Assembly (NCBI GenBank): GCA_947302655.1 | Contig: CAMYVW010000003.1 | Coordinates: 12,280-76,279 of the forward strand | Direction of reading: 5' to 3' | DNA: 64,000 nt | Source of the DNA: an uncultured Mycoplasmatota bacterium | GTDB lineage: Bacteria; Bacillota_I; Bacilli_A; RF39; UBA660 | In this document: one piece after another, positions 1 through 64,000 of the stretch | How the letters are laid out: each line of letters opens with the position of its first letter | How positions within the stretch are numbered: the first letter of the stretch is position 1 | Program-made: the position numbers and the translations under genes | Notes under the pieces: generated by a model | What the model was told of the DNA's origin: nothing | Database searches by the model: none | What the model saw: the letters and a program-made list of their open reading frames with translations, nothing else

Positions 1-568
1 TTCTTTTAATTATTTGTTTTTCATGATCATTAAGTAATACAGTGTTTGCAAATTGAACTACACCATAAAGTAGTGCAAAAATTCCACATTGTCGATTAAT
101 AGACATTACATTTAAAGGCCCAAATGTAACAACAGCACCAAGAATAATCAAAATTATAGATGTTACTAACGTTAATATAGCAGCTGTGTCCTTTACTTTA
201 AGTAGTTTTAATGCAACAACTAGTTTTTGAAAACCACATATAATAATAAATAAACCAAAATAAATCATAATAGCATTTGTTAAATTACCAGGATTTATTA
301 TTAAAAGTAAACCAGAAACAGCAGATAATATACCAAATATTACATCCATATTTGATAAAGAAATCTTTTTCTCTCTGCTACTCATCCAAACATACATTGT
401 ACCTGAAATAATTATAGTTATTCCTAAAGCTTTTTGAATAGTAGAAAATTTAATATACGTTTTATAGTATAAAACAGCTCCAATTATAATAAATGCGATA
501 TATAAAACTAATCTAGTTGCATTATTAAGTTTGTAATCATTTACTTCACTTTTTGATAGTTTAGCCAT
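1..568 (-). CDS. DUF308/HdeD-like multi-pass membrane protein, 3'-partial (continues beyond window start)
   Basis: Manual minus-strand translation from the ATG at 566-568, with AGGAGGA 8 nt upstream, gives MAKLSKSEVNDYKLNNATRLVLYIAFIIIGAVLYY...NPGNLTNAIMIYFGLFIII... with no stop down to nt 1. It shows repeated Gly-containing hydrophobic helices. It is absent from the ORF track because no stop codon falls in the window. Confidence 0.5.
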   Translation of the reverse strand, partial: MAKLSKSEVNDYKLNNATRLVLYIAFIIIGAVLYYKTYIKFSTIQKALGITIIISGTMYVWMSSREKKISLSNMDVIFGILSAVSGLLLIINPGNLTNAIMIYFGLFIIICGFQKLVVALKLLKVKDTAAILTLVTSIILIILGAVVTFGPLNVMSINRQCGIFALLYGVVQFANTVLLNDHEKQIIKR

Positions 569-678
569 ATTCCCTATCCTCCTATAGTAATTATACTAAA
601 TGTTGTTAATAAGTCAATTATCTTTTGTATTTTTAAGAGATTATGATATAATATATAACCCACAGGGGAGATGATTGT

Positions 679-1908
679 ATGATTACGGAAATAACCGCCA
701 ATGAATTTGATCGTTTTGCGATAAATCATTCCCTAGCTAACTTTCGCCAATCATCAAAATATGCAACCCTTATGGCTAAAAATGGATATGATAGAAAATA
801 TCTAGCTTACTATAATAAAAATAAAAAATTAGTTGGGGCAACAATGCTACTTACAAAAAAAATAAAACATATATTTAAGTATGGATATGCACCACTAGGG
901 TTTTTAATAGATTACAAGAATAAAAAAATGGTTAGTGATTTTACAGCAGAAATAAAAAAATATGCTAAAAAAAATCATATTATATTTATAAAAATAAATC
1001 CAGAAATACCTACATATATAATTGATGAAAAATTAGATAAACATGAATTATCAAACACTGAAATAATTAATACTTTAGAGGAAAATGGTTATACAAAATT
1101 AAAAGATAATTTAAATTTTGAATCAATGATGCCAAGATTCAATGGATTTATTAATTTAAAAAAATATGATGAGAAAAAAATAGATAAATCTACAAGAAAC
1201 AGAATTAATAATGCTATACGAAAGGGTCTTGAAATTGAAACCACACAAAAGAATAAAATAAAAGATCTTTACCCTTTTATTGAAAACAAGAAAAAATTAA
1301 GAAATTATTTATATTATAAAAACTATTTTCAAATATTTAATGAAGAATTAGATGCAGATATATTTTTAGTTAGTATAAACTTTGATAAATTTCTCAAAAA
1401 TAGTAAAGCTGTATTTGAAAACGAACTTGAAAATAACAAAATTATTACAGAACAACTATTTAAGAATAATACCGAAGAAAACATAAAGAGAAAAATGAAC
1501 TCAGATAGAGTTCTTTCTGATTTAAAAAAAGACGTTATTGATGCAACATATAGTATCAATAAACCGAATTACTATATAGCTGGAGCTATGTGTATCAAAT
1601 ATAAAAACAGAGTTCACATTGTTATTAGTGGTATTAATGAACTTTATAAGAAAATGAATGCCAACTATTTTTTACATAGTGAAATTATCAAATATTATAA
1701 AGACAATTTTGACTATCTAGATATGAACGGTTTTAGTGGTGACTTTAGTGAAACATCACCATACTATGGTTTAAACAAATTTAAACTTGGTTTTAAACCT
1801 AGACTATTTGAATATATTGGTGAGTTCGATTTAATTGTTAATAAAAGAATTTATAATTTCCTGTTATTAACAGGTTTTATTCAAAAAGAATTTAACAAAA
1901 AAGATTAG
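679..1908 (+). CDS. FemAB-family peptidoglycan interpeptide-bridge aminoacyltransferase
   Basis: 409 aa. The N-terminal and C-terminal patterns (…YAPLGFLID…, …DYLDMNGFSGD…YIGEFDLIVNKRIY) are typical of FemA/FemX. The RBS GGGGAG precedes the ATG. Confidence 0.6.
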   Translation: MITEITANEFDRFAINHSLANFRQSSKYATLMAKNGYDRKYLAYYNKNKKLVGATMLLTKKIKHIFKYGYAPLGFLIDYKNKKMVSDFTAEIKKYAKKNHIIFIKINPEIPTYIIDEKLDKHELSNTEIINTLEENGYTKLKDNLNFESMMPRFNGFINLKKYDEKKIDKSTRNRINNAIRKGLEIETTQKNKIKDLYPFIENKKKLRNYLYYKNYFQIFNEELDADIFLVSINFDKFLKNSKAVFENELENNKIITEQLFKNNTEENIKRKMNSDRVLSDLKKDVIDATYSINKPNYYIAGAMCIKYKNRVHIVISGINELYKKMNANYFLHSEIIKYYKDNFDYLDMNGFSGDFSETSPYYGLNKFKLGFKPRLFEYIGEFDLIVNKRIYNFLLLTGFIQKEFNKKD

Positions 1909-1986
1909 TTATTAAACTAATCTTTTTTTGTGACATAAAAAAATGTATGTTAGAAACATACATTTTTTAAAAGTCTTCTTAAATTA

Positions 1987-3156
1987 TTATTCAATAATTT
2001 CAGATACAACTCCAGCACCAACAGTACGTCCACCTTCACGAATAGAGAATTTAGTACCATTTTCAAGTGCTACAGGAGCAATTAGATCAACAGTCATGTC
2101 TACGTTATCACCAGGCATTACCATTTCAACTCCAGCAGGAAGTTCAATAACTCCTGTTACGTCTGTAGTTCTGAAATAGAATTGAGGACGATAATTTGAG
2201 AAGAATGGAGTATGACGTCCACCTTCTTCTTTGCTTAGTACATAAACTGAAGCTTTGAATTTATGATGAGGTGTAACAGATCCAGGTTTAGCTAGAACTT
2301 GTCCACGTTCAACGTCTTCACGAGCAATACCACGAAGTAATGCACCAGCGTTGTCACCAGCTTGAGCAAAGTCTAGAGATTTTCTAAACATTTCAATACC
2401 AGTTACAACAGTCTTTTTAGTAGGTCTTAAACCAACGATTTCAACTTCGTCATTTAATTTTAATACACCACGTTCAACACGTCCTGTAACAACAGTACCA
2501 CGTCCTGAAATAGTGAATACGTCTTCAATACTCATTAAGAATGGTTTGTCAGTATCACGAACTGGTGAATCAATGTAAGAGTCAACAGCAGCCATTAAAT
2601 CTCTAATAGATTGAGCAGCAGCTTCGTCTCCTTCAAGTGCTTTTAAAGCAGATCCACGAATAATAGGACATTCAGAATCAAATCCGTATTCTCCTAATAA
2701 TTCACGAATTTCCATTTCTACTAAATCAAGTAGTTCTGGATCATCAACTTGGTCACATTTGTTCATGTAAACAACAATTTTAGGTACACCAACTTGACGA
2801 GATAATAGGATATGCTCTCTAGTTTGAGGCATAGGTCCGTCTGAAGCAGAAACAACAAGGATAGCTCCGTCCATTTGAGCAGCACCTGTGATCATGTTTT
2901 TAACATAGTCAGCATGTCCTGGACAGTCAACGTGAGCATAGTGACGTTTTTCTGTTTCATATTCAATATGTGCAGTATTAATTGTAATACCACGTTCTCT
3001 TTCTTCTGGAGCGCTATCGATTGCAGCGTAATCCATGAATTCTTTTCCGAAATATTTAGAAATAGCAGCAGTTAATGTTGTTTTACCATGGTCAACGTGT
3101 CCAATAGTACCAATATTAACATGTTCTTTAGATCTATCAAATTTTTCTCTTGCCAT
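1987..3156 (-). CDS. tuf: translation elongation factor Tu
   Basis: 389 aa starting [32 protein letters not shown], with the GTPase motifs and a C-terminal beta-barrel region. Confidence 0.97.
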
Positions 3157-3250
3157 AATATTATTTTTCCTTTCCTTTTTCTACATATAATATTTTATCA
3201 AATATTGTACTTTTTTCAAGTACTTTTATTAAAGAGAACAAGCCTAACTG

Positions 3251-5326
3251 TTAAGCGTTAGAGCTGTTCTTCTTAATAATTTCTTCAGCAATTGATTTAG
3301 GTACTTCATCGTAGTGGTCTTTTTCCATTTGGAAGTTACCTCTACCTTGAGTATTACTTCTTAAATCAGTTGCGTAACCAAACATTTCTGAAAGTGGTAC
3401 AAGTGCAGTAATTCTTAGAGTATTACCAATAGATTCTTGTCCAAGTGGACGTCCACGTCTACTAGTTAAGTCACCCATTACATTACCCATGTATTCTTCA
3501 GGAACATCTACAACAACCTTCATTATAGGTTCAAGTAGAACTGGTTTACATTTATTTTTAGCTTCTTTTAAAGCTAAACTTGCAGCAACTTTGAATGCCA
3601 TTTCTGATGAGTCTACATCATGGTATGATCCATCAAATAATGTTGCTTTTACGTCTACCATTGGATAACCAGCAAGGATACCACCAGCCATAGCTTCTTG
3701 TAATCCTTTATCAGTTACTGGAATATATTCACGAGGAACTACACCACCAACGATAGCATCAACGAACTCATAACCTTTATCTTTATTTGGTTCGAATTTA
3801 ACCCAAACATGTCCATATTGTCCACGTCCACCTGATTGTTTAATGTATTTACCTTCACACTCAGCAGCTTCTGTGATAGTTTCACGGTAAGCAACTTGAG
3901 GTCTACCTTTATTACATTCAACGTTAAATTCTCTTTTCATACGATCAACGATTACATCTAAGTGAAGTTCTCCCATTCCTGATAAAACTGTTTGGCCAGT
4001 TTCAGCATCAGTTTTAACTCTTAGAGTTGGGTCCTCTTCAACAAGTTTTTGAATAGCAATTGCCATTTTATCTTGATCATTTTTACTCTTTGGTTCAATA
4101 GCAATATCAATAACTGGTTCTGGGAATTCCATACCTTTCATGATAACTGGTGATTTTTCATCACAAAGAGTATCAGCTGTTGTAGTATTTTTAAGACCTA
4201 CTGCAGCAGCAATTTCACCTGCATAAACCTCAGTAATTTCTTTTCTTTGGTTAGCATGCATTTGTAGGATACGTCCGATTCTTTCTTTTTCACCCTTAGT
4301 TGAGTTTAATACATAAGAACCAGATTTTAAAACTCCTGAATAAACACGGAAGAATGAAAGTCTACCAACAAATGGATCTGTCATAATCTTAAATGCAAGT
4401 GCAGTGAATGGTTCACTATCACTTGGATGACGTTTAACATCATTTCCGTTTTTATCTGTACAATCAATTGCTTCTACATCAGTCGGAGCTGGTAAGTAAT
4501 CTACGATTGCATCAAGTAAAGGTTTAATACCTTGATTAGATAAAGCATCAGCACAAAGTACTGGGAAGAATTCTACAGAAAGTGTAGCTGTACGAATAGC
4601 TTTCTTTAACATTTCTTCACTGATTTCTCCACCATCAAGGTAAGTCATCATTAAATCTTCATCAAAATCAGCTACAGCTTCAATTAATTTAGTTCTATAT
4701 TCATTAGCTTTATCAACTAAATCAGCAGGTATTTCAATTTCCTCTGCATTCTCTTGTTCAGTTCCATCAAATTTGTAAGCTTTCATTGTAACTAAGTTTA
4801 CAACTCCATGGAATTCATTTTCAGCACCAATTGGAAGTTCAATTGGAGCAGCATTAGCACCTAATCTATCTTTAATAGTACCTAAACTATAATAGAAGTC
4901 AGCACCAAGTTTACCCATCTTATTAGCACAAATCATTCTTGGAACCTTATATTCATTAGCTTGTCTCCAAACTGTTTCAGTTTGAGGTTCAACACCAGCT
5001 TGTGCATCAATTAGAGCAACAGCACCATCAAGTACTCTTAATGATCTTTGAACTTCAATAGTGAAGTCTACGTGACCTGGAGTATCAATGATATTTAAAC
5101 GGTATCCTTTCCAGTGAGCAGTTGTTGCAGCACTAGTAATTGTAATACCTCTTTCTTTTTCTTGTTCCATCCAGTCCATTTGTGATTCACCATCATGTGT
5201 TTCACCAATTTTATGAGTTATACCTGTATGGAATAAAATTCTTTCAGTAGTAGTTGTTTTACCAGCATCGATGTGAGCCATGATACCAATATTTCTAATT
5301 TTATCAATTGTAACGTCTCTTGCCAT
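3251..5326 (-). CDS. fusA: translation elongation factor G
   Basis: 691 aa starting [31 protein letters not shown]. It lies in the rpsL-rpsG-fusA-tuf arrangement. Confidence 0.97.
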
Positions 5327-5337
5327 AATTTAAACTC

Positions 5338-5805
5338 CTACCATTTATAATGAGCAAATGCCTTATTTGCTTCTGCCATCTTATGTGTATCTTCTTTTTT
5401 CTTAACAGCTCCACCAGTGTTATTGGCAGCATCCATTAATTCATTAGCTAAATTAATAGCCATTCCTTTACCATTTCTTGTTTTAGCATATGTAACTAAC
5501 CATCTTAAAGCAAGTGTTTGGCTTCTTTCTTCGGAAACTTCAATTGGCACTTGATAGTTTGATCCACCAACACGACGAGACTTAACTTCAAGAGCAGGTT
5601 TAATATTTTCCATAGCTGCCTCAAATACTTCAAGAGCAGGTTTTTTAGTTGTTTGTTCAATTTGTTCAAATGCTGAATATACTATTTTTTGTGCAGTACC
5701 TTTTTTACCATTTAACATAATTTGGTTTACTAATTTAGTAACTACTTTAGAGTTATAAATAGGATCAGGTAATACATCTCTTACTTCAGCTCTTCTTTTA
5801 CGCAT
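5338..5805 (-). CDS. rpsG: 30S ribosomal protein S7
   Basis: 155 aa starting [19 protein letters not shown] and ending …AFAHYKW. Confidence 0.95.
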
Positions 5806-5828
5806 ATATTATTTCCTCCTTCTTTCTA

Positions 5829-6242
5829 TTACTTTTTAGGTTTCTTAGCACCATATTTACTACGTCCTTGTTGACGATTTGCAACTCCTTGAGTATCAAG
5901 AGTACCACGAATAATGTGATATCTAACTCCGATTAAGTCTTTAACACGTCCTCCACGGATTAGTACAACGCTGTGTTCCTGAAGATTATGTCCTTCACCA
6001 GGAATATAAGCATCGATTTCTTTACCATTAGATAATCTAACACGAGCATATTTTCTTAAAGCTGAGTTTGGTTTCTTAGGTGTTCTTGTTCCTACACGAG
6101 TACAAACTCCTCTTTTTTGTGGACTAGTTTGATCAGTAGTCTTTCTTTCAAGTGTATTATAACCTACATTTAAAACTGGACTTTTACTTTTTCTAGTCTT
6201 TTTACTACGTTTTTTCTTAACTAATTGATTAATTGTTGGCAT
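5829..6242 (-). CDS. rpsL: 30S ribosomal protein S12
   Basis: 137 aa starting [12 protein letters not shown]…, with the K/R-rich S12 signature. Confidence 0.95.
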
Positions 6243-6329
6243 TAATATGTCCTCCTTCCAATGTACACATAACCAGGTGTATCATAAATACCATTAAATT
6301 TGGTCCTACGCATGGTAGAACCTAAATTT

Positions 6330-6372
6330 AAACGTAATAATAATTTAACATTAATATATGATTTTGTCAACG
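6330..6372 (-). promoter_or_regulatory. sigma-A-type promoter for the rpsL-rpsG-fusA-tuf operon
   Basis: Minus-strand TTGACA (6365-6370), a 17-nt spacer, then TAAATT/TTATTA, about 90 nt upstream of the rpsL start. A possible leader hairpin GGTTCTACC…GGTAGGACC follows it. Confidence 0.4.
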
Positions 6373-6380
6373 ATTTTTAG

Positions 6381-6743
6381 TTAGCGACTTTGAACTTTAT
6401 TTAACTTAATATTAAACTCTTGATTAAATAAATCATTAAAACAATCTTCAATGTTAACTACGTCGTTATCTCTGCCATCACTAATAGCATCTCTATTAGC
6501 AATTTGTTGTTCTAAAATGCCAGCAAGAATAACACCAATTCTGCGAGATACTACCTCGTTTTCAATATCAAAGTTATTCATGTAAGCAGCATTTTCAACT
6601 TTAATAACATATTCCTTAACTAAAGCAATATCTAATAAAACATCATTAGCAACTAAATTATTATAATAACCAGATGTAATAAATGATTCTATTACTCCGT
6701 AACGATCTCCATATAAAGTATCAGATAGTTTTGTTTGTTGCAT
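6381..6743 (-). CDS. hypothetical protein (120 aa, acidic, no TM)
   Basis: Intact ORF in the spot where rpoB/rpoC normally sit. I recognise no domain in it. Confidence 0.4.
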   Translation of the reverse strand: MQQTKLSDTLYGDRYGVIESFITSGYYNNLVANDVLLDIALVKEYVIKVENAAYMNNFDIENEVVSRRIGVILAGILEQQIANRDAISDGRDNDVVNIEDCFNDLFNQEFNIKLNKVQSR

Positions 6744-6810
6744 AAAATTACTCCTTCTATAAAATAGTAAGGCTTATTATATATATAGACCGTTCTTTAG
6801 TCAACAAAAA

Positions 6811-7161
6811 CTAATATGATTTATAATACTTACATTTAATTAAAGGTTTATATTTGATTAATTTTTTATTTTCAATTCTAACACTTCCATTACAGCTTTT
6901 AACAACATCTTTTTTCTTAATATAACCTTTATCTAATAAGGTAGAAATTTTAATGTCGATATAATCGCTATTAAAATCAACTATTCCTTCATCTAATACA
7001 TATGCCTTTGCAGCATTAATTATAACATTTTCGAAATCATGATATTCTTCTAAATTTCTTTTATACATAAATCCTATTGTACATAAACCTGCAAATATAA
7101 TTGTTGCTACAAAACACCAAACAATAAAAAGTCGATTAAAGTTTTTCATAATTAACTCCAA
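6811..7161 (-). CDS. small membrane-anchored protein (N-terminal TM, C-terminal Cys pair)
   Basis: 116 aa. It has an N-terminal hydrophobic helix FIVWCFVATIIFAGLCTIGF. It is paralogous to the next gene over the …DKGYI…SCNGS…/…NKGYIDD…SCDGF… region. Confidence 0.35.
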   Translation of the reverse strand: MELIMKNFNRLFIVWCFVATIIFAGLCTIGFMYKRNLEEYHDFENVIINAAKAYVLDEGIVDFNSDYIDIKISTLLDKGYIKKKDVVKSCNGSVRIENKKLIKYKPLIKCKYYKSY

Positions 7162-7571
7162 GAATCATAATTCTCAGTTTTATATTTTGAGCATTTAATA
7201 TATGATTTAACTTCTTTATTTGCGTAGACTATAACAAATCCATCACATGAAGAATTATCTACAGGATCAATAATATCATCAATGTATCCTTTATTTTTTA
7301 AAAAAGCTACAGTCATTTTTGTAGACTCACTTTTCTTATTAAAATATTCTTCGTTATTAGCTACATAATAATCACCAGAATTTTTTAATTTTTCTTCAAG
7401 AATCACGTACACTCTATCATAATTTTTCTTTGAATCTGATGATTCTGAATCTTTGTTATTTTTTGTAATATTACTTATAGCAATTGCAGCTCCTACTAAA
7501 ATTAAAATAAAAAGTGCAGCAAAGAAAAACAAAAAGCCATAACCCCATCCTTTTTCATTAAGTTTAAACAT
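7152..7571 (-). CDS. small membrane-anchored protein, paralogue of 6811-7161
   Basis: Strong RBS GAGGTGG followed by ATG (MFKLNEKGWGYGFLFFFAALFILILVGAAIA…). I trimmed the start from the longer ORF call on the basis of that RBS. Confidence 0.4.
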   Translation of the reverse strand: MFKLNEKGWGYGFLFFFAALFILILVGAAIAISNITKNNKDSESSDSKKNYDRVYVILEEKLKNSGDYYVANNEEYFNKKSESTKMTVAFLKNKGYIDDIIDPVDNSSCDGFVIVYANKEVKSYIKCSKYKTENYDSWS

Positions 7572-7654
7572 ATATACCACCTCAACATTAAAATATATTT
7601 TAGCAAAAAGGATAAAAAAAAACAATGCATTAAGCATTGTATTTTTTTATAGAA

Positions 7655-8023
7655 TTAAGCTAATTCTACTTCAGCACCAGCTTCAGTTAATTGAGTTTTA
7701 ATAGCTTCAGCTTCATCAGCAGCAACGTTTTCTTTAACGTTTCCACCATTATCAGCTAATGCTTTAGCTTCAACTAATCCTAAACCAGTAATTTCTTTAA
7801 GGATTTTAATAACAGCGATTTTGTTTCCACCTGCAGATTTTAATACTACAGTTTTAGTACTTGAACCAGCGTCTTCTTGAGCACCAGCAGCTGGAGCAGC
7901 AACAGCAACAGCAGTTGCGTCAATTCCAAGTTCATCTTTCATAGCGTCAACTAATTCTTTAAGTTCAAGAATAGTCATTTCGCTTATTCCTTTAATAAAT
8001 TCATCTTTTGTAAATTTTGCCAT
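7655..8023 (-). CDS. rplL: 50S ribosomal protein L7/L12
   Basis: 122 aa starting MAKFTKDEFIKGISEMTILEL, with the Ala-rich hinge and the C-terminal domain. Confidence 0.95.
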   Translation of the reverse strand: MAKFTKDEFIKGISEMTILELKELVDAMKDELGIDATAVAVAAPAAGAQEDAGSSTKTVVLKSAGGNKIAVIKILKEITGLGLVEAKALADNGGNVKENVAADEAEAIKTQLTEAGAEVELA

Positions 8024-8041
8024 AATATATTTTCCTCCTAA

Positions 8042-8539
8042 TTAATTATTTTTTTCCTTTTCTTCAGCATACATATTGATTGCTATAGCTAAATCGCGAG
8101 CATATTTCATCATGCCAGCAGCAATCATAGTAAGTAGTCCATCTCTTGATGGGATTGATGCATATTCTTTAATAGTATCAAGTTCAGCTCTATCGCCACT
8201 TATGATACCAACACGAATATCAAGTTTTTCATTTTCCTTAGCAAAGTCAGCAATTACTTTAATTGGTTCAAGTAAATTCTTACCAAATAAAATAGCGTTT
8301 GGACCTTCAAGGAATTCATCTAAGTTTACTTTAACTTCATCTAGTGCTCTTTTAAGTAAAGTATTCTTATAAACCTTAACTTCAGCATCAGTTGGTTTAA
8401 GTTTGTTTCTTAGATCACTAAGTTCACTAACTGTTAATCCTTGATATTGGAAAATTATAACAGATTCACTGTTTTTAATTTTATCAACAATCTCAGAAAC
8501 GATAGCTTTTTTAGAATCTAAAATCTTTTCGCTTGCCAT
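8042..8539 (-). CDS. rplJ: 50S ribosomal protein L10
   Basis: 165 aa, located between rplA and rplL. Confidence 0.92.
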   Translation of the reverse strand: MASEKILDSKKAIVSEIVDKIKNSESVIIFQYQGLTVSELSDLRNKLKPTDAEVKVYKNTLLKRALDEVKVNLDEFLEGPNAILFGKNLLEPIKVIADFAKENEKLDIRVGIISGDRAELDTIKEYASIPSRDGLLTMIAAGMMKYARDLAIAINMYAEEKEKNN

Positions 8540-8705
8540 ATTTCCTCCTTATGTATTATATAGAAAAAGCTTCCCAAAACGGAAAGCTAAAAATCACATT
8601 ATAAAAAGTATTTTTAGAATTCCCTCGGCTGGATTATTAAACTTTTAAAAGTCCCAGCTGTCTTTGGTAATTGCTTTAACTAACATGTATTATAACACCA
8701 TCTAA
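8540..8705 (-). promoter_or_regulatory. rplJ (L10) leader / putative autoregulatory structure
   Basis: 166-nt untranslated gap between rplA and rplJ containing the hairpins GCTTCCCAAAACGGAAAGC and CCCAGCTG…CAGCTGGGA. Firmicute L10 leaders occupy this position. Confidence 0.45.
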
Positions 8706-9404
8706 TTAAAATTCAATAGTATTTTTATCAATTTTAATTCCAGGACCCATTGTACTAGATACTGAAATATTAGAAACGAATTGTCCTTTAACTGTAGATG
8801 GTTTTGCTTTAACGATTGATTTAATAATAAAGTCTAAGTTTTCAGCTAATTTCTTAGCATCAAATGAAACTTTACCAAATACCATATGAATATTTCCATA
8901 AGTATCATTTTTATACTCAACCATACCAGATTTAATATCTTCGATTGCTTTTACAACATTAGTTGTAACTGTTCCAGTTTTAGGGTTTGGCATTAAACCT
9001 TTAGGTCCTAAAAGTTTACCAACCTTACCTAACAAAGGCATCATTTCTGGAGTAGCAACGATAACATCATAATCAAACCAGTTTTCTTTTTCAATCTTTT
9101 CGATCATATCTACATCACCAACAAAGTCAGCTCCAGCTTTCTTTGCTTCAGTAGCTTGAGTTCCTTTAGCTAAAACTAAAATAGATCTAGTTTTACCAGT
9201 ACCGTTAGGTAATTTTAAAGAACCTCTTAATTGTTGATCAGATTTTTTAGCATCAATATTAAGTTTAATAGCAACTTCAACAGTTGAATCAAATTTAGTA
9301 GTTGATGTTTCTTTAACTAGTTTAACTGCTTCATCAATAGTATAAGCTTTATTCTTATCTACTTTTTTAGAAGCTTCCACATATTTCTTTCCATATTTTT
9401 TCAT
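8706..9404 (-). CDS. rplA: 50S ribosomal protein L1
   Basis: 232 aa starting [26 protein letters not shown]…. Confidence 0.95.
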
Positions 9405-9452
9405 TGATTTACCTCCTAACTGTGGTATATTAGCGGATAATTAAAATTTATA

Positions 9453-10054
9453 TTAGTTCTCTTCTGAACTTTGTTCTTCTTCTTTATTTTCTCCAACAAC
9501 TTCAACATTAACGTCAACATCAGCTTTAGCTTCAGCTTCCATTTCTGCAAGTTCTGCATCTCTCTTAGCTTGTTCTGCTTCTTCAATTGCAGCTTCTTTA
9601 GCTTGTTCAGCCATTTCTTGATCGTTAACACCTTTAACAGCAACACCCATATTACGAGCAGTACCTTCAATGATATTCATTGCAGCATCAACGTCATAAG
9701 CATTAAGGTCTGGAAGTTTAGTTTCAGCAATTTTCTTAAGATCTTCTTTAGAAATTGTAGCAACTAATTCATTAGCACCTTTATGAGAACCTTTTTGAAT
9801 TTTAGCAGCTTTCTTAATTAAGAATGCAGCTGGTGGAGTTTTAAGTACAAAATCAAAACTTCTATCTTCATAAATAGAGATTTCAGTAGGTATTACATCA
9901 CCCATCTTATCACGAGTCTCTTCATTAAATTTAGAACAGAACTCTTGTAAGTTAATACCAGCAGGTCCTAAAACAGTACCAACTGGAGGAGCAGGTGTAG
10001 CTTTACCAGCTTCAATTTGTAATTTAATTTTCTTTACGACTTCCTTTGCCACGA
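9453..10054 (-). CDS. rplK: 50S ribosomal protein L11 with ~60-aa acidic/Ala-rich C-terminal extension
   Basis: The RBS AGGAGGTG is followed by a GTG start ([25 protein letters not shown]…). The canonical L11 ends near …NMGVAVKGV, and the same frame then continues …[57 protein letters not shown]. Confidence 0.85.
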
Positions 10055-10055
10055 A

Positions 10056-10150
10056 AACACCTCCTATAAAATGTTTATAATAATTTTCGCGTAAGTGGTA
10101 CAGGCGTAATCCGCAAGTATTCCCTCCCACTTAAACTAACACGGTTACAT
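10056..10150 (-). promoter_or_regulatory. rplK-rplA leader with putative L1-binding, rRNA-mimic structure
   Basis: The GC-rich structured stretch CGCGTAAGTGGTACAGGCGTAATCCGCAAGTATTCCCTCCCACTTA lies immediately 5' of rplK in otherwise AT-rich DNA, with GTAAGTGG/CCACTTA pairing. Confidence 0.35.
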
Positions 10151-10324
10151 CAAAAGACATAACTGCAATATAGATAATAGCATAAATGTTTTAATAAAAC
10201 AATAAGTTTTACCAGATAATCAGAAAAAATTATCATTTTTATGTAAAAAAATATAATTTAAATCACATCATAATATAAATATATGATATATTTATAAATA
10301 TAAGACGGATAAAAGGTGATAAAA

Positions 10325-11473
10325 ATGGTTAAGTTTGGGAGAAAATTCTTTTTTAGTGATATACCTAAAATCGAAGAAAAAAAACCTAAAAAAGTTAAAA
10401 CACCAAAAGCGAAGAAACCTAAAAAAGTTAAAAAACCAAGAAAGAAAATAAATATAAAAGAAAAGCTAAATTCAGTAATTGAAATTATAGTAAACATATT
10501 TAAAAGAGTTTGGCCAGTATTATTATTTATTGTTTTAGTTTTATTAATAGCTCTAGGTATCAATTCATGTTCAAAGAAATCGAAAAAGAATAAAGATAAA
10601 GAAAAAGAAATAAAACCAGCAATTGTTCAAGAGATTAAAATATCAATATTTGATAAAGTTCCAACAGTTGATAAGTTTATTACTAACATTGACAAGTTTA
10701 AAGATAAAAAACTAACAATTAGTTATGATGAGAATAAACTTGTAGTTGATCACTATGAAGAAGTTGGAGAATATATTGTAAACATAACAGTTGATGATAA
10801 AACTTACACTTCAAAACTAACAGTTGAAGATATCTTACCTCCAGAACTATTATTAAAAGGCATGATGATTGATGAAGGAACAACTTATTCCATAAATGAC
10901 TTTGTGTCAAAATGTGAAGATAATTCTAAAAAAGACTGCGTTATTAAGTATAGTGAAGATAAATATAGTAATATTACAGCTCCAGGAACTTACGATATAA
11001 AAATAACTGCAACTGATATAAATAATAATTCAGTTGAAAAAGTTGCAGTATTAACAATTAATAAAAAAGCAGAACCACAGCCAACACCAACTCCTACACC
11101 AACTCCAAAACCTGCAAATGTTTGTAAATATGGTGATGGTTCATATAATAATGATATCGTTTTAACATATAACATTGTTAAAAATAACTGTGCTCAAGAT
11201 CCTACAATTGCATATACAAATAATACTTATATAGATAAAGCAGAAAAAATGGGAATTGAAGAAGAAAAGAAATTACGTGAAGATCTACAAAAGAAAAAAT
11301 TAAATATTGTAATTAATCTTCAGTGGGATGCATATCCAGTATTTAATTCAACAAATAGTGGATTAGTTGGATACACAGTTAAATTCTTCCTAACATCAGG
11401 AAGTAAAAAAACCGAATATGCTTTAAAAAGTGATGGAACAAGATCATTTAAATCAAATGACTTTGGATTATAA
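10325..11473 (+). CDS. membrane-anchored surface protein: Lys-rich N-terminal tail, one TM, Ig-like domain, (PT)n linker
   Basis: KKPKKVKTPKAKKPKKVKKPRKK repeats are followed by a TM (VWPVLLFIVLVLLIALGI), then an Ig-like segment DHYEEVGEYIVNITVDDKTYTSKLTVED, then PQPTPTPTPTPKP. The RBS AAAAGGTGA precedes the ATG at 10325. Confidence 0.5.
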   Translation: MVKFGRKFFFSDIPKIEEKKPKKVKTPKAKKPKKVKKPRKKINIKEKLNSVIEIIVNIFKRVWPVLLFIVLVLLIALGINSCSKKSKKNKDKEKEIKPAIVQEIKISIFDKVPTVDKFITNIDKFKDKKLTISYDENKLVVDHYEEVGEYIVNITVDDKTYTSKLTVEDILPPELLLKGMMIDEGTTYSINDFVSKCEDNSKKDCVIKYSEDKYSNITAPGTYDIKITATDINNNSVEKVAVLTINKKAEPQPTPTPTPTPKPANVCKYGDGSYNNDIVLTYNIVKNNCAQDPTIAYTNNTYIDKAEKMGIEEEKKLREDLQKKKLNIVINLQWDAYPVFNSTNSGLVGYTVKFFLTSGSKKTEYALKSDGTRSFKSNDFGL

Positions 11474-11509
11474 AAAAAGGATTTAGTGAGTTATCACTAA
11501 ATCTTTTTT

Positions 11510-13321
11510 TTAATCATTATTTCTATTGTTTCTAAATCTATCTTTAGGATCTAAGAATTTCTTTCTAAGTCTGATATCATCAGGAGTAACTTCTACATAT
11601 TCATCTTCTTCAATAAATTCTAAAGCTTCTTCAAGTGTAAATGTTTTAGCTTTTGTTAAAACAATAGCTTCATCTGCTCCACTTGATCTTGTGTTAGTTA
11701 AGTTTTTATTTTTACAAGGGTTAACATCTAAGTCATTATCTCTATTGTGAATACCAACGATCATACCGCAGTAAACTTCAGTAGAAGGTTCAACAATAAG
11801 TGTTCCTCTATCTTGTAAATTAAATAGAGAATAACCTAATGCTTTACCATTTTCCATAGATACTAAAACACCATTTTTACGTCTAGTAATAGGTCCCACA
11901 TATGGTTTATAGTCATCAAATGATCTAACCATAACACCTTCACCTTTAGTATTAGTTATAAAAGCTGATCTATAACCTATTAAACCTCTAGTTGGAGCAC
12001 TAAATTCTAAATGCGAAAAATTATCTGAATCTGAAGAAACTGAAACTAGTATTCCTTTTCTTTCTTGAATATCGTTAATAACTGTTCCTGAATAGTCATT
12101 AGGACAATTAATAATAACTTTTTCAAATGGTTCACATTTAACACCATCTATTTCCTTAATTAATACTTCTGGTTTTGAAACAGATAATTCATAACCTTCT
12201 CTTCTCATATTTTCAAGAAGAATAGATAAGTGTAATTCTCCTCTTCCACTTACTTTATAACCATCGGCATTTTCTAGTGGTTCAACTTCTAGACCAACAT
12301 TTGTTTCAAGTTCTTTATCAAGTCTTTCTTTAATGTGTCTATTAGTTAAATATTTACCACTTTTTCCAGCAAACGGAGAACTATTAACTAAGAAGTTCAT
12401 AGATAATGTTGGTTTTTCTATTGTTATTGGAGGAAGTTGATTTGGTTTGTCTTTTTCACAAATTGTATCTCCAATAGATATTGTTGCGCATCCAGCAACT
12501 GATACTATATCACCATAGTAAGCTACATCTTTTTCTACTCTTTTAATACCTTCATTAACAAATAACTTAGAAATCTTAAACGAAGTTACAGTACCATCAT
12601 TTGTAACAAGTGTAACTGTTTCTCCATTTTTAATCTTACCTTTATTGATACGTCCAATACCAATACGTCCTATATAATCATCATAATCAAGAGCAGATAC
12701 TTGAAGTTGTAAATCATCATTTTCTTTTCCTTCAAAAGGTTTAACATGGTTAATAATTGTTTCAAGTAGAGGTGCTATAGAATCCGAATCATCATTCATA
12801 TCAAGTTTTGCAATTCCATCTCTTGCTATACCATATATAATTGGAAAATCTAATTGTTCATCAGTTGCATTAAGTTCTAAGAATAAATCAAATGTCATAT
12901 CAACAACTTCTTGAACTCTAGCATCTTTTTTATCAATTTTATTAATAAATAGAATTGGTCTTAAGTTTTGCTCTAGAGCTTTCTTTAATACAAATCTTGT
13001 TTGAGGCATAGGTCCTTCAGCTGAATCAACTAATAAAACAACTGTATCTACAGTTCTAATAACTCTTTCAACTTCACTAGAAAAATCAGCATGACCTGGA
13101 GTATCAACAATATTAATTTTATAATCTTTATATCTAATGGCGCAGTTCTTAGAATAAATAGTAATTCCTCTTTCTCTTTCAATATCATTACTATCCATTA
13201 CGCAGTCTACTACTTCTTCTCTTTCAGAAAAAACACCATTTTGTTCAAGTAGTGCATCAACTAAAGTACTTTTACCAGCATCAACGTGTGCAACAACTGC
13301 TATGTTTATTATTTTTTCCAT
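11510..13321 (-). CDS. typA: translational GTPase TypA/BipA
   Basis: MEKIINIAVVAHVDAGKSTLVDALLEQNGVF…, an EF-G-like domain series of about 600 aa. Confidence 0.9.
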   Translation of the reverse strand: MEKIINIAVVAHVDAGKSTLVDALLEQNGVFSEREEVVDCVMDSNDIERERGITIYSKNCAIRYKDYKINIVDTPGHADFSSEVERVIRTVDTVVLLVDSAEGPMPQTRFVLKKALEQNLRPILFINKIDKKDARVQEVVDMTFDLFLELNATDEQLDFPIIYGIARDGIAKLDMNDDSDSIAPLLETIINHVKPFEGKENDDLQLQVSALDYDDYIGRIGIGRINKGKIKNGETVTLVTNDGTVTSFKISKLFVNEGIKRVEKDVAYYGDIVSVAGCATISIGDTICEKDKPNQLPPITIEKPTLSMNFLVNSSPFAGKSGKYLTNRHIKERLDKELETNVGLEVEPLENADGYKVSGRGELHLSILLENMRREGYELSVSKPEVLIKEIDGVKCEPFEKVIINCPNDYSGTVINDIQERKGILVSVSSDSDNFSHLEFSAPTRGLIGYRSAFITNTKGEGVMVRSFDDYKPYVGPITRRKNGVLVSMENGKALGYSLFNLQDRGTLIVEPSTEVYCGMIVGIHNRDNDLDVNPCKNKNLTNTRSSGADEAIVLTKAKTFTLEEALEFIEEDEYVEVTPDDIRLRKKFLDPKDRFRNNRNND

Positions 13322-13411
13322 TATAGTCACTCCCAACAAATTACCAAAAGATAATACAACATAATAAGAAAATATGCAAGAAAAAAACTACCAAAAGGTA
13401 GTTTCATTTAA

Positions 13412-13933
13412 TTATTTAAACTTTTTAATAAATAACTTAACAAATAATAAAATTGCACAAGCAACATATATAACATTAAATGTAATAGAATATACCCTAT
13501 CTACAATACTATTAGTTGTTATCTCATCAAATATTTGTAAGCCTATATCTCTAATAAATATAAATACAACTTTTAATAAAATAACTAACAATATAAGATA
13601 AATAAAATATAATAATGCATTTCCAGCTTTTTTCTTATCTTTATTAGTAAGCAAACTATAAAAATTCTTTAATGCAACGAGAAATCCTTTACCTGATACT
13701 TTTCCGCTATAAATCTTTTTATAATCAAGACCATGAGAAAGATAAATAGAAAGAACTAAATCTTCAAGGTTACCAAGAGAATTAACAGCGTCTGTTTCAC
13801 TTTGACCCATATTTACATAGTTATCAATAACAGAAGAATACTTATTGATTTCTTTTTCTCTTTCAGATTCAACCAAATAATAAAGTTTATTATTTAATAA
13901 ATCAAGAAACTTCTTTTTATCCATAATATTCAT
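13412..13933 (-). CDS. DUF1700-family membrane protein
   Basis: N-terminus KKKFLDLLNNKLYYLVESEREKEINKYSSVIDNYVNMGQSETDAVNSLGNLEDL matches the DUF1700 signalling-type N-domain. C-terminal TM helices follow. Confidence 0.5.
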   Translation of the reverse strand: MNIMDKKKFLDLLNNKLYYLVESEREKEINKYSSVIDNYVNMGQSETDAVNSLGNLEDLVLSIYLSHGLDYKKIYSGKVSGKGFLVALKNFYSLLTNKDKKKAGNALLYFIYLILLVILLKVVFIFIRDIGLQIFDEITTNSIVDRVYSITFNVIYVACAILLFVKLFIKKFK

Positions 13934-14028
13934 CCCTTTTTATATGTTAATATTGTAGCATAATAAAATTAAAAAGACTATTGATTAATGGAGTTATTTA
14001 CAGGTATAATATAAAAGAGGTATGAAAA

Positions 14029-14526
14029 ATGAAAAATGATTTAATAATTAATCCTGAAAAGAAAAAAAAGACTCCATTACTACTTAATTTCTTAACCTTA
14101 ATTTTAGGATGTATGCTCCTAACTAATAATAATAAAGTAGTTGTATATACTTGTTATATTATTGGTGCTATATCTTTAGTAATTGGTTTATTTAATTTAT
14201 TTAGTAAGAAATTAACTAAAAGAGAAGGAAATATAAGTTTAGGAGTTTATGCAACAGTACTTGCTGTACTTTTATTTATACTAGCTCATACTATTGAAGT
14301 TACTCTTCGTATGATCATAGGTATATGGTTAATATTAGATGGTCTTGCTAAGTTAGCATTAGCATTTAAAGTAAAAGAAAAATTTATGCCATTTTTAATA
14401 TTAGCTATAATATTAATTGCAGCTGGTATGTACTGTATACTTGTATCAAATATATTATTAGTTGTTGTTGGTGCATTCTTAATTGCTAGTTCAACAATTG
14501 ATTTATATAATTATTTCTTTAATTAA
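14029..14526 (+). CDS. DUF308/HdeD-like membrane protein
   Basis: 165 aa with 4-5 hydrophobic helices and Gly-spaced motifs. Confidence 0.45.
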   Translation: MKNDLIINPEKKKKTPLLLNFLTLILGCMLLTNNNKVVVYTCYIIGAISLVIGLFNLFSKKLTKREGNISLGVYATVLAVLLFILAHTIEVTLRMIIGIWLILDGLAKLALAFKVKEKFMPFLILAIILIAAGMYCILVSNILLVVVGAFLIASSTIDLYNYFFN

Positions 14527-14569
14527 TAACAAACAAAAAAATCTATCAAACGATAGATTTTTTTATTTG

Positions 14570-15166
14570 TTAATTTTTCTTAGAAGCAAATATTAAAGCT
14601 CCAAATAAAGCAATAACTGCAGCAAATATTCCAGCAATCATAATTGTATCACTAGATTTAGATTCTTTTTTAGTTTTACGTTCTATATTTTCAGAATCCA
14701 TTGCTTCAGATAATGTAGTAGATTTTAAACTCTTGTATTTGTGTTTAGCGATTACTTCAGCAACTACATCTTTTTCTTGCGCTTCATAAGCATCATTTAA
14801 GAAGTTTAAGAATGATTCAGATATTGAATCAGCATATCCTGTAAAATGTTGTTTACCAACAACATTAAATGGAGCTCCTTCATATTCAATACCTAAAGCA
14901 TCAGCCACATCTACAACTAGATCTTTATTGCTACCTTCAAAAATATCATAAACAACAATATTAAATTTCTTCTTAATATCCCTGTAGTTTTCATCAAGGA
15001 ATGACATTTCATCAGCACAATGTGGACAACCTGTTTGTCTAAATAGATACAAAGTTACTTTTGATTTTTCACCTTTCTCTGCTTTTTCTTCTTTTGCTAA
15101 TGCAACTCCAGAGAATAATGAAAAAGCAAATACAAATGTAAAGACATATTTTAAAATATTTTTCAT
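14570..15166 (-). CDS. secreted/membrane-anchored thioredoxin-fold thiol-disulfide oxidoreductase
   Basis: Signal peptide, a CPHC active-site motif (TGCPHCADEM) and a C-terminal TM. Confidence 0.6.
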   Translation of the reverse strand: MKNILKYVFTFVFAFSLFSGVALAKEEKAEKGEKSKVTLYLFRQTGCPHCADEMSFLDENYRDIKKKFNIVVYDIFEGSNKDLVVDVADALGIEYEGAPFNVVGKQHFTGYADSISESFLNFLNDAYEAQEKDVVAEVIAKHKYKSLKSTTLSEAMDSENIERKTKKESKSSDTIMIAGIFAAVIALFGALIFASKKN

Positions 15167-15215
15167 AAATTACCTCCCATAAATAAATTATAACACTCAA
15201 GTATATAAATTAAAA

Positions 15216-16430
15216 TTATAAATCGCTATCATGAAGCTTCTTATGAGCTTGTTTTCCACCAGGTACACCAATATCGTATTTATAAATATCATTTATTTCT
15301 TCACTTTTATATGAATACCTTAATGATTTATCATTATCGATATCAATAAGTTTAGTTGATTTATCAATTCGTGATTCCATATTATCATTTGTTGGTACAA
15401 GTGGCTGACCTCCACCATTAATGCATCCTCCAGGGCATGCCATAACTTCAATCAGATGATATTTATGAATATCCATTTTCTGTAGCTCTTTCATGGTAGA
15501 AACCCTTGCTACTTTTAATTTTAACTTTTTAAAATCATATTCAGCTTCTTGGAAAAGTTCTTTGCTATCCATTAGTTTTCTCTCTAAATTTTTAGGAAAC
15601 TCTTCATTATTCATTAAATAATAAGTAGTTCTTAAAACAGATTCAAGAACTCCACCAGCAGTACCAAAAATTACACCAGATGATGATGCATTTCCAACAA
15701 GGGAATCAAAATCTTTTTCTTTTATACTTGATACATCTATTTTAGCTTCAGATATCATATATAAAAGTTCCCTAGTTGTAATTACATAATCTATATCATC
15801 AGTTTCATGTATTTCTATTTTTTTACTAACACAAGGCATTAATAAAACATTTATTACTTTATTTTTAACATCAATATACCTATTGAGATAGTTTTTAACC
15901 AAGTAACCTTGCATTTTAATAGGTGATTTCGTAGAAGAAACATATTTATCTAAATTATTCGTAATAGCATAGCTTTTCCATGAAGGACAGCAGGATGTCA
16001 TTAAAGGAAAATTATTTGTTTTAATTCTTTCAATAAATTCCATACTTTCTTCAACTGTAGTTAAATCAGCACCAACTGCAACATCATAGACATAATCAAA
16101 ACCTAACGCTTTTAATATACCTACAAGTTTTCTTGTAGGATCCCCAGTTATATTAAGTTCATTAATAAGTGAAACTCTTGTAGCAGGAGATATAGAAATA
16201 ATGCATGTATAATCAGTATCATTTAAATAATTAAGTACTTCTTGATAATTATAATATGGAACTAAAGCTCCCATAGGACAAGTTAATATACATTGTCCAC
16301 ATTTTATACAATCATTACCTATGTTTTGCACACTATCACATGTTTTTTTACATAATCCACAGTATGTACATTTTTCTTCTATACGAGTAATCGCACAGTT
16401 AATCCCAAATTCTACTCTTTCATTTTTCAT
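15216..16430 (-). CDS. [FeFe]-hydrogenase catalytic subunit (HydA-type) with N-terminal 2x[4Fe-4S] ferredoxin domain
   Basis: CxxCxxC…CP ferredoxin motifs are present. So are the three H-cluster motifs TSCCPSW, MPCVSKKIE and EVMACPGGCINGGGQP. Confidence 0.8.
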   Translation of the reverse strand: MKNERVEFGINCAITRIEEKCTYCGLCKKTCDSVQNIGNDCIKCGQCILTCPMGALVPYYNYQEVLNYLNDTDYTCIISISPATRVSLINELNITGDPTRKLVGILKALGFDYVYDVAVGADLTTVEESMEFIERIKTNNFPLMTSCCPSWKSYAITNNLDKYVSSTKSPIKMQGYLVKNYLNRYIDVKNKVINVLLMPCVSKKIEIHETDDIDYVITTRELLYMISEAKIDVSSIKEKDFDSLVGNASSSGVIFGTAGGVLESVLRTTYYLMNNEEFPKNLERKLMDSKELFQEAEYDFKKLKLKVARVSTMKELQKMDIHKYHLIEVMACPGGCINGGGQPLVPTNDNMESRIDKSTKLIDIDNDKSLRYSYKSEEINDIYKYDIGVPGGKQAHKKLHDSDL

Positions 16431-16975
16431 TTTACTAAATCCTTATAAACAGTAACAATTCTTTTAACAATATCATTACTATCAAGTTTCATATCGTTTG
16501 TTGCTAGTAAAGTAGCTAAACCATTTGAGTAAAGCCAGATATGCATAAATAGAATCTTAGCATTTTCAAATGTATAACCATGTTTATTAACCAAATTAAT
16601 AATAGCTGATTGATTCCATTTTTCATCTAAAACAGCATCTATTGTCTTCCAACTTAAATTATTAGATAAAAATAAAGTCTTAAATAAGTTTTTATGTTCC
16701 TGAGCAAACTCAATATATGCAACACATAATGTAATTAGTGCTTTATCTTTATCTATTCTGCTTGTTACAAATTCGTCATAAAACTTATATATTGATTCAT
16801 AAACAAGTTTTTTTACCTCTTCCATACCTTCAAACATACGGTATAGTGGCTTAGTAGACATACCAAGATCTTTTGCAAGGCCTCTTGCATTTAAAGATTC
16901 CCAGCCAGTTGAAGCAACAATATTTTTAGCTTTTACTACAACATCTTCCTTTGTTAAATTAACACTACTTGCCAT
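16427..16975 (-). CDS. TetR-family transcriptional regulator
   Basis: N-terminal HTH (…ASTGWESLNARGLAKDLGMSTKPLYRMF…), 182 aa. Confidence 0.6.
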   Translation of the reverse strand: MASSVNLTKEDVVVKAKNIVASTGWESLNARGLAKDLGMSTKPLYRMFEGMEEVKKLVYESIYKFYDEFVTSRIDKDKALITLCVAYIEFAQEHKNLFKTLFLSNNLSWKTIDAVLDEKWNQSAIINLVNKHGYTFENAKILFMHIWLYSNGLATLLATNDMKLDSNDIVKRIVTVYKDLVK

Positions 16976-17045
16976 ATAAAACCCTCCTTATGGTAACTTA
17001 TGTTTCCATTATAACACACTTTATAAAAAAAAGAAAACTATTAGA

Positions 17046-17870
17046 TTATCTAATAGCTAACATATAATAAATAATTAAAATTATACCAAGAGTTATTCTA
17101 TAAATACCAAATGGTTTAAAATCATGTTTTTTAATATAAGAAAGTAAATACTTTATAATAATTATTGATGCAATATATGCTACTAACATACCAGTAACTA
17201 AAATTAAGATTTCATTTCCAGAAAAATTAAATCCAAATTTTACTAATTTTAGTAAACTTGCACCAAACATTACAGGAATTGCTAAATAAAAAGTAAACTC
17301 TGTTGCAACAGTTCTATCAGTTCCAAGTATTAATGCACCTATAATTGTTGCTCCACTTCTAGAAGTACCAGGAATAAGAGCAAGAACTTGAAAAAGTCCT
17401 ATATATAAAGCAAGTTTATAACTCATTTTATTTATATCTGTATATAAAGGCTTTTTATGAGAAATATTATTTTCTACAATAATAAATAATATACCATAAA
17501 TTATAAGCATTAATGCTACTGTTGGAAAGTTAAAGAAATGTTTATCAATAAAATCATCTAATAATAGTCCAACTATAGCAGCAGGTAGACATCCAACAAT
17601 AATTTTTTTCCATAAATTAATAGAACGATTAAATCGGTCTTTTTCTTTCATATATAAGAAAAAATTAAGTTTTTTAAAATATATTGTACATACAGCAAGA
17701 ATTGCTCCAAGTTGTATTACAACTAAATAAACATTCCAAAAATCCTTACTTACTTTTAACTTCATAAAGTTTTCAAGCAAGATCATATGACCTGTACTAC
17801 TAATAGGAAGCCACTCTGTTACACCTTCAACTATACCAAATAGTATACTCTTAATAATTTGTATTAACAT
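17046..17870 (-). CDS. uppP: undecaprenyl-diphosphate phosphatase
   Basis: GVTEWLPISSTGHMIL motif, 274 aa, polytopic. Confidence 0.85.
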   Translation of the reverse strand: MLIQIIKSILFGIVEGVTEWLPISSTGHMILLENFMKLKVSKDFWNVYLVVIQLGAILAVCTIYFKKLNFFLYMKEKDRFNRSINLWKKIIVGCLPAAIVGLLLDDFIDKHFFNFPTVALMLIIYGILFIIVENNISHKKPLYTDINKMSYKLALYIGLFQVLALIPGTSRSGATIIGALILGTDRTVATEFTFYLAIPVMFGASLLKLVKFGFNFSGNEILILVTGMLVAYIASIIIIKYLLSYIKKHDFKPFGIYRITLGIILIIYYMLAIR

Positions 17871-17911
17871 AAAATATCTCCTTATGTAATATTATTCAAT
17901 TAAAAAAGAGA

Positions 17912-18304
17912 TTATTTTCTCTTTTTTAATAAGTCTCTAATTTCTTCAAGTAATAATACTTCTTCATTTTTTGCAGGAGCTTCTTCTTTAGCTTCTTCTT
18001 TATTTTTCTTTCTATTAAATCTATTAATAAATTTAATAACCATAAAAATACAGAAAGCAACAATTAAGAAGTTAACAACTTGTTGAATAAATAGTCCATA
18101 ACAAATAGTTGCATCTTTAACATTTATTGTAAGTCCACTGAAATTAATTCCACCAAGTATTAAACCTACTAAAGGCATAATTATATCATTAACTAAAGAT
18201 GTAACAATAGCACCAAAAGCACTACCTATTACAACACCTACAGCTAAATCAATAACATTTCCTTTACTAATAAATTCTTTAAACTCTTTTACCATATTTT
18301 TCAT
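17912..18304 (-). CDS. mscL: large-conductance mechanosensitive channel
   Basis: [44 protein letters not shown]…, 130 aa. Confidence 0.88.
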
Positions 18305-18306
18305 AA

Positions 18307-18573
18307 TTAAAACCTAAACAACTTATCTCCTTTCGTTAAACTTTTATTCAATTTTTCTAAATCCTTAATAGCTTCATCTTTAGTTTTATATAAACATAAC
18401 ACATCTTCAACACTTCCCCAAAAACTATGCGCATATTCACCCATAATAGCAAACTTGTAACCTTTTTGAGCATAGTATCTTGATATGTTAAAAGCATAAC
18501 AATTAAGAATTTTTTCTTTATTTTGTGATACAACCCACATATTAACATTCCTTTCAAATAAATTATAACACAA
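18307..18573 (-). CDS. hypothetical protein (88 aa)
   Basis: Intact ORF. I recognise no motif. Confidence 0.35.
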
Positions 18574-18589
18574 TAACTAATGAAAAGAA

Positions 18590-18626
18590 TAAAAAAAGAT
18601 TTCAATTTTTTGAAATCTTTTATTTA
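18590..18626. terminator. bidirectional intrinsic terminator
   Basis: Perfect inverted repeat AAGATTTCAA-TTTTT-TGAAATCTT flanked by A/T runs. Confidence 0.6.
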
Positions 18627-18730
18627 TTTTTCTTTTTAGTGTCTTTAGCTACATATTTAACTTTAACACCTTTATATAAACCAAATTGTTTTTTAACACC
18701 TTCTGGTAAATTTTTCTTTATTACTTTCAT
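18620..18730 (-). CDS. small Lys-rich protein (36 aa)
   Basis: MKVIKKNLPEGVKKQFGLYKGVKVKYVAKDTKKKNK, with the RBS GAGGAG upstream, ending in the terminator above. Confidence 0.3.
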   Translation of the reverse strand: MKVIKKNLPEGVKKQFGLYKGVKVKYVAKDTKKKNK

Positions 18731-18788
18731 TTCTTCCACTCCTCGCTTGTAAATTATAGCATCAATAATAATTATTGTAAATCATAAA

Positions 18789-19283
18789 TTAAAATATAAA
18801 CTCAGCTAACTTATTAGCAAGAGGAACCAAAGTTTCACCACATGATGAATATTTATCAACCATTGAAACTAAAAATGATTCTTTATATTTTGGAACACTT
18901 CTAAGTGTAAGTGGCCACATATGTTTTAAAATAATATCTTTTTCTTTACTATTTAAATTAAAATTATTAGATGCATTCATAAGTGCAGTTTTTGGATGTG
19001 TATAACCATGCTTCTCAAATAACTTTCTTTTGGGTTCTAAATGCCAATCATATAAAAATAAATCATGTAATAAACCTGCTCTTGCTGCAGATTTATAATC
19101 CATTTTAAATAATTTTGCTATTTTGTAACTTCTATAAGAAACTCTAATGCAATGATCAAGTGTAGAAGTTGTTCCATGCTGTATATATTCATCCATCTTT
19201 AAAACGACACTACTTTCAATTAAATCAGAAATAGCATCATAATAACCTTTTTTAGATAGTAACTTCTTAGATAATTGATTCAT
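18789..19283 (-). CDS. HD-domain phosphohydrolase
   Basis: …HCIRVSYRSYKIAKLFKMDYKSAARAGLLHDLFLYDWH… shows the H…HD motif. I chose the start at MNQLSKK because of the RBS AGGGGGAC. Confidence 0.55.
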   Translation of the reverse strand: MNQLSKKLLSKKGYYDAISDLIESSVVLKMDEYIQHGTTSTLDHCIRVSYRSYKIAKLFKMDYKSAARAGLLHDLFLYDWHLEPKRKLFEKHGYTHPKTALMNASNNFNLNSKEKDIILKHMWPLTLRSVPKYKESFLVSMVDKYSSCGETLVPLANKLAEFIF

Positions 19284-19412
19284 GCAGCAGGTCCCCCTTT
19301 CTTTAGTTACAACTATATTATACGACAAATTTATAAATATTACACATTATTTATAATTTCATATAGTTAACAAATGTATATAAATAAAAAAATAGGTTTT
19401 ATTAAACCTATT

Positions 19413-19856
19413 TTATAAAGTTCTAACACGTTTCTTTTGATTATTAATATTAACTTGTTTATATTTGATATTATATAAGGTATCATTAATAAAACTACAC
19501 TCTACTTCATAAACGCAACCACACTTTTGCATACTAAATTCCATTAATTTAAATGCTTCAACTAAATCAAATAAAGCTTTTCTTTTAGGAATAGTTCTAG
19601 TAAGGTCACGATAATTTAGAGTATATAAAATTTCATGTTTATCACTATAATTATCTAAATCTTCACAAAACTTAACAATATTAGTAGTATCAAGACTAGA
19701 TATAACTAAAAATCTAAATGTATCACTTTCATCAGCACTAACTAAGTCAACATCAGAACCATATACTTTTTTATGAATAAAAGATATAACTTCAGTTTTA
19801 GTTAATGAATAAACCTGAGATATGTTACTAGAGTCATAATTATTAATCATTCTCAT
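19413..19856 (-). CDS. hypothetical protein
   Basis: Start chosen after the RBS GGGGAGGAAACC (MRMINNYDSS…). Confidence 0.35.
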   Translation of the reverse strand: MRMINNYDSSNISQVYSLTKTEVISFIHKKVYGSDVDLVSADESDTFRFLVISSLDTTNIVKFCEDLDNYSDKHEILYTLNYRDLTRTIPKRKALFDLVEAFKLMEFSMQKCGCVYEVECSFINDTLYNIKYKQVNINNQKKRVRTL

Positions 19857-19977
19857 ATGGTTTCCTCCCCACGAGTGCAATATATTATCACATCCAAAAA
19901 CATTATGCAAGTCCCTAAACAATTAAAAATCTAATATGATATAATTAATTTAAATAATTATTAAAGGAGAAATAATT

Positions 19978-20649
19978 ATGAAACTAACTGATAGACTTAT
20001 AAAAATAAAAGATAATAAATACAAAGAGTTTCAATCAAAACTAGTCCCAAACATTAGTAAAGATACTATCTTAGGTATTAGAACCCCAGAAATGAGAAAA
20101 ATAGCTAAAGAAGTTTTTAAAAGTGAAGATAAGAATAAATTTCTAGATAGTTTACCACACAAATACTATGAAGAAAATTTAATTCATTTTTTTGTTATTT
20201 CACTCATAAAAGACTTTGATGAATGCATTAAAAGAGTTGAAGAATTTCTTCCATATGTTGATTGCTGGCCAGTATCTGATCAAGCAACTCCAAAATCTTT
20301 TAAAAATAATCATGAAAAACTGTTACCATACGTAAAAAAATGGATAAAATCAAAGCATATATATACTGCAAGATTTGGTATCCGAATGCTAATGAATGAA
20401 TATCTTGGAGATGATTTCAAAGAAGAATATTTAAAACTTATTGCTTCAATAAAAACTGATGATTATTACTTAAAAATGATGATAGCATGGTATTTTGCCA
20501 CAGCTTTAGCTAAAAGATATAATGAAACCATTCCATATTTAGAAAATCATTCTTTGGATGAATGGGTTCATAAAAAAACTATTCAAAAAGCTATAGAAAG
20601 CTACAGAGTAAGCGAAGAACATAAAAAATATTTATCAACCCTTAAATAA
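19978..20649 (+). CDS. DNA alkylation repair enzyme (AlkD-like HEAT-repeat family)
   Basis: 223 aa helical-repeat protein. N-terminus MKLTDRLIKIKDNKYKEFQSKLVPNISKDTILGIRTPEMRKIAKEV is typical of this family. Confidence 0.55.
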   Translation: MKLTDRLIKIKDNKYKEFQSKLVPNISKDTILGIRTPEMRKIAKEVFKSEDKNKFLDSLPHKYYEENLIHFFVISLIKDFDECIKRVEEFLPYVDCWPVSDQATPKSFKNNHEKLLPYVKKWIKSKHIYTARFGIRMLMNEYLGDDFKEEYLKLIASIKTDDYYLKMMIAWYFATALAKRYNETIPYLENHSLDEWVHKKTIQKAIESYRVSEEHKKYLSTLK

Positions 20650-20703
20650 TAAAATGACACACATATTAATATATAGTATACTATTTCTATTAGGAGGTTT
20701 CTT

Positions 20704-21057
20704 ATGGATAATGAAGAATATTTAGAACAGATTTTAAAAATAAAGATTGATAGGCCTTTTGGTTCTAAACATCCAAAACATGGATTTATATATCCAGTTA
20801 ATTATGGATATGTTCCAAACACTGTAAGTGGTGACGGTGAAGAACTTGATGCATACTTATTAGGTATATATGAACCAGTTGATGAATTTGAAGGAGAATG
20901 CATAGCTATTATTCATAGAACTAATGATAATGATGATAAACTAATTGTTGTTCCAAAAGGTAAATATTACTCAGATGATGCAATCAATGCACTAACAGAA
21001 TTCCAAGAACAATACTTTGAACATGAAATAATTAGAAAAAGAAAAAACACTAACTAA
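20704..21057 (+). CDS. short inorganic-pyrophosphatase-like protein (family I PPase core lacking the N-terminal strands)
   Basis: …YPVNYGYVPNTVSGDGEELDAYLL… aligns to the Asp-rich active-site segment of ppa (compare 60916-61401). It is only 117 aa. Confidence 0.5.
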   Translation: MDNEEYLEQILKIKIDRPFGSKHPKHGFIYPVNYGYVPNTVSGDGEELDAYLLGIYEPVDEFEGECIAIIHRTNDNDDKLIVVPKGKYYSDDAINALTEFQEQYFEHEIIRKRKNTN

Positions 21058-21075
21058 ATAGTTAGTGTTTTAATA
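21043..21075 (+). terminator. intrinsic terminator, copy 1 of a repeated hairpin
   Basis: AACACTAACT-AAAT-AGTTAGTGTT followed by a T-run. The stem overlaps the last codons NTN*. Confidence 0.55.
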
Positions 21076-21358
21076 TTTCAAATTGCACGATAATCATAGG
21101 GGGGTTAAAACTTATTATATAATAATTAGGAAATTGACAAAACTATAAAAAAATGTTACCGTATAAGCGTAATAAATCAATTAGTTATTCGCGTTTTATT
21201 ACCGTGACACTTTAAATAGTGAGGTTAATAATGATCAGAACCTAAGAATCTCATCATGAATGACAAAAAATATCGCAGAAAAAATCGTGGTAGTTTTTGC
21301 TGTTTATGAAAGGAGGTTCTTTTTTAATACCACAAAAAACAAAGAAAGAAGGTAAAAT

Positions 21359-22120
21359 ATGAAAACAAATGAATATGAATATTATAATAGTCTAGCAAAT
21401 TGGTCTTTCAGTGAAATCAAGTACACTTCTGAAAATTATACAAATTGGGTATATGAAGATCAAATAAAAAAATACGTAAATAAAAAATCAAAAGTATTGG
21501 ATCTAGGTACTGCTGCGGGAGAAAAAGTTTTGAAAACTTTTCCTGAATGTGCTGAAATATTAGGGACAGATTTTTCAAGCGAAATGATAAAAAATGCAAA
21601 TATAAATTTAGAGAAGAGCGGAAGAAAAAACATATCATTTAGAGTAATGAACAATTTAGAAATGGATACTCCTGATAATTACTTTGATGTAGTAACTGCA
21701 CGTCATACAATAACTAACAAAAAGCAAATCTATAAGACTTTAAAAGATGGAGGTTTTTTAATATTAAGGGGTGTAGACAAATTAGATTGTTGGAGTCTAA
21801 AAAGATTATTTAATAGAGGACAAGCTTTTTATGATAAAAAGCCAATTAGTTTAATTGATTATGAAGAAATATTAGATGCAGGTTTTAAAGATGTAGAATT
21901 AATTCCACTGCATGTAATTGAATTCTATGAAACAAGAAAAGATTTATATGCTTTATTATTAAAAACTCCAATTTTAGATGATTTTTCAGAAATAGATAAT
22001 AAAGAATATGAAAGAATTCCTGTAGAAAAAGAGTTATTTGAAAAGTACGTAAGTGAAAACACTACCGAAAAAGGAATAAAATTAATAAGAAGATATTATG
22101 GAATAATTGCTAGAAAATAA
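21359..22120 (+). CDS. class I SAM-dependent methyltransferase
   Basis: Motif I VLDLGTAAGEK; 253 aa. Confidence 0.6.
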   Translation: MKTNEYEYYNSLANWSFSEIKYTSENYTNWVYEDQIKKYVNKKSKVLDLGTAAGEKVLKTFPECAEILGTDFSSEMIKNANINLEKSGRKNISFRVMNNLEMDTPDNYFDVVTARHTITNKKQIYKTLKDGGFLILRGVDKLDCWSLKRLFNRGQAFYDKKPISLIDYEEILDAGFKDVELIPLHVIEFYETRKDLYALLLKTPILDDFSEIDNKEYERIPVEKELFEKYVSENTTEKGIKLIRRYYGIIARK

Positions 22121-22121
22121 C

Positions 22122-22157
22122 AAAAAAACACTAACTAGTAGTTAGTGTTTTTATTTT
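22122..22157 (+). terminator. intrinsic terminator, copy 2 of the same hairpin
   Basis: AACACTAACT-AGT-AGTTAGTGTT plus a T-run. Its stem is identical to the hairpin at 21043. Confidence 0.55.
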
Positions 22158-22163
22158 CTAAAT

Positions 22164-22236
22164 GGCAGGGGCGGAGAGAATCGAACTCCCATCAAAAGTT
22201 TTGGAGACTCCTATGCTACCATTGTACCACGCCCCT
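22164..22236 (-). tRNA. tRNA-Trp (anticodon CCA)
   Basis: 73-nt cloverleaf GGGGCGTGGTACAATGGTAGCATAGGAGTCTCCAAAACTTTTGATGGGAGTTCGATTCTCTCCGCCCCTGCCA (minus strand), with a T-loop GTTCGATTC and anticodon loop CTCCAAA. Confidence 0.85.
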
Positions 22237-22311
22237 AATAATAGGCAAATCAATTATAACATAGTAAATATCTATTATTCAAGCTATTTCATATACTATA
22301 CTGGTGATACA

Positions 22312-22734
22312 ATGTTAATTAATTATACACAAAATGATATAGACCTTCTTGCAAGAATAATGAGAGCAGAAGCTCTAAGCGAAGGAGATCTAGGAATGTT
22401 AATGGTTGGTAATGTCATTATAAATAGAGTATTAGCTAACTGTTTAACGTTTAAAAATATAACCAGTATATACCAAGCTATATACCAAAAAAATCAGTTT
22501 ACAGGTGTAAATTCATCATTATTTCAAGGTGCAGCAACTACAACAGAAAAACAACTTGCAAAAAGAATATTAGATGGAGAGTATTACTATCCTGCAACTC
22601 ATGCTTTATGGTTTTACTGCCCTAGTAAAGGATCTTCATGTAAAAATACATGGTATGATCAAAAATTATCAGGAAAATATAAAAATCATTGTTTTTATAA
22701 ACCAGATCCAGGAGTATGTAATCAATTATATTAA
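22312..22734 (+). CDS. SleB/CwlJ-family cell-wall hydrolase domain protein
   Basis: DLLARIMRAEALSEGDLGMLMVGNVIINRV matches the hydrolase_2 family. I moved the start to MLINY (RBS GGTGAT) because the longer ORF overlaps tRNA-Trp. Confidence 0.6.
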   Translation: MLINYTQNDIDLLARIMRAEALSEGDLGMLMVGNVIINRVLANCLTFKNITSIYQAIYQKNQFTGVNSSLFQGAATTTEKQLAKRILDGEYYYPATHALWFYCPSKGSSCKNTWYDQKLSGKYKNHCFYKPDPGVCNQLY

Positions 22735-22768
22735 AATAATCACTTCAAACATGAAGTGATTATTTTTA
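22735..22768. terminator. bidirectional terminator between convergent genes
   Basis: AATCACTTC-AAACAT-GAAGTGATT plus a T-run. Confidence 0.55.
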
Positions 22769-23986
22769 TAAATCAGATTTATTTACAGTTATAAGTGGAA
22801 TAACCTTACAAACAGCTGCTCCATCATCAATATCAATAGTTGATGTATTCTCATTATTTCTTATAACTTTAAAACCATTTTGATTAGATTCACTAGAATA
22901 AAGCCAGTAACAATTAGTATTAACAAGGTAACTATATTTATTATTCATAAAAGAAAAACTACCATTACTTGTTCTAACTTTATTTATAATATTATTGTAA
23001 TCAGCATTAGAATCCATATCTCCTATTATTTGTGGTGATATATTAGTGCCACTAAAAGTAGAATTAAATATATCATATGATAATACCTTAATAATAGTAT
23101 TAAGTGATAATTCACTTACTGTTGCATTCCAAGACGAAGTATAAGAACTTAAACTAGAACTATAGTTATTATATGTAGATGTAGGATAGTTATCATATAT
23201 ATTAGGTAATAAAGTAAGTGTTGCATTACCTTTTTTACTATCATAATCTAATACAGTTGTACTTAAACATGTTTGTGAAAGTGAATCACAACCTTTATTT
23301 TGAACTACATCATATAAAATAACATCACCAAGATTATATGTCATATCAGATGCTTCATTTGAATCAATATATTGTTCTGCAGCTAGTTCAATTACTATTT
23401 GAATAGAAGGTCTAATAGAATAACTATTATCACTGCTATGTCTTTGTTGTTCTTGATTTTGAAAAGTATATGAGTTTCTTCCCCAAGTTGAATCTAAAGC
23501 ATCATTTCCAGAATCAAGTGGCCATGAAATAGATACTTCAAATTGGGTTTCATCATTATTATTTTTAACATATCGTTTATTTAAATTTATATTTATATGA
23601 AACGGATAATCATGAGATAAAATATTCTCTAAACTTTTTTGATTCTGTCCTGTGGTAACAGCTGTTACGTTTGTATCAAATATTCTTGCAGATTGAATAT
23701 TATATGATAAAGCAGCATTTGAATCTCCTTTATTTTGTATCTTAACTAATTCAGTTACAGTCTCCATACCAGGATAAATATCATCAAGTGTAACAACTAT
23801 ATTATTAGTTACCACTTCATTATCCTTTTTCATTTCAATATACCATGACTGGATATCAACATCAGCAGATACTCTTTTTAATCCACTATATGCAAACCAT
23901 GCATATGTAGTAAATAGAAAAGTAGCTGCAACAAAAAAAAGTGGGATTATATAAATTTTAAGACGTTTCTTAAAAAGTTTTTTCAT
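22766..23986 (-). CDS. TasA/camelysin-like secreted protein with SipW-cognate signal peptide (distal gene of the array)
   Basis: N-terminal K-rich segment, TM, then TTYAWFAYSG (compare TasA GGTWAAFND). Next comes …LDDIYPGMETVTELVKIQNKGDSNAALSY (compare TasA NLKPGDKLTKDFQFENNGSLAI). Confidence 0.6.
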   Translation of the reverse strand: MKKLFKKRLKIYIIPLFFVAATFLFTTYAWFAYSGLKRVSADVDIQSWYIEMKKDNEVVTNNIVVTLDDIYPGMETVTELVKIQNKGDSNAALSYNIQSARIFDTNVTAVTTGQNQKSLENILSHDYPFHININLNKRYVKNNNDETQFEVSISWPLDSGNDALDSTWGRNSYTFQNQEQQRHSSDNSYSIRPSIQIVIELAAEQYIDSNEASDMTYNLGDVILYDVVQNKGCDSLSQTCLSTTVLDYDSKKGNATLTLLPNIYDNYPTSTYNNYSSSLSSYTSSWNATVSELSLNTIIKVLSYDIFNSTFSGTNISPQIIGDMDSNADYNNIINKVRTSNGSFSFMNNKYSYLVNTNCYWLYSSESNQNGFKVIRNNENTSTIDIDDGAAVCKVIPLITVNKSDL

Positions 23987-23998
23987 ATAATCACTCCT

Positions 23999-24562
23999 TT
24001 ATTTTTCTTCTTCTGTTCTTTTTTTCTCCTCTTTATTCATAAGTGTAGATATTATTTCTGTAGAAATAATGATTAATACAGGAATTATAATGAATAAATA
24101 AAATCCTACATTAGTACTAACTATTTTATATATAAAAGATATTATTAATGATTTATATATAACTTTACCATATAGTTGATCTTCAGATACAATTGGGTCT
24201 TCTACCATATTAGCAAGACCTTTTGCTCTAAAATATAACTTACCATCAACTTTCTCAATGCCAACAACTTGGTGAGTAATAACTTTATCTTTAAAACTGT
24301 TTCTCACTCCAAGATAACTAATAGTATCACCAACTTTAATGTCCTTTGGTTCAACTTCCTTAGCAATTAAAACATCACCAACTTTATATTTTGGTTCCAT
24401 TGATCCAGTAACAACAGTAAACATTCTAAAATTAAATATAGAAATTTTATTATTACTAAATCTTTGTAAACAAACACAGATAATAAAAGCAAACATAAAT
24501 ATAAAAAATATGGCTTTTAGAACTGTAAAACTAATCTTAAATACTTTATTGTCTTTTAACAT
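23999..24562 (-). CDS. sipW: SipW-type (archaeal/ER-type) signal peptidase I
   Basis: VVTGSMEPKYKVGDVLIAKEVEPKDIKVGDTISYL…VITHQVVG… matches B. subtilis SipW, with an N-terminal TM and a C-terminal TM anchor. Confidence 0.8.
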   Translation of the reverse strand: MLKDNKVFKISFTVLKAIFFIFMFAFIICVCLQRFSNNKISIFNFRMFTVVTGSMEPKYKVGDVLIAKEVEPKDIKVGDTISYLGVRNSFKDKVITHQVVGIEKVDGKLYFRAKGLANMVEDPIVSEDQLYGKVIYKSLIISFIYKIVSTNVGFYLFIIIPVLIIISTEIISTLMNKEEKKRTEEEK

Positions 24563-24573
24563 AATACAACCTC

Positions 24574-25710
24574 CTACAAGTACTCACTTGTTTTTGACAA
24601 ATAGTCTTCCATTTCTTTTTGAAATTTTTGTTTAATATCATTACTTCCAACTGCATTTGGATTTTTCTTTTTCTCCATTTCAGCACTTAAAAGCTTTAAT
24701 AGTTCAGATTCTTTAATTTTAATTCCATTTTTTAATAGTATATTTACGGCATTTTGAACCTGATTCATAACAATTAATAGAGCATAACTCTTAAGTTTTT
24801 CTTTTTCTACTTTTTTATCTCTTGTAATAGAATCTAAAGCATAATAATTCATTAAAAATGCCTCATCCATGATGCTTTTAATTAGTTTTCCACTTTTAAT
24901 TTTACCAGATTCTATATCATCTGCTTCACTGTTCATAACACTATATAAGTAGTCCCATAATTTTAAAGCCATTTGAAAGTTTGGATTCTTTAAAATTAAG
25001 TTAGTTTTTTTAATAGGCGGTGATACAAGTGGAGCATGAAGTTTTTTTAATGAAGTGATTAAAGTACTTGCAAGCCAAGGATTAATATAAGTCTTTTTTA
25101 TACTTGCAAGTTTCTTTTTAAGATTTTCAACTATTTTTTCAAAATCATTATCACCATTATTAACAATATTAGTTGGTACAGTTACTAAATTTAACTCTAC
25201 CATTACTTTATCTCTACCATTTGTAGTTTCAGCTCTATATTCTAAAGTTTTTTCATTCTTTGGAACAATATTTTTTAGAGCTTCTTCTTTCTCTTGAATA
25301 AACTTTAATAAATTTATAATTAAAGTATAAATAAATCTATTTTCATAAGTATTATATGTTTCTTCTCTAAATAAAACTAATAACTTAGATGGTAAAACAT
25401 CACCAGTTTTTTCATCTATTTTATCAATATAATCAGTATGTTTAGATAAATCTTTAATACTTTCAATACTAGTTTTTCTGGCTTTTTCAATTTTTGTAAC
25501 ATTAGTTTCACCAACTAGTACTACTTTGGGATTACGAACAATATTGTCAATATATGGGCAAACTTCTTCAATAATTTCAAGCCACTCTAATGAGTTAATA
25601 TCACTATTAAGTGAAGCATCAAACTTGATAGATGATTTGTTGTTTTTAAGAAAGTTTTGACTATTTTTCTTAAGCATCTCATCTACAGTTAAATTAATAA
25701 CCTTTCCCAT
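24574..25710 (-). CDS. McrC-like partner protein of the adjacent McrB-family GTPase; no obvious PD-(D/E)xK motif
   Basis: An 11-nt gap separates it from sipW and a 21-nt gap from the GTPase. The segment ETYNTYENRFIYTLIINLLKF resembles the McrC N-domain motif (…LPNRLIKSALLRLL…). The C-terminal half appears helical and has no recognisable nuclease signature. Confidence 0.35.
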   Translation of the reverse strand: MGKVINLTVDEMLKKNSQNFLKNNKSSIKFDASLNSDINSLEWLEIIEEVCPYIDNIVRNPKVVLVGETNVTKIEKARKTSIESIKDLSKHTDYIDKIDEKTGDVLPSKLLVLFREETYNTYENRFIYTLIINLLKFIQEKEEALKNIVPKNEKTLEYRAETTNGRDKVMVELNLVTVPTNIVNNGDNDFEKIVENLKKKLASIKKTYINPWLASTLITSLKKLHAPLVSPPIKKTNLILKNPNFQMALKLWDYLYSVMNSEADDIESGKIKSGKLIKSIMDEAFLMNYYALDSITRDKKVEKEKLKSYALLIVMNQVQNAVNILLKNGIKIKESELLKLLSAEMEKKKNPNAVGSNDIKQKFQKEMEDYLSKTSEYL

Positions 25711-25731
25711 ATTAATCCCTCTTTATTCTAA

Positions 25732-27273
25732 TTATGCAGACTTCTTAAGTCTTTCTAGGAACTCGATACATTCTTTCATATTTCCATTACCGAATTCTTT
25801 ATTTAAATATTTAATAAATCCATCAATTTCATCGCGTATTAATATTAAGTTTAATTGTTCAAATTTTCTTAATACTTTTTTAGCTAAGAAGTAATCGATA
25901 CCTGCAACTTCAGTACCTCCACAAGCTACATATACTGGAGCAAATACTTTTAACTGTTTCATAATACGATTACCGAAAGCAATTCTAAAATGTTCAATAA
26001 CATAATTATCAAGTTTATTAATAATATCTATACCTTTATCAGAAATAGCATACTTTTCAGTAGCTTCTTTAAATAGATCTTCTAAATAACTTGAGTTAAT
26101 ATCCATAGCTTCTTGTTCACGGCAAGTAAATGGATCAATTTTTTCGTTAATATCAATAGGCATTGCTCTATCGTAAACCTTATCTGTAACCATGAATGTT
26201 GAGTCATCGTTATTAATTGTACCAATATACCATAAGTTACCAGGAAGTCTCAATTTACCATGTTCTAGTAATTTAGGATCATCTGGCCATGTAGTTGTAA
26301 CAAGTTCAATAATCCATTCTTTACGGTTTGGAACTTCTAGAACTGATAACATTTCTGCAAAATAATATTCAACACGAGCAATATTCATTTCATCTAGAAT
26401 AATTGTATGGATATCATCATCAAATCTAGATAAGTATAATTCTTCAAGAACATTACTTTCATTAAACTTCTTTGTAAACTCATTGAAATATCCTAAAAGC
26501 TCTGTTTTATCACGCCAAGATGGTTGAACAGATGCAATACATGAGTTATGTTTAACGAATTTTCCCCATGCATATGCTAAGGAAGTTTTACCTGTTCCAG
26601 AAATACCTTGTAGGATTATAAGTTTACTACAGGCAAGTCCACCAAAGAAAGCTCTAAGTAAGCTTTCATTGTAATATAAATGTAATTGAGATGCTGCAAA
26701 ACATCTAAAGTTATCAATTAATTCTTCAAGATTAAAATTACCATTGTAATTTTTAGGTTTAAAGTTTTTCATAGCTTCATCAATACGAATTAATTTAGGG
26801 AATCTTGCAGTACCTGCATTTGGATCAGCATCTGGATTAGCGTTTTCTTCACCTGGAAGTCCAGATGAGTCTTCTCCTCCTTCTCCTGGTTTAAGTCCTA
26901 ACTGTGAAACCTTCATAGCCATAAGTTCATCTTTTTCTTTCATCAACTTACGAACTTTTTTATTAAGGTTATCTATTTCATCTAACAATTCATCTTGATT
27001 TAACTTTTGTTTTCTTAATCTAAAATATTTTCTTACTTTAGTAAATATTAAAAATAATACTCCAAGAATTATTACGACTAAGAAAAGAACTGTTATAACA
27101 ACAAAAATCCATTCAACAGCACCAAAACTACTTTTATAATTATCTAGTACTTTTTTGTAGTCAAAATAATTAAAGATTTCTTTAATACCATTAAACATAC
27201 CTTTAAATATCATACCTACGCCGTTAAAAAAAACAGAAGTAAATTCGTAAAAAAATCTAAAAAATGTATTCAT
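25732..27273 (-). CDS. membrane-anchored McrB-family (AAA_5) AAA+ GTPase
   Basis: Walker A LQGISGTGKTSLAYAWGKF. The McrB-type Walker B and downstream region IILDEMNIARVEYYFAEMLSVLE…WYIGTINNDDSTFMVTDKVYDRAMPIDI resembles McrB FIIDEINRANLSKVFGEVMMLME…GLMNTADRSL…DYALRRRF. The N-terminus has a TM helix EWIFVVITVLFLVVIILGVLFLIF, a coiled coil and a Gly/Pro/acidic linker. Confidence 0.7.
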   Translation of the reverse strand: MNTFFRFFYEFTSVFFNGVGMIFKGMFNGIKEIFNYFDYKKVLDNYKSSFGAVEWIFVVITVLFLVVIILGVLFLIFTKVRKYFRLRKQKLNQDELLDEIDNLNKKVRKLMKEKDELMAMKVSQLGLKPGEGGEDSSGLPGEENANPDADPNAGTARFPKLIRIDEAMKNFKPKNYNGNFNLEELIDNFRCFAASQLHLYYNESLLRAFFGGLACSKLIILQGISGTGKTSLAYAWGKFVKHNSCIASVQPSWRDKTELLGYFNEFTKKFNESNVLEELYLSRFDDDIHTIILDEMNIARVEYYFAEMLSVLEVPNRKEWIIELVTTTWPDDPKLLEHGKLRLPGNLWYIGTINNDDSTFMVTDKVYDRAMPIDINEKIDPFTCREQEAMDINSSYLEDLFKEATEKYAISDKGIDIINKLDNYVIEHFRIAFGNRIMKQLKVFAPVYVACGGTEVAGIDYFLAKKVLRKFEQLNLILIRDEIDGFIKYLNKEFGNGNMKECIEFLERLKKSA

Positions 27274-27275
27274 AT

Positions 27276-29282
27276 TTATTTATACTCTCCTATTCTTTTT
27301 AAAATATTATCAATAATTATTTTATCATAAATTTGTTTTGGTATGTTTTTTGATAACTTGCTTAAATCCATTTTTTTATCCGTAAAATAATAATCTGACA
27401 TAAAGATATAAGCTAGTTCTTCACTTGTGTATTCCTTATATTCGTCAAAAATCAAAGCAAATAAATATCCTTTTTTTCTTAATCTCATTATATCATCATT
27501 ATTTTGCAAAATATTAGAAACTGTAGAAGTAATTATAATATGATTTTTTGCATATTCATTATCAATAATAGATGCTATTCTATCTAGTTTCTTATCTTTT
27601 CCGTATAATGGATTAGGAATATAAACAAAATATTTAGCGTTGCTATTACCATTTAAAATATCTTTAACTACTCTACATAAAATTAGATTAAATAAAACAG
27701 ATAGTTTATCTTCTGATACAATTCCATCACTATAAGTTTTATCAACAATATATTTACTATAAACCTTGCTAAACTTAATATTATAGTTTAAATAAACACC
27801 GAAGTAATTAGGTTCATCTTTAAATCTATTATATATTGCTATAAAAGAATTTGTTTCAAATTTCTTAATAATTTCATTAATAATTTCACTTGAATATCTA
27901 ATAACAGCTTTAATATTATTTAGTAACAAGTCATTATCTACATCAAAATACTTATGTAATTCTTTCTCAAAATCAATATTTTTCTTATCTTCTATATCAT
28001 ATATAAATAATAATGCATTAGAGTAAAGTTCTATTGCTTTAGTCTTTGTATCATCATTTTGATTCTTCTTTATTAAAGCTTTCTTATTATCGTTAAAAAT
28101 CATCTTAAAAGATTTTCTTTCTTCAGGTAGTGAATAATATTTTAAATAAACATATTGTTTAATAAGTTCGCTTCTAAAAGAAGATTTTTTAATATAAGAA
28201 TATTCATCATCTAATAAAAGATCAATTATTTCGTTATACATTATATTTTTGATAATAAATAATTTATCAACGATATTTTTAGCCTTTTTAGCATTAATTT
28301 TTTCTCTTAAGTAATCCTTAGTAATTACTTTTTCTTCTTTCTCTTCTTCTATTTCTTCTGCTTCCAAAACTATATCATCTTGTTTAATTTTAACATCTAC
28401 TTTTTGATCATCTTCAACTGGTTTAATAGATGTATCACTATTTGGTTCTTCAATATCATCAACTTTAATGATCCTTAATACTGCAGTTTTAGATAAATCT
28501 TCTTCTTTTATCTTATTATCTTCATTAAATTCAACTACATTACCTGACTCACCATCAACAGTAACTTTTCTAAATAGAATAGTTTTACTCATTTCATCTT
28601 CAGGTTCATCATCTTCATCGTCATCAGATGCAAATACATCAGAATAATCAGGTTTAAATTTATTTTCTTCACTTGATGTAGTATTAGTAACATTAGTTAC
28701 TTTTATAGTATCATTTCGATGTTTAAAACTTCTAATCTTATTTTTAATTATTCCAATATACTTATTTAATATCTTATTAGAAGATTTCTTTCCAGCATTT
28801 AAATAAAGGTTAACAAAATACAATGTAATAATTAAGAAAATAATAACTATAGGATTAAAAATAGTTTTTTTAAGGAAACCAAAAGAGTGAAGAACTTTTT
28901 TTACTTTACCAACAATTTGGCTTCTATCAATTGGTTTATCTTTAGCATTATTAGCATCACCTTTAGTTACAAAAGAATCTTGGTAGGCTTCAACTACACG
29001 GTGTGTAATAAAATTATTATCCTGTTTATATGTAATAATATCACCTATTTTGATATTATTATCACTTTTAACTAAAATCCAATCTCCAATTTCAACTGAT
29101 CCATGCATACTGCCAGTTTGAATTTCAAATAGTGAATAACCAAATAAACTAGAATGATCATTTTTTAAGATTTTAACTTGAATAAAAGAATAAATAGAAG
29201 CAAGCAAAAAAAGGGCAAATAATACTATTAAAGCATTTAAAGCATAATCAGTAATTTTACTAAAAACTTTTACTTTCTTCAT
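27276..29282 (-). CDS. SipW-type signal peptidase fused to a ~450-aa C-terminal (predicted cytoplasmic) domain of unknown function
   Basis: N-terminal TM, then QTGSMHGSVEIGDWILVKSDNNIKIGDIITYKQDNNFITHRVVE…TKGDANNAKDKPIDRSQIVGKVKKV, which carries the SipW catalytic Ser/His boxes. A second TM follows, then an acidic linker DDDEDDEPEDE, then a 450-aa domain. The protein is 668 aa. Confidence 0.65.
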   Translation of the reverse strand: MKKVKVFSKITDYALNALIVLFALFLLASIYSFIQVKILKNDHSSLFGYSLFEIQTGSMHGSVEIGDWILVKSDNNIKIGDIITYKQDNNFITHRVVEAYQDSFVTKGDANNAKDKPIDRSQIVGKVKKVLHSFGFLKKTIFNPIVIIFLIITLYFVNLYLNAGKKSSNKILNKYIGIIKNKIRSFKHRNDTIKVTNVTNTTSSEENKFKPDYSDVFASDDDEDDEPEDEMSKTILFRKVTVDGESGNVVEFNEDNKIKEEDLSKTAVLRIIKVDDIEEPNSDTSIKPVEDDQKVDVKIKQDDIVLEAEEIEEEKEEKVITKDYLREKINAKKAKNIVDKLFIIKNIMYNEIIDLLLDDEYSYIKKSSFRSELIKQYVYLKYYSLPEERKSFKMIFNDNKKALIKKNQNDDTKTKAIELYSNALLFIYDIEDKKNIDFEKELHKYFDVDNDLLLNNIKAVIRYSSEIINEIIKKFETNSFIAIYNRFKDEPNYFGVYLNYNIKFSKVYSKYIVDKTYSDGIVSEDKLSVLFNLILCRVVKDILNGNSNAKYFVYIPNPLYGKDKKLDRIASIIDNEYAKNHIIITSTVSNILQNNDDIMRLRKKGYLFALIFDEYKEYTSEELAYIFMSDYYFTDKKMDLSKLSKNIPKQIYDKIIIDNILKRIGEYK

Positions 29283-29351
29283 AATTATCTACTATCCTAT
29301 ACTACATAATATTCTACCATAATCACGGTTTTTTTCCAAGAAAAAAAACTC

Positions 29352-29894
29352 TTACGAGTTTTCTATTTCATCATCATTTTTTCCATATTTTATCTCAATT
29401 ATTAATGTGTATAATTGATAAATAAATAGGAAGAAGTTAGGAACTAATATTATAAACAAAAAGCCCCATTTAGATTCAATAACTGAAAGATATGTACCAA
29501 TATTAGAATAAGACTTAGTTCCAGTTCCCATTATAAACTCTTTTGAATATGTTTCGCCATTTTCAAATGATATTGAATCTTGATCTTCAAATACTTGACC
29601 TACTTTACCATATTGAACAGATGCTCCACCTTGACCATCTAAATGATAAGTAAATACCATATCTCCAGCTTTATAATCCTTAATTAGTTTATTTTCAACA
29701 AAAACCAAAGATCCTTTTTTATAATTTTCAGATGAAAATTCTTTTTTTACTATTAATAACGAAGTATCACCAAATTGTGTTATTCCATACTTATTATGAT
29801 TTAAAACAAGCACTGTCATTGTTATTGTAAATGCAAGAAAAATAACAATTAATGTTGTTGTAAATATCTTTTTAACTAACTTAAATCCTTTCAA
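29352..29894 (-). CDS. SipW-like paralogue with degenerate catalytic motifs (possible pseudo-peptidase)
   Basis: Same N-TM, beta-domain, C-TM architecture and KKGSLVFVENKLIKDYKAGDMVFTYHLDG box as SipW. It has ITQFGDTSLLIV where GSMEP should be, and no THR box. Confidence 0.4.
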   Translation of the reverse strand: MKGFKLVKKIFTTTLIVIFLAFTITMTVLVLNHNKYGITQFGDTSLLIVKKEFSSENYKKGSLVFVENKLIKDYKAGDMVFTYHLDGQGGASVQYGKVGQVFEDQDSISFENGETYSKEFIMGTGTKSYSNIGTYLSVIESKWGFLFIILVPNFFLFIYQLYTLIIEIKYGKNDDEIENS

Positions 29895-29951
29895 TTTCGC
29901 ACCACCTATACTATAAAATTATCATAACATACAAGTTATTATTCTTCAACA

Positions 29952-30839
29952 CTAATTACACCCACTAGACTCTCGTATTACAAAATCATTTAAAGATAAA
30001 TCACTATTATTACTTCGTTTGAAAAATTTAATTTTAGAACTAGAATCTGCATTAACAATAGTTTTAAATCCATTAACATAATCATTAGCATCATACTGAA
30101 GATTAGTAGTTAAATTATTAATATCTAATACTCTATTAGTACTATCAAAAGTAATTTGTAAGCACTTATTTTGTGAATAAGTATTATTCAATATTAATTC
30201 ACTAAAATTTGAATAAACCTTATTTATATTAGTTATTTCTCCACTACTTTTAATATTTCTTTGTAACTTAAAAACACCAGATAAACTCTTTGAATAAGGA
30301 CTTGTACTAGTTGCAGTTATTCTAACATCAATTTCTTTATCTTGATCATTTTGATTATTAAAAACAATATTAAAATAGTTGTTTTGCGATACTTTTTGTT
30401 TTACCCAATTATATCCATCGACTTCACATTCAGTCTTATTATAAGATGTAACATCAGTTTCATCTTTCTCATTTACACATCTAGCATTACTTGATAAAAC
30501 AAGATTTAAAGTACTATTATTACTATCGTTAATTGTACAACTAGCATTAATATTCTCAGTTAAAACTTCACACGTTACAGTATATCTAATATCAAAATCA
30601 GTTATTAAGTTTTCACTAGCATAATTTTTCAAAGTAAATGTTGTACTACCACCATCCCACAGAAGATTGGTATTATTTTTATTGGTTTTTAATTCGTTAC
30701 TTTCGAAATAAAATCCCTTAGATTTTAAGTAGTATCCTTTCATATAACTAGAAGTATATCTACCAAAAGAAATGATTGCTAAAGAAAATGATATAGATAT
30801 AAGTATAAACATAATTAATACTTTTTTCTTTTTATTCAT
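29952..30839 (-). CDS. secreted Cys-containing Asn/Ser-rich protein with SipW-cognate-like signal (minor fibre/accessory component)
   Basis: MNKKKKVLIMFILISISFSLAIISFGRYTSSY…; 295 aa with six Cys. Confidence 0.45.
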   Translation of the reverse strand: MNKKKKVLIMFILISISFSLAIISFGRYTSSYMKGYYLKSKGFYFESNELKTNKNNTNLLWDGGSTTFTLKNYASENLITDFDIRYTVTCEVLTENINASCTINDSNNSTLNLVLSSNARCVNEKDETDVTSYNKTECEVDGYNWVKQKVSQNNYFNIVFNNQNDQDKEIDVRITATSTSPYSKSLSGVFKLQRNIKSSGEITNINKVYSNFSELILNNTYSQNKCLQITFDSTNRVLDINNLTTNLQYDANDYVNGFKTIVNADSSSKIKFFKRSNNSDLSLNDFVIRESSGCN

Positions 30840-30847
30840 AAAATCAC

Positions 30848-31375
30848 CTATATTTTTTGATAACTTTTGATTTCAACATTAATATAATCAATTAAGTTTT
30901 TATACTCTTCAGTGTTATAGTTTCCATCAAAAGTAATTCGAAGTTCAAATGTATTTAATTCATTTCTTGTATGAGATAGTTCAAACGAATTAGTTTTACA
31001 AACTAGTTCATTATTTTCATTTCTACTATAAGTCTCATCACAAGTTAGAACTAAAGTATTATCCTTGTATAAATTTATTACAAGTGGAGCATAATGTGGT
31101 GTTATAATTGACAATTCATATAAAATTGATACATCACTTCTTGTATTATTCTTCACGTTAGTAATAGAAAAATTATGACTCATACTCTCTCCAGGAGATA
31201 GCTCACCTACAGGTATTTCTAATCTGTCAGTTACCTCAGAGTTAAAGACAAAACCAGCAAGTTTTTGATCAACACTTGATGCAACTACACCTGAATTAAA
31301 ATAAGAGTATGTAATTCCAAGACTAAACGTTAAAATTAAGAGTGAAATAATAATTATTAATACTTTTATTCTCAT
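30848..31375 (-). CDS. compact TasA/CalY-like protein with SipW-cognate signal
   Basis: SLGITYSYFNSGVVASSVDQKLAGFVF… then …LSPGESMSHNFSITNVKNNTRSDVSILYELSI, which is the TasA-fold core. 175 aa. Confidence 0.5.
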   Translation of the reverse strand: MRIKVLIIIISLLILTFSLGITYSYFNSGVVASSVDQKLAGFVFNSEVTDRLEIPVGELSPGESMSHNFSITNVKNNTRSDVSILYELSIITPHYAPLVINLYKDNTLVLTCDETYSRNENNELVCKTNSFELSHTRNELNTFELRITFDGNYNTEEYKNLIDYINVEIKSYQKI

Positions 31376-31384
31376 ATTACACCT

Positions 31385-34300
31385 CTACCTAATTATAAAG
31401 TACTTATTAATAGTATTAATGTACTCATCACCATTATATAAATCAAATGCTAATCTATAATATCCTTTTAACATATTAGTTGTATTAATAAATAAATCTA
31501 AATTATTAACAGTTGCAGGATTATTAGCATTATATAATGTAGCCCTTCTTGCAAGATAATAGACATTATTTACATATTGATCAAGTTGTGTTGAAGTATA
31601 ATCTTGAATATCAACAAGTGTATACTGCTGATTATATGCAGATAAAGTATTCTTTTTATAAAGTGAATATTTAATATTAGGATTATTTAATCCACTAACT
31701 ATTACACTATAATCAAGCTCTGCAGTAGATGGCTTATTATATATCATATCTTTATTATTAGTAACATCAAATACATATGTATAATTCTTTTCTTCTGTAG
31801 AATTAATTAAAGGAATTAAAACTCTACTATTACTATTTTGTGAAATAATAGTTTCACCATCATACGAAATATATGGAGTTATAGTAATGCTATAATTTCC
31901 ATCTAATAGATTATTTAAAGATCTATATGTAGAAATCTTAAGAATAAAGCTAGAAGTAGTATTAGTATTAAGATTTATTTTTATATTACCATTATTATCA
32001 GGAACATAAATATTATCAGAAACGCTAAATATAATACTCTTATAATAGTCTCTATTTATTACATTACCATTACTATCAACAATATTAATTAAAACTCCAA
32101 TAGTTTTATCATTAAAGAAGGTATCAGTAGCTTGTGAATTTAAAACATTGTTATAAAGTGTAACATTAGTTACAGAATCTGTATTATAGTTAATATTTTG
32201 ATTAAAGTTTGTTGTTAAAGAGTAACTAGTATTATAACTATCAGATGTTAAAACACTAAATGTGGTTTCATTGATATATGGTCTTACAATATTCATATTG
32301 TTATCAAGACCAACAATATTTAAGTAAATATTATGCATATCAGAACTTATAGTTGAAGAACTAAAATCAATGATTAAAGAAAATTCTTCGCTCTGAACAG
32401 ATCCACTCTGATATAAATTATTATTTCTTTTTCCAACAAGATTAAATAAACCAAAACTATAATAATATTTATTATTTAAGCTAATTGCATCATTTTGATT
32501 AACAGTATATGAATATGTATTATTATTAGTTTTATCAAATAACATAATACGTGTGCCGGTTGGCAGTAATGCATTAGAAATTAAATAGTGATCGAAACTT
32601 TGTTGATTTGTTGATGCATATGTTATATTCATCATTATTGATGATTTTTTTGTAATGATATTTCCTGATTCAAAACCAACAGGTTTTAAATCAGAAACAG
32701 CATATCCATCATAAATAATAAGTGGTGTTGATGCATAAGACACATTTCCAGCCAAATCAGTTGATCTAACATATAAAATATACTTTCCAGAAGAAGTTAT
32801 ATCAATTGGATTTACATAATCAGTCCACTGAACTGAACTTAAATCATTAATATCATTGTTTAAAAAATAATTTAAAGAAATACTATCTTGTGAATTATCA
32901 GTGCTAGATGCACTAATAGTTGCACCAGTATTAATGTAAACTTCATTATTATTAATTGAAGAATAAATGTTATTATTAAAATCTATACTAATTAAAGGAC
33001 CAGTTTTATCAATAATAATATTATCAGAATTAATATATGTAACTTTACCAGATAAATCAACAAACTTAACATAAATTATATAAGAGCCTTCATTTTGAAC
33101 TACTACAGGATCTGTATATGAAGTCCATGAAACATTATTTAAATCACTTGTTGATAACACTTGATCTTGATTACTTATATAATAATACTTTGTAGTTTGA
33201 AGAAGCTGACTATCATCTGCGATTGTAAAAGTTATATTAGAAGATATATACTTCTTATCAATAAATAGTGAGTATGTATCATAAGTATCAAGGTTTAAAT
33301 ATAATTTTGTATGATTATCACTGTTATCATCAAAATATAAAAGAGGATAATCACTTCCATTAAATACCCATTTATTTTGACTATTTGAACTATAATTATT
33401 TAAAGATACAAACTCATTGTAACTAGTTAGATATGTTTTATCTTTTAAATTATTATCAATTACCATATTTGATAAAACTAAATTATTATTTCTTGCATAA
33501 GTATAATAAATATTTTGTGAATTTATATTACTATTATAAAGATGTGAAATTATATCATTATCAGTTGTTAAAAAACTGTTTTCAAAAACTAAATTTGAAT
33601 TTATTAAATATCCAATAAAGCCATTACTTATAGTTCCAGCATTATAAGAATTACTAATTGAACTATTGCCCTTTAAAACTCCTATTAAATTTGAATCATT
33701 TGAATAACCATTTCCATAACTATAAGAACTATCGATATTAGTATCAATCGCATAACCTATTAATAAACCAGTTATATCTCCACCATAAACGCTTGCTCTA
33801 TTAATAATATTTGAAATTGATGAACCTTCAGAATATGCAGCAACAGCACCATTTATTGATAATGATATTTGGTCATAGTCTGCATAAAGTGTTGTTTCAT
33901 CATAAAGACTAGCGCTAGATTCATCAATTAAAAGTCCACTTATATAAATACTATCAAGTGTTCCATTTGTTAAATTTGTAGTTAAAATAGCTTTATTCTT
34001 AACAACAATATTATTTAAATATAAGGATGATACATCACCACTTATATTTTCAAATAATGGAGAGTTGCTATAATAACCATATATAGTCTTAAAATTACCA
34101 TCTAAATAACCTTCAAAATTCGACATTGAAGGGAACATATTAAGAGTTCCTACTTCTTCTTGAGTAAAATCAGAAGAGCTATAATACTTATTATCATTAA
34201 CAAAATATGCATTACCATTTAAATTATATTTTAACGTATCATTTTCATAATAAAAATAACCGTCATTAATTACAATATCATTTATAATTTTAAAATATTT

Positions 34301-34555
34301 ACCATCATATGTATCATTTTCCAAGTTACTTGCAAAATAAGCAAATTCTTCAGGTGAAGAAATAATATACGGATTATTTCTTGTTCCACTACCAGATCTA
34401 TATGATGAAGCAACATTACCTGACCATACTCTAGCATCTGATAATGATGTTCCCTTTTTAAATCTGCCAAATGCCGGTAATATACAAAAAGGAAGTGATA
34501 TTAAAGCAACCATAAAAATAGCATAAATTATTTTTCTATTTTTACTTATACTCAT
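31385..34555 (-). CDS. 1056-aa secreted Asn/Ser/Tyr-rich protein (putative fibre tip/adhesin) with SipW-cognate-like signal
   Basis: Signal …LISLPFCILPAFGRFKKGTS. The GTRNNPYIISSPEEFAYF segment is typical of beta-helix surface proteins. Composition is extremely N/S/Y/T-rich throughout. Confidence 0.5.
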   Translation of the reverse strand: MSISKNRKIIYAIFMVALISLPFCILPAFGRFKKGTSLSDARVWSGNVASSYRSGSGTRNNPYIISSPEEFAYFASNLENDTYDGKYFKIINDIVINDGYFYYENDTLKYNLNGNAYFVNDNKYYSSSDFTQEEVGTLNMFPSMSNFEGYLDGNFKTIYGYYSNSPLFENISGDVSSLYLNNIVVKNKAILTTNLTNGTLDSIYISGLLIDESSASLYDETTLYADYDQISLSINGAVAAYSEGSSISNIINRASVYGGDITGLLIGYAIDTNIDSSYSYGNGYSNDSNLIGVLKGNSSISNSYNAGTISNGFIGYLINSNLVFENSFLTTDNDIISHLYNSNINSQNIYYTYARNNNLVLSNMVIDNNLKDKTYLTSYNEFVSLNNYSSNSQNKWVFNGSDYPLLYFDDNSDNHTKLYLNLDTYDTYSLFIDKKYISSNITFTIADDSQLLQTTKYYYISNQDQVLSTSDLNNVSWTSYTDPVVVQNEGSYIIYVKFVDLSGKVTYINSDNIIIDKTGPLISIDFNNNIYSSINNNEVYINTGATISASSTDNSQDSISLNYFLNNDINDLSSVQWTDYVNPIDITSSGKYILYVRSTDLAGNVSYASTPLIIYDGYAVSDLKPVGFESGNIITKKSSIMMNITYASTNQQSFDHYLISNALLPTGTRIMLFDKTNNNTYSYTVNQNDAISLNNKYYYSFGLFNLVGKRNNNLYQSGSVQSEEFSLIIDFSSSTISSDMHNIYLNIVGLDNNMNIVRPYINETTFSVLTSDSYNTSYSLTTNFNQNINYNTDSVTNVTLYNNVLNSQATDTFFNDKTIGVLINIVDSNGNVINRDYYKSIIFSVSDNIYVPDNNGNIKINLNTNTTSSFILKISTYRSLNNLLDGNYSITITPYISYDGETIISQNSNSRVLIPLINSTEEKNYTYVFDVTNNKDMIYNKPSTAELDYSVIVSGLNNPNIKYSLYKKNTLSAYNQQYTLVDIQDYTSTQLDQYVNNVYYLARRATLYNANNPATVNNLDLFINTTNMLKGYYRLAFDLYNGDEYINTINKYFIIR

Positions 34556-34571
34556 AACATCACCTTCTTAT

Positions 34572-35642
34572 CTAAAATTCATAACCTGCTAAATCTTTTT
34601 CAAGATCTAAACTTAAATTTAGTGGAGCTCCCTCAGAATGAACTTCTAAAGCATCTATATCTTGTCCTTCTATCCAAAGGTAAACTCTAACTTTAGTAAT
34701 TCCATTTGGTATTTGAAACAATGGTTCAGAAAATTCATCGTCTTTTCTTGTTTCCTGAAGAGCAAAGTGTTCTGTATCAAAAGAACCGCTAGAAGAAATA
34801 AGCCCACTTTTATGATCAAGTCTTCTTCCTTCTTTAATAACTGCATACGTAGGAACATATGTGTTATCAACAAGATCAATACCAAATTCTTTTACAGCAT
34901 CAATAGATTCTTGATTGTGCTTCAAACTATTTGGTTCATAAATAAGCGAAACGCATTCATTATTACACTGTAAATTTTGAATAGTATATACATCAGCTTT
35001 TAAATCCGTTTCTCCAATTTTTACAAATCCGAGTCTAATAGAGTTCATAATATCTTCCATTTTTTCCCTAGTTTCTTGATCTGCAGTTTCATCAAACTCA
35101 ATATAAGTTCCACTACTTAAATAAAGATTATCTTTATATGGAGATCCAGATACATTCTTTAAAAATATATCAAAAGCTATATAGTTACTATACTCACTTG
35201 GACTATCTTCTGAAATCAAATCAGTATTAACAAATCTTTTACCTCTTCTTGCTTTATCAGTATATTTTCCCATTGATCCTGAATAAACATCAAATTTATC
35301 ATTGTTTGGAGAAGAAATACCATTTGATGAAACTGACCAAAGACCATTAGTAGCCCATTGATTAGTATGATTAGGATAATTTTTCTTAACTTCATGTATA
35401 ACAGACTCTCTAGATATTTCAATAGAATCAGAAAAATTAACACCATCTAAAGAAATAAATAAACCTGTATCTGTTGATACTTTAACATTAAAGAATTTAA
35501 TTTTAACATTTAAGGATGCTGAAAACCATGCATAAGTTGCAAAAAGAAAAACTACACCAACAAAAAATGTAACAAGAAAGATATATTTAGTTTTCTTAGA
35601 AAACTTTGGAATATGAAGTTTTTCTTTTATGTTAGTTTTCAT
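34572..35642 (-). CDS. TasA-like fibre subunit paralogue (SipW-cognate signal)
   Basis: …FLFATYAWFSASLNVKIKFFNVKVSTDTGLFISLDG…, and a C-terminal motif KVRVYLWIEGQDIDALEV shared with the two major-subunit genes. The RBS GGAGGA precedes the ATG at 35642. Confidence 0.55.
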   Translation of the reverse strand: MKTNIKEKLHIPKFSKKTKYIFLVTFFVGVVFLFATYAWFSASLNVKIKFFNVKVSTDTGLFISLDGVNFSDSIEISRESVIHEVKKNYPNHTNQWATNGLWSVSSNGISSPNNDKFDVYSGSMGKYTDKARRGKRFVNTDLISEDSPSEYSNYIAFDIFLKNVSGSPYKDNLYLSSGTYIEFDETADQETREKMEDIMNSIRLGFVKIGETDLKADVYTIQNLQCNNECVSLIYEPNSLKHNQESIDAVKEFGIDLVDNTYVPTYAVIKEGRRLDHKSGLISSSGSFDTEHFALQETRKDDEFSEPLFQIPNGITKVRVYLWIEGQDIDALEVHSEGAPLNLSLDLEKDLAGYEF

Positions 35643-35654
35643 AATATCCTCCAT

Positions 35655-35734
35655 TAATAAATTAAGGAATAATCAGTAACCGACTATTCCTTAACTTTTA
35701 TTTGTAACAAAACATAAGCTTTGTTTATTAATTA
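35655..35734 (-). promoter_or_regulatory. inter-cistronic hairpin (partial terminator/attenuator) downstream of the major-subunit genes
   Basis: GGAATAATCAGTAACCGACTATTCC imperfect hairpin in an 80-nt gap. Confidence 0.3.
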
Positions 35735-37420
35735 TTATTCATTAGTAACAGTTACAGTTACAACTTCAGTAGCTACGTTTCCAGCTTCATCTGCTACTTC
35801 ATATAATACTCTGTATACACCAGGTACTGCATTATTTACAGTTCCTGTTATAGTAGCATGAATTCCAGATCCTTCTGGTCCATACCATTCATCTGCATCA
35901 TCTGCAGTGTCATGAGTATATGGAGTTAAGTTATCAGTAATAGCTGTAATTGTAGGTTGAGTGAATGTACCGTTCTTAGCTATAGTTTGATTTTGAGATC
36001 CGCTTAATGTAATAACAGGAGCAGTCTTATCTATAGTTTTTAACTTAGTAATAATTTGAGCTTCTGTTGGACTTACACCTTCACCAAGTTCTAATTCTGT
36101 AGCTAAAGCTTCAATTATTTCAGCTCTTGTTTGGTTAGGTCCTTCACCTTGATTTAGTACTGGTCCTTGATAGTTAATATCATCTTCAGTAAATCTTTCT
36201 TTAGTGAATCCGAAGTTAACAGCTATTTGTTTACCTATAGAAGCAAAGTCATAGTTATCAATGTCTTGTCCTTCAATATAGATATACACTCTAACTTTTG
36301 TAATACTATTTGGTGCTAAAGTAATGAATGTAGGTCTTTCAACACCAGTTTTTAATTTCATTGTATCAGTAAAGTATGGATATGCAAATAAGTATTTACC
36401 AGCATTTCCTTCAGCAGCACTAATAGCAATAGCCTCAGTATCAGCTATATCTCCAGTATAGCTATTAAATGCACTACCATCATAGATATCAACTGAATTC
36501 ATAGCAGTGATTTCTTTACCAATCGCATATGTTGGATATGTTTGACCATCAACTACTGTTCCACACGCACCTTCATAAGAAGCAGCTAAGCTTGTATCAG
36601 TTCCAGCAGCTTTTCTTGCTCTACAAGTAGTATTATACCAAGTTAGAGCATCTGGTACGTGGTTTGTATCATTTGGTTCCCAAATTTGAGCTGTACGGCA
36701 AATACCAGTTACAGTCGAATCAGTTGCACAAGTAATACCTTGAATTGTTGATGCATCTGTATTAGTTGCCTCTACACGACCAATTTGTGCAAATGCAACA
36801 CGAACAGAATTTTCAATACCAGTGTTTGCAACGCCTGTTGATCCAACTACAACCTTAGAATCATTTGTTAAATAAATTGCTTCTTCGTTAAGTGGATTAT
36901 TTGTCTGGTAATATTCAGCACCAGATGAGTTTTTAATAAATAAGTCGAATGCAACATAACCATCAGGTGTTGTAGAATCGTTATTAACTCTACTAGCCAT
37001 TAATCTATAACCACCTGCAGTAGTTGTTAAACTACCTTTTTCAAATAATGTTAAACGACTTGTTGTTGTATTAATAATACCAATTGATGACATAGGAATT
37101 AATCCACGTCCACCCCAAGTATTTGTATTAGTTGGGTATGGATTTCCTTGTGCAGTTAATGTATTATCTGCAGCAGTCTCTGCAGCAGGGTTTCTAAAGT
37201 TTGTACTGTTAATTGCTACTGTATCGCTCCAGTTTACACCATCAAGTGATAACTGTAAGTCTTCTGTTGCAGCAATACGAACTTCGAATGGAGAAACATT
37301 AACAGTTCTCATACCAATAAACCATGCATAAGTTGCTGTTCCTAGGACGATTGCCATAAAAGTAAATACTATAGCAAGTCGCAATATTCTTTTTTTCTTA
37401 CTAGAATTCTTCCTTTTCAT
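35735..37420 (-). CDS. TasA-like major fibre subunit with C-terminal Ig-like (DUF5011-type) domain
   Basis: …LGTATYAWFIGMRTVNVSPFEVRIAATEDLQLSLDG…VRVYIYIEGQDIDNYDFASIGKQIAVNFGFTKERFTE… followed by …NAVPGVYRVLYEVADEAGNVATEVVTVTVTNE. Its Thr/Ala/Gly-rich composition and GC-richer codon use resemble the ribosomal-protein genes in this window. Confidence 0.6.
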   Translation of the reverse strand: MKRKNSSKKKRILRLAIVFTFMAIVLGTATYAWFIGMRTVNVSPFEVRIAATEDLQLSLDGVNWSDTVAINSTNFRNPAAETAADNTLTAQGNPYPTNTNTWGGRGLIPMSSIGIINTTTSRLTLFEKGSLTTTAGGYRLMASRVNNDSTTPDGYVAFDLFIKNSSGAEYYQTNNPLNEEAIYLTNDSKVVVGSTGVANTGIENSVRVAFAQIGRVEATNTDASTIQGITCATDSTVTGICRTAQIWEPNDTNHVPDALTWYNTTCRARKAAGTDTSLAASYEGACGTVVDGQTYPTYAIGKEITAMNSVDIYDGSAFNSYTGDIADTEAIAISAAEGNAGKYLFAYPYFTDTMKLKTGVERPTFITLAPNSITKVRVYIYIEGQDIDNYDFASIGKQIAVNFGFTKERFTEDDINYQGPVLNQGEGPNQTRAEIIEALATELELGEGVSPTEAQIITKLKTIDKTAPVITLSGSQNQTIAKNGTFTQPTITAITDNLTPYTHDTADDADEWYGPEGSGIHATITGTVNNAVPGVYRVLYEVADEAGNVATEVVTVTVTNE

Positions 37421-37448
37421 ATATATTTCCTTTCCTTCTCAGTCTATA

Positions 37449-39056
37449 TTATTCTGTTACAGTAACAGTAGAAATTGCTTCAGCATAATTTCCTTGCCAG
37501 TCACTTACTAAGTACCTAACTACATATGTACCTGCAGTAGCAACTACTGGGTTAGTTACTTGAACCTTAGTAGTTAAATCAAATGTACACTTATTATTAG
37601 CCCATGTTCCTTGAGCAGTGTTACATTTAGCTTCAGTATCTTCAGCACCAACGTCTGATGCAGTTACACCAGCCATTGGGTTATAACTTGCAACTTGTGC
37701 AACTGTTAAGTTCTTAGTAGCTTCTACACCAGCTATAATAGGTTTAATCTCATCACCTGTTGGCATGTTAGGTCCATCTATACCTTGAGCTTCTTCTTCA
37801 GTAAATCTCTCTTTAGTAAATCCAAATGAAACATTTATTTGTTTTCCTATAGATGAGAAATCATAGTTATCAATATCTTGTCCTTCAATCCATACATAAA
37901 CTCTTATCTTAGTAATACTATTAGGAGCAAGTGTAATAAATGTTGGGCGATTAATACCAGTTAAATTTTTCTCGGTATCAGTAAAGTAATCGTAGGCATA
38001 TAGTGGTTGGCTATCACTATAATTTGTTCTTGTAGTAGCAGAATATCCATTATATTGAGTTCCATCATAAATATCAACTTTATCAGCTATATCAACAACA
38101 CGTCCTACAGCATAAGTATTTTTTGCAGTACCATTAGCAACTGCTGTACAAGCTCCATCTAATGTATAAGATGTTGCAAGTGTAATATCAGTTGGATCTG
38201 TTATTGGATCAACTGCAGCCTTTCTAGGTCTACAAGAAGTATTGTAATAACTTATAGCATTATTAACGTGAGCAATATCATTTGGTTCCCAAATTTGAGC
38301 TACACGGCAAATACCAGTTACAGGAGAGTTTTCTCCAGGAACACATTTAATTCCAGTTATTGTATTAACATCAGTTGTTTTTGCATTAACACGACCAATT
38401 TGTGCAAAAGCTACACGAACTGAATTTTCAAGTCCAGTATTAGCAACTCCAGTTGAACCAACACTAACTTGAGAATCTGTAGTTAAATAAATTGGTTCCT
38501 CATTCAAAATATTATCTTCTGTGTAGTATGCTTGACCTGAGAAGTTCTTAACAAATAAGTCAAATGCAATATATCCACCATTTTCAGTATTAAATCCATA
38601 AGCATTTACTGAATTTGCATACTGCTGATTAGTTTGATAATTGTGAATTCGGCTTGCAAGAAGTCTATAACCACCAGGTGTAGCAGTTAAACTACCCTTC
38701 TCATACATCTTCATTGTAGAAGATGCTGTGTCGATTTCACCAATTGAAGAAATTGGTTTTAGGCCAGGATTGACAGCTCCAGTACCAAGTCCTGCCCAGT
38801 TATTAACATTACCTGTATAAGATACTGAACTAAAGTTACCACTATCTATTGTAACAGTCGTATCCCAGGTATTTCCATCAAGAGATAAAAGCAAACTATC
38901 AGTACTTGCTATGTCAATTTCAAAGCTTTGAACATTAACAGCTCTCATACCGATAAACCATGCATAAGTTGATACTGCAAATACTATTAATAAAAGAAAT
39001 GAAATAACAACTAATCGCTTAACTCTTTTAGATTTTAGATTTTCATTTTTGTTCAT
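37449..39056 (-). CDS. TasA-like major fibre subunit, tandem paralogue of 35735-37420
   Basis: …AVSTYAWFIGMRAVNVQSFEIDIASTDSLLLSLDG…IRVYVWIEGQDIDNYDFSSIGKQINVSFGFTKERFTE…; it has the same architecture and codon bias. Confidence 0.6.
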   Translation of the reverse strand: MNKNENLKSKRVKRLVVISFLLLIVFAVSTYAWFIGMRAVNVQSFEIDIASTDSLLLSLDGNTWDTTVTIDSGNFSSVSYTGNVNNWAGLGTGAVNPGLKPISSIGEIDTASSTMKMYEKGSLTATPGGYRLLASRIHNYQTNQQYANSVNAYGFNTENGGYIAFDLFVKNFSGQAYYTEDNILNEEPIYLTTDSQVSVGSTGVANTGLENSVRVAFAQIGRVNAKTTDVNTITGIKCVPGENSPVTGICRVAQIWEPNDIAHVNNAISYYNTSCRPRKAAVDPITDPTDITLATSYTLDGACTAVANGTAKNTYAVGRVVDIADKVDIYDGTQYNGYSATTRTNYSDSQPLYAYDYFTDTEKNLTGINRPTFITLAPNSITKIRVYVWIEGQDIDNYDFSSIGKQINVSFGFTKERFTEEEAQGIDGPNMPTGDEIKPIIAGVEATKNLTVAQVASYNPMAGVTASDVGAEDTEAKCNTAQGTWANNKCTFDLTTKVQVTNPVVATAGTYVVRYLVSDWQGNYAEAISTVTVTE

Positions 39057-39119
39057 ATACTTTCCCTTCCATATATTTAATAGAGTAATAATTGCTTATA
39101 CATGTTGCCTACAATCTAC

Positions 39120-39175
39120 TATATTACATATAGATTTTAACCTTATATTTGTCAAAAGTCAATTAAAATGTCATA
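39120..39175 (-). promoter_or_regulatory. promoter of the major-subunit genes
   Basis: Minus-strand TTGACA (39151-39156), a 17-nt spacer, then TATATG/TAATAT, in the 160-nt gap 5' of 37449-39056. Confidence 0.4.
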
Positions 39176-39187
39176 TTTTGTAGAAAT

Positions 39188-39231
39188 AAAAGACGAAAAA
39201 TTATTACTATTCGTAACTATTTTTCGTCTTT
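39188..39231 (-). terminator. intrinsic terminator after the 538-aa gene
   Basis: 12-bp perfect stem AAGACGAAAAAT / ATTTTTCGTCTT followed, on the minus strand, by a U-run. The stem overlaps the last codons KDEK*. Confidence 0.55.
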
Positions 39232-40824
39232 ACTATTTAACAGTTTGGAATTTTGTACAATAAACCATATTTTTTCAACAGATAGTGTACTTTTTTCTAT
39301 TTTATAAATCCTTTTAATGAACTCTATTTTATTAACTAGTACATCTAAGTTATCTTCATCTAAATCTTCAGAATTAATGTTAATATTTTCCATACGATAT
39401 CTATCTGATATTATTGAAGAAATACTAGCATCATCATTTATGCTAATTCCTTTAATTATTACATTATTTGGATTAGAAGCAAAATCATCAAATTGATCGC
39501 AAAGTTCTACAAATTGATTAGGGTCATCATGATCAAATATTTCTTTAAAAATTTCAATTTTAAAGAAAGTATAACAATAAAACAAATTAACAATATCACT
39601 TACATGTATGTTTCTATCAGATTGAAGCAATGAAATTTGTTTTTCAAACAATAACTTATCTCTTTTTAAATACATATCAAACAATTTGTTAGCTTGTTCT
39701 AATGAGGCATCTGTTGATTTTGATACAGCCTTATTTTTCTTGTTAAATAATGAACCAACATTTTTTACAAAATCTAATTTATTTGATCCTGTTAGCTTTG
39801 AAATAATTGCATTAATATCCTTTTCAACTTTTTTGATCTCATTATCAACATCACTAACAGTTCTCTTCTTAGAATAGTTTTCTTTAAAATATTCAAATAA
39901 AGGCATAAATTTTAAATAATACTTATACTCTATTGCATTCTGTTTCAATTTTTCTAAAACTGCAAGTAACTTGTTCATAGTCGCTTCATCACTATAATCG
40001 ATTTCATTAATTGTTAAAGTAGAAAGGGTAGTACTTCTAAATTTACTATCTTCAAAATAATTATTTATATCAATATCATTTTTAATTGCTTTTTCAACAA
40101 TATCAGCAATATCTTCTTCTAAAGAACTAGAGTAATCATTATAAAGTTTAGAATATTTATCTTTTAAATCATCATTTGATGATGATTTAGTATCAGCAAG
40201 AATCTTCTTCTTTTCATTTGCAATATATTCTTCAAAGTTCTTCTTATACTTATCAATCAAAATTATAAAATTCAGTTCGATGTGTTTTATAATATCATGA
40301 TTTTTCCAATATATTTCTTCAAACACTTTTGATAAGCCATCATAATTGTTCTTTGATTCAAAGTAAACTGTCATATATTTATTAACATATGAGGTTAAAT
40401 TAAAATCATCACTTTTTAAAACGACACCGGCCTTTTTGAATTTTTCAATTATGTTACTTATAAATATATTTATGTCTTCAAAAGTGTATTCAGAGTAAGA
40501 ATTTATATCATAAATAGCTTCATCAAGCTTAAGTTTTTCTTTAAATGAATTGCATGTATTAAATAAAAATAGTTTATCTTTAAAATCATCTAAAGATTTT
40601 TTAATCTTTTCTATATCATGTTTTTCTGATGAATATTTAAATGATGAACTTTTAGCGTTTATATATTTTGTAACTGCATCTTTGTAGTAATTATAAGACT
40701 TTAAAATTTCATCAATTTTTTGATTATATTTTTTTTGATTTGTTTTGTTATTTGTTGGAAGCGATTGAATCAAGGTTTTCTTTGATTCAATATCATTATT
40801 TATAAAATCCAAAAAATTATTCAT
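39217..40824 (-). CDS. hypothetical cytoplasmic Lys/Glu/Asp-rich protein (no TM, coiled-coil-like)
   Basis: I chose the start at MNNFLDF because GGAAGGAG lies 9 nt upstream. I recognise no domain in its ~535 aa. Confidence 0.45.
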   Translation of the reverse strand: MNNFLDFINNDIESKKTLIQSLPTNNKTNQKKYNQKIDEILKSYNYYKDAVTKYINAKSSSFKYSSEKHDIEKIKKSLDDFKDKLFLFNTCNSFKEKLKLDEAIYDINSYSEYTFEDINIFISNIIEKFKKAGVVLKSDDFNLTSYVNKYMTVYFESKNNYDGLSKVFEEIYWKNHDIIKHIELNFIILIDKYKKNFEEYIANEKKKILADTKSSSNDDLKDKYSKLYNDYSSSLEEDIADIVEKAIKNDIDINNYFEDSKFRSTTLSTLTINEIDYSDEATMNKLLAVLEKLKQNAIEYKYYLKFMPLFEYFKENYSKKRTVSDVDNEIKKVEKDINAIISKLTGSNKLDFVKNVGSLFNKKNKAVSKSTDASLEQANKLFDMYLKRDKLLFEKQISLLQSDRNIHVSDIVNLFYCYTFFKIEIFKEIFDHDDPNQFVELCDQFDDFASNPNNVIIKGISINDDASISSIISDRYRMENININSEDLDEDNLDVLVNKIEFIKRIYKIEKSTLSVEKIWFIVQNSKLLNSKDEK

Positions 40825-40951
40825 TATTAGCATCTCCTTCCTCTAATTTAGAGTCTTCTAGAAATGCGATGAATGAATTGATTGCATCTAATGTTTCAAT
40901 TAACTCTTTTAAAGTTAAATAAGACATATCAAAGTCTTTCTTAGCTTCCAC
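40817..40951 (-). CDS. small acidic protein (44 aa), translationally coupled to the 538-aa gene
   Basis: RBS AAGGGTGA followed by a GTG start (VEAKKDFDMSYLTLKELIETLDAINSFIAFLEDSKLEEGDANNE). Its stop overlaps the next start (ATGAATAA). Confidence 0.3.
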   Translation of the reverse strand: MEAKKDFDMSYLTLKELIETLDAINSFIAFLEDSKLEEGDANNE

Positions 40952-40966
40952 TAGTCATCACCCTTT

Positions 40967-41686
40967 TTAAATTTCTTTATCATATTTTTTAACATCAATT
41001 TCTTTAAATTCAGAATTGAATTCCATATGTAATTTTATTTCTCCACCAAGTAAATTGTCTGTGCAGTCAATATCAGAACCTTCAAGCCAAACAACAATAG
41101 TATATTTATCAATATCACCAGGTTTAAAGTTTTCCCTGTGATCAAGAGTAACTAACTTATCATTTTGAAAAGGTATGGTTCCTTCTTCGGGATTCCCATT
41201 TATACCTATCTTAGCATATGTTGTAGGTTCACCATTTTTATATATTCTAATTCTTATGGCAGTATCAATATTTTTTATTACATCATCAATAATTGTTTCT
41301 GACCAATAATCAGATGTATCAGTACCTGTATTTTCAATGTAAAAAGTATAAGCTATATAATTATCACCATTATGGGAACCATCAATATTATCAATATTTT
41401 CAGGTAACCATTTATAAGATATGTTGTCAAAATAATCTACTGCTTTTGCATATAATTCACTTCTAAACACCTTATAATCCGGATCATCATATATGATTAT
41501 TCCTCTTTCAAAATAAAGGTTCTTATCTAGTGTAATAGTAAAATTTCCATTGTTGTAAATAATTCTCATAACAATATAGGCTAGAAGAAGTAATAAAAGT
41601 ATTACAAGAACAGTTAATCTAACAATTCGTCTAATTTTTTTCTTTTTGCTAAGTTTTTTTACGCTAACTTCAACTTCATGACTCAT
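40967..41686 (-). CDS. membrane-anchored protein sharing the C-terminal W-x-EG-x-DID motif of the TasA-like subunits
   Basis: KKKKIRRIVRLTVLVILLLLLLAYIV… is an uncleaved-looking anchor with no YAWF box. …KYTIVVWLEGSDIDCTDNLLGGEIKLHMEFNSEF compares with VYIWIEGQDIDNYDF…VNFGFTKE. Confidence 0.45.
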   Translation of the reverse strand: MSHEVEVSVKKLSKKKKIRRIVRLTVLVILLLLLLAYIVMRIIYNNGNFTITLDKNLYFERGIIIYDDPDYKVFRSELYAKAVDYFDNISYKWLPENIDNIDGSHNGDNYIAYTFYIENTGTDTSDYWSETIIDDVIKNIDTAIRIRIYKNGEPTTYAKIGINGNPEEGTIPFQNDKLVTLDHRENFKPGDIDKYTIVVWLEGSDIDCTDNLLGGEIKLHMEFNSEFKEIDVKKYDKEI

Positions 41687-41875
41687 GCCTACCATCACCA
41701 TACACTATTCTAGTTAATTATAGAAAAATTAAAATTGAATGTCAATTATATCTAATCAATTTTAAATTAACATATATATTTACAGTAATTTACAAAATTA
41801 TGTACAGTTTGCTTTGCAAATAAATTGTATAGAACTGTAAAATATACTATAATATTTACAAAAGGAGGATTATGT

Positions 41876-42499
41876 GTGAAAAAAGTTTATTTACTATTAA
41901 TACTAGTTTCTTTTTCATTCTGTCTTTCTTTTATGAGCAGCACATACTCTAGGTATGTAGCTGGAACAACAGGAAATATTGACATACCATTTGCCAAATG
42001 GCAAATTCTTTTAAATACCCAAGATATTACTAGTCAAAATAATTCACAGTTAACATTTACCCCTGTAATTGAAACATCAAATAATGTAAATAGTGGTACA
42101 ATAGCTCCTTCATCAAAAGGATACTTTGATATAAGTATTAACCCTGAAAATGTTGATGTATCATTTAGTTACGCTATTAGTTTATCAATAGATGAAGAAA
42201 ATCTACCTGACCTTATTATTACAAAATATGCTATATTACCAGATAATTTTCAAGAAGGAGATACATTACAATACTCTACAATCACAAACAATATTATTGA
42301 AAATAGTCTTTACTATAACAACAACATTCAAAACTTTAGTTTCTCAGAATTTACAATTAGAGTATATTTTGAATGGCTAGAAAATGATCAAAATGAAGTA
42401 ATGGATGATGATGATGATACACAAGTGGGATTGGACGCTGCAGATCAAGAGACAACATTTAATATCTCTGCAAATATATCATTTGAACAAATAGTATAA
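41876..42499 (+). CDS. TasA-like secreted protein with SipW-cognate-like signal (divergently transcribed)
   Basis: AGGAGG followed by a GTG start gives MKKVYLLLILVSFSFCLSFMSSTYSRYVAGTTGNIDIPFAKW…GTIAPSSKGYFDISINPENVDVSFSYAISL. Confidence 0.5.
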   Translation: MKKVYLLLILVSFSFCLSFMSSTYSRYVAGTTGNIDIPFAKWQILLNTQDITSQNNSQLTFTPVIETSNNVNSGTIAPSSKGYFDISINPENVDVSFSYAISLSIDEENLPDLIITKYAILPDNFQEGDTLQYSTITNNIIENSLYYNNNIQNFSFSEFTIRVYFEWLENDQNEVMDDDDDTQVGLDAADQETTFNISANISFEQIV

Positions 42500-42524
42500 A
42501 ACTTCGGTACTTATACCGAAGTTT

Positions 42525-43412
42525 TTATTTTGAAATAATTAATACTTGACCTATTTGTAAAGTACTACTTTTTAAATTGTTCAATTTAATTAAGTCAGAT
42601 ACTGTTGTATTAAATTTCCTTGATATACCATAAAGTGTATCGCCTTTTTTAACTATATATTTATTAGTAGATGGCAATATCAACTTCTGACCTATAGAAA
42701 TAAGATTGCTAGATAAATTATTTATTTCTTTTAATTTATTAACTGAAGTACCATATTTAGAAGCAATACTCCATAAAGTGTCACCTTTTTTCACAATATA
42801 ATAATTATTATTATCAATTTTTACAGGACTATAATTGTAACCCATATATTCAGCTAATGACTTAACAACTGCTTCAGCTAAAGTCTCATAATTATTCTTT
42901 ATTTGATTAACATCGTCTTTAGAGCTATCAACAAAACCATATTCCATAAGAATAGATTCATTATTTGCAGTGTCTCTTATAATAAAATAATAATCTTTTG
43001 AAGAGTTGCTTGGTAACCTTCTTTGATAATACTTTCTTACATTTTGACCACTAAGTAACATATTATCAGATATTTTTTTAGATAAAGCATCATTATTTCT
43101 TAAAGCATAAATAATTTCAGCTCCGTCTCCTCCACCGGAATTAAGATGATTTGAAATAACAATTACATCATTTCCAGTCCCATAAATATTTTTAATTCTA
43201 TTAACTCTTTCATTAGGAGATAAAGTCTCATCTTTAGTTCTAGTTAATGTATTTGGAATGCCTAGATCATTTAATCGTTTAGACATATATTGGCTAATTT
43301 TTAAATTATAATCTTTTTCAACTATTCCATTAGCACTTGTGCCCGGATCGGCTCCTCCATGTCCAGGATCAATAACTACTTTTTTAGGAACTCTTTCGTC
43401 CATGATTATCAC
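42525..43412 (-). CDS. N-acetylmuramoyl-L-alanine amidase (Amidase_3) with two C-terminal LysM domains
   Basis: VVIDPGHGGADPGTSANGIVEKDYNLKIS…, plus two KKGDTL(W/Y)…IGQ(K/V)L LysM repeats. Confidence 0.8.
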   Translation of the reverse strand: MIIMDERVPKKVVIDPGHGGADPGTSANGIVEKDYNLKISQYMSKRLNDLGIPNTLTRTKDETLSPNERVNRIKNIYGTGNDVIVISNHLNSGGGDGAEIIYALRNNDALSKKISDNMLLSGQNVRKYYQRRLPSNSSKDYYFIIRDTANNESILMEYGFVDSSKDDVNQIKNNYETLAEAVVKSLAEYMGYNYSPVKIDNNNYYIVKKGDTLWSIASKYGTSVNKLKEINNLSSNLISIGQKLILPSTNKYIVKKGDTLYGISRKFNTTVSDLIKLNNLKSSTLQIGQVLIISK

Positions 43413-43473
43413 CTAAAATAATATATGTATAATATTTTAATTCGTTAAAAAAATAGAAACTAGCGTTTCTATT

Positions 43474-44136
43474 TTATTTTTGATCAATAAAATACCATTC
43501 CATAAATCGATTGCTCATATATTTATCATCATATTTACGATCGATATATTTTTCTAAACGATTACTCGGTTTTAATTCTCTGTGCCTTTCCGACCATCTA
43601 TATATACATATAGAAGTAAATAACAAATTAAAAATCATGAATATAGTAAAAATTGGCAATATAATTTTAAAAAATTTGTTGTAGGTGATTTTTAAACACT
43701 TTTTTATTAATGGAATAAATTGTTCAAAAACAATTCCAAATAAACCCCAAACAATAAACATAAATAAACAAATATATCCTCTATAATTCAGAAAGGAATT
43801 TTCATAACTCCACGCTCTCATGCCTAAACCAAAATCAAGGAGTATGCCGCATACTAGCTCAACAAAAGTACCCAAAAAAGCATAGATTATAAATTGTAAA
43901 AATATATTCTTCTTTTTAAAATAATTACAAAAGATATAATAAAAAACAACACCTACACCATAAATAATACAAAAATGTCCATAAATAGAAACTACATGTG
44001 ATTCCCATTTACCAAACTTTATTAAACAATAAAAACCTTCAATTATTAATCCAAAATATGATGCAGCTATAAAAAGCCAAAATAAATCCGAATATGTAAT
44101 TTTACTTTTTTCTTCCACAATAACACCTATATTCAA
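43474..44136 (-). CDS. polytopic membrane protein (DUF1113-like)
   Basis: 220 aa with about six TM helices. Confidence 0.35.
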   Translation of the reverse strand: MNIGVIVEEKSKITYSDLFWLFIAASYFGLIIEGFYCLIKFGKWESHVVSIYGHFCIIYGVGVVFYYIFCNYFKKKNIFLQFIIYAFLGTFVELVCGILLDFGLGMRAWSYENSFLNYRGYICLFMFIVWGLFGIVFEQFIPLIKKCLKITYNKFFKIILPIFTIFMIFNLLFTSICIYRWSERHRELKPSNRLEKYIDRKYDDKYMSNRFMEWYFIDQK

Positions 44137-44160
44137 TATAAAAAAATAATGATTAAATCA

Positions 44161-44580
44161 TTATTTTTGATATACGTAACCTTGTTTTTCGAATCTTTCT
44201 ATGATTTCTTTTTTAGAAAAATTTGACACTTCTGATATATCTTTTTCACTATAATGCATAACTACTTTACTGCCTTCTTGTTTAACATCAAGATACTCGC
44301 CTTCATCTTTGTAGATGCTTGCAATTTCACCAGCAATATCTTTATCATCATAAATCAAAGTTACTATTACGTCGTTTACCTTTTTATTTTTATAAACTAC
44401 TTCGATTTCAGATAATAAAATATCATCACGCACTTGTTCAAATTTTAAAGTACTGTTTTCAGCCTTTTCATTATTTGATGTTTTATTTGCTTTTGTTGCA
44501 AATATAGTTATTAGAATAATCGCAATAATTAAAACTAAAATTGCTATTATTAGCTTAAAATTAAACTTTGTATTTTTCAT
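44161..44580 (-). CDS. membrane-anchored/lipoprotein-like hypothetical protein
   Basis: RBS GAGGTG followed by ATG (MKNTKFNFKLIIAILVLIIAIILI…). Confidence 0.4.
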   Translation of the reverse strand: MKNTKFNFKLIIAILVLIIAIILITIFATKANKTSNNEKAENSTLKFEQVRDDILLSEIEVVYKNKKVNDVIVTLIYDDKDIAGEIASIYKDEGEYLDVKQEGSKVVMHYSEKDISEVSNFSKKEIIERFEKQGYVYQK

Positions 44581-44648
44581 TGTACACCTCGTTATTAACG
44601 TATTAATTTTATCATATGATATATATTTATTCAAATTAACTAAACTAA

Positions 44649-45605
44649 TTATTTCATGTCAGAAATTTTTTTATAGTTTGGAGGAAATCCCATTCTATCA
44701 AGTACTTTTATAATATCAATGGTTTTAAGTTTTCCTTCAAGTATATCAATTTCATAAGATATTTCATGAAGCATCAAGTTGAAATTATCACTTCTTAACA
44801 CTTGTTTAAAAATAATAATTAATGAGAAAACATCATTTAGCCCATAGATATACTCTTCATCTTTTTTCGGAATGTTCAAAAGATGATGATAAGTTGTTGG
44901 TTTAATAAAAGTAAAACTTTTATGTTCATAACATATATCTTCATGTGCACATAAATTTCTATAATTACTTAATATAGGTAAATAAACCATTAATTCATCT
45001 ACTTTTACATTAAAATATGACGCTATTTCCTCTTGATCTTCTTTTTGCAAAATACTATATAATTCACTAACAATTCCAAATGATAATACTTTTACAACAA
45101 CCCAAAGTGGTAAATATCCATAATTATCAATATAATGTCTTGTCGCATTATGTTGTTTTCCATTTACTCTTATTTGTCTTTTCATTTTTTTAATCAAATC
45201 ATTAATTTGTCTGATTCTCTTTGGATCTTTAGTAAACATCGATGGATCTAAATATGTGCTTTCTTTATAACCATGATTTTTTGATATAACATAAGAAAAA
45301 ATACTCTTAACGTTGTTTTCAATAATCATTATGTTTTTAAAAAGAATATTTCTTAGTTGTCTATCAAAACAAAATAATCCATACAATTCTGAAAAATTAG
45401 TACCAGGAATAAATTGATTACTATTTGATGAAATTAAAAAAACATGTCTATAACCATTTATAAAAAAATAGTTTTCACGAATTAATACTTCTCCAGGGTT
45501 ATTAAAATCTGTAAAATCTAAACCTTTTCCTTTTAATATATCAATCTGTTCATCAATAGTTTTAAATATCTTCTTGCCCACTATGTTCACCCTACTTTTA
45601 TTCAT
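44649..45605 (-). CDS. Abi_2-family (AbiD/AbiF-like) abortive-infection protein
   Basis: …FKTIDEQIDILKGKGL…NILFKNIMIIENNVKSIF…YGYLPLWVVVKVLSFGIVSELY…NYRNLCAHEDICYEH… matches the Abi_2 signature. Confidence 0.6.
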   Translation of the reverse strand: MNKSRVNIVGKKIFKTIDEQIDILKGKGLDFTDFNNPGEVLIRENYFFINGYRHVFLISSNSNQFIPGTNFSELYGLFCFDRQLRNILFKNIMIIENNVKSIFSYVISKNHGYKESTYLDPSMFTKDPKRIRQINDLIKKMKRQIRVNGKQHNATRHYIDNYGYLPLWVVVKVLSFGIVSELYSILQKEDQEEIASYFNVKVDELMVYLPILSNYRNLCAHEDICYEHKSFTFIKPTTYHHLLNIPKKDEEYIYGLNDVFSLIIIFKQVLRSDNFNLMLHEISYEIDILEGKLKTIDIIKVLDRMGFPPNYKKISDMK

Positions 45606-45670
45606 TATAACACACATTAATAATTTCTACTCAGAAAAATAATGTGGTATAATCATCTTTGGTGATTAAC

Positions 45671-46651
45671 ATGCCATCAATATATTTACATAATTATTTT
45701 AGTAAAGATGTTTATAGCAAGCTTAAAAAAGAAAATGTTATGCTTCCAAAAGATAAATATGAATTTTTGATTTTTTCACAAAGTTTTGATTATTTATTTA
45801 GTTATAATTTTTTATCATTAAAAAGAGGAAAAAAAATCAGAAAGTTAGGTCACTATGCACACTTGCATAAAGTATGGCCTTATTTCGAAAATATTATTAC
45901 ATATATGAAAAAAAATAAACTATATGATGATGGTAACATAAGTTACTTATATGGTTCACTGTCTCACTATGCACTTGATAGTACATTTCATCCATACATT
46001 CATTATATAAGTGGAAGATTTTCAAAAAAACATAGAAAAGAAACCAAAAAATATATGGGTTACCACGCAATAAATGAAATAATGCTTGATGTAATTTATT
46101 ACTATAAAAACAACAACATAAAATATTATAATTATAAACTATATAATGATGCAGACTTCTTCAAAAAAGTATATTTTAGTCAGCCATTACAAAATACAAT
46201 AAATTATGCATTTAAAAATACCTTTAATTTAGAAAATGGTGCCAAAATATATAATGACGCATATTTACAATATAAAAATATATACAAATATCTAATGCAC
46301 GATAAAACAGGTTTAAAGAAAGTTTTCTACAAATTAATTGATTTAATAACTCCATTTAAAAACTTTAAATCATATTCTTACTCTCATCATATAAAAAAAA
46401 TTAATAATGATGTATTAAACCTAGAAAAAAACACATGGCTTCATCCAATAACTGGAGAAAAGCACAATGAATCAGTAGAAGAATTATATAAAATTGCATC
46501 AAAAAAACTTATATCGTACATAAAAGTAGTAAATGAATACTTTCAAGGAAAATGTAACATAAGTAAGGTCAAAAAAATAATAGGAAATAATTCATACTCA
46601 ACAAATTTAGATGCAGATGAACGTGTAACATTCCAATATTTTAGATATTAA
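45671..46651 (+). CDS. Zn-dependent phospholipase C-like domain protein (cytoplasmic)
   Basis: MPSIYLHNYF…HYAHLHKVWPYF…SHYALDSTFHPYIHY… resembles the His-rich Zn-ligand pattern of PF00882-type proteins. RBS GGTGAT. Confidence 0.4.
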   Translation: MPSIYLHNYFSKDVYSKLKKENVMLPKDKYEFLIFSQSFDYLFSYNFLSLKRGKKIRKLGHYAHLHKVWPYFENIITYMKKNKLYDDGNISYLYGSLSHYALDSTFHPYIHYISGRFSKKHRKETKKYMGYHAINEIMLDVIYYYKNNNIKYYNYKLYNDADFFKKVYFSQPLQNTINYAFKNTFNLENGAKIYNDAYLQYKNIYKYLMHDKTGLKKVFYKLIDLITPFKNFKSYSYSHHIKKINNDVLNLEKNTWLHPITGEKHNESVEELYKIASKKLISYIKVVNEYFQGKCNISKVKKIIGNNSYSTNLDADERVTFQYFRY

Positions 46652-46681
46652 AAAACTTAAGAATAAAAATTCTTAAGTTTT

Positions 46682-47806
46682 TTAATTTATTATATTTTCC
46701 CATTTTTTTACAACTTTATCAGGAATAAAATTTGAAGAAATACTTAATGAGGTGTTTCCATAACTTGAAAGGGTTTTTCTATCATCTAAAATTTGAATAA
46801 TCTCCCTAGCCATTTCCTCTTTATTTCGATCCTTAATTAATAATTCTTTATTATCTATCAACTCACAAGCACCTTCAGCACTGTCAAAAGCAATTGCAGG
46901 GACACCATGTGAAAATGACTCAAGTAAAGATATTCCAAAAGATTCAGTAAAAGATGTCATTACATAAAGAGCTGCTTTTGATAAATGATTATTTACAAAA
47001 TCAGAACTTTGAAAGCCATAAAAGATAACATTATCCTGAAGTTTTTTTTCTAAAACATATGATTTTATCTCATTAAATAAAGGTCCATCTCCAATAAGCT
47101 CTAATTTAATATTATTGATAGTATCCTTAATTATTTCAACCACATCAATTAAATCAAATAAACCTTTTTCCTTAGAAAACCTTGATACATTAATTAATAT
47201 GTTACTATCAAGTTTTGAAATAACAGGTTTTTTAATATCAATCATATTAGGAATATAAACACATTTACAATGACAATTTTTCATTGATTCAGCGTAGTCA
47301 TTATAAAGAGACTTTGAAACTAAGACGAAATAATCTAAATTTTCTGCCGACTTAATAACATCATTAAAATATTTATTATTATTTTGATGATGATTATGCT
47401 CCCAGGCAATTTTTTTAATATTACTTTTTCCATATTTAGAAAGAAGTCTATTATGATAAATTCTTGTTGAAATAATAACATCAGCATCAGAATTTTTAAT
47501 TTCTTTAATCATTAATTTCTTTTTTAGCATTATAATTTTAATCGATTTAATTCCCAAAATAAATGCTTTAAAAAAGCGAAATGATTTTACATACTTTTTA
47601 AAAAGGTCACGTTCTGGTTTCAAATTATTAATAAGATATCGCACTGTTACTTTATTATTGATATCATATGCTGGCTTATTATTAATATTATAGGTTGAAA
47701 TAATTTCTACATTAAAATATGGTGTTAAATTATTAGCAAGATCGACTATAGCTTTTTCTATACCACCATGATTTAAATGAAGCGCTAATATTTGTACTTT
47801 TTTCAC
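46682..47806 (-). CDS. GT4-family glycosyltransferase
   Basis: …TESFGISLLESFSHGVPAIAFD… shows the E-x7-E motif. Confidence 0.75.
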   Translation of the reverse strand: MKKVQILALHLNHGGIEKAIVDLANNLTPYFNVEIISTYNINNKPAYDINNKVTVRYLINNLKPERDLFKKYVKSFRFFKAFILGIKSIKIIMLKKKLMIKEIKNSDADVIISTRIYHNRLLSKYGKSNIKKIAWEHNHHQNNNKYFNDVIKSAENLDYFVLVSKSLYNDYAESMKNCHCKCVYIPNMIDIKKPVISKLDSNILINVSRFSKEKGLFDLIDVVEIIKDTINNIKLELIGDGPLFNEIKSYVLEKKLQDNVIFYGFQSSDFVNNHLSKAALYVMTSFTESFGISLLESFSHGVPAIAFDSAEGACELIDNKELLIKDRNKEEMAREIIQILDDRKTLSSYGNTSLSISSNFIPDKVVKKWENIIN

Positions 47807-47810
47807 AAAA

Positions 47811-48854
47811 TCACCTGTTATTAATAAAACTATCCAAAGTCTTTAATAGTTTTTGATTTTCTACCCAGAAATTATTATTACCATTATACATGACTTTTCT
47901 TAATATAATATCATTAACTTGATTAGCAATAATTTCGATATCTGGTGAAACAATATATGTATTGCTGTTTTTAAAATCAACACAAGTTGATATGATTGGT
48001 TTTTGTAGTACTCGCGCTTCAATCATAGTTGTCGAAGAATCAAAGGATTCAGATGTGTTAATAATATAATCAGCTAATTTCATATAAGGATATGGATTTG
48101 TTTTGTAACCAAAAAAGGAAACATATTCATTGATACCCAAATCTTTAACCAATATTTTTAAGTTAACTAAGTCTGGTCCGTCTCCAAGAATCCATAAATG
48201 TACATGTGTATTTAATTTAACAAGATTTGCCATCATTTTAATCATTAAAGTATAGTTTCTTGATCTATCATTTAAAGTACCAGCAGCTACCAAAAGAGTT
48301 GTATTATTTGGTTTAGTGGTTTCAATATGAGCATTACTTAATTTTATAATATGTTCATTATTTACTAAATAATCAAGAATATAGCTTTTGTTTTTTGTTT
48401 GCGGAAAATCATTTGTAAAAGTATTTAATAAATTTTCATTAGAGAAAATAATTCTTTTAAAACTTAAAACTCCATATTTGGAAATAAAATCATGAAATTT
48501 AGATTTAACCATATATATATTACTGTAATTCTTATGGATATATACAGCATTATTTTTTGAGGCTTTTTTAACTAAATCGCCAAGTTTAGCATTACCAATA
48601 TCATATAAAAGAGAAAATGAATACTTGTGAAACATTTTGATTTTATCGAAAAATTTTAAATTATCACCAGTAAATGGTGAATATATAATCCTAACAGACT
48701 TTGGAATTTGCGATAATAATGCGGACTGAGAATTACCAAATATTAAATCAACATCATATTTAGAATAATCTATGTTCACAAGTAAATTAATTAAACTAAT
48801 ACCGATGCTATTAGGATTAAGACTATTAACTCCTATTAGAACTCTCTTTTTCAT
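47811..48854 (-). CDS. glycosyltransferase (GT4-like)
   Basis: 347 aa, GT-B fold-like; …SESFDSSTTMIEARVLQKPIIST. Confidence 0.55.
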   Translation of the reverse strand: MKKRVLIGVNSLNPNSIGISLINLLVNIDYSKYDVDLIFGNSQSALLSQIPKSVRIIYSPFTGDNLKFFDKIKMFHKYSFSLLYDIGNAKLGDLVKKASKNNAVYIHKNYSNIYMVKSKFHDFISKYGVLSFKRIIFSNENLLNTFTNDFPQTKNKSYILDYLVNNEHIIKLSNAHIETTKPNNTTLLVAAGTLNDRSRNYTLMIKMMANLVKLNTHVHLWILGDGPDLVNLKILVKDLGINEYVSFFGYKTNPYPYMKLADYIINTSESFDSSTTMIEARVLQKPIISTCVDFKNSNTYIVSPDIEIIANQVNDIILRKVMYNGNNNFWVENQKLLKTLDSFINNR

Positions 48855-49413
48855 TTAAATTCCCTTTCTTTCTTACTAATTTAGGTCCTTCAGTAAAAAA
48901 TATATCATCTGTTTTCTCAACTAGAGTTGAATATTTTTCTTTTAGTTCATTTAATACTGATATTCTACTTACACCTTTTAAAATTTGACTAACAGAAATA
49001 AAAGCTAAAGCAGAATATAGAAATGGTTTCTTATTAAAATTATATACAGAATAAGTAAAAACTGGTGCAAAACCTAAGGAGATACAAATTTTGATTTTTT
49101 GTATGATTTCATCTGCCTTTACAGATGATAATGCATCGATATTGTTATCAAGTTGATTTGAAACCACAGGATCATGCAGAAAAATAAGATATGCATACAA
49201 ACTTCTCATCTGATCTTTTAATAATTCAGATGTCTTTTTATTATTTACATACTTTTTTTCTTCACTGCATACATTTAAATCATCGTCTATAAAAATATAA
49301 CGAGCTGTTACTTCACATGCTTCTTCATCAACAACAATATTATTAACAAGTTTACATGGAGTAGGTTTATTATCAAAAGCTTTTGTATCTACATCAAGTA
49401 ATACTTTTTTCAT
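48826..49413 (-). CDS. hypothetical protein
   Basis: 195-aa intact ORF. It overlaps the upstream gene by 29 nt. Confidence 0.3.
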   Translation of the reverse strand: MKKVLLDVDTKAFDNKPTPCKLVNNIVVDEEACEVTARYIFIDDDLNVCSEEKKYVNNKKTSELLKDQMRSLYAYLIFLHDPVVSNQLDNNIDALSSVKADEIIQKIKICISLGFAPVFTYSVYNFNKKPFLYSALAFISVSQILKGVSRISVLNELKEKYSTLVEKTDDIFFTEGPKLVRKKGNLNEKESSNRS

Positions 49414-49421
49414 GGTTCCTC

Positions 49422-49895
49422 CTAACCAATAAAATCTGTAATTAAATCAAGTATTTTTTTGTTGTTAAATACAGGTTTTCTTGGTTTAAATTTCTTCAAG
49501 TTTTTATATTCTTTAACAAAATCATCATAACTAGTAACCATTTTTATATAACCCAGATTTGAAAACTTTTCCACAAGTTGAATTTGATGATTATTTCTAT
49601 GTTCATTAAATTCTTTTAATCTTGGCATAGCAAAAACCTTTTTACCCATTTTTAAACTATCAGTAATAATACCAACACCACCATGGCAAACAATTAAATC
49701 CGCATCATTCATAAGACTTTCAAGTTTATCAGATGGTATATAATTATATAATTTCATATTATTACTTAAGTATTTTGTAGAACCAAGTTGAACAACAACT
49801 TCATCTTTTATAATGCCATTATTTATAGCATTATCAATTATTCTTACTAACCTATAAAATTGTTTATCTTGAGTTCCAAGCGCTACTAATATCAT
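49422..49895 (-). CDS. Alg13-like glycosyltransferase subunit (GT28 C-terminal domain; Cps14G/EpsF-type)
   Basis: MILVALGTQDKQF…CHGGVGIITDSLKMGKK…. Confidence 0.6.
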   Translation of the reverse strand: MILVALGTQDKQFYRLVRIIDNAINNGIIKDEVVVQLGSTKYLSNNMKLYNYIPSDKLESLMNDADLIVCHGGVGIITDSLKMGKKVFAMPRLKEFNEHRNNHQIQLVEKFSNLGYIKMVTSYDDFVKEYKNLKKFKPRKPVFNNKKILDLITDFIG

Positions 49896-50365
49896 ATTAT
49901 CCAACCCCCATACACAGCGTTTGGATACACTTTTAACATATCTTCCCACTGCACTATAAATAAGTCAGCAAATTTATAAATTCTTTTGCCCGTCTTAGTT
50001 GGAGTATTTATATTAGCCATTGTTTCTATATAAATAATTTTAGATCCAAATAACTTGCCAATACAAGAAATTGGACCAGCCGCAAAAGCACCTGTTGTAA
50101 CAATATATTTAGGTCTAATCATTATATAGTAAAATAAACTTATAAAACAATCTAAAAATAATTTAAATATATTAACTAATTTATAATTAGAACATTTAAG
50201 TAAAAAATGAATATTATATTTTTTATACTTATTTTTAAAATATTTCTTGTTATCTGGTTTTTCAGTTAAAATAGACACATCATATTTTTTGAATAGCGGT
50301 TCTAATTTCATAAGTTCATTAAAGTGTCCACCTTTACTTGAAACAAACATTACTCTTTTTTTCAT
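49892..50365 (-). CDS. Alg14-like membrane-anchoring glycosyltransferase subunit (Cps14F-type)
   Basis: RBS GTGAGGT followed by ATG; MKKRVMFVSSKGGHFNELMKL…IVTTGAFAAGPI…; ATGA overlap with the Alg13-like gene. Confidence 0.6.
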   Translation of the reverse strand: MKKRVMFVSSKGGHFNELMKLEPLFKKYDVSILTEKPDNKKYFKNKYKKYNIHFLLKCSNYKLVNIFKLFLDCFISLFYYIMIRPKYIVTTGAFAAGPISCIGKLFGSKIIYIETMANINTPTKTGKRIYKFADLFIVQWEDMLKVYPNAVYGGWII

Positions 50366-50375
50366 ATCGACCTCA

Positions 50376-50840
50376 CTAGTCCGTAGAACAAAGTCTTGAC
50401 TGAATATCAGAAGATTCTTCACCACAGTATAATGAAGCCTGTTCAGATGACTCTTCAACTAAACCTGAAGAAACAACCTCTGAATCATCAATAATATAAT
50501 GTCCATTACTTAACCATAGATTTGATAAATAAATATCACCACTTGTATAAACTAAAATGCTTCCTTTAATCTTTGTATTTGGGTCTAAATCTTGGGGAGA
50601 ATAACATTTGCAAATATTGTTCCCGTTAGCATTTTCAGCAAGCATTTGTAATTTAGTTACCTCATTTATAAAGTCATCACGACTTGGAACAACTTCACTT
50701 TCTTCAACTATTTTATCACTCTTCTCATCTTCAATTTTTTTATCTTCTTTTTGATTATATTTATATAGAAAAAAATACACTGCTGCCGCTCCAATTAAAA
50801 TAACCAATAAATATACAAAAAATTTTTTCATTAATACCAT
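50376..50840 (-). CDS. membrane-anchored hypothetical protein
   Basis: N-terminal TM (FVYLLVILIGAAAVYFFLY), 154 aa. Confidence 0.35.
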   Translation of the reverse strand: MVLMKKFFVYLLVILIGAAAVYFFLYKYNQKEDKKIEDEKSDKIVEESEVVPSRDDFINEVTKLQMLAENANGNNICKCYSPQDLDPNTKIKGSILVYTSGDIYLSNLWLSNGHYIIDDSEVVSSGLVEESSEQASLYCGEESSDIQSRLCSTD

Positions 50841-50952
50841 CCTCGCACATATAAATTATATCAAAAATATATTTGTTTGTAATCATGATAATATTATAAA
50901 AAGCAAAAAAGTTCGGAGAACCGAACTTTTGAAACAACAATATAAGTATATA

Positions 50953-51372
50953 TTAACGTTTTGAGAATTGTGGAGCACGACGTGCTTTTTTAAGACCATA
51001 TTTCTTACGTTCTTTACTACGTGAATCACGAGTAACAAAACCGTTTACTTTAAGAATCTTTCTGTAAGCTGTATCACTAGATTGATCAGTATTAGAATCA
51101 AATGCCATTAAAGCTCTTGTAATACCTAAACGAATAGCTCCAGTTTGACCAGAGAATCCGCCACCCTTAACTGTAACATCAATATCGAATCTATTTTCAT
51201 TATTAGTAACAACTAATGGTTGTTTAAGATCCATAACTAATGTTTCGTAAGGCATGTAATCATTAACATCTTGTCCGTTAACAGTGATTTTACCAGTTCC
51301 GCCAACCATTCTTACTTGAGCGATTGATCTTTTACGACGACCTGTAGCAGTCCAAACTTGTTTATTAGCCAT
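50953..51372 (-). CDS. rpsI: 30S ribosomal protein S9
   Basis: …GRRKRSIAQVRMVGGTGKITVNG…LKKARRAPQFSKR. Confidence 0.95.
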   Translation of the reverse strand: MANKQVWTATGRRKRSIAQVRMVGGTGKITVNGQDVNDYMPYETLVMDLKQPLVVTNNENRFDIDVTVKGGGFSGQTGAIRLGITRALMAFDSNTDQSSDTAYRKILKVNGFVTRDSRSKERKKYGLKKARRAPQFSKR

Positions 51373-51383
51373 TGTTAACCTCC

Positions 51384-51815
51384 CTATTTAACTTCCATTA
51401 CTTCTGGTTTTTGAGCTTCATGTTTATGATCAGCACCAGCATATACAAATAATTTCTTACCCATAGCTCTACCTAAAGCGTTATGAGGAAGCATTCCTTT
51501 GATAGCTCTTTCAACCATTTCTTCTGGATATTTTTCAATCATAGTTTTAGCATTACGTTCTCTTAGTCCTCCTGGGAATCCACTGTGGTTATAATACATT
51601 TTGTCTTCTAACTTATTACCAGTTAAAATAACTTTATCTGCATTAATAACAATTACATAATCTCCACAATCAACATATGGAGTATATGTAGGTTTATGTT
51701 TTCCTCTTAGAACTGTAGCAACTTTAGTAGCTAAACGTCCTAAAGTTTTTCCCTCTGCGTCAACAACATACCACTTACGATCTACTGTTTCTTTTTTTTG
51801 CATAAATGTACTCAT
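51384..51815 (-). CDS. rplM: 50S ribosomal protein L13
   Basis: [46 protein letters not shown]…. Confidence 0.92.
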
Positions 51816-51946
51816 TTTAAATCCTTTCATTGCTTTCAATGCTTCAACTTTCCCACGGTTTAACATATCAGGCAAATAAAATGTACCGCTATAAATTATA
51901 TGAAATTACATATAAAAAGTCAATTAAAAACAGCAAAAAACTCCTG

Positions 51947-52681
51947 TTATTTACTGTTTTTACACATTTTATAATAAATATTTACCAAAGTTAATCCTTT
52001 TGCAGGTGCAGTTGAAAGCATCTTATCAGTTTTCGGAGAGTTTAAAAGGCTTTGTATATCTTCTATTTTTGCTCTTCCTTTTCCAACATCAATTAATGCT
52101 CCAACCATATTCCTTACCATATACCTATAGAAACTCTTACCATAGAAATGAATTGTTAATTTATTGGATTGTCTTACAAAACGTATTTTATAAATTATGC
52201 ACTCATAATTATTTCGCTCTCCACTTACAAAGTTTTGAAAATTATGAACTCCAATAAAACACTTTGAAGCTTTTTTCATTTCATTTATATTCAATTTTTT
52301 TGAATATAATAAATAATCAGAGTTATAGTCTTTCTTACTAAAAGATATCTTATACATATAATGCTTCTTTATAACAGAAAAACGGGAATGAAAATCATCT
52401 GAAACACTTTTTATTTTTTTTACCTTAATATAAATTAAATTATGATTTAAATATTTTTTTAATCTTAATAAATCGACACTGTCATCATAATCAAAATGAA
52501 AGTGTTGTCCCTTAGCATGAACGCCTTTGTCTGTCCTTCCCGCACCCTTGATTAATATTTTTTGATTAAAATATGTTGATAAGTTTTTTTCTATTTCGCT
52601 TTGAACAGAATTTTTATCATTTTGTCTTTGAAATCCGTAAAACTTACTACCATCATAACTGATTTTTACAAGATATCTCAT
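51947..52681 (-). CDS. truA: tRNA pseudouridine(38-40) synthase
   Basis: MRYLVKISYDGSKFYGFQRQ…GAGRTDKGVHA…. Confidence 0.85.
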   Translation of the reverse strand: MRYLVKISYDGSKFYGFQRQNDKNSVQSEIEKNLSTYFNQKILIKGAGRTDKGVHAKGQHFHFDYDDSVDLLRLKKYLNHNLIYIKVKKIKSVSDDFHSRFSVIKKHYMYKISFSKKDYNSDYLLYSKKLNINEMKKASKCFIGVHNFQNFVSGERNNYECIIYKIRFVRQSNKLTIHFYGKSFYRYMVRNMVGALIDVGKGRAKIEDIQSLLNSPKTDKMLSTAPAKGLTLVNIYYKMCKNSK

Positions 52682-53262
52682 TTTAACTCCCTATAAATAG
52701 CTTTTAAAACTTCATTTATATCATAATAATCTTCATGAAGATGATTTAAGTTTCTAGATTTACATACAAAATCAATTAAATGATGATTGTTAAAATATTC
52801 ATATACTTTTTCTTTGTAAATATCTTTTTTAGATATTATATGTTCAACTTCTCCGTTTTTAAAAATATGATACTCATCAACTAGATTCAAACAAAAAGAA
52901 AAATCATTCGTATTAATTAAAAAGGTAAATTTATAATCTTTTGATAGTTTTTTAAAAAGCTTTTTAAAATACTCTCTTTCTTTATAACACATACCTTTTT
53001 CAAAAAAATCGAGAAATATAACTTTTGAATCCATAATCAAGTCTTTTGCGAGAAGCAACTTATTATATTCAACATTTGATAAATCATTTGATTTTTTTAA
53101 TATATAATCTTCATTTAAATTTACCATTTTAAGAGCTTCAAGCACTTTATCTTTTTTTATAGAACGCGGTAGATTATCAAATATATATATTTCTTTTTTA
53201 TAATGTCTATATGAATTAAAACTATTGTCGATTATAGCAATAACTTTACCTTCTATTTCCAT
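52678..53262 (-). CDS. degenerate EcfA-like ABC ATPase domain protein (all catalytic motifs mutated)
   Basis: GKVIAIIDNSFNSYRH sits where Walker A belongs. DLSNVEYNKLLLAKDLIMDSKVIFLDFFEKGM replaces LSGGQ…ILLDEPT. FTFLINTNDF replaces the H-loop. It occupies the conserved ecfA position 5' of truA. Confidence 0.45.
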   Translation of the reverse strand: MEIEGKVIAIIDNSFNSYRHYKKEIYIFDNLPRSIKKDKVLEALKMVNLNEDYILKKSNDLSNVEYNKLLLAKDLIMDSKVIFLDFFEKGMCYKEREYFKKLFKKLSKDYKFTFLINTNDFSFCLNLVDEYHIFKNGEVEHIISKKDIYKEKVYEYFNNHHLIDFVCKSRNLNHLHEDYYDINEVLKAIYRELK

Positions 53263-53894
53263 AAAGCACTCACCAGCCCATCAACATCAGTATAAGTTTT
53301 TTTAACTAAATCATATGACTTCAATTTTAAGGATAAATCAAAAATAAAAGGTAAATTAAAACCTAACCTTTTTAAAAGTTTCTCCTCTGATAATACATCT
53401 TCAGTTTTTCCTTCAATGGCAACCCCAGATTCTGTTAAAACCATAAGATTCTTGGTCATAAAAACATCTTCAATATCTGATGTAATATTAATATAAATAA
53501 TATGATTTTCACTTAAATACTTTTTAATAATTTGTTTTTGCTCATCAGATAAGTAAGTAAAAACATTATCAAATATAACTATTCCTTCATTACTACTTAA
53601 AGCTGAAAGAACTTTTATATATATAATAGAAGATAAATCTAAAGAAGATATTATTTTATTTGTAATTGTTTGAAGATTAAAATAAGGAATTAAATTCATT
53701 TTAAATCCATTTAATTCAAGATATTTTTTTACAGAAATATTAAATGGTATTACATCAGAATTAATAAAAATATAATCTTCAAGAGGTAAAATATTTAATA
53801 ATCTATTTTTTATCTTTTCATCATTATAAATAATTGTTGAACAAACATCATACAATGTTAATTTGTATTTATCATATGTAAAAATCTTCTTCAT
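53253..53894 (-). CDS. degenerate EcfA-like ABC ATPase domain protein, second copy
   Basis: DLSSIIYIKVLSALSSNEGIVIFDNVFTYLSDEQK…IIYINITSDIEDVFMTKNLMVLTESGVAIEGKTEDVL aligns to the ABC signature, Walker B and H-loop regions, with every catalytic residue replaced. The C-terminus LLKRLGFNLPFIFDLSLKL resembles the EcfA C-terminal helix. There is no P-loop. Confidence 0.45.
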   Translation of the reverse strand: MKKIFTYDKYKLTLYDVCSTIIYNDEKIKNRLLNILPLEDYIFINSDVIPFNISVKKYLELNGFKMNLIPYFNLQTITNKIISSLDLSSIIYIKVLSALSSNEGIVIFDNVFTYLSDEQKQIIKKYLSENHIIYINITSDIEDVFMTKNLMVLTESGVAIEGKTEDVLSEEKLLKRLGFNLPFIFDLSLKLKSYDLVKKTYTDVDGLVSALWK

Positions 53895-53997
53895 AACTAA
53901 AATCTCCGTTTACTTATTATACTAAAACTAATTCAAAAGAAAAAGAATTAATATTAAATATTAATTCATTTGTTTAGTATTTATATAAAAACAATAG

Positions 53998-54297
53998 TTA
54001 GTTTGCTCTAATAATTATCTCATCTGGAGCTGAATATAGATATTTTTCCCTAGCATACCTTGCAACATACTCAGGGTTTTCAAGTTTTGTTGTTTCTGCT
54101 TTAAGAGATGCTTCTTCATCAAGAAGAACTTTCTTTTGATCATTCAATAAATGAATCTGGCGGTTATTATTTAGAATTTGTACCCAATCAGAAAAGACGC
54201 TTTTTACTAAAAAAGCTGATAAAGAAACCACTAAAAAAGATATCATAATAATACGTCTTTTTTCTTTTTTGCTCTTTCTTTTCTCCATACATACCAC
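53998..54297 (-). CDS. septum formation initiator (DivIC/FtsB family)
   Basis: One TM plus a coiled coil (…LLNDQKKVLLDEEASLKAETTKLENPEYVARYAREKY…). Confidence 0.6.
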   Translation of the reverse strand: MVCMEKRKSKKEKRRIIMISFLVVSLSAFLVKSVFSDWVQILNNNRQIHLLNDQKKVLLDEEASLKAETTKLENPEYVARYAREKYLYSAPDEIIIRAN

Positions 54298-54318
54298 CTA
54301 TTATTAGTAATTATATCA

Positions 54319-54621
54319 TTATTTCTTTAAAAAAATCGTCTTTTTTAGTCGCTTTACACCATTATTGACTTTTCTTGATATAAAATAACCTATAGCAAAA
54401 AATAAAAGATAACCATAATGAATATACCCTCCATTAAAATAATAATAAGTCTTTATTATTAAAAATGATGAAATAAAAATATAAAATATATCAATAAAAA
54501 TTCTTATAAAAATATTATTTGAATTTATTTTTAAAATTATAAACTTTAAAACAAAATAATAAATAATCCCAATAATTATAGCTATTAACCAACTACCAAG
54601 TTGTGTAACATTATTGATCAT
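54319..54621 (-). CDS. YabQ-like small membrane protein
   Basis: 100-aa polytopic protein lying between yabP and divIC, as in Bacillus. Confidence 0.45.
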   Translation of the reverse strand: MINNVTQLGSWLIAIIIGIIYYFVLKFIILKINSNNIFIRIFIDIFYIFISSFLIIKTYYYFNGGYIHYGYLLFFAIGYFISRKVNNGVKRLKKTIFLKK

Positions 54622-54896
54622 TATTTAAACAACTTCGTAAAAATAGATTCCTTACCTTCTTTTTTACTATCCAAATAAGAAATACTATTTATCTTTCCTT
54701 TTATTTTTATATCTCCTTTGTCAGTATCTAACTGAAGTACTTCAAGATTCTTTCCCTTAATATATATATTACCCATAACAGAATTGAGTAAGAATTCATC
54801 AATATCAAAATTAGATATTTTTGTAATTCCAGTTAAAGATAATAAATCTCTATTAACAATTTTTACCTCATGGGTTTTATATAAAACTTCATTCAT
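54621..54896 (-). CDS. yabP: sporulation protein YabP
   Basis: …VNRDLLSLTGITKISNFDIDEFLLNSVMGNIYIKGKNLEVLQLDTDKGDIKIKGKINSISY…. Confidence 0.7.
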   Translation of the reverse strand: MNEVLYKTHEVKIVNRDLLSLTGITKISNFDIDEFLLNSVMGNIYIKGKNLEVLQLDTDKGDIKIKGKINSISYLDSKKEGKESIFTKLFK

Positions 54897-54962
54897 ATTA
54901 TCACCTAATACATTATATTAAGGCAAAATAAAAAAAATGCTTTAAAAGCATTTTTAAATTCA

Positions 54963-55232
54963 CTATTCTGCTGCATCTGGAGCATTATTATACTCTTCTA
55001 AAATAGCATCTTGAAATTCTTTACGTACATCAGAATTTAGAGGATGACATATATCACTAAATCCACCAGTAGCTTTTTTCTTGCTAGGCATAGCGATGAA
55101 TAAACCATTTTCTCCTTCTATAATTCTTATGTCATGAATGGCAAATGCATCGTCTAGTACAACAGAAGCAAAACCTTTCACGTTTGAACCTTCACGGTCA
55201 AACTTTCTAACAGTAACTGATGTAATTTTCAT
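54963..55232 (-). CDS. spoVG: septation/sporulation regulator SpoVG
   Basis: MKITSVTVRKFDREGSNVKGFASVVLDDAFAIHDIRIIEGENGLFIAMPSKK…. Confidence 0.9.
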   Translation of the reverse strand: MKITSVTVRKFDREGSNVKGFASVVLDDAFAIHDIRIIEGENGLFIAMPSKKKATGGFSDICHPLNSDVRKEFQDAILEEYNNAPDAAE

Positions 55233-55288
55233 TATATCCTCCTATCTATGTAATAATTATATCATATTTTTTAAAATACAATAAAAAA

Positions 55289-55501
55289 TTATACATATTC
55301 AATTAAAATATCTTTAATAGCAACATCAGCATAAGAAAAAGACTTCTCCCCACTTTTTGTCATTATACTAAATATATTTGGGTATAATCTAAATATTTTT
55401 CCTTCATATATTTGTTTTTTATTTCGAATACCTCTAACAGTAATGACAACGTCAGAATTTATTTTCCTTGAGATATTCTTTTTTATAACATCAAGATTCA
55501 T
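55289..55501 (-). CDS. veg: Veg family protein
   Basis: 70-aa protein with …VITVRGIRNKKQIYEGKIFRLYPNIFSIM…SFSYADVAIKDI… It sits between yabG and spoVG, as in Bacillus. Confidence 0.65.
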   Translation of the reverse strand: MNLDVIKKNISRKINSDVVITVRGIRNKKQIYEGKIFRLYPNIFSIMTKSGEKSFSYADVAIKDILIEYV

Positions 55502-56268
55502 GATCTTGGAAACCCCACATACATTAATCCATTACAAATAATTCCACCCATGCCGTCAGGTCCATATTTTGTTTTATTAAGTAAATTTACTATATCAATA
55601 TTTTTGTTTCTTTCAGTTATAGCAACACTTGTTGCTATAATAGCTGGATCAAGTGCATGAATATTAATTCTTTTTGGACTTGATGCAAAGTTAGAACCAG
55701 CTTTTATTAAATCTTCATAATCGCTTTGACATGCCCCAGATATTATTACCAGTTTATCTTGACTTCTTTCATATTTTCTTGCAGATTTTACAGCTTTAAC
55801 AAAATTATTTGAATTTTTATAATTTTTAATATCGTGAATATCTCCTGATTTTTTGTTATAAGCATCATGCCCAGTTATAACAAGAATATCAGGTTTATAA
55901 TTTTTTAACAGTGCCGGTATTTGATCAGCCATGTTTTCTTCTTTTACTTTCTTACCTATAGCAAACACTTTTTTATCTTTATAAAATTTTAAACATCTAT
56001 CTAAATATTCACCATCTCCATCAAGATGAAGAATTTTTCCAGGAAGATAAAAGTAATTTCCACGATCTATATTTTCCTCTTCAATATCAACATTAAACTC
56101 TTCTATATTATTATCAGCCAAATTAATATCCATAATAGGAGCATCTGCTAGAAGTCTAACGTCGACTCCTTTTAAATAAACTATATCATCTTCGATACTT
56201 ATTATCTTAAAAATAATATCATTATTATAACTTTTCCTTGTTACAAAATCCCCCAAATTAAAATTCAT
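55498..56268 (-). CDS. yabG: sporulation-specific protease YabG (peptidase U57)
   Basis: 256 aa with …PDILVITGHDAYNKK…, positioned between rsmA and veg. Confidence 0.7.
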   Translation of the reverse strand: MNFNLGDFVTRKSYNNDIIFKIISIEDDIVYLKGVDVRLLADAPIMDINLADNNIEEFNVDIEEENIDRGNYFYLPGKILHLDGDGEYLDRCLKFYKDKKVFAIGKKVKEENMADQIPALLKNYKPDILVITGHDAYNKKSGDIHDIKNYKNSNNFVKAVKSARKYERSQDKLVIISGACQSDYEDLIKAGSNFASSPKRINIHALDPAIIATSVAITERNKNIDIVNLLNKTKYGPDGMGGIICNGLMYVGFPRS

Positions 56269-56299
56269 AGAATCACCTATTTAATTCTATGAATTCTTT

Positions 56300-57073
56300 T
56301 TAAAGTAAATTACTTAAATCTATAAAAATATCCGCAGATAGTTCTTCTGCTCGTGCATTTAGATTTATATTATTATTTACTAAATATGGTAATATCTTTT
56401 CCCATGTTTCATTAGATAAATTATTCTTTAATGTTTTTCTTTTGTGTGAAAAAGCAGCTGAAATTAATTTATCGAATTTTTCCTTATTAACCAACTTGTT
56501 GTTTTCTTTTTTTAATTCTAATTTAACAACTGCAGAATCAACTTTTGGAACTGGATTAAAGCAGGTATTTTTCACTATAAATAATTTTTTAACATTATAT
56601 AAGGCATTAAGTTTTACTGTCATGTAACCATATTCCTTCGTTCTAGGTAAGGCAGAAAATCTTTCTGCTACTTCTTTTTGAACCATAACAACCATTGAGC
56701 CAATCTTAACATTCAACGTAATTAATTTCTCAATAATAGGAGTTGTAATATAATATGGAAGATTAGCAACAACATAAATATTTTTATATGGAAATATAGA
56801 AATTTCTTTGATTATATCAACATTTAAAATATCATTATAAACAATCTTTGTTCTATCATCCTCAAGAGTATCCAAACATTCATGCATTCTTTCATCTATT
56901 TCAAATGCTATTAAAAATGATTTTTTGTTTTTAAGTTTTCTTGTTAAAGCCCCTTGACCAGGACCAATTTCTATAATTAAATCGTTTTCTTTAACATCAA
57001 CCGACTCAACAATTTTATCAATTATATTCTCATCTTGTAAAAAATTTTGACCTAAAGATTTTTTTGCTTTCAT
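56300..57073 (-). CDS. rsmA: 16S rRNA (adenine1518/1519-N6)-dimethyltransferase
   Basis: MKAKKSLGQNFLQDENIIDKIV…IGPGQGALT…. Confidence 0.9.
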   Translation of the reverse strand: MKAKKSLGQNFLQDENIIDKIVESVDVKENDLIIEIGPGQGALTRKLKNKKSFLIAFEIDERMHECLDTLEDDRTKIVYNDILNVDIIKEISIFPYKNIYVVANLPYYITTPIIEKLITLNVKIGSMVVMVQKEVAERFSALPRTKEYGYMTVKLNALYNVKKLFIVKNTCFNPVPKVDSAVVKLELKKENNKLVNKEKFDKLISAAFSHKRKTLKNNLSNETWEKILPYLVNNNINLNARAEELSADIFIDLSNLL

Positions 57074-57106
57074 AAATAAACCTTTCTATTAATAAAACAG
57101 AATGTT

Positions 57107-57646
57107 TTACCATCCTGTTCTAAGCACATCATAAGTTACAGTTGATCTTCCTATAAATCTTGATGCATATTCTTCTGTCTCTACAAGTAAATCTAAATTA
57201 TTACCAGGAACTCCTCTATCTAGTACAATTGCAAAAATTGGTTCACTTGAAATCTTTGGTTGATTAAATCTAATAATTGTTCCACATGGTAAATTTTTTG
57301 AAGATGCAACTATTTTTACAATACCATATTCCTGATCTGGATAATAATCTCTTCGATCTCTAACATTATAACTTGGAGCACATGCTAAAGTTCCTCCACA
57401 TAGAGGGCAATCATGAGAATATCCTGTTAGAGAACCTGTTAAGGTATCAACTGGAGTATATAAATCATTTTCGGCCATCTCAGTTACTTTAAGTGCCATT
57501 GTAGTTAAATCCACATTTCTATTAAAGTTATCATTCTCAACACGACCTAATACCTTAGAAGAGCTAGATTCAATGATAAAAATTGCAATTAAAAACAAAC
57601 AAACTTTTATAGTTCTTGTAAGAATTTTAAAGCTTCTTTTAATCAT
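57107..57646 (-). CDS. secreted 3D-domain (MltA-like) cell-wall protein
   Basis: Signal peptide plus a C-terminal CGTIIRFNQ…VLDRGVPGNNLDL… 3D domain. Confidence 0.6.
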   Translation of the reverse strand: MIKRSFKILTRTIKVCLFLIAIFIIESSSSKVLGRVENDNFNRNVDLTTMALKVTEMAENDLYTPVDTLTGSLTGYSHDCPLCGGTLACAPSYNVRDRRDYYPDQEYGIVKIVASSKNLPCGTIIRFNQPKISSEPIFAIVLDRGVPGNNLDLLVETEEYASRFIGRSTVTYDVLRTGW

Positions 57647-57689
57647 TTTATCACCTCTTTAAATTGCAATTATTTTAGCATAAACACAG

Positions 57690-58439
57690 TTATATGTCAA
57701 AAATGTCCATAACATTTTTATTGGTAATTTCTGAGAGATTTTCTAAAGAAATATCAAATACAGTTGATATCTTTTTTGCTATATAAACAATATTTTTACT
57801 CTCATTTTTTTGACCTCTAAAAGGTTCAGGAGTTAAATATGGAGAATCTGTTTCTAAAACAATATCGTTAGGTGATAATTTAGACAAAGTATCTGGTAGA
57901 TTACTATTTTTAAATGTAACTATACCATTAATTCCAAGTTTAAATCCCATACCTATATATATTTTAGCAGTTTCATAAGAGCCACTGAAAGAATGGATAA
58001 CTCCTTTTACTTTAAACTTTTTTAAAATATTAATAGTATCTTGAGTAGCATCTCTACTATGAATTACAACGGGAAGATGAAGTTCTTCGGCTAAAGATAA
58101 TTGTTTATAAAATAATTCTTTCTGTCTTTCTTTATTAAAGCCTTCATAGTGGTAATCTAGTCCAATCTCACCAACACCTATTACTTTTTTGTTTTTTAAT
58201 TGTTCTTTTAATATTTCAATATCTTCATCCTTATATACGTCAGCCTGATCTGGATGATAGCCAATAGTTGAATATACATTATCAAATTTTGAAGATAACT
58301 CGATAGATTCAATATTCGTTTTTATGGAATATCCTGAAGCTATAAATCTATTAATACCATTTTCAAATGCACTATCAAACATTTCTTTATAATCATCACA
58401 GTACTGTTTTTCTAAATGACAATGTGTATCAGTAAACAT
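57690..58439 (-). CDS. tatD: TatD-family metal-dependent DNase/hydrolase
   Basis: MFTDTHCHLE…, 249 aa. Confidence 0.85.
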   Translation of the reverse strand: MFTDTHCHLEKQYCDDYKEMFDSAFENGINRFIASGYSIKTNIESIELSSKFDNVYSTIGYHPDQADVYKDEDIEILKEQLKNKKVIGVGEIGLDYHYEGFNKERQKELFYKQLSLAEELHLPVVIHSRDATQDTINILKKFKVKGVIHSFSGSYETAKIYIGMGFKLGINGIVTFKNSNLPDTLSKLSPNDIVLETDSPYLTPEPFRGQKNESKNIVYIAKKISTVFDISLENLSEITNKNVMDIFDI

Positions 58440-58503
58440 GTATATCACCACAAACATTATATCAAAAAAATATTTCCCGGGAAATTATTTCTCCGGGAAA
58501 TAT

Positions 58504-60036
58504 CTATTTAACATCAATTCTATCAAATAAATGAACAGGTTCATTTAAAACTATATTTTCTTCTAATAATCCAAATTCAATAGTTTGATCAAATAATGTA
58601 TTTTTTGTATTCAACTGTTCAAATATTTTTGAAGCTGTGTTAGGAATAAAAGCTTGAAGATAAATTGTTGTTATTCTTATTACTTCAAGTAAATTATATA
58701 AAACAGTTCTTAATCTATCATGACTTGACTCATCTTTAGCAAGAATCCATGGAGTAGTATCATCGATGTATTTATTAGCTTTCTTTAATACTTCAAAGAT
58801 TTCTTGTAATGCTTCTCCCACTTTAAGTTCATCAACTTTAGAACATACAATATCATGTAGTTGTAAGCAAGAACTTATTAAATCATCATCAATAGATTCA
58901 TTAACTTTAGGATTAGTAACAATTCCATCAAAATATTTTTTTGACATGCTTATGGTTCTATTAACTAAATTTCCTAAATTGTTAACTAAATCAGCATTAG
59001 TTCTATTAATAAGTGATTCTTCAGTGAAGGCACCATCACTACCAAAAGGAACTTCTCTTAAAACATAATATCTAACAGCATCAACACCATATGAATTAAT
59101 AAATTCTCTAGGATCTTTACCATTTCCAAAACTCTTAGATATTTTGCCACCATTTATAACAAGCCAACCATGACCAAACACCTTCTTTGGTAAAGGTATA
59201 TTTAATGCCATTAGTATTATAGGCCATATAATAACATGAAATCTGACTATTTCTTTTCCTACTACATGAACATCAGCTGGCCAGAACTTTTTAAAAAGTG
59301 AATCATCATCAGAATTATAACCTAATGCAGAAATATAATTTGATAATGCATCAAGCCATACATAAACAACATGTTTTTCATCAAAAGTTACAGGAATACC
59401 CCAATCAAAACTAGTTCTAGATACGCATAAATCGTCTAAACCTGGTTTTAAAAAGTTGTTTATCATTTCATTTTTTCTTGATAAAGGTTCAATAAAATCT
59501 GGATTTTCATCATAGTATTCTTCTAATCGTTTTTGATATTTAGATAATTTTAAAAAGTAAGCTTCTTCAGATACTTCATATACATCTCTTCCGCAATCTG
59601 GACACTTTCCATCAACTAGTTGAGATTCTGTCCAGAAAGACTCACATGGAGTACAATATAATCCTTTGTACTCACCTTTATATATATCTCCTTGATCATA
59701 TAACTGTTTAAATATTTTTTGAACACATGAAATATGTTCTTCATCTGTTGTTCTTATAAACTTGTCATAAGATATATTTAAAGATTTCCAAAGATCCTTA
59801 GCATTAGCAACAATTTTATCAACATATTCTTGTGGAGAAACACCAGCAGCTTCTGCTTTCTTTTGAATCTTTTGACCGTGTTCATCAGTTCCAGTTAAAT
59901 AAAAAACATCATATCCTTGTAGTCTTTTAAATCTTGCTATAGCATCGCAAATAATTGTTGTATAACAATGTCCAATATGAAAATTATCACTTGGATAATA
60001 AATTGGTGTTGTTATATAGTATGTTTTATCTTTCAT
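58504..60036 (-). CDS. metG: methionyl-tRNA synthetase (short form without C-terminal tRNA-binding domain)
   Basis: MKDKTYYITTPIYYPSDNFHIGH (HIGH motif), the KISKS motif (GGKISKSFGN) and the CxxC…CPDC zinc knuckle. Confidence 0.9.
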   Translation of the reverse strand: MKDKTYYITTPIYYPSDNFHIGHCYTTIICDAIARFKRLQGYDVFYLTGTDEHGQKIQKKAEAAGVSPQEYVDKIVANAKDLWKSLNISYDKFIRTTDEEHISCVQKIFKQLYDQGDIYKGEYKGLYCTPCESFWTESQLVDGKCPDCGRDVYEVSEEAYFLKLSKYQKRLEEYYDENPDFIEPLSRKNEMINNFLKPGLDDLCVSRTSFDWGIPVTFDEKHVVYVWLDALSNYISALGYNSDDDSLFKKFWPADVHVVGKEIVRFHVIIWPIILMALNIPLPKKVFGHGWLVINGGKISKSFGNGKDPREFINSYGVDAVRYYVLREVPFGSDGAFTEESLINRTNADLVNNLGNLVNRTISMSKKYFDGIVTNPKVNESIDDDLISSCLQLHDIVCSKVDELKVGEALQEIFEVLKKANKYIDDTTPWILAKDESSHDRLRTVLYNLLEVIRITTIYLQAFIPNTASKIFEQLNTKNTLFDQTIEFGLLEENIVLNEPVHLFDRIDVK

Positions 60037-60039
60037 AAA

Positions 60040-60262
60040 TCCTCCTCCTAAATAAAAAAATTCATAAATAAAGGACGAACAATACATATCCGCGGTACCA
60101 CCTTAATTTATGAATTATATTCATACACTTTAATTCTTAACGCGAATTATACGATTAAGCTCCAGAGCCATTTTCGAAACAATTTAAATGTGAATTTTCA
60201 CCTTACATCACTCTCTTATAATTTAAATTATATGTTTCTCTCTTTCCTTCATCACTTAAATT
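60040..60262 (-). promoter_or_regulatory. T-box leader upstream of metG
   Basis: Canonical T-box sequence AATTAAGGTGGTACCGCGG on the minus strand at 60090-60108. An ATG lies in an AGAGA-flanked upstream stem region. A promoter TTGAAA, 17 nt, TAAAAT sits around 60265-60298. I could not resolve the terminator/antiterminator pairing by eye. Confidence 0.6.
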
Positions 60263-60298
60263 AATATGATTTTAGCATAGCAATATACATTTTTCAAG

Positions 60299-60820
60299 CT
60301 ATAAACTAAGCTTATCATGTATATAATTGGTTAAGAACTTAATTAATTTTGTATATTTATCAATGGACTCAATATTATATAGAACAATAAAACCTGCTAT
60401 ATCGCTTTCTATATGATATGGAAATATTCTAAATGTATCTTTTAATATAATATCTTCAAACTGAAGATTTGTGTTTCTTAATTCTGTATATTCATGAACC
60501 ATAACTAGATTGGATAGCTCTCTTGGTATTACTTTACCAATAATTGCATTAAAATTCGATTTATATACTTTTCCTCTATCTGTAATTATGTAGTAACCAT
60601 TTTCAATTACTTCACCAAGTTTATCACCTATTAAATCAAAAAAAATATTATTATTTTCTACAACTGATTTTTTTCTTAATAATATTTCATTATTATTAAT
60701 TATAAATTCTAAATTTTCTCCCTCTTTAATATTTATCAATCTTCTAATTTCTGCTGGAATGACAATCCTTCCAAGTTCATCAACTCTTCTGATAATACCA
60801 CTAAAATTCAAAGCAACCAC
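60299..60820 (-). CDS. spoVT: stage V sporulation protein T (AbrB-type N-domain plus GAF)
   Basis: GIIRRVDELGRIVIPAEIRRLINIKEGENLEF…, 173 aa, immediately 3' of mfd as in Bacillus. Confidence 0.8.
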   Translation of the reverse strand: MVALNFSGIIRRVDELGRIVIPAEIRRLINIKEGENLEFIINNNEILLRKKSVVENNNIFFDLIGDKLGEVIENGYYIITDRGKVYKSNFNAIIGKVIPRELSNLVMVHEYTELRNTNLQFEDIILKDTFRIFPYHIESDIAGFIVLYNIESIDKYTKLIKFLTNYIHDKLSL

Positions 60821-60915
60821 TCCTATAAATATTTTTTGTTATGTAAAGATATTTATACAATTAATTGACTTTTTACAAAAAAAATCACATACTTTAATAG
60901 AAAAGAGGTAAATAA

Positions 60916-61401
60916 ATGCAAGTAGAAGCAACAATTGAAATACCAATGGGTACTCAAAATAAATATGAAGTAGATCCAAAAACTAGAAGAATTAAATTAG
61001 ATAGAGTATTGTCATCCAGTGTTAGCTATCCAAGTGAATATGGTTTTATAGAAAATACTCTTGCCGGAGATAAAGACCCACTAGATATTTTAGTATTAAC
61101 AACATATCCAACATTTCCAGGTTGTATTATAAAAAGTAGAATTTTGGGATACCTAGAACTTATTGATAATGGCTATACAGATGAAAAAGTAATTTCCGTA
61201 AATGCAACCGATCCTAGATATGATCACATAAAAACAATTGATGATCTTCCTGAACATATAATCGAAGAAATAAAAGAATTCTTTAAAACCTATAAACACC
61301 TACAAGGAATAAACGTAACTGTTGGTAACGTATATGGTCTTGAAGAAACACTAAAACTAATAGATGAATGCAAAAAAAGATTTACAGAGAATAACCTGTA
61401 A
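60916..61401 (+). CDS. ppa: inorganic pyrophosphatase, family I
   Basis: …IEIPMGTQNKYEVD…YPSEYGFIENTLAGDKDPLDILVL…, 161 aa. Confidence 0.85.
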   Translation: MQVEATIEIPMGTQNKYEVDPKTRRIKLDRVLSSSVSYPSEYGFIENTLAGDKDPLDILVLTTYPTFPGCIIKSRILGYLELIDNGYTDEKVISVNATDPRYDHIKTIDDLPEHIIEEIKEFFKTYKHLQGINVTVGNVYGLEETLKLIDECKKRFTENNL

Positions 61402-61408
61402 ATCTTTT

Positions 61409-64000
61409 CTATATTATCTTTTCAAGAAGAGGGACTAAATAATACAAGAAATGTTTATCATCTTTTTTTATAAAAAACTGTATAACAATACAATCATTTA
61501 AATATTTAAACTTAAAATTGGTTGATATTTGCATAGCTTCTATAAAAAGTGTATCTCCTTTAATATTTTCGGAAATATTTTTAGGAAGTGTAATTTCAAC
61601 AAATCTTTCATTCTGTATTACTTTTGAAATATTGCATGATTTGGCCATACTATCAAACCACTCTTCATACATATATATTTCAAGATTTTCTGGAAGTTTT
61701 CCAAATCTATTTTCCAACTCAGCTTTAACATTATTAAAAGTTTGACTTGAAACAACCGTATTAATAAGTTGATGTATTTCAATTTTAATATCATCATCAC
61801 TTACATAATCATCACTTATGTGTGTTTCTACATTTATTAAACTATTTCCCTCTTTACTTTCTTCAAGTAGATCAGAATCATTTCCAGATAAACTCTCTGA
61901 AATAAGTTTAGTATATAAGCTGATACCAATAGAATCAATAAATCCAGCTTGTTCACTTCCAATTAAATCTCCTGCTCCCCTTATTGATAAATCTTTCATT
62001 GCTATTCTGTATCCACTACCTAGTTCTGTATATTCTTTTATAGCTTCAAGTCTCTTGGTTGCAGTTTCTGATAATAACTTACCCGGTTTATAAAGAAGAT
62101 AAGTATAAGCTATTCTATTTGTTCTTCCAACTCTACCTCTAAGCTGATATAGTTGGCTTAATCCGAATTTATCAGCATCATAAACAATTAATGTATTAGC
62201 ATTTGGAATATCAATACCAGTTTCAATAATTGTTGTACACAATAAAACATCAAACTCATGGTTTATGAATCTTTCCATAATAGATTCAAGTTCATTTTTA
62301 TTCATTTGACCATGGGCAACACAGATATTAGCATCAGGTACTAATTTTTTTATTAATGTGGCTTTTGAAATAATATGTTCAACAGAATTATATAGAATAA
62401 ATACTTGACCATTTCTGGATAATTCCTTATATATAGCATCTTTTACTAATAAATCATTATCTTCAATAACATATGTTTGAATAGGATATCTATCAACTGG
62501 AGGCGTATCAATAATCGACATATCTCTTACTCCAGATAAAGCCATCTTCATTGTTCTAGGTATTGGAGTAGCTGATAATGTTAAAACATTAATATTTGTT
62601 TTTACTTCTTTTATTTTTTCTTTATGGGTAACACCAAATCTTTGTTCCTCATCGATTACTAATAAACCTAATTTTTTTAGCTTTATTTCATCATTTAATA
62701 AGCGATGTGTACCAATAACTATATCAATGGATCCTGATAATAATCCATTTACAATTCTTTTATATTCTTTCTGAGTAGTAAACCTATTGATTAAAGCAAT
62801 TTCAACAGGAAAGTTTTTAAAACGTTGTACTGCACTTTCATATTGTTGCTTAGATAATATTGTTGTTGGACATAAATACATAACTTGAGAACCATTATAA
62901 ACAGTTTTAAACATTGCCCTAAATGCAACTTCCGTCTTTCCAAAACCTACATCACCGCATAAAAGTCGATCCATTGGTTTAGAACTTCTTAAATCATTGT
63001 TTACATCATCAATTGCTTTTAATTGATCCTTAGTTAATTCATAAATAAACTCTGAAGCAAATATTTCTTCTTCTGGAAAATCTTTATAAAAATCACTACT
63101 AACTTGAGATCTTTCCCGATAAAGTTTAATTAATTTTTCAGAGATATCATTAATTTTTTTCTTTATAGTAGCTTTAGTCTTCGCCCATAACGTTGAATTT
63201 AAATGATTAAGTTTTGGAGCAGTACCATCTGCATCTCCATACTTATATAAATTACTAATATTTTCAACAGGAACATATATTTTATCGTTGCCTGCAAAGT
63301 TTAATTGTAGGTAATCTTTTGCCAAGCCATTTTTTGTAATACTCATAATTCCTACATACTGACAAATACCATATCCAACATGAACAACATAATCTCCAAC
63401 TTCAAGCTGATTAGCAGATTTTACTTTTTTTCCAAAATGATATTTGTTTTTATATACTATTTTATCATCATTTTTACTATATAAATCATTTGTAGAAAAA
63501 ACAGCAAATTTATCAAACATAAAACCTTTATTAATTTCAAGGGAAATAAAAGTAATATTATTATTAAAAATAGAAGCTAATTGATTTTTTAATTCATTAT
63601 TTTTAGTACAAAAATAAATACTAAAGTTTGATAGTAAAAGCTTTTGTATATCCAATTTTAAGTTATCAAAATTTCCGTGATAATTAATAATTTCTTTTGA
63701 ATTCAAATCAATATCAGATGTTGAATAATCAAATTTATCTAAATTATTATGGTGTTTAAAATGAATATCATCAAAATCAAACATTAATTTATGATATTTC
63801 TCATCTTTACGTTCAAAATACTCAGTAATATCATCCTGTAGTTTCTTATAAGCTGCATCTATTTGAGGTCTATCAATAAAGAATGTCCAATTAGGTTTTA
63901 TATAATCATATAAAGAACTGCTGGAATTAGAAAATAATTCAGAAAACGGTGTTATTAAAAAACTATCAAGTACTTTTGTTGATAACTGCGTTTCTGAGTC
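61409..64000 (-). CDS. mfd: transcription-repair coupling factor Mfd, 5'-partial (N-terminus beyond window end)
   Basis: RecG-like helicase motifs GDVGFGKTEVA and LVIDEEQRFGV, plus the C-terminal TRG/D7 region. The reading frame stays open from the ATG at 63784 to nt 64000, so the real start lies outside the window. Confidence 0.9.
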   Translation of the reverse strand, partial: DSETQLSTKVLDSFLITPFSELFSNSSSSLYDYIKPNWTFFIDRPQIDAAYKKLQDDITEYFERKDEKYHKLMFDFDDIHFKHHNNLDKFDYSTSDIDLNSKEIINYHGNFDNLKLDIQKLLLSNFSIYFCTKNNELKNQLASIFNNNITFISLEINKGFMFDKFAVFSTNDLYSKNDDKIVYKNKYHFGKKVKSANQLEVGDYVVHVGYGICQYVGIMSITKNGLAKDYLQLNFAGNDKIYVPVENISNLYKYGDADGTAPKLNHLNSTLWAKTKATIKKKINDISEKLIKLYRERSQVSSDFYKDFPEEEIFASEFIYELTKDQLKAIDDVNNDLRSSKPMDRLLCGDVGFGKTEVAFRAMFKTVYNGSQVMYLCPTTILSKQQYESAVQRFKNFPVEIALINRFTTQKEYKRIVNGLLSGSIDIVIGTHRLLNDEIKLKKLGLLVIDEEQRFGVTHKEKIKEVKTNINVLTLSATPIPRTMKMALSGVRDMSIIDTPPVDRYPIQTYVIEDNDLLVKDAIYKELSRNGQVFILYNSVEHIISKATLIKKLVPDANICVAHGQMNKNELESIMERFINHEFDVLLCTTIIETGIDIPNANTLIVYDADKFGLSQLYQLRGRVGRTNRIAYTYLLYKPGKLLSETATKRLEAIKEYTELGSGYRIAMKDLSIRGAGDLIGSEQAGFIDSIGISLYTKLISESLSGNDSDLLEESKEGNSLINVETHISDDYVSDDDIKIEIHQLINTVVSSQTFNNVKAELENRFGKLPENLEIYMYEEWFDSMAKSCNISKVIQNERFVEITLPKNISENIKGDTLFIEAMQISTNFKFKYLNDCIVIQFFIKKDDKHFLYYLVPLLEKII

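Follow-up and report, generated by a model that had tools for sequence, protein, structure and literature searches.

Fibres of the SipW/TasA type are a major model for the biofilm scaffolds of Gram-positive bacteria and archaea. In Bacillus subtilis, TasA is processed by SipW and polymerises by its N-terminal donor strand, the first strand coming from TapA (PMC9674648). This TapA-SipW-TasA system, together with CalY/TasA/CapP of B. cereus and SipW-BsaA of Clostridium perfringens, represents the fibre systems closest to the locus reported here, and the described systems compared in this study have few genes and small accessory proteins. A second relevant system is CoCoPALM, named in 2024. In its passages on CoCoPALM, PMC11090510 presents McrB-like GTPases with an FtsB-like region of transmembrane (TM) segment and coiled coil, which are linked to signal peptidases and proposed to act in pilus assembly, and takes an NxD rather than NxxD GTPase signature as the mark of the clade; these passages give the association of GTPase, McrC homologue and peptidase only, and defer the analysis. 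Our limited literature search on CoCoPALM found no later description.

Below we report the analysis of a locus in a 64,000-nt stretch of DNA (the window) from an uncultured Mycoplasmatota bacterium. On the whole, what appears to be the SipW-dependent surface system of these abundant uncultured gut Bacilli is expanded to an operon of 14-15 genes, with three SipW paralogues, 7-8 cargo proteins bearing leaders, and, anchored in the membrane, a McrB-like GTPase that is paired with a DUF2357 protein (Table 1). Among its additions are a 116-kDa, fast-evolving beta-helix protein (the giant), a pseudo-peptidase and a GTPase taken over from McrBC restriction systems. A perfect TTGACA-17-TATAAT sequence (41745-41717) precedes a244, and from there down to 22500 the search detects no terminator on the minus strand. 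Most likely, this is a conserved and uncharacterised surface-filament operon of uncultured gut Bacilli, in which the giant is an adhesin. An earlier sequence-only reading of this DNA had missed both the operon of 14-15 genes with its three SipW paralogues and the CoCoPALM-like GTPase pair.

Table 1. Features of the locus, in window positions; the arrow marks the putative cleavage site, and aa numbers in the first column refer to the giant.
Feature	Position	Strand	Description
m406	22766..23986	minus	Secreted, TYAWF leader; last gene of the cluster; synteny in 22 loci
l187	23999..24562	minus	Active SipW-type (archaeal/ER-type) signal peptidase I
k378	24574..25710	minus	McrC N-terminal domain (DUF2357) partner; PF09823, E 4.4e-13, 49.5 bits (cut-off 23.3)
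j513	25732..27273	minus	Membrane-anchored coiled-coil McrB-like GTPase (AAA+)
i668	27276..29282	minus	Active SipW-type signal peptidase (N-terminal ~160 aa) with ~500-aa extension
h180	29352..29894	minus	Dead SipW paralogue, closes the four-gene block; hhalign vs l187 100%
g295	29952..30839	minus	Second small secreted protein; N-terminal 89 aa related to f175 (hhalign 94%)
f175	30848..31375	minus	Small secreted jelly-roll protein, candidate filament subunit
Giant ORF	31385..34555	minus	ATG start, 1056 aa, intact
C-terminal module, aa 617-1056	31388..32707	minus	Three beta-sandwiches, ~617-772, 773-925, 926-1056
Ig-like domain 2, aa 521-616	32708..32995	minus	OmpL47-type; NCBIfam NF047446, hhalign
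Ig-like domain 1, aa 411-520	32996..33325	minus	AF2 beta-sandwich; hhalign vs domain 2 99.7%, E 4e-27
Beta-helix, aa 44-405	33341..34426	minus	Right-handed parallel, IgA1-protease-NTD ('GLUG') type
Linker, aa 31-43	34427..34465	minus	Conserved basic R-F/Y-K-N-R, then ~8 variable residues
Leader, aa 1-30	34466..34555	minus	Basic n-region, hydrophobic segment of ~18 aa, then P-A-F-G↓R-F
e360, d561, c535	34572..39056	minus	Three paralogous secreted proteins with TYAWF leader
a244, b538	39217..41701	minus	First genes of the operon; a244 membrane-anchored, b538 K/E-rich, without leader
z224	41825..42499	plus	Divergent small secreted protein, TYSRY leader; in 20 loci

The gene for the giant is genuine, and its product is a well-folded secreted surface protein that is not of low complexity. 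Its ORF has the length and place given by the sequence-only reading, now with the ATG start and, directly 5' of it, the strong ribosome-binding site AAGAAGGTGAT confirmed on the minus strand. The protein is also, as had been said, rich in Asn, Ser and Tyr (14.1, 12.5 and 9.3%), each at about twice the local background, taken as the mean of the 16 other window proteins (7.6, 6.6 and 4.8%). The further claim of about 1000 low-complexity residues with recurring motifs is not borne out: in 50-aa windows the entropy ranges from 3.3 to 3.8 bits, close to the background of 3.73, self-BLAST detects no internal repeats, TRF on the DNA gives nothing beyond trivial two-copy repeats of 8-18 nt, and NGNAYFVND occurs once while SNS[QN]NIYY does not occur at all. 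Internal repeat detection, which had been recommended as a check, brings out the Ig-like pair as the sole internal duplication, visible by profile comparison only (hhalign). The other recommended check, fold prediction, gives a confident AlphaFold2 (AF2) model that is folded throughout (pLDDT 86.5) and has a beta-helix as its N-terminal domain. On these grounds a low-complexity or repeat protein is rejected as a candidate.

The ~25% GC of the window and the N/S/Y/I-rich composition could still point to an artefact, be it a low-complexity AT-rich ORF, a pseudogene, a collapsed repeat or a prophage tail fibre, an explanation to which we attach scarcely any probability. The giant has 81 full-length homologues, with 28% as the lowest identity, and those of its orthologues that are 98, 75 and 60% identical, all from independent assemblies, have exactly 1056 aa; one same-length orthologue in another assembly is likewise followed by genes of 175, 295 and 180 aa. 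Together with a dN/dS of ~0.18 against the 98% copy, based on only 24 substitutions, these equal-length orthologues speak, at the level of assemblies, against the pseudogene or collapsed repeat of the earlier worry, and the absence of repeats at both DNA and protein level and the pLDDT of the model likewise stand against an artefact. A phage tail fibre or tailspike is rejected as well: none of eight locus proteins, the giant included, has a PHROG match, the giant lies within a conserved cellular operon, and tblastn against 50,697 phage records returns a single match, which covers 8% of the query and falls in an Ig-like domain. The giant is a folded, acidic surface protein that is most likely exported, with a predicted mature mass of ~116 kDa and pI of 4.4.

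The domains of the giant follow each other from a beta-helix through two Ig-like domains to a C-terminal module (Table 1). The earlier proposal of a secreted giant with a beta-helical N-terminus is supported. The beta-helix has an N-terminal cap (GTxxNPYIIS, with a helix at 68-77; GTRNNPYIISSPEEFAYF is aa 57-74) and an Asn ladder; Pfam GLUG (PF07581) does not match the giant sequence and is carried by a distant homologue, P0080. In the second Ig-like domain, NF047446 matches aa 571-610 with E 4.6e-11 and 43 bits (cut-off 40). The C-terminal module, of 440 aa and without a sorting signal, is modelled with pLDDT of 80-93. A phmmer search against 1.84 billion representatives gives 189 matches to it, all C-terminal in proteins of ~1050-1240 aa or in shorter sequences that look like fragments; as far as these sequence matches go, the module is confined to the giant family and always C-terminal. 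Giant variants of 2704 and 2833 aa keep the module, with differing middle regions. Conservation is flat across the domains (0.48-0.53), so that no hypervariable receptor-binding tip stands out.

Judged from its sequence, the giant is probably not an enzyme. Many glycan lyases and hydrolases are among its generic beta-helix neighbours, which counts against an adhesin, and the beta-helix might be a polysaccharide lyase, glycosidase or depolymerase that remodels the cell's own matrix or degrades host or dietary glycans; we consider this very unlikely. The closest structural relatives are non-catalytic beta-helices, whereas the identity to pectin-lyase-fold glycan lyases, hydrolases and depolymerases is 6-12%. 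In aa 44-405 no conserved cluster of Lys, Arg, His or acidic residues is found among 56 homologues, where the conserved polar residues mainly form the Asn ladder; a lyase, hydrolase or depolymerase is rejected since conserved catalytic acid-base or Ca2+ residues are not found in these 56 sequences. If the giant were an enzyme, its Ig-like and sandwich domains would be carbohydrate-binding or spacer modules. An M26 IgA1 metalloprotease is also rejected, because HExxH is absent from the giant, which has only four His residues, and because Pfam and NCBIfam give no match to a protease or any other enzyme family; with the M26 proteases it has only the beta-helix NTD in common.

The leader is the sole hydrophobic segment of the giant in a KD scan and is modelled by AF2 as a helix at 5-35, with LPAFGRFKKGTS covering aa 26-37. 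In the giant family its consensus is I-P-T-L-A↓R-F/Y-K-N-R, conserved in 56 homologues, and P-T-L-A-R-F fits the locus-wide pattern T-(Y/L)-(A/S)-x-(F/Y). Each of the eight secreted proteins of the locus carries a motif T-(L/Y)-(A/S)↓(R/K/W)-(F/Y), the parallel leaders of the other proteins being TYAWF, TLAWF, TYSxF, TYAKY and TYSRY. We predict SipW-type cleavage of the giant after G30. The earlier description of the leader as SipW-cognate-like is partly confirmed: the leader resembles the neighbouring leaders, and none of the NCBIfam SipW-cognate models matches it; for all eight N-termini of the locus, the NCBIfam signal-peptide models give no match even at E <= 10, in a search where the HMMER filters drop most weak matches.

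Right after the putative cleavage site stand three basic residues (R-F-K-K; family R-Y-K-N-R), which is unusual for Sec substrates, so the leader could stay as a membrane anchor. With an uncleaved leader the giant would be a type-II membrane-tethered protein, either a stand-alone adhesin or an assembly scaffold or platform, and not a filament component. The single N-terminal TM helix, the conserved basic cluster directly behind it, the lack of an NCBIfam signal-peptide match at this N-terminus and the lack of detectable homology between giant domains and the putative subunits are all in its favour, yet we think it unlikely on balance: the -3/-1 small-residue motif is conserved and recurs in every other secreted protein that the operon encodes, the locus has three SipW paralogues of its own (two active, one dead), and a 13-aa linker would press the 116-kDa head to the membrane, beneath a cell wall that is implied by an amidase/LysM gene and a SleB-like hydrolase gene in the window. 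The linker columns are variable in the family alignment, and the segments following the leaders are disordered in the monomer models, at residues 33-39 of the giant (pLDDT <50) and 21-37 of f175. A TapA-like N-terminal donor strand in the giant is judged weak, because conservation behind the cleavage motif is limited to R-F/Y-K-N-R, the ~8 residues that follow being variable and not alternately hydrophobic. Scanning the giant for an LPXTG-like motif, a C-terminal hydrophobic segment or a second TM segment found none, and the first two absences speak against a sortase-anchored (LPXTG) adhesin or pilus tip.

The tie of the giant to a SipW-type locus, as proposed from the sequence at first reading, is strengthened by comparison across genomes. 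The block of giant, f175, g295 and h180 occurs in 44 of 46 genomes and stays intact even when the other genes of the cluster are rearranged. The two small leader proteins that had been noted directly after the giant are f175 and g295, separated by gaps of 9 and 8 nt. Of these, f175 is weakly TasA/camelysin-like, with homology to the TasA/camelysin family (Pfam PF12389, Peptidase_M73) below the curated thresholds, and a PDB profile search with its family gives only chance-level matches and none to TasA; g295, present in 44 of 46 loci, has the leader ISFGRY (family consensus TYAKY). The block-closing h180 is present in 40 of 46 loci, and all 15 members sampled have other residues in the columns of the catalytic Ser and His. 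The operon contains dedicated SipW-like signal peptidases with catalytic Ser and His, kept in 15/15 members for l187 and 14/15 for i668, which score 83 and 72.9 bits (the latter at its N-terminus) with TIGR02228 (cut-off 51.85). Both stay below the equivalog cut-off for B. subtilis SipW (69 and 50 bits vs 190) and are therefore SipW-type peptidases rather than SipW orthologues; the long extension of i668 has no family match. When each domain of the giant is compared by profiles with all other families of the operon, no relationship exceeds 50% probability except Ig1/Ig2, and the comparison brings out no pilin-like or TasA-like acceptor domain in the giant.

Besides this block, i668 lies immediately upstream and l187 immediately downstream of j513/k378, an order conserved in 24-28 loci. 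The GTPase j513 matches E. coli McrB (6hz4) over aa 196-381 (phmmer E 0.001), and its sequence reads as a TM segment at about aa 54-77 followed by a heptad-rich coiled-coil segment at about aa 85-120. It has at least 8000 homologues; a search through it for distant CoCoPALM loci was saturated by the same lineage, the best 120 matches all being at least 66% identical. Its motif region G-T-I-N-N-D-D-S aligns to M-N-T-A-D-R-S of McrB and is readable as NxD or NxxD. Going by sequence, the trio of GTPase, DUF2357 protein and signal peptidase fits CoCoPALM as the passages in PMC11090510 outline it. Upstream of the giant, e360, d561 and c535 have a GC content of 0.35 against ~0.25 in their surroundings, and the two large proteins among them end in an Ig-like domain (PF16403 in d561, E 8.5e-7; hhalign of c535 vs e360, 100%); these three may be the major structural subunits. 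Each locus has 3-5 paralogous TYAWF proteins, which show compositional signs of high expression. The synteny of a244 and b538 extends to 30 and 37 loci respectively, and the divergent z224 resembles g295 at the N-terminus only (hhalign 66%).

Across loci, the median identity is 30% for the giant, 65% for j513 and 61% for SipW. By this sequence measure no protein of the operon diverges faster than the giant, which is the behaviour expected of an exposed, ligand-facing protein. An alternative is that the giant forms the bulk of an S-layer-like coat or biofilm matrix without specific ligand binding. Its acidic nature and mostly beta-sandwich domains, the S-layer protein EA1 among its generic multi-Ig Foldseek matches and the flat conservation along the chain would agree with that, but a bulk component is hard to reconcile with one copy per locus, against the 3-5 TYAWF paralogues, with the fastest divergence in the operon, or with the lack of SLH, LysM or other wall-binding modules in the giant, and we regard it as quite unlikely. 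The best reading, which we would back and doubt in equal measure, is a SipW-processed adhesin presented on, or capping, a filament. A binding role had been suggested before; an adhesin is the most economical account of the non-catalytic relatives, the missing catalytic residues and the fast divergence.

For such an adhesin we propose the following course. The giant would be exported by Sec through its single N-terminal hydrophobic leader, which one of the active SipW-type peptidases of the operon would cut after the small-x-small motif (A-F-G↓R-F; family T-L-A↓R-F), freeing a protein with a non-enzymatic beta-helix head, two Ig-like spacers and a three-sandwich C-terminal module. Its retention at the surface would come from incorporation into the filament or matrix that the operon makes from the jelly-roll f175 and g295, the abundant proteins with a TYAWF leader, or both, rather than from a covalent or membrane anchor. 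The C-terminal module would dock, and is the candidate for this since it is family-only, always C-terminal and kept in the 2704- and 2833-aa variants; the outward-pointing beta-helix would bind a ligand of host, dietary or microbial origin. In addition, h180 could serve as a chaperone that binds leaders or as a platform for assembly, and assembly may be powered or regulated by the McrB-like GTPase and the DUF2357 protein.

More tentatively, and with clearly less confidence, the giant could be an exchangeable adhesive payload, with the McrB-derived GTPase and its McrC-N partner driving or gating the SipW-processed subunits, h180 chaperoning giant, f175 and g295, and the C-terminal module docking; lineages could then swap the middle of the giant, from 1056 to ~2800 aa, while keeping both ends. 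If so, this would be a previously undescribed class of Gram-positive surface-filament machine with a GTPase pair recruited from a restriction system. Should the giant be the adhesin of the surface structure, it offers a concrete candidate for the attachment of these uncultured gut-associated bacteria to host, food particles or other microbes. It would then also supply cargo for CoCoPALM, which the passages in PMC11090510 name from cytoplasmic components only, and make the proposed link of CoCoPALM to pilus assembly directly testable.

Compared with known systems, the locus is like TapA-SipW-TasA in that a gene for an archaeal/ER-type signal peptidase adjoins genes for small secreted beta-sandwich proteins, in leaders with a T-aromatic-A-x-F-like motif, and in an accessory non-subunit protein within the operon, as which TapA nucleates or anchors the fibre by the first strand (PMC9674648). 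Unlike TapA, the accessory protein here has 1056 aa (to ~2800 in the family), with a beta-helix head and five beta-sandwich domains, and shows no detected similarity to any described accessory protein. The classical operon has three genes, whereas here three SipW paralogues (one dead) and 7-8 leader cargos stand together with the McrB-like GTPase and DUF2357 protein. With CoCoPALM, as far as the passages in PMC11090510 describe it, the locus shares the GTPase fused to an N-terminal TM and coiled coil (j513), the DUF2357 (McrC-N) partner k378 and the adjacent signal-peptidase genes l187 and i668; secreted cargo, such as the giant, goes unmentioned in those passages. The compact right-handed beta-helix and its N-terminal cap G-(S/T)-G-T-x-x-x-P-Y-x-I are the same as in PDB 3n6z (BACOVA_03286, 'putative IgA1 protease') and the M26 NTD (7jgj, 7uvk), a domain that is non-catalytic in IgA1 protease; the M26 proteases differ by their protease domain with HExxH, their downstream domains and their genomic context. 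PfbA, a beta-helical adhesin of Streptococcus pneumoniae deposited, by its description line, as a cell-wall surface-anchor family protein, is 10-11% identical to the giant, which differs from it in lacking LPXTG. FimH of chaperone-usher pili is a two-domain tip adhesin that joins an outward binder to a fibre-docking module. Although FimH has no homology to the giant and its assembly machinery is entirely different, the two may share, by functional analogy, the logic of an outward binding domain carried on a conserved docking module.

The gene for the 1056-aa secreted protein, hereafter the giant, exists with the position and length that the sequence-only reading had given, on the minus strand. 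The ORF begins with ATG closely preceded by a strong ribosome-binding site (AAGAAGGTGAT), and gaps of only 8-16 nt separate it from the flanking genes. Of the two sequence strings once quoted from the protein, one stands at aa 26-37 and the other at aa 57-74. The giant does not fit the picture of some 1000 low-complexity residues that contain recurring motifs: NGNAYFVND is found a single time and SNS(Q/N)NIYY not at all, the entropy of 50-aa windows (3.3-3.8 bits) is close to the background value of 3.73, and self-BLAST of the giant returns the identity match only. The window is very AT-rich (GC ~25%), and Asn, Ser and Tyr are about twice as frequent in the giant (14.1, 12.5 and 9.3%) as in 16 other proteins of the window (7.6, 6.6 and 4.8%). 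In the giant's DNA, Tandem Repeats Finder reports nothing beyond trivial repeats of 8-18 nt in two copies, and a collapsed repeat is therefore no concern. In all, 81 homologues are found among 5.8 billion proteins, down to ~27% identity and none with an informative annotation; about 75 of the 81 align over most of their length (1037-1242 aa), and the orthologues at 98, 75 and 60% identity have exactly 1056 aa each. An independent assembly, Logan SRR14574034, carries the giant gene and, behind it as in the window, the genes of 175, 295 and 180 aa, and comparison with this copy gives a dN/dS of ~0.18 over 663 codons with only 24 substitutions. Raw reads aside, the objection that the gene is a pseudogene is without support, and it is hardly conceivable that the giant is an artefact or a phage tail fibre.

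The AlphaFold2 model of the giant, built with 56 homologues, is confident, with a mean pLDDT of 86.5; its pTM of 0.52 is what a beads-on-a-string arrangement of domains would give. The beta-helix N-terminal cap proposed earlier is correct, since the family profile matches 3n6z (E 1.4e-5) and is aligned exactly at the GTxxNPYIIS cap and the G-rich rungs. This beta-helix serves in the pneumococcal IgA1 protease as a gating domain without catalytic function (PMC7695701). The fold neighbours of the giant's own beta-helix include glycan-degrading enzymes, and the giant might be such an enzyme as well; however, the catalytic residues are absent, and we consider this very unlikely. There is no HExxH motif in the giant, which has only four His residues. 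Across the 56 homologues, an Asn ladder accounts for most of the conserved polar residues of the beta-helix, and neither a basic nor an acidic cluster is conserved; we therefore read the beta-helix as a binding or structural head, not an enzyme. The two Ig-like domains are mutual duplicates (hhalign 99.7%), the second matching the OmpL47-type domain of NCBIfam. When 1.84 billion representatives are scanned in full with HMMER, aa 617-1056 match 189 proteins, in every case at the C-terminus of proteins of ~1050-1240 aa or in shorter, apparently fragmentary sequences, showing that this C-terminal module is family-specific.

The giant is located within a minus-strand gene array from ~41.7 kb to 22.8 kb, summarised in the table. 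A perfect sigma-70 consensus lies immediately upstream of the first gene, a244, with overall promoter-like counts equal to the shuffled expectation, and no minus-strand terminator is predicted between this promoter and 22500. The consensus promoter together with the lack of a predicted internal terminator suggests that the array is a single operon of ~19 kb. Both catalytic residues, Ser and His, are lost in 15 of 15 members sampled of the h180 family, and h180, which closes the block giant-f175-g295, may be a pseudo-peptidase serving as a chaperone or platform. The ~500-aa extension of i668 is without a match to any known family and contains the acidic stretch DDDEDDEPEDE. The paralogues c535 and d561 are Thr/Ala/Gly-rich, with a GC of 0.35 against ~0.25 around them, and their type is present in 3-5 copies in other genomes; this pair resembles the main, abundant structural subunit of the operon's product. 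The small divergent gene z224 is kept beside the cluster in 20 loci.

Features of the window and of the giant, with the array genes in order of transcription
Feature	Position	Strand	Description	Leader motif
Promoter	41745-41717	-	TTGACA-17-TATAAT	
a244		-	membrane-anchored	
b538		-	K/E-rich	no leader
c535, d561	35735-39056	-	paralogues, with e360; both end in an Ig-like domain	TYAWF
e360		-	smaller paralogue of c535 and d561	TYAWF
Giant	31385-34555	-	1056-aa secreted protein	
Giant, helix	aa 5-35		single helix; sole hydrophobic segment	
Giant, linker	aa 33-39		disordered in the AlphaFold2 model	
Giant, beta-helix	aa 44-405		right-handed, parallel	
Giant, Ig-like domains	aa 411-520 and aa 521-616		two domains	
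Giant, C-terminal module	aa 617-1056		three further beta-sandwich domains	
f175	30848-31375	-	small jelly-roll protein	TYSxF
g295	29952-30839	-	small jelly-roll protein	TYAKY (family consensus); ISFGRY (window copy)
h180	29352-29894	-	SipW-fold paralogue (hhalign 100%)	
i668	27276-29282	-	active SipW-type peptidase domain in about the first 160 aa; above the TIGR02228 cut-off, Ser and His kept	
j513	within 23999-27273	-	TM segment, coiled coil and McrB-like GTPase domain	
k378	within 23999-27273	-	DUF2357 (McrC N-terminal domain) protein	
l187	within 23999-27273	-	archaeal/ER-type signal peptidase; above the TIGR02228 cut-off, catalytic Ser and His kept	
m406		-	secreted protein	TLAWF (family consensus); TYAWF (window copy)
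z224	41825-42499	+	small secreted protein, divergent from the array; same leader class	TYSRY
tRNA-Trp	22163-22236	-	overlaps the SleB-like ORF at its listed 5' end	
SleB-like ORF	22162-22734	+	cell-wall hydrolase, as listed	
Adjoining genes	42525-46651		Amidase_3 gene with two LysM domains; Abi_2 (abortive-infection-like) protein; zinc-dependent phospholipase C homologue	

Elsewhere in the window, the Hydrolase_2 match of the SleB-like ORF begins at aa 74, and the true start of this gene is probably further downstream than listed. The wall-active enzymes adjoining the cluster suggest that the host has peptidoglycan, despite the Mollicutes/Tenericutes label in some records.

All 56 giant homologues carry a leader with a Lys-rich n-region, a hydrophobic stretch of ~18 residues and then I-P-T-L-A-R-(F/Y)-K-N-R, for which the window giant has the variant L-P-A-F-G-R-F-K-K, and the remaining secreted proteins of the locus all have a related motif at this position. 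Leaders of the TasA class have small residues at -3 and -1, and an aromatic one two positions later. For the giant we infer cleavage after G30. The NCBIfam signal-peptide models match none of the eight N-termini of the locus, which is a weak negative owing to the HMMER filters. A basic cluster follows the hydrophobic segment and could mean that the leader is instead retained as an anchor, so that the giant would be an uncleaved, membrane-tethered surface protein or assembly scaffold; we regard this as unlikely. A TapA-like N-terminal donor strand is, we think, less likely than docking through the C-terminal module, only R-F/Y-K-N-R being conserved after the cleavage motif and the next residues being variable.

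Of 46 species-level genomes whose giant is full-length, 44 have the block giant-f175-g295, both exceptions being truncated contigs, and 40 have h180. The whole 14-gene order is seen in most long contigs, and in rearranged clusters (L011, L012, L032, L033 and L038) the block giant-f175-g295-h180 remains intact. The result speaks clearly for linkage of the giant to this type of locus and against the refuting case posed by the sequence-only reading, in which the homologues would be ordinary cell-wall proteins without that linkage. None of the hosts has been cultured, and most are MAGs from guts or anaerobic digesters. Their labels are Bacilli, Mollicutes, Tenericutes or Candidatus Coprovivens, with some others such as Muribaculaceae and Clostridium sp. 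Over 28 loci, the giant diverges faster than any other protein of the operon, with a median identity of 30%, compared with 65% for the GTPase j513 (at least 8000 database homologues), 62% for a244, 61% for SipW and 51% for h180; a component that is exposed and faces the environment typically diverges in this way. The giant's slot is taken by one ORF, of 2704 or 2833 aa, in a related locus subtype (L059, 9977-18091; L079, 2807-11308). These variants keep the leader, the first ~100 and the last ~400 residues but differ in the middle, where no Pfam match is found, showing that the ends of the giant are system-specific and the middle exchangeable. In Clostridia MAGs (L052-L078), the beta-helix N-terminal module (aa ~40-200) is repeated in tandem, about every 1 kb, in huge ORFs, and neither SipW nor McrBC-linked CoCoPALM neighbours are detected at these loci.

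No LPXTG motif, C-terminal membrane segment or wall-binding module is found in the giant, which has no anchor of its own once the leader is removed. Given this, the fast divergence, the ends and middle of the long variants and the precedent of TasA/TapA (PMC9674648), the most economical model, to which we give roughly even credence, is that the giant would be exported via Sec, have its leader cut by a SipW-type peptidase, dock by way of its conserved C-terminal module onto a putative filament or matrix built by the operon, and bind a ligand with its non-enzymatic beta-helix facing outward. Against this model, conservation is flat along the chain with no obvious hypervariable tip, and the hhalign comparison reveals no homology of any giant domain to the putative subunits. 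That the giant is a bulk coat or matrix component seems quite unlikely to us.

Domains of the kinds seen in the giant are known, as is the idea that a SipW operon can encode an accessory protein; by itself the giant is a fairly ordinary-looking adhesin candidate, while the surrounding system is unusual and uncharacterised. The new elements are a family-level definition of the giant, the C-terminal module found only in this family, the coupling of the giant to a dead signal peptidase (40/46) and two small jelly-roll proteins (44/46), and its assignment to the cargo of a CoCoPALM-type operon.

The locus would be TasA-type only loosely. The small protein f175 is below the Pfam Peptidase_M73 threshold, its match being limited to the first 75 residues; weak matches occur in 18 of 43 family members (best E 1e-5), and a PDB search with the family profile yields no TasA match. 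The model of f175 (pLDDT 78) shows a jelly-roll behind the leader and a disordered segment at aa 21-37, an architecture compatible with a donor-strand subunit; f175 is at most a candidate member of the TasA family. The 2024 McrBC census in eLife describes a large clade whose GTPase, of McrB type, is joined to a TM and coiled-coil region resembling FtsB, names it CoCoPALM and, in the parts available to us, defers its analysis and notes only the signal peptidase association, in passing (PMC11090510). To the same extent, the census describes no secreted cargo (PMC11090510), and our literature search finds no later paper using the word. Side by side in the array, j513, k378 and l187 fit the CoCoPALM description (PMC11090510); in one CoCoPALM-defining detail, the GTPase motif, j513 reads I-N-N-D-D-S, which may be taken as NxD or as NxxD. 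CoCoPALM is a better name for this system than TasA-type locus.

Follow-up and report, generated by a model that had tools for sequence, protein, structure and literature searches.

What is the function of two adjacent, probably secreted proteins, alike in their core, encoded by an uncultured Mycoplasmatota bacterium (GTDB lineage Bacteria; Bacillota_I; Bacilli_A; RF39; UBA660)? The window, that is, the whole stretch of DNA analysed, comprises 64,000 nt (GCA_947302655.1, CAMYVW010000003.1, positions 12,280–76,279 of the forward strand), and a preliminary description of it had read the two genes as encoding the main subunits of a surface fibre. Their features are as follows:

37449–39056, minus strand: g535 (535 aa), the first-transcribed candidate major-subunit paralog, from its open reading frame and paralogy
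38955–38969, minus strand: T30-Y-A-W-F34 box of g535, from its translation and the alignment
37791–38942, minus strand: core domain of g535, residues 39 to ~422, 60% identical to the g561 core
37458–37601, minus strand: divergent Ig-like tail of g535, residues 486–533 matched
35735–37420, minus strand: g561 (561 aa), the second candidate major-subunit paralog, from its open reading frame
37319–37333, minus strand: T30-Y-A-W-F34 box of g561, at the end of the h-region of the signal peptide
36185–37306, minus strand: core domain of g561, residues 39–412, a β-sandwich
35747–36013, minus strand: C-terminal Ig-like domain of g561, residues 470–558

Both genes lie on the minus strand, separated by 28 nt, and they are genuine, clear paralogs (BLASTP E 2e-152). 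The identity of ~60% first given for them holds for the core (60% over residues 1–415) but not for the entire proteins, which are 45% identical over 596 columns including gaps in BLASTP and 54–55% in MAFFT. g535 is composed of a signal peptide with the TYAWF box, a β-rich core of ~385 aa and a divergent C-terminal Ig-like tail, and the described architecture of tandem paralogs with a common core and an appended Ig-like module is borne out. In three orthologous loci (L001, L002 and L013), g535 has orthologs in the same position with 77%, 60% and 73% identity, respectively. The order of both types is kept there, and orthologs of each type are 60–81% identical, compared with 45–52% between paralogs; therefore, the pair is old and stable.

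The N-terminus of both proteins consists of a basic n-region of 14 residues, an h-region and then TYAWF. With a putative SipW-type cleavage after TYA, mature g561 would begin with W-F-I-G-M-R-T-V-N-V, a candidate donor strand. The core of g561 has an insert at about residues 215–345 that bears four conserved Cys, and it terminates in a PNSITKVRVYIYIEGQDIDNYDF...FGFTKERF hairpin; the core ending quoted in the preliminary description, RVY.(W/Y)IEGQDIDNYDF...FGFTKERFTE, is present in the translations. Conservation of YAWF and V40 is 90% or higher among 60 family members that share only 25–59% identity, and S58, S111, D159, H254, E383 and D386 are invariant there. Apart from these scattered polar residues, conservation peaks in two stretches, the YAWF...V segment at the N-terminus and the R.Y...EGQD.D...K hairpin at the C-terminus; such a pattern would result if a subunit's N-terminus were paired with the edge of the C-terminal sheet in a neighbouring subunit. 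The term SipW-cognate box, as the N-terminal motif had been called, is not supported, since TIGR04088 (cognate_SipW) gave no match to the N-termini of g561, g535, g360, g406 or g175 even at E≤10, whereas the TasA N-terminus used as a control scored 41.6 bits (cut-off 19); there is only a local likeness of T-Y-A-W-F to the T-W-A-A-F of TasA.

The Ig-like module, whose quoted sequence ...NAVPGVYRVLYEVADEAGNVATEVVTVTVTNE is found in the translation, reaches the profile cut-off in g561 only. PF16403 (formerly DUF5011) matches residues 470–558 of g561 with 29.4 bits, above the Pfam gathering threshold of 27 bits, but g535 stays under it with 19.9 bits, although its tail aligns with the g561 Ig domain in BLASTP. 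In g561 a linker modelled with low confidence and two short helices come before this domain. Structural matches of the domain include BT2262, Big_3 and SraP, along with S-layer and adhesin domains (SlpX, SbsC, Sap, SraP, Rib). The tail is optional in the family, being at least 80 aa long in 76 of 163 copies and shorter than 30 aa in 54. The C-termini of the pair read ...VTVTNE and ...TVTVTE.

Transcription of the two genes appears to be delimited by the following elements:

39182–39225, minus strand: terminator-like hairpin and GUCUUUUAUUUCU tract at the end of the upstream gene g538
39134–39162, minus strand: σ70-type promoter of the g535–g561 unit, with 10 of 12 consensus matches
35659–35697, minus strand: stem-loop 3' of g561, followed by AAUUUAUUA and the GGAGG ribosome-binding site of g360

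The promoter has a TTGACT -35 box (39162–39157), a 17-nt spacer and a TAAAAT -10 box (39139–39134), and gives a 5'UTR of ~75 nt. The AT-rich window contains no more consensus promoters than expected by chance (51 sites versus 47.7), so that the call is credible only because of its conservation: in six orthologous loci, ATTGAC and TA(A/T)AAT are invariant with 17-nt spacing. The TTGACA-17-TATATG promoter proposed earlier does exist, at 39155–39127, but the conserved one lies 7 nt further upstream. The claimed upstream terminator was found as a terminator-like hairpin, low in GC and not picked up by the consensus scan; the 61-nt stretch that holds it and a second small hairpin folds with a ΔG of -11.1 kcal/mol (z -3.1), and orthologs carry T-rich tracts at the same place. 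The stem-loop after g561 is stable (ΔG -18.6, z -5.85, with none of 200 shuffles folding equally well), and six orthologous loci retain it, one of its pairs having changed from G-C to A-U in compensation. It is probably a partial terminator or a 3' mRNA stabiliser that sets the ratio of major to minor subunits. Rfam revealed no known RNA elements in the locus. As the 28-nt gap contains no terminator, g535 and g561 are taken to be co-transcribed, and their status as a separate transcription unit is supported by the conserved promoter and the hairpins on both flanks.

The Thr/Ala/Gly-rich composition noted for the pair is real, with A 10.4/8.8%, G 8.0/7.7% and T 13.8/11.4% in the two genes, compared with 3.9%, 4.7% and 4.7% in 15 other genes, and the contents of Ala and Gly match those of the ribosomal-protein set. 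GC content is 0.35 in the pair versus ~0.24–0.29 in the flanks. This excess resides in codon positions 1 and 2 (GC12 of 0.46/0.45) and is due to the richness in Ala, Gly and Thr, whereas at third positions (GC3 of 0.132 in each gene) the pair does not differ from the remaining window, which rules out synonymous optimisation as its source. The codons cited as evidence of optimisation (gct/gca/act/ggt) likewise reflect amino-acid content, as the choice between gct and gca, act and aca, or ggt and gga is average. In the suggested comparison with ribosomal genes the pair is only mid-table: with ribosomal and elongation-factor genes as the reference (0.71–0.83 themselves), its two genes come 22nd and 29th of 67 by codon adaptation index (0.688 and 0.659). 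What survives of the claim of ribosomal-like codon usage is a significant, though intermediate, preference for codons of the ribosomal type (two-fold codons ending in C, ATC and CGT; background fraction 0.109), which reach 0.240 in g561, the top value among non-ribosomal genes of the window (Fisher p 9e-7), and 0.183 in g535 (Fisher p 0.003), and stay at background or lower in g360 and g1056. Composition and moderate codon bias thus separate the pair from its neighbours in the locus, and are in keeping with major structural components that are expressed most strongly.

The pair belongs to a conserved locus of ~20 kb, whose gene order is kept across 71 loci. Besides a 538-aa protein without signal peptide, it includes the following genes, those from 22766 to 34555 (minus strand) being defined by domain scans and by synteny across the 71 loci:

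40967–41701, minus strand: g244, a small conserved protein, 5' of the major-subunit genes in nearly all loci
34572–35642, minus strand: g360, a third paralog of the core, without Ig tail and of ordinary composition
31385–34555, minus strand: g1056, a giant surface protein of 1056 aa
30848–31375, minus strand: g175, distantly TasA/camelysin-like
29952–30839, minus strand: g295
29352–29894, minus strand: sip180, a degenerate peptidase homolog
27276–29282, minus strand: sip668, a SipW-type peptidase fusion with ~500 extra residues
25732–27273, minus strand: McrB-like AAA+ protein with a TM segment
24574–25710, minus strand: DUF2357, McrC-like protein
23999–24562, minus strand: sip187, a SipW-type peptidase
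22766–23986, minus strand: g406, with a TYAWF box

g360 aligns with the core family at an hhalign probability of 100%; its likely start is M5 of the open reading frame, giving 356 aa, identical to the 356-aa gene call P0121, and it is a candidate minor subunit. The likeness of g244 to the core is limited to its C-terminal hairpin, P..I.K..V..W.EG.D.D...G..I (hhalign 75%, 41 columns). A perfect TTGACA-17-TATAAT lies upstream of the gene (41745–41717), and its product is a candidate for the base, the anchor or the nucleator of a fibre. A cell-wall anchor or nucleator could not be assigned with confidence, a point that counts against the fibre reading. Sip187 and the N-terminal domain of sip668 are genuine SipW-type peptidases, with 83 and 72.9 bits to TIGR02228 (cut-off 51.85). 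The linkage of this SipW-type (archaeal-type signal peptidase I) function to the pair is kept across loci, and where both blocks of genes have exchanged places, the peptidase and NTPase genes still adjoin those of the subunits. In the g175 family, 8 of 30 members match PF12389 (best E 3.6e-6). A prophage or defence-island origin of g535 and g561 was ruled out, given the absence of PHROG matches and the chromosomal synteny kept across the 71 loci.

g561 has more than 2000 homologs, all of them unnamed or called 'DUF5011 domain-containing', and the core family forms 1672 clusters at 50% identity (E≤1e-3), with 244 relatives among GTDB species representatives. Its carriers are uncultured low-GC Bacilli, many labelled Mollicutes or Tenericutes. 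Searches of the core against Pfam, NCBIfam, PHROGs and the PDB, with single sequences and two profiles, returned nothing beyond the Ig tail, none of 60 diverse members matched Pfam, and literature searches found no description of the family, which is large and described in no database. Each genome has 1–6 copies of the major-subunit gene, often of alternating A and B types.

The AF2 model of g561 (pLDDT 84.5, pTM 0.83) and that of g360 (pLDDT 85.8) both show blocks of 51–73 right after the signal helix and then a β core of at least 90; in g561, the N-terminal hydrophobic segment is one continuous helix to residue 38. Foldseek against the PDB gave Ig-domain matches only. The nearest structural neighbours of the β-sandwich core, albeit weak ones, are subunits of donor-strand filaments, and the g561 core gives similar ones.

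One of the closest known systems is the TasA/TapA/SipW biofilm fibre of B. subtilis (8AUR, 5OF1; PF12389). TasA, which is cleaved at TWA|AF so that the fibre chain begins at A28, is Sec-exported, as the pair would be, and both are encoded beside SipW-class peptidase genes. The TasA cleavage motif and the putative one of the pair are alike (T-[WY]-A|[AW]-F, Phe being at P2'), the locus of the pair also encodes small proteins of the TasA/camelysin-like kind, those of the g175 family, and the presumed mode of assembly of the pair is chaperone-free N-terminal donor-strand exchange. Homology was not found: PF12389 (Peptidase_M73) matched neither g561, g535 nor g360 at E≤0.1, nor any of 60 diverse core-family members at E≤0.01, and hhalign of the family profiles against the single TasA sequence gave a probability of 0.1%. 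Against TasA and against the g175 family, these profiles aligned in the signal-peptide region at most. Unlike TasA, with no PF12389 or TIGR04088 relationship detectable in the pair, the latter has a core of roughly double the size (~375 aa; TasA, ~210) that bears a Cys-containing insert, an optional Ig-like tail and 1–6 tandem major-subunit genes instead of one. Its locus is also far larger: of the three peptidase homologs, one is a fusion with ~500 extra residues and another is degenerate, and the locus further encodes proteins of 1056 and 538 aa, a DUF2357 protein and a McrB-like AAA+ protein anchored in the membrane.

Donor-strand assembly has been described for TasA (PMC9674648), BsaA (PMC11580942) and AbpA (PMC9245690). 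The C. perfringens BsaA/BsaB/BsaC and SipW operon resembles the locus of the pair in being SipW-linked with two tandem TasA-like paralogs, one of which assembles into long, secreted oligomers, its disordered N-terminal segment providing the strand for donor-strand exchange (PMC11580942). However, BsaA is recognisably TasA-related, is locked by an intermolecular isopeptide N35-K74 catalysed by E56 (PMC11580942), and differs from the pair in sequence and size. The archaeal Saci_0406 thread (Sulfolobus, 7PNB), CanX cannulae (Pyrodictium, 9H8B) and the AbpA bundling pilin (Pyrobaculum, 7UEG) are also among the closest systems. Tandem flagellin and pilin genes share diverged major-subunit copies, strong transcription and a stem-loop before minor-subunit genes, but differ in protein fold, secretion route and assembly machinery. 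The C-termini of the pair have no LPXTG-type signal or hydrophobic tail and no sortase was found among 17 scanned locus proteins, unlike sortase pili; the N-termini lack the G-F-x-x-x-E motif of type IV pilins, and the locus peptidases are type I and SipW-like. The periplasmic PapD-like chaperone and outer-membrane usher that together define chaperone–usher pili were not found, nor was any Pfam S-layer anchor (SLH, CWB2, LysM-type) in g535 or g561.

We favour, with moderate confidence, the reading that g535 and g561 stem from an ancient duplication and encode the main structural subunits of a secreted surface fibre made by this locus, most likely a new, TasA-analogous fibre related to TasA in principle. 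It is proposed that both genes are transcribed jointly from their conserved σ70 promoter, and that the stem-loop after g561 would pass only part of the transcripts into the downstream minor-subunit genes. The pre-proteins would leave via Sec, and a locus-encoded SipW-type signal peptidase may cut after T-Y-A of the near-invariant TYAWF box. The freed N-terminal strand (WFIGMRTVNV...) could then enter the β-sandwich of the next subunit beside the conserved C-terminal hairpin, the donor-strand mode of assembly known from TasA, BsaA, archaeal threads and cannulae. Both types may polymerise together and would be abundant, with the flexible, optional Ig-like module projecting from the fibre, which could be the decoration imagined in the preliminary description. 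Against this reading stand the missing profile link to TasA/PF12389, the lack of TIGR04088 matches at the N-termini and the mid-table codon adaptation index.

It could be argued that the pair forms an abundant secreted or membrane-anchored coat, S-layer- or adhesin-like, as monomers or a 2D lattice with an exposed, binding Ig tail and no donor-strand fibres. Thr/Ala/Gly/Asn-rich, Lys-poor composition is common to S-layer proteins and pilins, and S-layer genes often occur as tandem paralogs, so that both traits of the pair suit a coat as well; the Ig tail matches SlpX, SbsC, Sap, SraP and Rib domains, the continuous helix to residue 38 could stay as a membrane anchor, and the core is only weakly similar to filament subunits. 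These are nevertheless its nearest structural neighbours, the S-layer matches are restricted to the optional tail, no SLH, CWB2, LysM or LPXTG module is present, and the near-invariant YAWF box with two or three dedicated SipW-type peptidase genes indicates specific processing. A coat is unlikely, if the strongest of the competitors. Far less probable still is an extracellular enzyme, e.g., a hydrolase or a 'camelysin-like' protease, which the six polar residues invariant at 25–59% identity and the name of the related family Peptidase_M73 might evoke. That name historically implied protease activity. The camelysin protease assignment is itself doubted as a likely misidentification (PMC11580942), no enzyme family was matched by sequence or fold, multiple tandem copies and composition suit a structural role, and the invariant residues are equally explicable as metal-binding or cross-link-forming.

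How the two types relate within a fibre is a further question. Copy numbers of 1–6 among genomes, single copies in 15 loci (some of them cut by contig ends), variable tail length and the hairpins found between copies in several lineages, which would permit separate regulation, would agree with alternative, interchangeable subunits that serve antigenic or niche variation or dosage and are not obligatory partners in a single heteropolymer. The pair in the window is, however, co-transcribed with its 28-nt gap, the order of both types is stable in L001, L002 and L013, and in another sub-lineage the two types alternate strictly (6,2 / 6,2,6,2 / 6,2,6,2,6,2), resembling an amplified A/B unit; interchangeability is rather improbable. 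We give a similarly low chance to an unrecognised assembly system, as opposed to a passive matrix protein of the TasA kind, in which an obligate A/B heteropolymer of the g535 and g561 types would be built with dedicated peptidases, one a fusion with ~500 residues, while the membrane-anchored McrB-like AAA+ NTPase and the McrC-like DUF2357 protein would aid assembly or regulation.

If the fibre reading is true, widespread uncultured Bacilli of gut, rumen and digesters would make their main surface appendage from a family undescribed in databases, and the chaperone-free donor-strand principle of the SipW/TasA type would extend to much larger, modular, Ig-tipped subunits. This would provide a concrete target for studying attachment to hosts, feed particles or partner cells, and the stable A/B pairing and the locus-linked NTPase may serve as leads on how fibres are assembled in Gram-positive envelopes.

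The tandem minus-strand paralogs g535 and g561, named after their length in amino acids, are a real and coherent pair of probable major structural genes of an undescribed family, and they are located inside a conserved SipW-linked locus for a putative surface fibre.

37449-39056, minus strand: g535, first in transcription order
35735-37420, minus strand: g561, downstream of g535

The gap between them is 28 nt long and contains a ribosome-binding site only. Their paralogy is unmistakable (BLASTP E 2e-152), and the motifs cited in the preliminary description, which was made from the sequence alone, are found verbatim. The identity of about 60% that it gave holds for the core (60% over residues 1-415), but not for the full-length MAFFT alignment (54-55%) or for BLASTP with gaps counted (45%). 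Both proteins begin with a basic n-region and a hydrophobic h-region, continue with a T-Y-A-W-F box and a beta-rich core of ~375 aa that closes with PNSITK.RVY..IEGQDIDNYDF..IGKQI.V.FGFTKERF, and then carry a linker and an Ig-like domain.

Multiple major-subunit copies are the rule in related loci: of 70, 15 have one copy, 32 two, 13 three, eight four and two six, and the core identity of neighbouring copies is 53-89% (median 61%). The g535/g561 duplication is old, as loci L001, L002 and L013 each carry a single ortholog of g535 (77, 60 and 73% identity) and of g561 (81, 60 and 72%), in the same order as in the window, the paralogs being 45-52% identical. In another sub-lineage, two sequence types, defined by simple UPGMA clustering, are found in strict alternation (including 6,2,6,2,6,2), which suggests that an A/B unit has been amplified, and hence that both types are needed.

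A synteny sample of 71 related loci, obtained by tblastn and ORF classification, defines a conserved module. It opens with g224 (on the divergent strand), g244, one to six major-subunit genes and g360, continues with g538 (whose position varies), g1056, g175, g295 and sip180, and ends with sip668, a McrB-like AAA+ protein, a DUF2357 protein, sip187 and g406.

41825-42499, plus strand: g224, TasA-like, divergent, facing the g244 promoter
39217-40833, minus strand: g538, 538 aa, rich in Lys, Asn, Asp and Glu, apparently helical
29352-29894, minus strand: sip180, a degenerate peptidase homolog adjoining sip668
27276-29282, minus strand: sip668, fusion of a SipW-type signal peptidase domain and ~500 further residues
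24574-27273, minus strand: McrB-like AAA+ and DUF2357 proteins, between the two SipW-type peptidase genes

With 83 bits for sip187 and 72.9 bits for the N-terminal domain of sip668 on TIGR02228 (cut-off 51.85), both score as genuine archaeal/SipW-type signal peptidases I; the ~500 extra residues of sip668 contain no recognised domain. sip180, which does not contain the catalytic GSM motif, is probably inactive. In the window, L001, L002, L011 and L021, the block from sip668 to g406 is downstream of sip180, and in L019, L025, L031, L053 and L058 it is upstream of g224/g244; therefore, its linkage to the fibre genes survives rearrangement. Among the other products, the core has a full paralog in g360 (hhalign 100%), the TYAWF N-terminus recurs in g406, and the likeness of g244 is limited to the C-terminal hairpin (hhalign 75%). 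The TasA/camelysin family PF12389 is matched by 8 of 30 g175-family proteins (best E 3.6e-6). g538 has neither a signal peptide nor a database match and occurs in 51 of the related loci, each time inside the fibre gene cluster. The McrB-like protein (513 aa) combines a transmembrane segment at its N-terminus with a coiled coil, and matches the PADLOC model PDC-M26A at 1e-37, its match to the McrB model being weak. Its gene is directly followed by that of the DUF2357 protein, which has a McrC-like N-terminal domain. In at least eight distant genomes, permuted gene blocks included, the two keep their linkage to the locus, and they could either belong to defence or serve in assembly. The locus end is marked by a tRNA-Trp gene (anticodon CCA; 22163-22236, minus strand) directly after g406. 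The first ~25 codons of a listed ORF (22162-22734, plus strand) are antisense to this tRNA, and therefore its start is probably later.

As previously claimed, the gene upstream of the pair is closed by a terminator-like element, a hairpin followed by GUCUUUUAUUUCU (dG -11.1, z -3.1). The proposed promoter TTGACA-17-TATATG exists (39155-39127), but the conserved hexamers are different ones.

39162-39157 (-35 TTGACT) and 39139-39134 (-10 TAAAAT), minus strand: g535 promoter, conserved in six orthologous loci
35659-35697, minus strand: stem-loop directly 3' of g561, 18 bp, dG -18.6, z -5.85

In the aligned upstream regions of the six orthologous loci, ATTGAC and TA(A/T)AAT are invariant at 17-nt spacing. 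The promoter scan of the window is not evidence on its own, because it returns 51 promoter-like sites against 47.7 expected. Two further elements conserved in these loci are candidate regulator sites: a TTCNACA...TTCGAC-like element ~20 nt upstream of the -35 (39165-39185, minus strand) and a TATAGTAGG-like element just downstream of the -10 (39110-39130, minus strand). Elsewhere in the locus, a perfect consensus promoter, TTGACA-17-TATAAT, is found upstream of g244 (41717-41745, minus strand). The stem-loop after g561 is kept in six loci, with one compensatory change (G-C to A-U); next come AAUUUAUUA and the ribosome-binding site of g360, GGAGG. The stem-loop may act as a partial terminator or a 3' stabiliser, keeping mRNA of the major subunits at a higher level than mRNA of the genes downstream.

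The GC content of the pair is 0.35 versus about 0.24-0.29 in the flanks, an excess confined to codon positions 1 and 2 (GC12 0.46 and 0.45); GC3 is 0.132 in both genes, the same as in the remaining window. The excess is due to amino-acid content, with Ala at 10.4 and 8.8%, Gly at 8.0 and 7.7% and Thr at 13.8 and 11.4%, versus 3.9, 4.7 and 4.7% in 15 ordinary genes; the values for Ala and Gly agree with those of the ribosomal and elongation-factor set (9.0 and 7.8%). The pair had been called codon-optimised, which is partly right. The cited gct/gca, act/aca and ggt/gga ratios are average, and the codon adaptation index that had been suggested as a check, computed against the ribosomal and elongation-factor genes of the window, is mid-table (0.688, rank 22 of 67, and 0.659, rank 29), below the reference genes (0.71-0.83). 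The set of preferred codons that separates ribosomal genes from the others in the window (C-ending two-fold codons, ATC and CGT), picked post hoc but without reference to the pair, is nevertheless raised: its fraction is 0.240 in g561 (rank 8 of 67, the top non-ribosomal gene; Fisher p 9e-7) and 0.183 in g535 (p 0.003) against a background of 0.109, the paralog g360 (0.082) and the giant neighbour g1056 (0.066) being at background level or lower. The pair is thus under moderate translational selection, and its composition resists the AT pressure of the genome. Both features are compatible with high expression, and neither is in the ribosomal class.

In the ribosomal region, three small ORFs (6381-7637, minus strand) lie between rplL (7655-8023) and rpsL (5829-6242), an interval usually occupied by rpoB-rpoC; two of the three combine a hydrophobic segment at the N-terminus with a K-G-Y-I...C...C pattern at the C-terminus. 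The L11 gene (9453-10130, minus strand) encodes an acidic C-terminal extension of ~60 residues, and an L10 leader (Rfam RF00557) is found at 8554-8685.

The Ig-like module reported for both genes is clear in g561, where PF16403 (formerly DUF5011) scores 29.4 bits, over the Pfam threshold of 27; g535 stays below it (19.9 bits), although its tail still aligns with that of g561. The tail is optional in the family: among 163 copies it measures at least 80 aa in 76, 30-79 aa in 33 and less than 30 aa in 54. In the AF2 model it is attached via a low-confidence linker, and this, together with its optional nature, fits peripheral decoration. Outside the fibre locus, another predicted membrane-anchored protein (10316-11473, plus strand) has a motif resembling this module, TAPGTYDIKITATDINNNSVEKVAVLTI, plus a Pro-Thr linker.

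The core has no match in Pfam, NCBIfam, PHROGs or PDB sequences by single-sequence and profile searches. Its family is nevertheless large, with over 2,000 proteins in the 90% clusters, none of which bears a name other than 'DUF5011 domain-containing', and 1,672 clusters at 50% identity (E<=1e-3). The 244 relatives among GTDB species representatives mostly carry the titles Bacilli, Mollicutes, Tenericutes or Bacillota bacterium, other titles (e.g., 'uncultured Muribaculaceae') forming a sizeable minority; the sources given there include rumen, pig, chicken and human gut. In 60 members of only 25-59% mutual identity, conservation is found at the N-terminus (YAWF and V40), in the R.Y...EGQD.D...K hairpin at the C-terminus and at several polar residues.

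36200-37249, minus strand: g561 residues 58-407, bearing the invariant or nearly invariant S58, S111, D159, R207, H254, T297, E383, Q385, D386 and K407

These residues, and four conserved Cys of a core insert (C231, C241, C266 and C286, g561 numbering), are candidates for a metal site, for disulfides or for covalent cross-linking. The AF2 models of g561 (pLDDT 84.5, pTM 0.83) and g360 (pLDDT 85.8) are confident, except for 10-15 residues after the signal helix. The structural neighbours are the Sulfolobus thread subunit (score 5.8), FmlH (5.4), CanX of cannulae (5.2), FimH/FimG (5.0) and the TasA fibre (5.0; 132 residues, 3.3 A), with FimA, CS17, CfaB, CooA, AbpA, DUF1102 tubes, PapG and PapA scoring lower; the g561 core gives 5.3 for the thread and 4.9 for TasA. 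The fold is thus compatible with the TasA-like jellyroll previously proposed, but is not specific to TasA; scores of this size also arise between unrelated sandwiches.

The pair fails the sequence-based tests of TasA-family membership: neither the two proteins nor 60 diverse members of the core family match PF12389, hhalign gives no signal between this family and a single TasA sequence, and TIGR04088 is not matched by either protein, while the TasA control passes it, which makes the term 'SipW-cognate box' an overstatement. A sortase-dependent, type IV or chaperone-usher pilin and an anchored S-layer protein were excluded by their defining features. By context, the pair resembles TasA-type subunits in the way it would work; the outline of the preliminary description was right, even if codon optimisation was overstated and TasA-likeness is unproven.

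We propose that the pair, whose locus context, conserved termini and fold neighbours are established, encodes abundant products that would be cleaved and polymerise. The subunits would be exported by Sec and cleaved after TYA by a SipW-type peptidase of the locus, and the freed WFIGMRTVNV... strand would enter the neighbouring subunit next to its C-terminal hairpin. Cleavage of TasA between TWA and AF is the analogy for the TYA site; the TasA sequence used is identical to 8aur_A, whose chain begins at A28, and TasA has Phe at P2' (PMC10269814). Strand insertion has analogies in TasA (PMC9674648), BsaA (PMC11580942) and AbpA (PMC9245690). Speculatively, g244 could be the base or nucleator, and g360, g1056 and the g175/g295 proteins minor or tip components. 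An A/B heteropolymer assembled with the aid of the membrane-anchored McrB-like NTPase is unlikely, but would be an important finding should it prove correct.

Follow-up and report, generated by a model that had tools for sequence, protein, structure and literature searches.

Truncated EcfA1- and EcfA2-derived proteins without ATP-handling motifs precede truA in uncultured gut Bacilli

Introduction

In many Firmicutes and Mollicutes, vitamin import by ECF modules is essential. These modules are viewed as strictly ATP-driven motors and are pursued as antibiotic targets. Linkage of ecfA to truA is canonical in Firmicutes, and in genuine ECF modules the C-terminal helices keep EcfA bound to EcfA' whether or not nucleotide is present. 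Hallmarks of the ECF ATPases include a Q-helix (X-P-D/E-X-Q-hydrophobic) following the Q-loop, and an acidic residue that binds an arginine of the EcfT coupling helix (PMC6828968); in group II ECF ATPases the C-terminal helices contribute to dimerization (PMC6828968, citing Karpowich and Wang 2013).

Here we describe a pair of genes, A1 and A2, located within a 64-kb window (the whole stretch of DNA analysed). The pair resembles group II EcfA1/EcfA2 (L. delbrueckii 5jsz/8bms chains A and B; L. brevis 4huq) in its position before truA-rplM-rpsI, in the A1-then-A2 order, in having overlapping genes, and in its fold. Unlike EcfA1/EcfA2, it has lost the ATP motifs and the Q-helix, is 50–85 residues shorter, has the EcfT-binding Asp replaced, and has no adjacent ecfT. 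Heterodimeric ABC transporters with one degenerate site (TM287/288, TAP1/2, CFTR, ABCG5/G8) likewise tolerate fixed, non-canonical residues at the Walker-B Glu, at the H-loop His, and in the partner's signature motif; however, these are ATP-driven, with one consensus site kept and a degenerate site that still binds ATP, whereas the window's pair has neither composite site left, has lost its P-loops, and has no transmembrane partner at the locus. PhnK/PhnL (of C-P lyase), SufC, SmsC, and ABCE1 are soluble ABC-domain dimers that dock on non-transporter partners, and structural matches of A2 include 9h7x SmsC2 and 7z16 PhnK/L (Foldseek). These proteins keep functional ATP sites, whereas canonical ATP binding is predicted to be absent from the window's pair. 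Literature searches on degenerate EcfA or pseudo-EcfA, on ABC domains as pseudoenzymes, and on the loss of ECF modules from RF39/RFN20-type genomes returned no relevant reports.

Organization of the A1-A2-truA locus

A first-pass annotation of the window had described two overlapping ORFs of ~200 aa before truA-rplM-rpsI, and their coordinates hold, on the minus strand. The features of the region are as follows, with the Shine-Dalgarno sequences and the palindrome being read from the sequence.

53945–53967, minus strand: perfect AT-only palindrome GAATTAATATT-T-AATATTAATTC followed by a T-run, in the gap between divIC and A1
53904–53907, minus strand: A1 Shine-Dalgarno sequence GGAG, 9 nt 5′ of the A1 ATG
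53253–53894, minus strand: A1, 213 aa, ATG start and TAG stop; EcfA1-derived pseudo-ATPase
53269–53274, minus strand: A2 Shine-Dalgarno-like sequence GGTGAG, within the 3′ end of A1
53253–53262, minus strand: overlap of the A1 stop and A2 start, 10 nt, ATGGAAATAG
52678–53262, minus strand: A2, 194 aa, ATG start and TGA stop; EcfA2-derived pseudo-ATPase
52687–52692, minus strand: truA Shine-Dalgarno sequence AGGGAG, within the 3′ end of A2
52678–52681, minus strand: stop/start overlap of A2 and truA, ATGA
51947–52681, minus strand: truA, tRNA pseudouridine38-40 synthase (PF01416), predicted to be translationally coupled to A2
51895–51923, minus strand: promoter-like site near rplM/rpsI
51384–51875 (maximal ORF), minus strand: rplM, 3′ of truA
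50953–51372, minus strand: rpsI, 3′ of rplM
50907–50930, minus strand: terminator-like hairpin near rplM/rpsI

This arrangement suggests that translational coupling joins the expression of A1 and A2 to that of truA, and the palindrome could act as a weak terminator or regulatory element separating divIC from the A1-A2-truA unit. A promoter scan gave 31 sites with 25 expected and is uninformative in AT-rich DNA. No ecfT is present between A2 and truA, as had been reported; A2 overlaps truA directly, and the locus does not have the adjacent EcfT of an ECF system. The truA-rplM-rpsI genes following A1-A2 are the remainder of the ancestral ecfA1-ecfA2-ecfT-truA-rplM-rpsI block; this context of truA and ribosomal protein genes is ancestral and provides no functional clue.

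Because the labels Mycoplasma or Tenericutes are attached to some relatives, genetic code 4 (TGA read as Trp) was considered; it was rejected, as it would add only four residues to A2, and the conserved genes of the window are full-length under code 11.

Relationship of A1 and A2 to EcfA1 and EcfA2

A1 matches the EcfA1 model TIGR04520 (E = 8e-12; residues 97–212 correspond to model positions 149–269), and A2 matches both PotA (E = 5e-13) and the EcfA2 model TIGR04521 (E = 2e-10; residues 37–152 correspond to model positions 121–236). Coverage of both TIGRFAM-numbered models is only partial, with 45.1 bits for A1 against a cut-off of 315 and 40.3 bits for A2 against a cut-off of 330; the ABC relationship of the two proteins is significant, yet far below the family cut-offs. 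The Pfam profile ABC_tran (PF00005) matches only A2 (E = 0.009; 17 bits against a gathering cut-off of 25). The Pfam search gave no PF00005 match for A1, which Pfam alone therefore misses, and its detection needed NCBIfam, a PDB sequence search, and hhalign. In HMMER comparisons with PDB chains A1 aligns with L. delbrueckii EcfA1 through the final residue, and hhalign comparison of the short families with the long forms and PDB sequence gives a probability of 100%.

AF2 models of both proteins are confident (pLDDT of 85 for A1 and 87 for A2) and have the fold of an ABC nucleotide-binding domain (NBD). They match more than 990 PDB ABC chains at E<1e-3 with ECF ATPases on top, and the best matches are split by chain: A1 is closest to EcfA1 chains (chain A; 8bmp_A, E = 2e-11) and A2 to EcfA2 chains (chain B; 4mki_B and 8bms_B, TM 0.68–0.75; Foldseek). 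Full-length relatives at locus L020 provide intermediates, in that their A1 and A2 have TIGR04520 and TIGR04521, respectively, as their best matches, end to end.

The profiles, structure prediction, intermediate forms, and position show A1 to be orthologous to EcfA1 and A2 to EcfA2. The orthology follows from the same order and position before truA together with the full-length L020 intermediates, the hhalign results, and the chain-split fold matches; the scores do not reach equivalog membership of TIGR04520/TIGR04521, whereas descent is supported by position and intermediates. The ABC/EcfA relationship proposed initially is thus upheld by TIGR04520, TIGR04521/PotA, PDB, hhalign, and fold searches.

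Motif loss and truncation

Motifs were mapped with HMMER against PDB chains and with hhalign. The Walker A remnant of A1 is YNDEKIKNR (23–31), which hhalign places opposite GHNGSGKST such that the Lys is kept and every Gly is gone, and ~28 aa are deleted C-terminal to the P-loop helix. The Q-loop Gln position is Ser46, NPDNQF is opposite D--VIP with loss of the Q-helix (hhalign), and Tyr58 occupies the position of the Asp that binds the EcfT arginine (D105 of L. delbrueckii EcfA1). The signature position reads LDLSS (85–89) for LSGGQ, Walker B is IVIFDN (105–110; IFDN for ILDE, with the Walker-B Asp kept), and the H-loop is ITSD (137–140) for ITHD. The EcfA1 C-terminal domain is kept (EEKLLKRLGFNLPF...LVSALWK), with A1 residues 164–213 aligning with residues 225–277 of L. 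delbrueckii EcfA1, including the terminal LW(K/Q). A1 and L. delbrueckii EcfA1 share the C-terminal helix motif ...LKR(L/I)G(F/L)xLPF...LVxxLW, and helices are predicted at A1 residues 171–176, 183–193, and 204–212 (AF2).

In A2, ~80 N-terminal residues are gone, Walker A among them. MAFFT aligns the segment DNSFNSYRH as a P-loop vestige and hhalign aligns it as the Q-loop strand, and there is no P-loop under either alignment; FPENQL is opposite SFNSYR, and the EcfT-binding Asp is opposite Ile27 or its region is deleted. The signature is LSNVE (61–65) for LSGGQ, Walker B is IFLDFF (82–87; LDFF for LDE, again with the Asp kept), and the H-loop is NTND (117–120) for TH. The C-terminal helices are retained, with predicted helices at 161–171 and 182–193 (AF2), ending KAIYRELK.

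These alignments bear out the motifs first read for A2 (LSNVE, LDFF, and NTND; HMMER/hhalign) and the replacement or absence of Walker A in both proteins. For A1, IFDN and ITSD stand, but LSALS (96–100), which had been taken as the signature, lies in the helix following it.

Neither protein has a P-loop, Q-loop Gln, ECF Q-helix, LSGGQ, catalytic Glu, or H-loop His, and both therefore depart from a functional NBD in the P-loop as well as in the signature, Walker-B Glu, and H-loop His. About 50 residues are lost from A1 and ~85 from A2, a quarter to a third of the length. The retained fold core consists of the helical subdomain, Walker-B strand, D-loop helix, and H-loop strand, of which the helical subdomain and the two strands are points of likeness to EcfA1/EcfA2. 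Both proteins keep the C-terminal helices typical of group II and lack the Q-helix and the acidic residue. This loss of docking features is not uniform across the clade, because the EcfT-binding acidic residue is still present in relatives without an EcfT gene (L014, L022, and L024).

Reduction series and the search for EcfT

The clade comprises uncultured Bacilli from gut and rumen whose DNA is very AT-rich. Three loci (L029, L020, and L019) contain diverged A1 and A2 with a diverged EcfT, and the family profile of this EcfT matches 4hzu_T (E = 4e-10); four others (L028, L014, L021, and L006) encode full-length A1 and A2 with no EcfT. The long degenerate forms (L020, L014, L006, L028, and many others) belong to the same family as the window's pair, share its synteny, and have already lost the signature, the Walker-B Glu, and the H-loop His. 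They differ in being 250–270 aa long with an intact A1 Walker A (GxxGSGKT[ST]), and some, unlike the window locus, still have a diverged EcfT. The short forms (158–227/186–214 aa) are monophyletic in a rough neighbor-joining tree. By these comparisons the relatives form a reduction series with the window's pair at the further-reduced end.

The persistence of a conserved, very diverged EcfT beside degenerate ATPases in the earlier-branching L020, L019, and L029 suggests that a non-hydrolysing A-A'-T assembly persists under selection in some lineages. It also raises the prospect that the window's pair still acts in an ECF-type transporter, with EcfT and S-components encoded elsewhere and the dead dimer serving as a passive cytoplasmic brace for EcfT, such that the S-components would mediate facilitated uptake without ATP. 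However, the Q-helix is missing from both window proteins and the Asp that binds the EcfT arginine is replaced by Tyr58 in A1 and by Ile27 or a deletion in A2, as described above. Multi-TM ORFs were picked by hydropathy screening in the 64-kb window and ~290 kb of related flanks (~353 kb) and searched with Pfam/NCBIfam; no CbiQ/EcfT or S-component was found among them. A relocated ecfT, S-component genes, or a second canonical ECF module may nonetheless be encoded elsewhere in the genome. None of 27 homologues of the L020-type EcfT sits on a contig that agrees in length with any contig bearing a short pair; this negative is weak, since only sequences sharing 5-mers are detected by the search. 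We consider continued service in a transporter unlikely.

Conservation and selection

Open frames of this length are not expected by chance. At the local base composition the probability of a stop is 0.103 per codon, such that an open 213-codon frame has P = 8e-11 and a chance origin is excluded; the other five frames contain 24–59 stops. The initial argument that the ORFs were unlikely to have stayed open fortuitously is therefore well founded. The A1-A2-truA coupled unit, including its stop/start overlaps, is present in 17/17 related loci (rumen, rabbit, human, and other gut MAGs).

Homologues of A1 (21 at 213 aa, down to 46% identity) and of A2 (~50 at 193–199 aa, full-length down to 55% identity) have no frameshifts or stops. 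Frames are intact in all of the more than 70 homologues and in 17 species-level genomes, and the lengths are fixed at 213 and 194 aa within the subclade. In comparisons with two syntenic lineages, dN/dS is 0.15–0.26 for A1 and 0.08–0.15 for A2, similar to truA (0.10–0.15) and to the range for rsmA and a glycosyltransferase gene of the same block. Values were calculated with our own NG86 implementation and are approximate because dS is near saturation (0.9–1.4), although they are clearly well below 1. Every segment of A1 and A2 is below 0.55, and A2 residues 81–128 are the most constrained (0–0.06). Across sequences down to 29–35% identity, 30 residues of A1 and 22–29 of A2 never vary, and these cluster at fold-defining and C-terminal positions. 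These patterns indicate purifying selection on A1 and A2 at the protein level.

Slow decay of relic ecfA1/ecfA2 pseudogenes following loss of the transporter might seem to account for the disappearance of all catalytic motifs, the truncation of both proteins, the loss of ecfT, and scores far under the family cut-offs. Neither frameshifts or stops nor a dN/dS near 1 is seen in A1, A2, or their orthologues, and, with the fixed lengths and the improbability of a chance open frame, this explanation is effectively refuted and we regard it as very improbable. Disrupted orthologues had been named in advance as the observation that would count against maintenance, and dN/dS as a check on it; none of the A1/A2 homologues is disrupted, and full-length orthologues with dN/dS like that of truA support the original view of intact, catalytically dead proteins that are maintained by selection and are not decaying.

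A second alternative is that the protein products are irrelevant and the frames stay open only for translational coupling of truA (truA-rplM-rpsI) or for regulatory signals in the DNA. The A1/A2 and A2/truA overlaps are indeed kept in all loci and the truA Shine-Dalgarno sequence lies inside A2, but coupling by itself would remove stops and frameshifts and leave amino acid changes untouched, whereas dN/dS is only 0.08–0.26 while dS is ~1, which shows that it is the protein, rather than the DNA, that is constrained. The invariant residues and the confident AF2 models further argue against it, and we judge it improbable.

Proposed role of the A1-A2 pair

The ATP-handling motifs and the partner gene are lost, yet selection keeps both proteins intact; A1 and A2 therefore probably have another, ATP-independent function. 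We propose, with a probability of roughly 60%, that a dismantled ECF module has become a constitutive, nucleotide-independent A1/A2 heterodimer with a structural or regulatory scaffold role that does not power transport. A1 and A2 descend from the ATPase subunits of a shared group II ECF vitamin-transporter module, still in the ancestral position, that was dismantled in three ways: by loss of ecfT from the locus, by loss of the ATP sites and the EcfT-docking features (Q-helix and acidic groove), and by trimming of the RecA-like N-terminal subdomain. What remains is a compact ABC-fold core with the EcfA-specific C-terminal helices. A1 would pair with A2 through the C-terminal domains independently of nucleotide, as suggested by retention of the C-terminal helices and their role in dimerization (PMC6828968), and the resulting heterodimer would act as a scaffold. 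The best candidate for a functional surface is the conserved face of A2, LD(Y/F)FEKG(L/M)C-KE(K/R)EYFK(K/R)LFKKL.

The remnant domains could instead serve a dedicated new partner or ligand (for example tRNA/TruA, ribosomal components, or a PF06541 CmpB-type membrane protein) and not act as a generic scaffold. Invariant residues at non-canonical active-site positions (Lys29, Ser46, Asp109, and Ser139 in A1; Asp85, Gly90, and Asn119 in A2) are consistent with this, as is the tendency of A2 to be basic (pI 8–9.4 in most members, versus 5.35 for L. brevis EcfA2), although high Lys is expected at 23–26% G+C, and net charge and pI gave no clear sign of nucleic-acid binding. The truA link is universal but ancestral, and while the PF06541 membrane protein recurs 4–9 kb downstream in distant relatives, its gene is not adjacent and may merely reflect conserved gene order. 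Such a dedicated partner seems to us a minor prospect compared with the scaffold role.

Implications

We suggest tentatively that the pair is the end-point of an undescribed, clade-wide conversion of an ECF module into a pseudo-NBD heterodimer with a new role, and that it represents a naturally occurring minimal version of the ABC fold, a core of ~190 aa for which neither folding nor selection depends on a P-loop. The annotation 'ABC transporter ATP-binding protein' would be functionally wrong for genes of the A1/A2 type. Across the clade both ATPase subunits have lost every catalytic element, and in the end their membrane subunit, yet they stay conserved; this raises the questions of what a pair of ABC nucleotide-binding domains can do without nucleotide and of how these reduced-genome organisms acquire vitamins. 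The natural series of ever smaller ABC domains would allow study of which parts of the fold are structurally indispensable. If this conversion has occurred, the earlier stages in the relatives (an A1 with only a P-loop, a dead A2, and a diverged EcfT) would imply that ECF modules without ATP hydrolysis are present in many uncultured gut Bacilli.

Organization of the A1–A2 locus

The EcfA1-derived gene A1 and the EcfA2-derived gene A2 lie between divIC and truA in a region of 23% G+C, and the organism uses the standard bacterial genetic code.

53998–54297, divIC, flanking the pair on the A1 side
53253–53894 (-), A1, 213 aa
52678–53262 (-), A2, 194 aa
51947–52681 (-), truA, flanking the pair on the A2 side

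The A1 stop overlaps the A2 start (ATGGAAATAG) and the A2 stop overlaps the truA start (ATGA), with Shine-Dalgarno-like sequences evident ahead of A1 (GGAG), A2 (GGTGAG) and truA (AGGGAG). The sporulation-type genes yabG, veg, spoVG, yabP and yabQ lie upstream with divIC; truA is followed by rplM and then rpsI, and a terminator-like hairpin ends the block. Approximately one stop per 10 codons is expected at the regional base composition, such that a 213-codon frame would be open by chance with P = 8e-11; the other five frames contain 24–59 stops.

The divIC–A1 intergenic region contains a perfect A/T-only palindrome (GAATTAATATT-T-AATATTAATTC; 53945–53967) followed by a T-run, which from its sequence could be a weak terminator or operator. 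A 170–174-aa radical-SAM protein (Fer4_12 and Radical_SAM), absent from the window, is encoded between divIC and A1 in many related loci (L007 2559–3071; L009 8805–9317; L015 9014–9532; L019/L020 8280–8804; L022/L024 8660–9175; L028 2993–3514) and looks like an NrdG-type activase. One subclade has a DUF87/HerA-like ATPase gene (583–586 aa; L007 5127–6878, L024 11224–12984) inserted between truA and rplM.

Relationship to ECF ATPases

Pfam profile searches give no match for A1, and only E 0.009 to ABC_tran for A2. With NCBIfam, A1 residues 97–212 match TIGR04520 (EcfA1; E 8e-12) over its C-terminal half and A2 residues 37–152 match PotA (5e-13) and TIGR04521 (EcfA2; 2e-10), with scores of ~40–48 bits against cut-offs above 300. 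Among PDB sequences, the alignment of A1 with Lactobacillus delbrueckii EcfA1 starts at the Walker-B strand and runs to the final residue, taking in the C-terminal domain (EEKLLKRLGFNLPF...LVSALWK versus VEMLKRIGLDIPF...LVQSLWQ); that of A2 starts at the helical subdomain and extends beyond the H-loop. AlphaFold2 models are confident for both A1 (pLDDT 85, pTM 0.77) and A2 (pLDDT 87, pTM 0.81). The top Foldseek PDB matches are EcfA1 chains for A1 (8bmp_A, E 2e-11; 6zg3_F; 8bms_A) and EcfA2 chains for A2 (4mki_B, E 6e-10; 8bms_B, TM 0.75). Orthology to EcfA1 and EcfA2, the closest known relatives, is assigned because the A1 and A2 proteins of related locus L020 match TIGR04520 and TIGR04521 best, each from end to end. 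A1 and A2 are thus descended from ecfA1 and ecfA2.

Loss of catalytic and coupling motifs

Motifs were mapped by hhalign profile alignment of the short families with full-length relatives and a PDB sequence (probability 100%). In A1 the P-loop is replaced by YNDEKIKNR opposite GHNGSGKST, retaining the Lys but none of the Gly residues, and ~28 residues are deleted past the P-loop helix. Ser46 lies opposite the Q-loop Gln, the ECF-specific Q-helix NPDNQF is absent, and Tyr58 is opposite Asp105, the residue that binds the arginine of the EcfT coupling helix. The signature region is LDLSSIIY (85–92) opposite LSGGQKQR, Walker B is IFDNV opposite ILDES, and the H-loop is ITS opposite ITH. A2 lacks ~80 N-terminal residues including Walker A, and has LSNVE opposite LSGGQ, LDFF opposite LDEP, and NTN opposite VTH. 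MAFFT, unlike hhalign, treats the first strand of A2, VIAIIDNSFNSYRH, as what is left of the Walker-A strand, and the P-loop is absent with either alignment. The first-pass annotation had listed the changes at Walker A, signature, Walker B and H-loop, and the mapping bears out all of them except for the A1 signature, which is LDLSS; the LSALS named earlier lies one helix turn beyond it. For the Q-helix, for Asp105 and for the dimerisation helices at the C-terminus, roles are from PMC6828968, which summarises Swier et al. 2016 as well as Karpowich & Wang 2013; PMC4820897 is the source for the EcfT coupling helices.

Judged from these motifs, A1 and A2 are predicted to be unable to bind or hydrolyse ATP canonically; they also lack the defining EcfT-docking features and an adjacent ecfT. 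On each of the catalytic and coupling features compared, they depart from functional ECF or ABC ATPases. ATP sites persist in the non-transport ABC dimers (PhnK/L, SufC, SmsC), and heterodimeric ABC transporters in which one site is degenerate retain a second, working site along with ATP binding, unlike A1 and A2. Full-text literature searches yielded no account of EcfA proteins that are truncated or catalytically dead, and database homologues are named 'hypothetical protein', 'ATP-binding cassette domain-containing protein' or carry an oligopeptide-transporter label.

Conservation and selection

The protein database contains 21 A1 homologues, all of 213 aa with identities down to 46%, and ~50 A2 homologues of 193–199 aa with identities down to 55%. 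With each GTDB species represented by a single genome, a scan revealed the pair at 16 further loci. The source MAGs are from rumen, rabbit, mouse and human gut, and carry the labels Bacilli, Tenericutes, Mycoplasma sp. or Erysipelotrichaceae. Both genes are intact and overlapping, with truA directly next, in every locus found.

Nei-Gojobori dN/dS values were determined for 22 genes between the window and L026 and L027, which are collinear with it across 20 kb. The values are 0.15–0.26 for A1 and 0.08–0.15 for A2, compared with 0.10–0.15 for truA, 0.14–0.16 for rsmA and 0.15–0.22 for a GT4 glycosyltransferase, and are approximate because dS is ~0.9–1.4, near saturation. All four segments of each protein, vestigial N-termini included, have dN/dS below 0.55, and constraint is strongest in A2 81–128 (Walker-B strand, D-loop, next helix and H-loop strand), at 0–0.06. 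That A1 and A2 are decaying pseudogenes is highly improbable given the intact pair at every locus and dN/dS of 0.08–0.26, which uphold the earlier proposal of maintained genes. It is also improbable, if a little less so, that the frames stay open solely for translational coupling, since high dS with low dN places the constraint on the protein rather than the DNA. Purifying selection thus acts on the pair, which is both conserved and co-organised with truA.

Among L001, L026 and L027, dS is only 0.05–0.19 in spoVG (54963–55232), rplM (51384–51875) and rpsI (50953–51372) and ~1 in the other 19 genes, which suggests that codon usage in these segments is very strongly constrained or that they recombined recently.

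Other genes in the window

A SipW/archaeal-type signal peptidase I (TIGR02228, 83 bits, over the cut-off) is encoded at 23999–24562 (-). Beside it, at 24574–41701 (-) and 41825–42499 (+), are large ORFs of 175–1056 aa without family matches, most of which begin with a single TM helix that has a TYAWF-like motif at its end and resembles SipW-dependent signal peptides (TasA/camelysin type); together these may form a dedicated secreted or surface-protein cluster. An [FeFe]-hydrogenase large subunit with ferredoxin-type clusters (15216–16430 (-); PF02906, E 2e-63) adjoins a TetR-like regulator and fits an anaerobic, fermentative way of life.

Reduction series in relatives

The related loci can be arranged in four stages:

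Stage 1 (L029, L020, L019): A1 262–269 aa, A2 269–276 aa, a 209–243-aa membrane protein, then truA
Stage 2 (L028, L014, L021, L006): full-length A1 and A2 with the stage-1 substitutions, no EcfT
Stage 3 (L018, L023): A1/A2 of 221/214 aa, P-loop still in A1
Stage 4 (remaining forms): 192–227/203–206 aa, then 213/194 aa (the window's group), and 158/186 aa in L015

In stage 1, A1 has an intact Walker A (GPSGSGKTT) with LSTND, LDD and TS replacing LSGGQ, LDE and TH, and A2 already lacks the P-loop, signature and His. The stage-1 membrane protein has no Pfam match, and its family profile is similar to L. brevis EcfT (4hzu_T) over the entire length (E 4e-10). Members (L020 10458–11189, L029 4828–5457, P0230–P0256; 209–248 aa) mostly have Lys/Asn-Gly at the first coupling-helix Arg-Gly. 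By sequence, this family looks like a very diverged EcfT persisting beside ATPases that already lack catalytic residues.

A rough neighbor-joining tree of shared columns, rooted with canonical sequences and constructed without support values, has L029 basal, followed by the long forms and then L018, with the short forms as one clade. L028, which has no EcfT, clusters with L020, which has one, so the loss of ecfT may have occurred repeatedly.

When the A1 profile was run exhaustively with HMMER against 1.84 billion representative proteins, 1254 relatives had E<1e-3, of which 621 reached E<1e-10. Among the best 150 of the 1254, most 240–270-aa members retain GxxGSGKT, but their signature is degenerate, Walker B reads DD or DN, and the H-loop residue is S, T or N; few are canonical (e.g. 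P0195, P0165, P0211).

Remainder of the transporter and possible role

The multi-TM ORFs of the window (DUF308, UppP, MscL and a PF06541 protein) and of ~290 kb of relatives' flanks yielded no EcfT or S-component. As a weak negative, none of 27 homologues of the L020-type EcfT is on a contig equal in length to one carrying a short pair. It is unlikely that A1 and A2 passively brace an EcfT whose gene lies elsewhere, and just as doubtful that they serve a specific new partner or ligand. We favor a nucleotide-independent heterodimer, in which A1 and A2 would still pair through their retained C-terminal helices and have a structural or regulatory role.

The 5-TM PF06541 protein (ABC_trans_CmpB, 'putative ABC-transporter type IV') is encoded at 43474–44136 (-) in the window, and also in L009 (19652–20290), L014 (9046–9702), L021 (11882–12550) and L027 (19258–19899). 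Its gene recurs 4–9 kb downstream of A1–A2–truA, even in relatives with A2 identity of only ~38%, which could reflect conserved gene order or a functional link.

The evolutionary pattern of A1 and A2 reduction is solid, and somewhat surprising. Together, the reduction series and the degenerate relatives place the window's pair at the extreme end of a broad, diverged family of ECF ATPases that, as far as could be found, is apparently undescribed.
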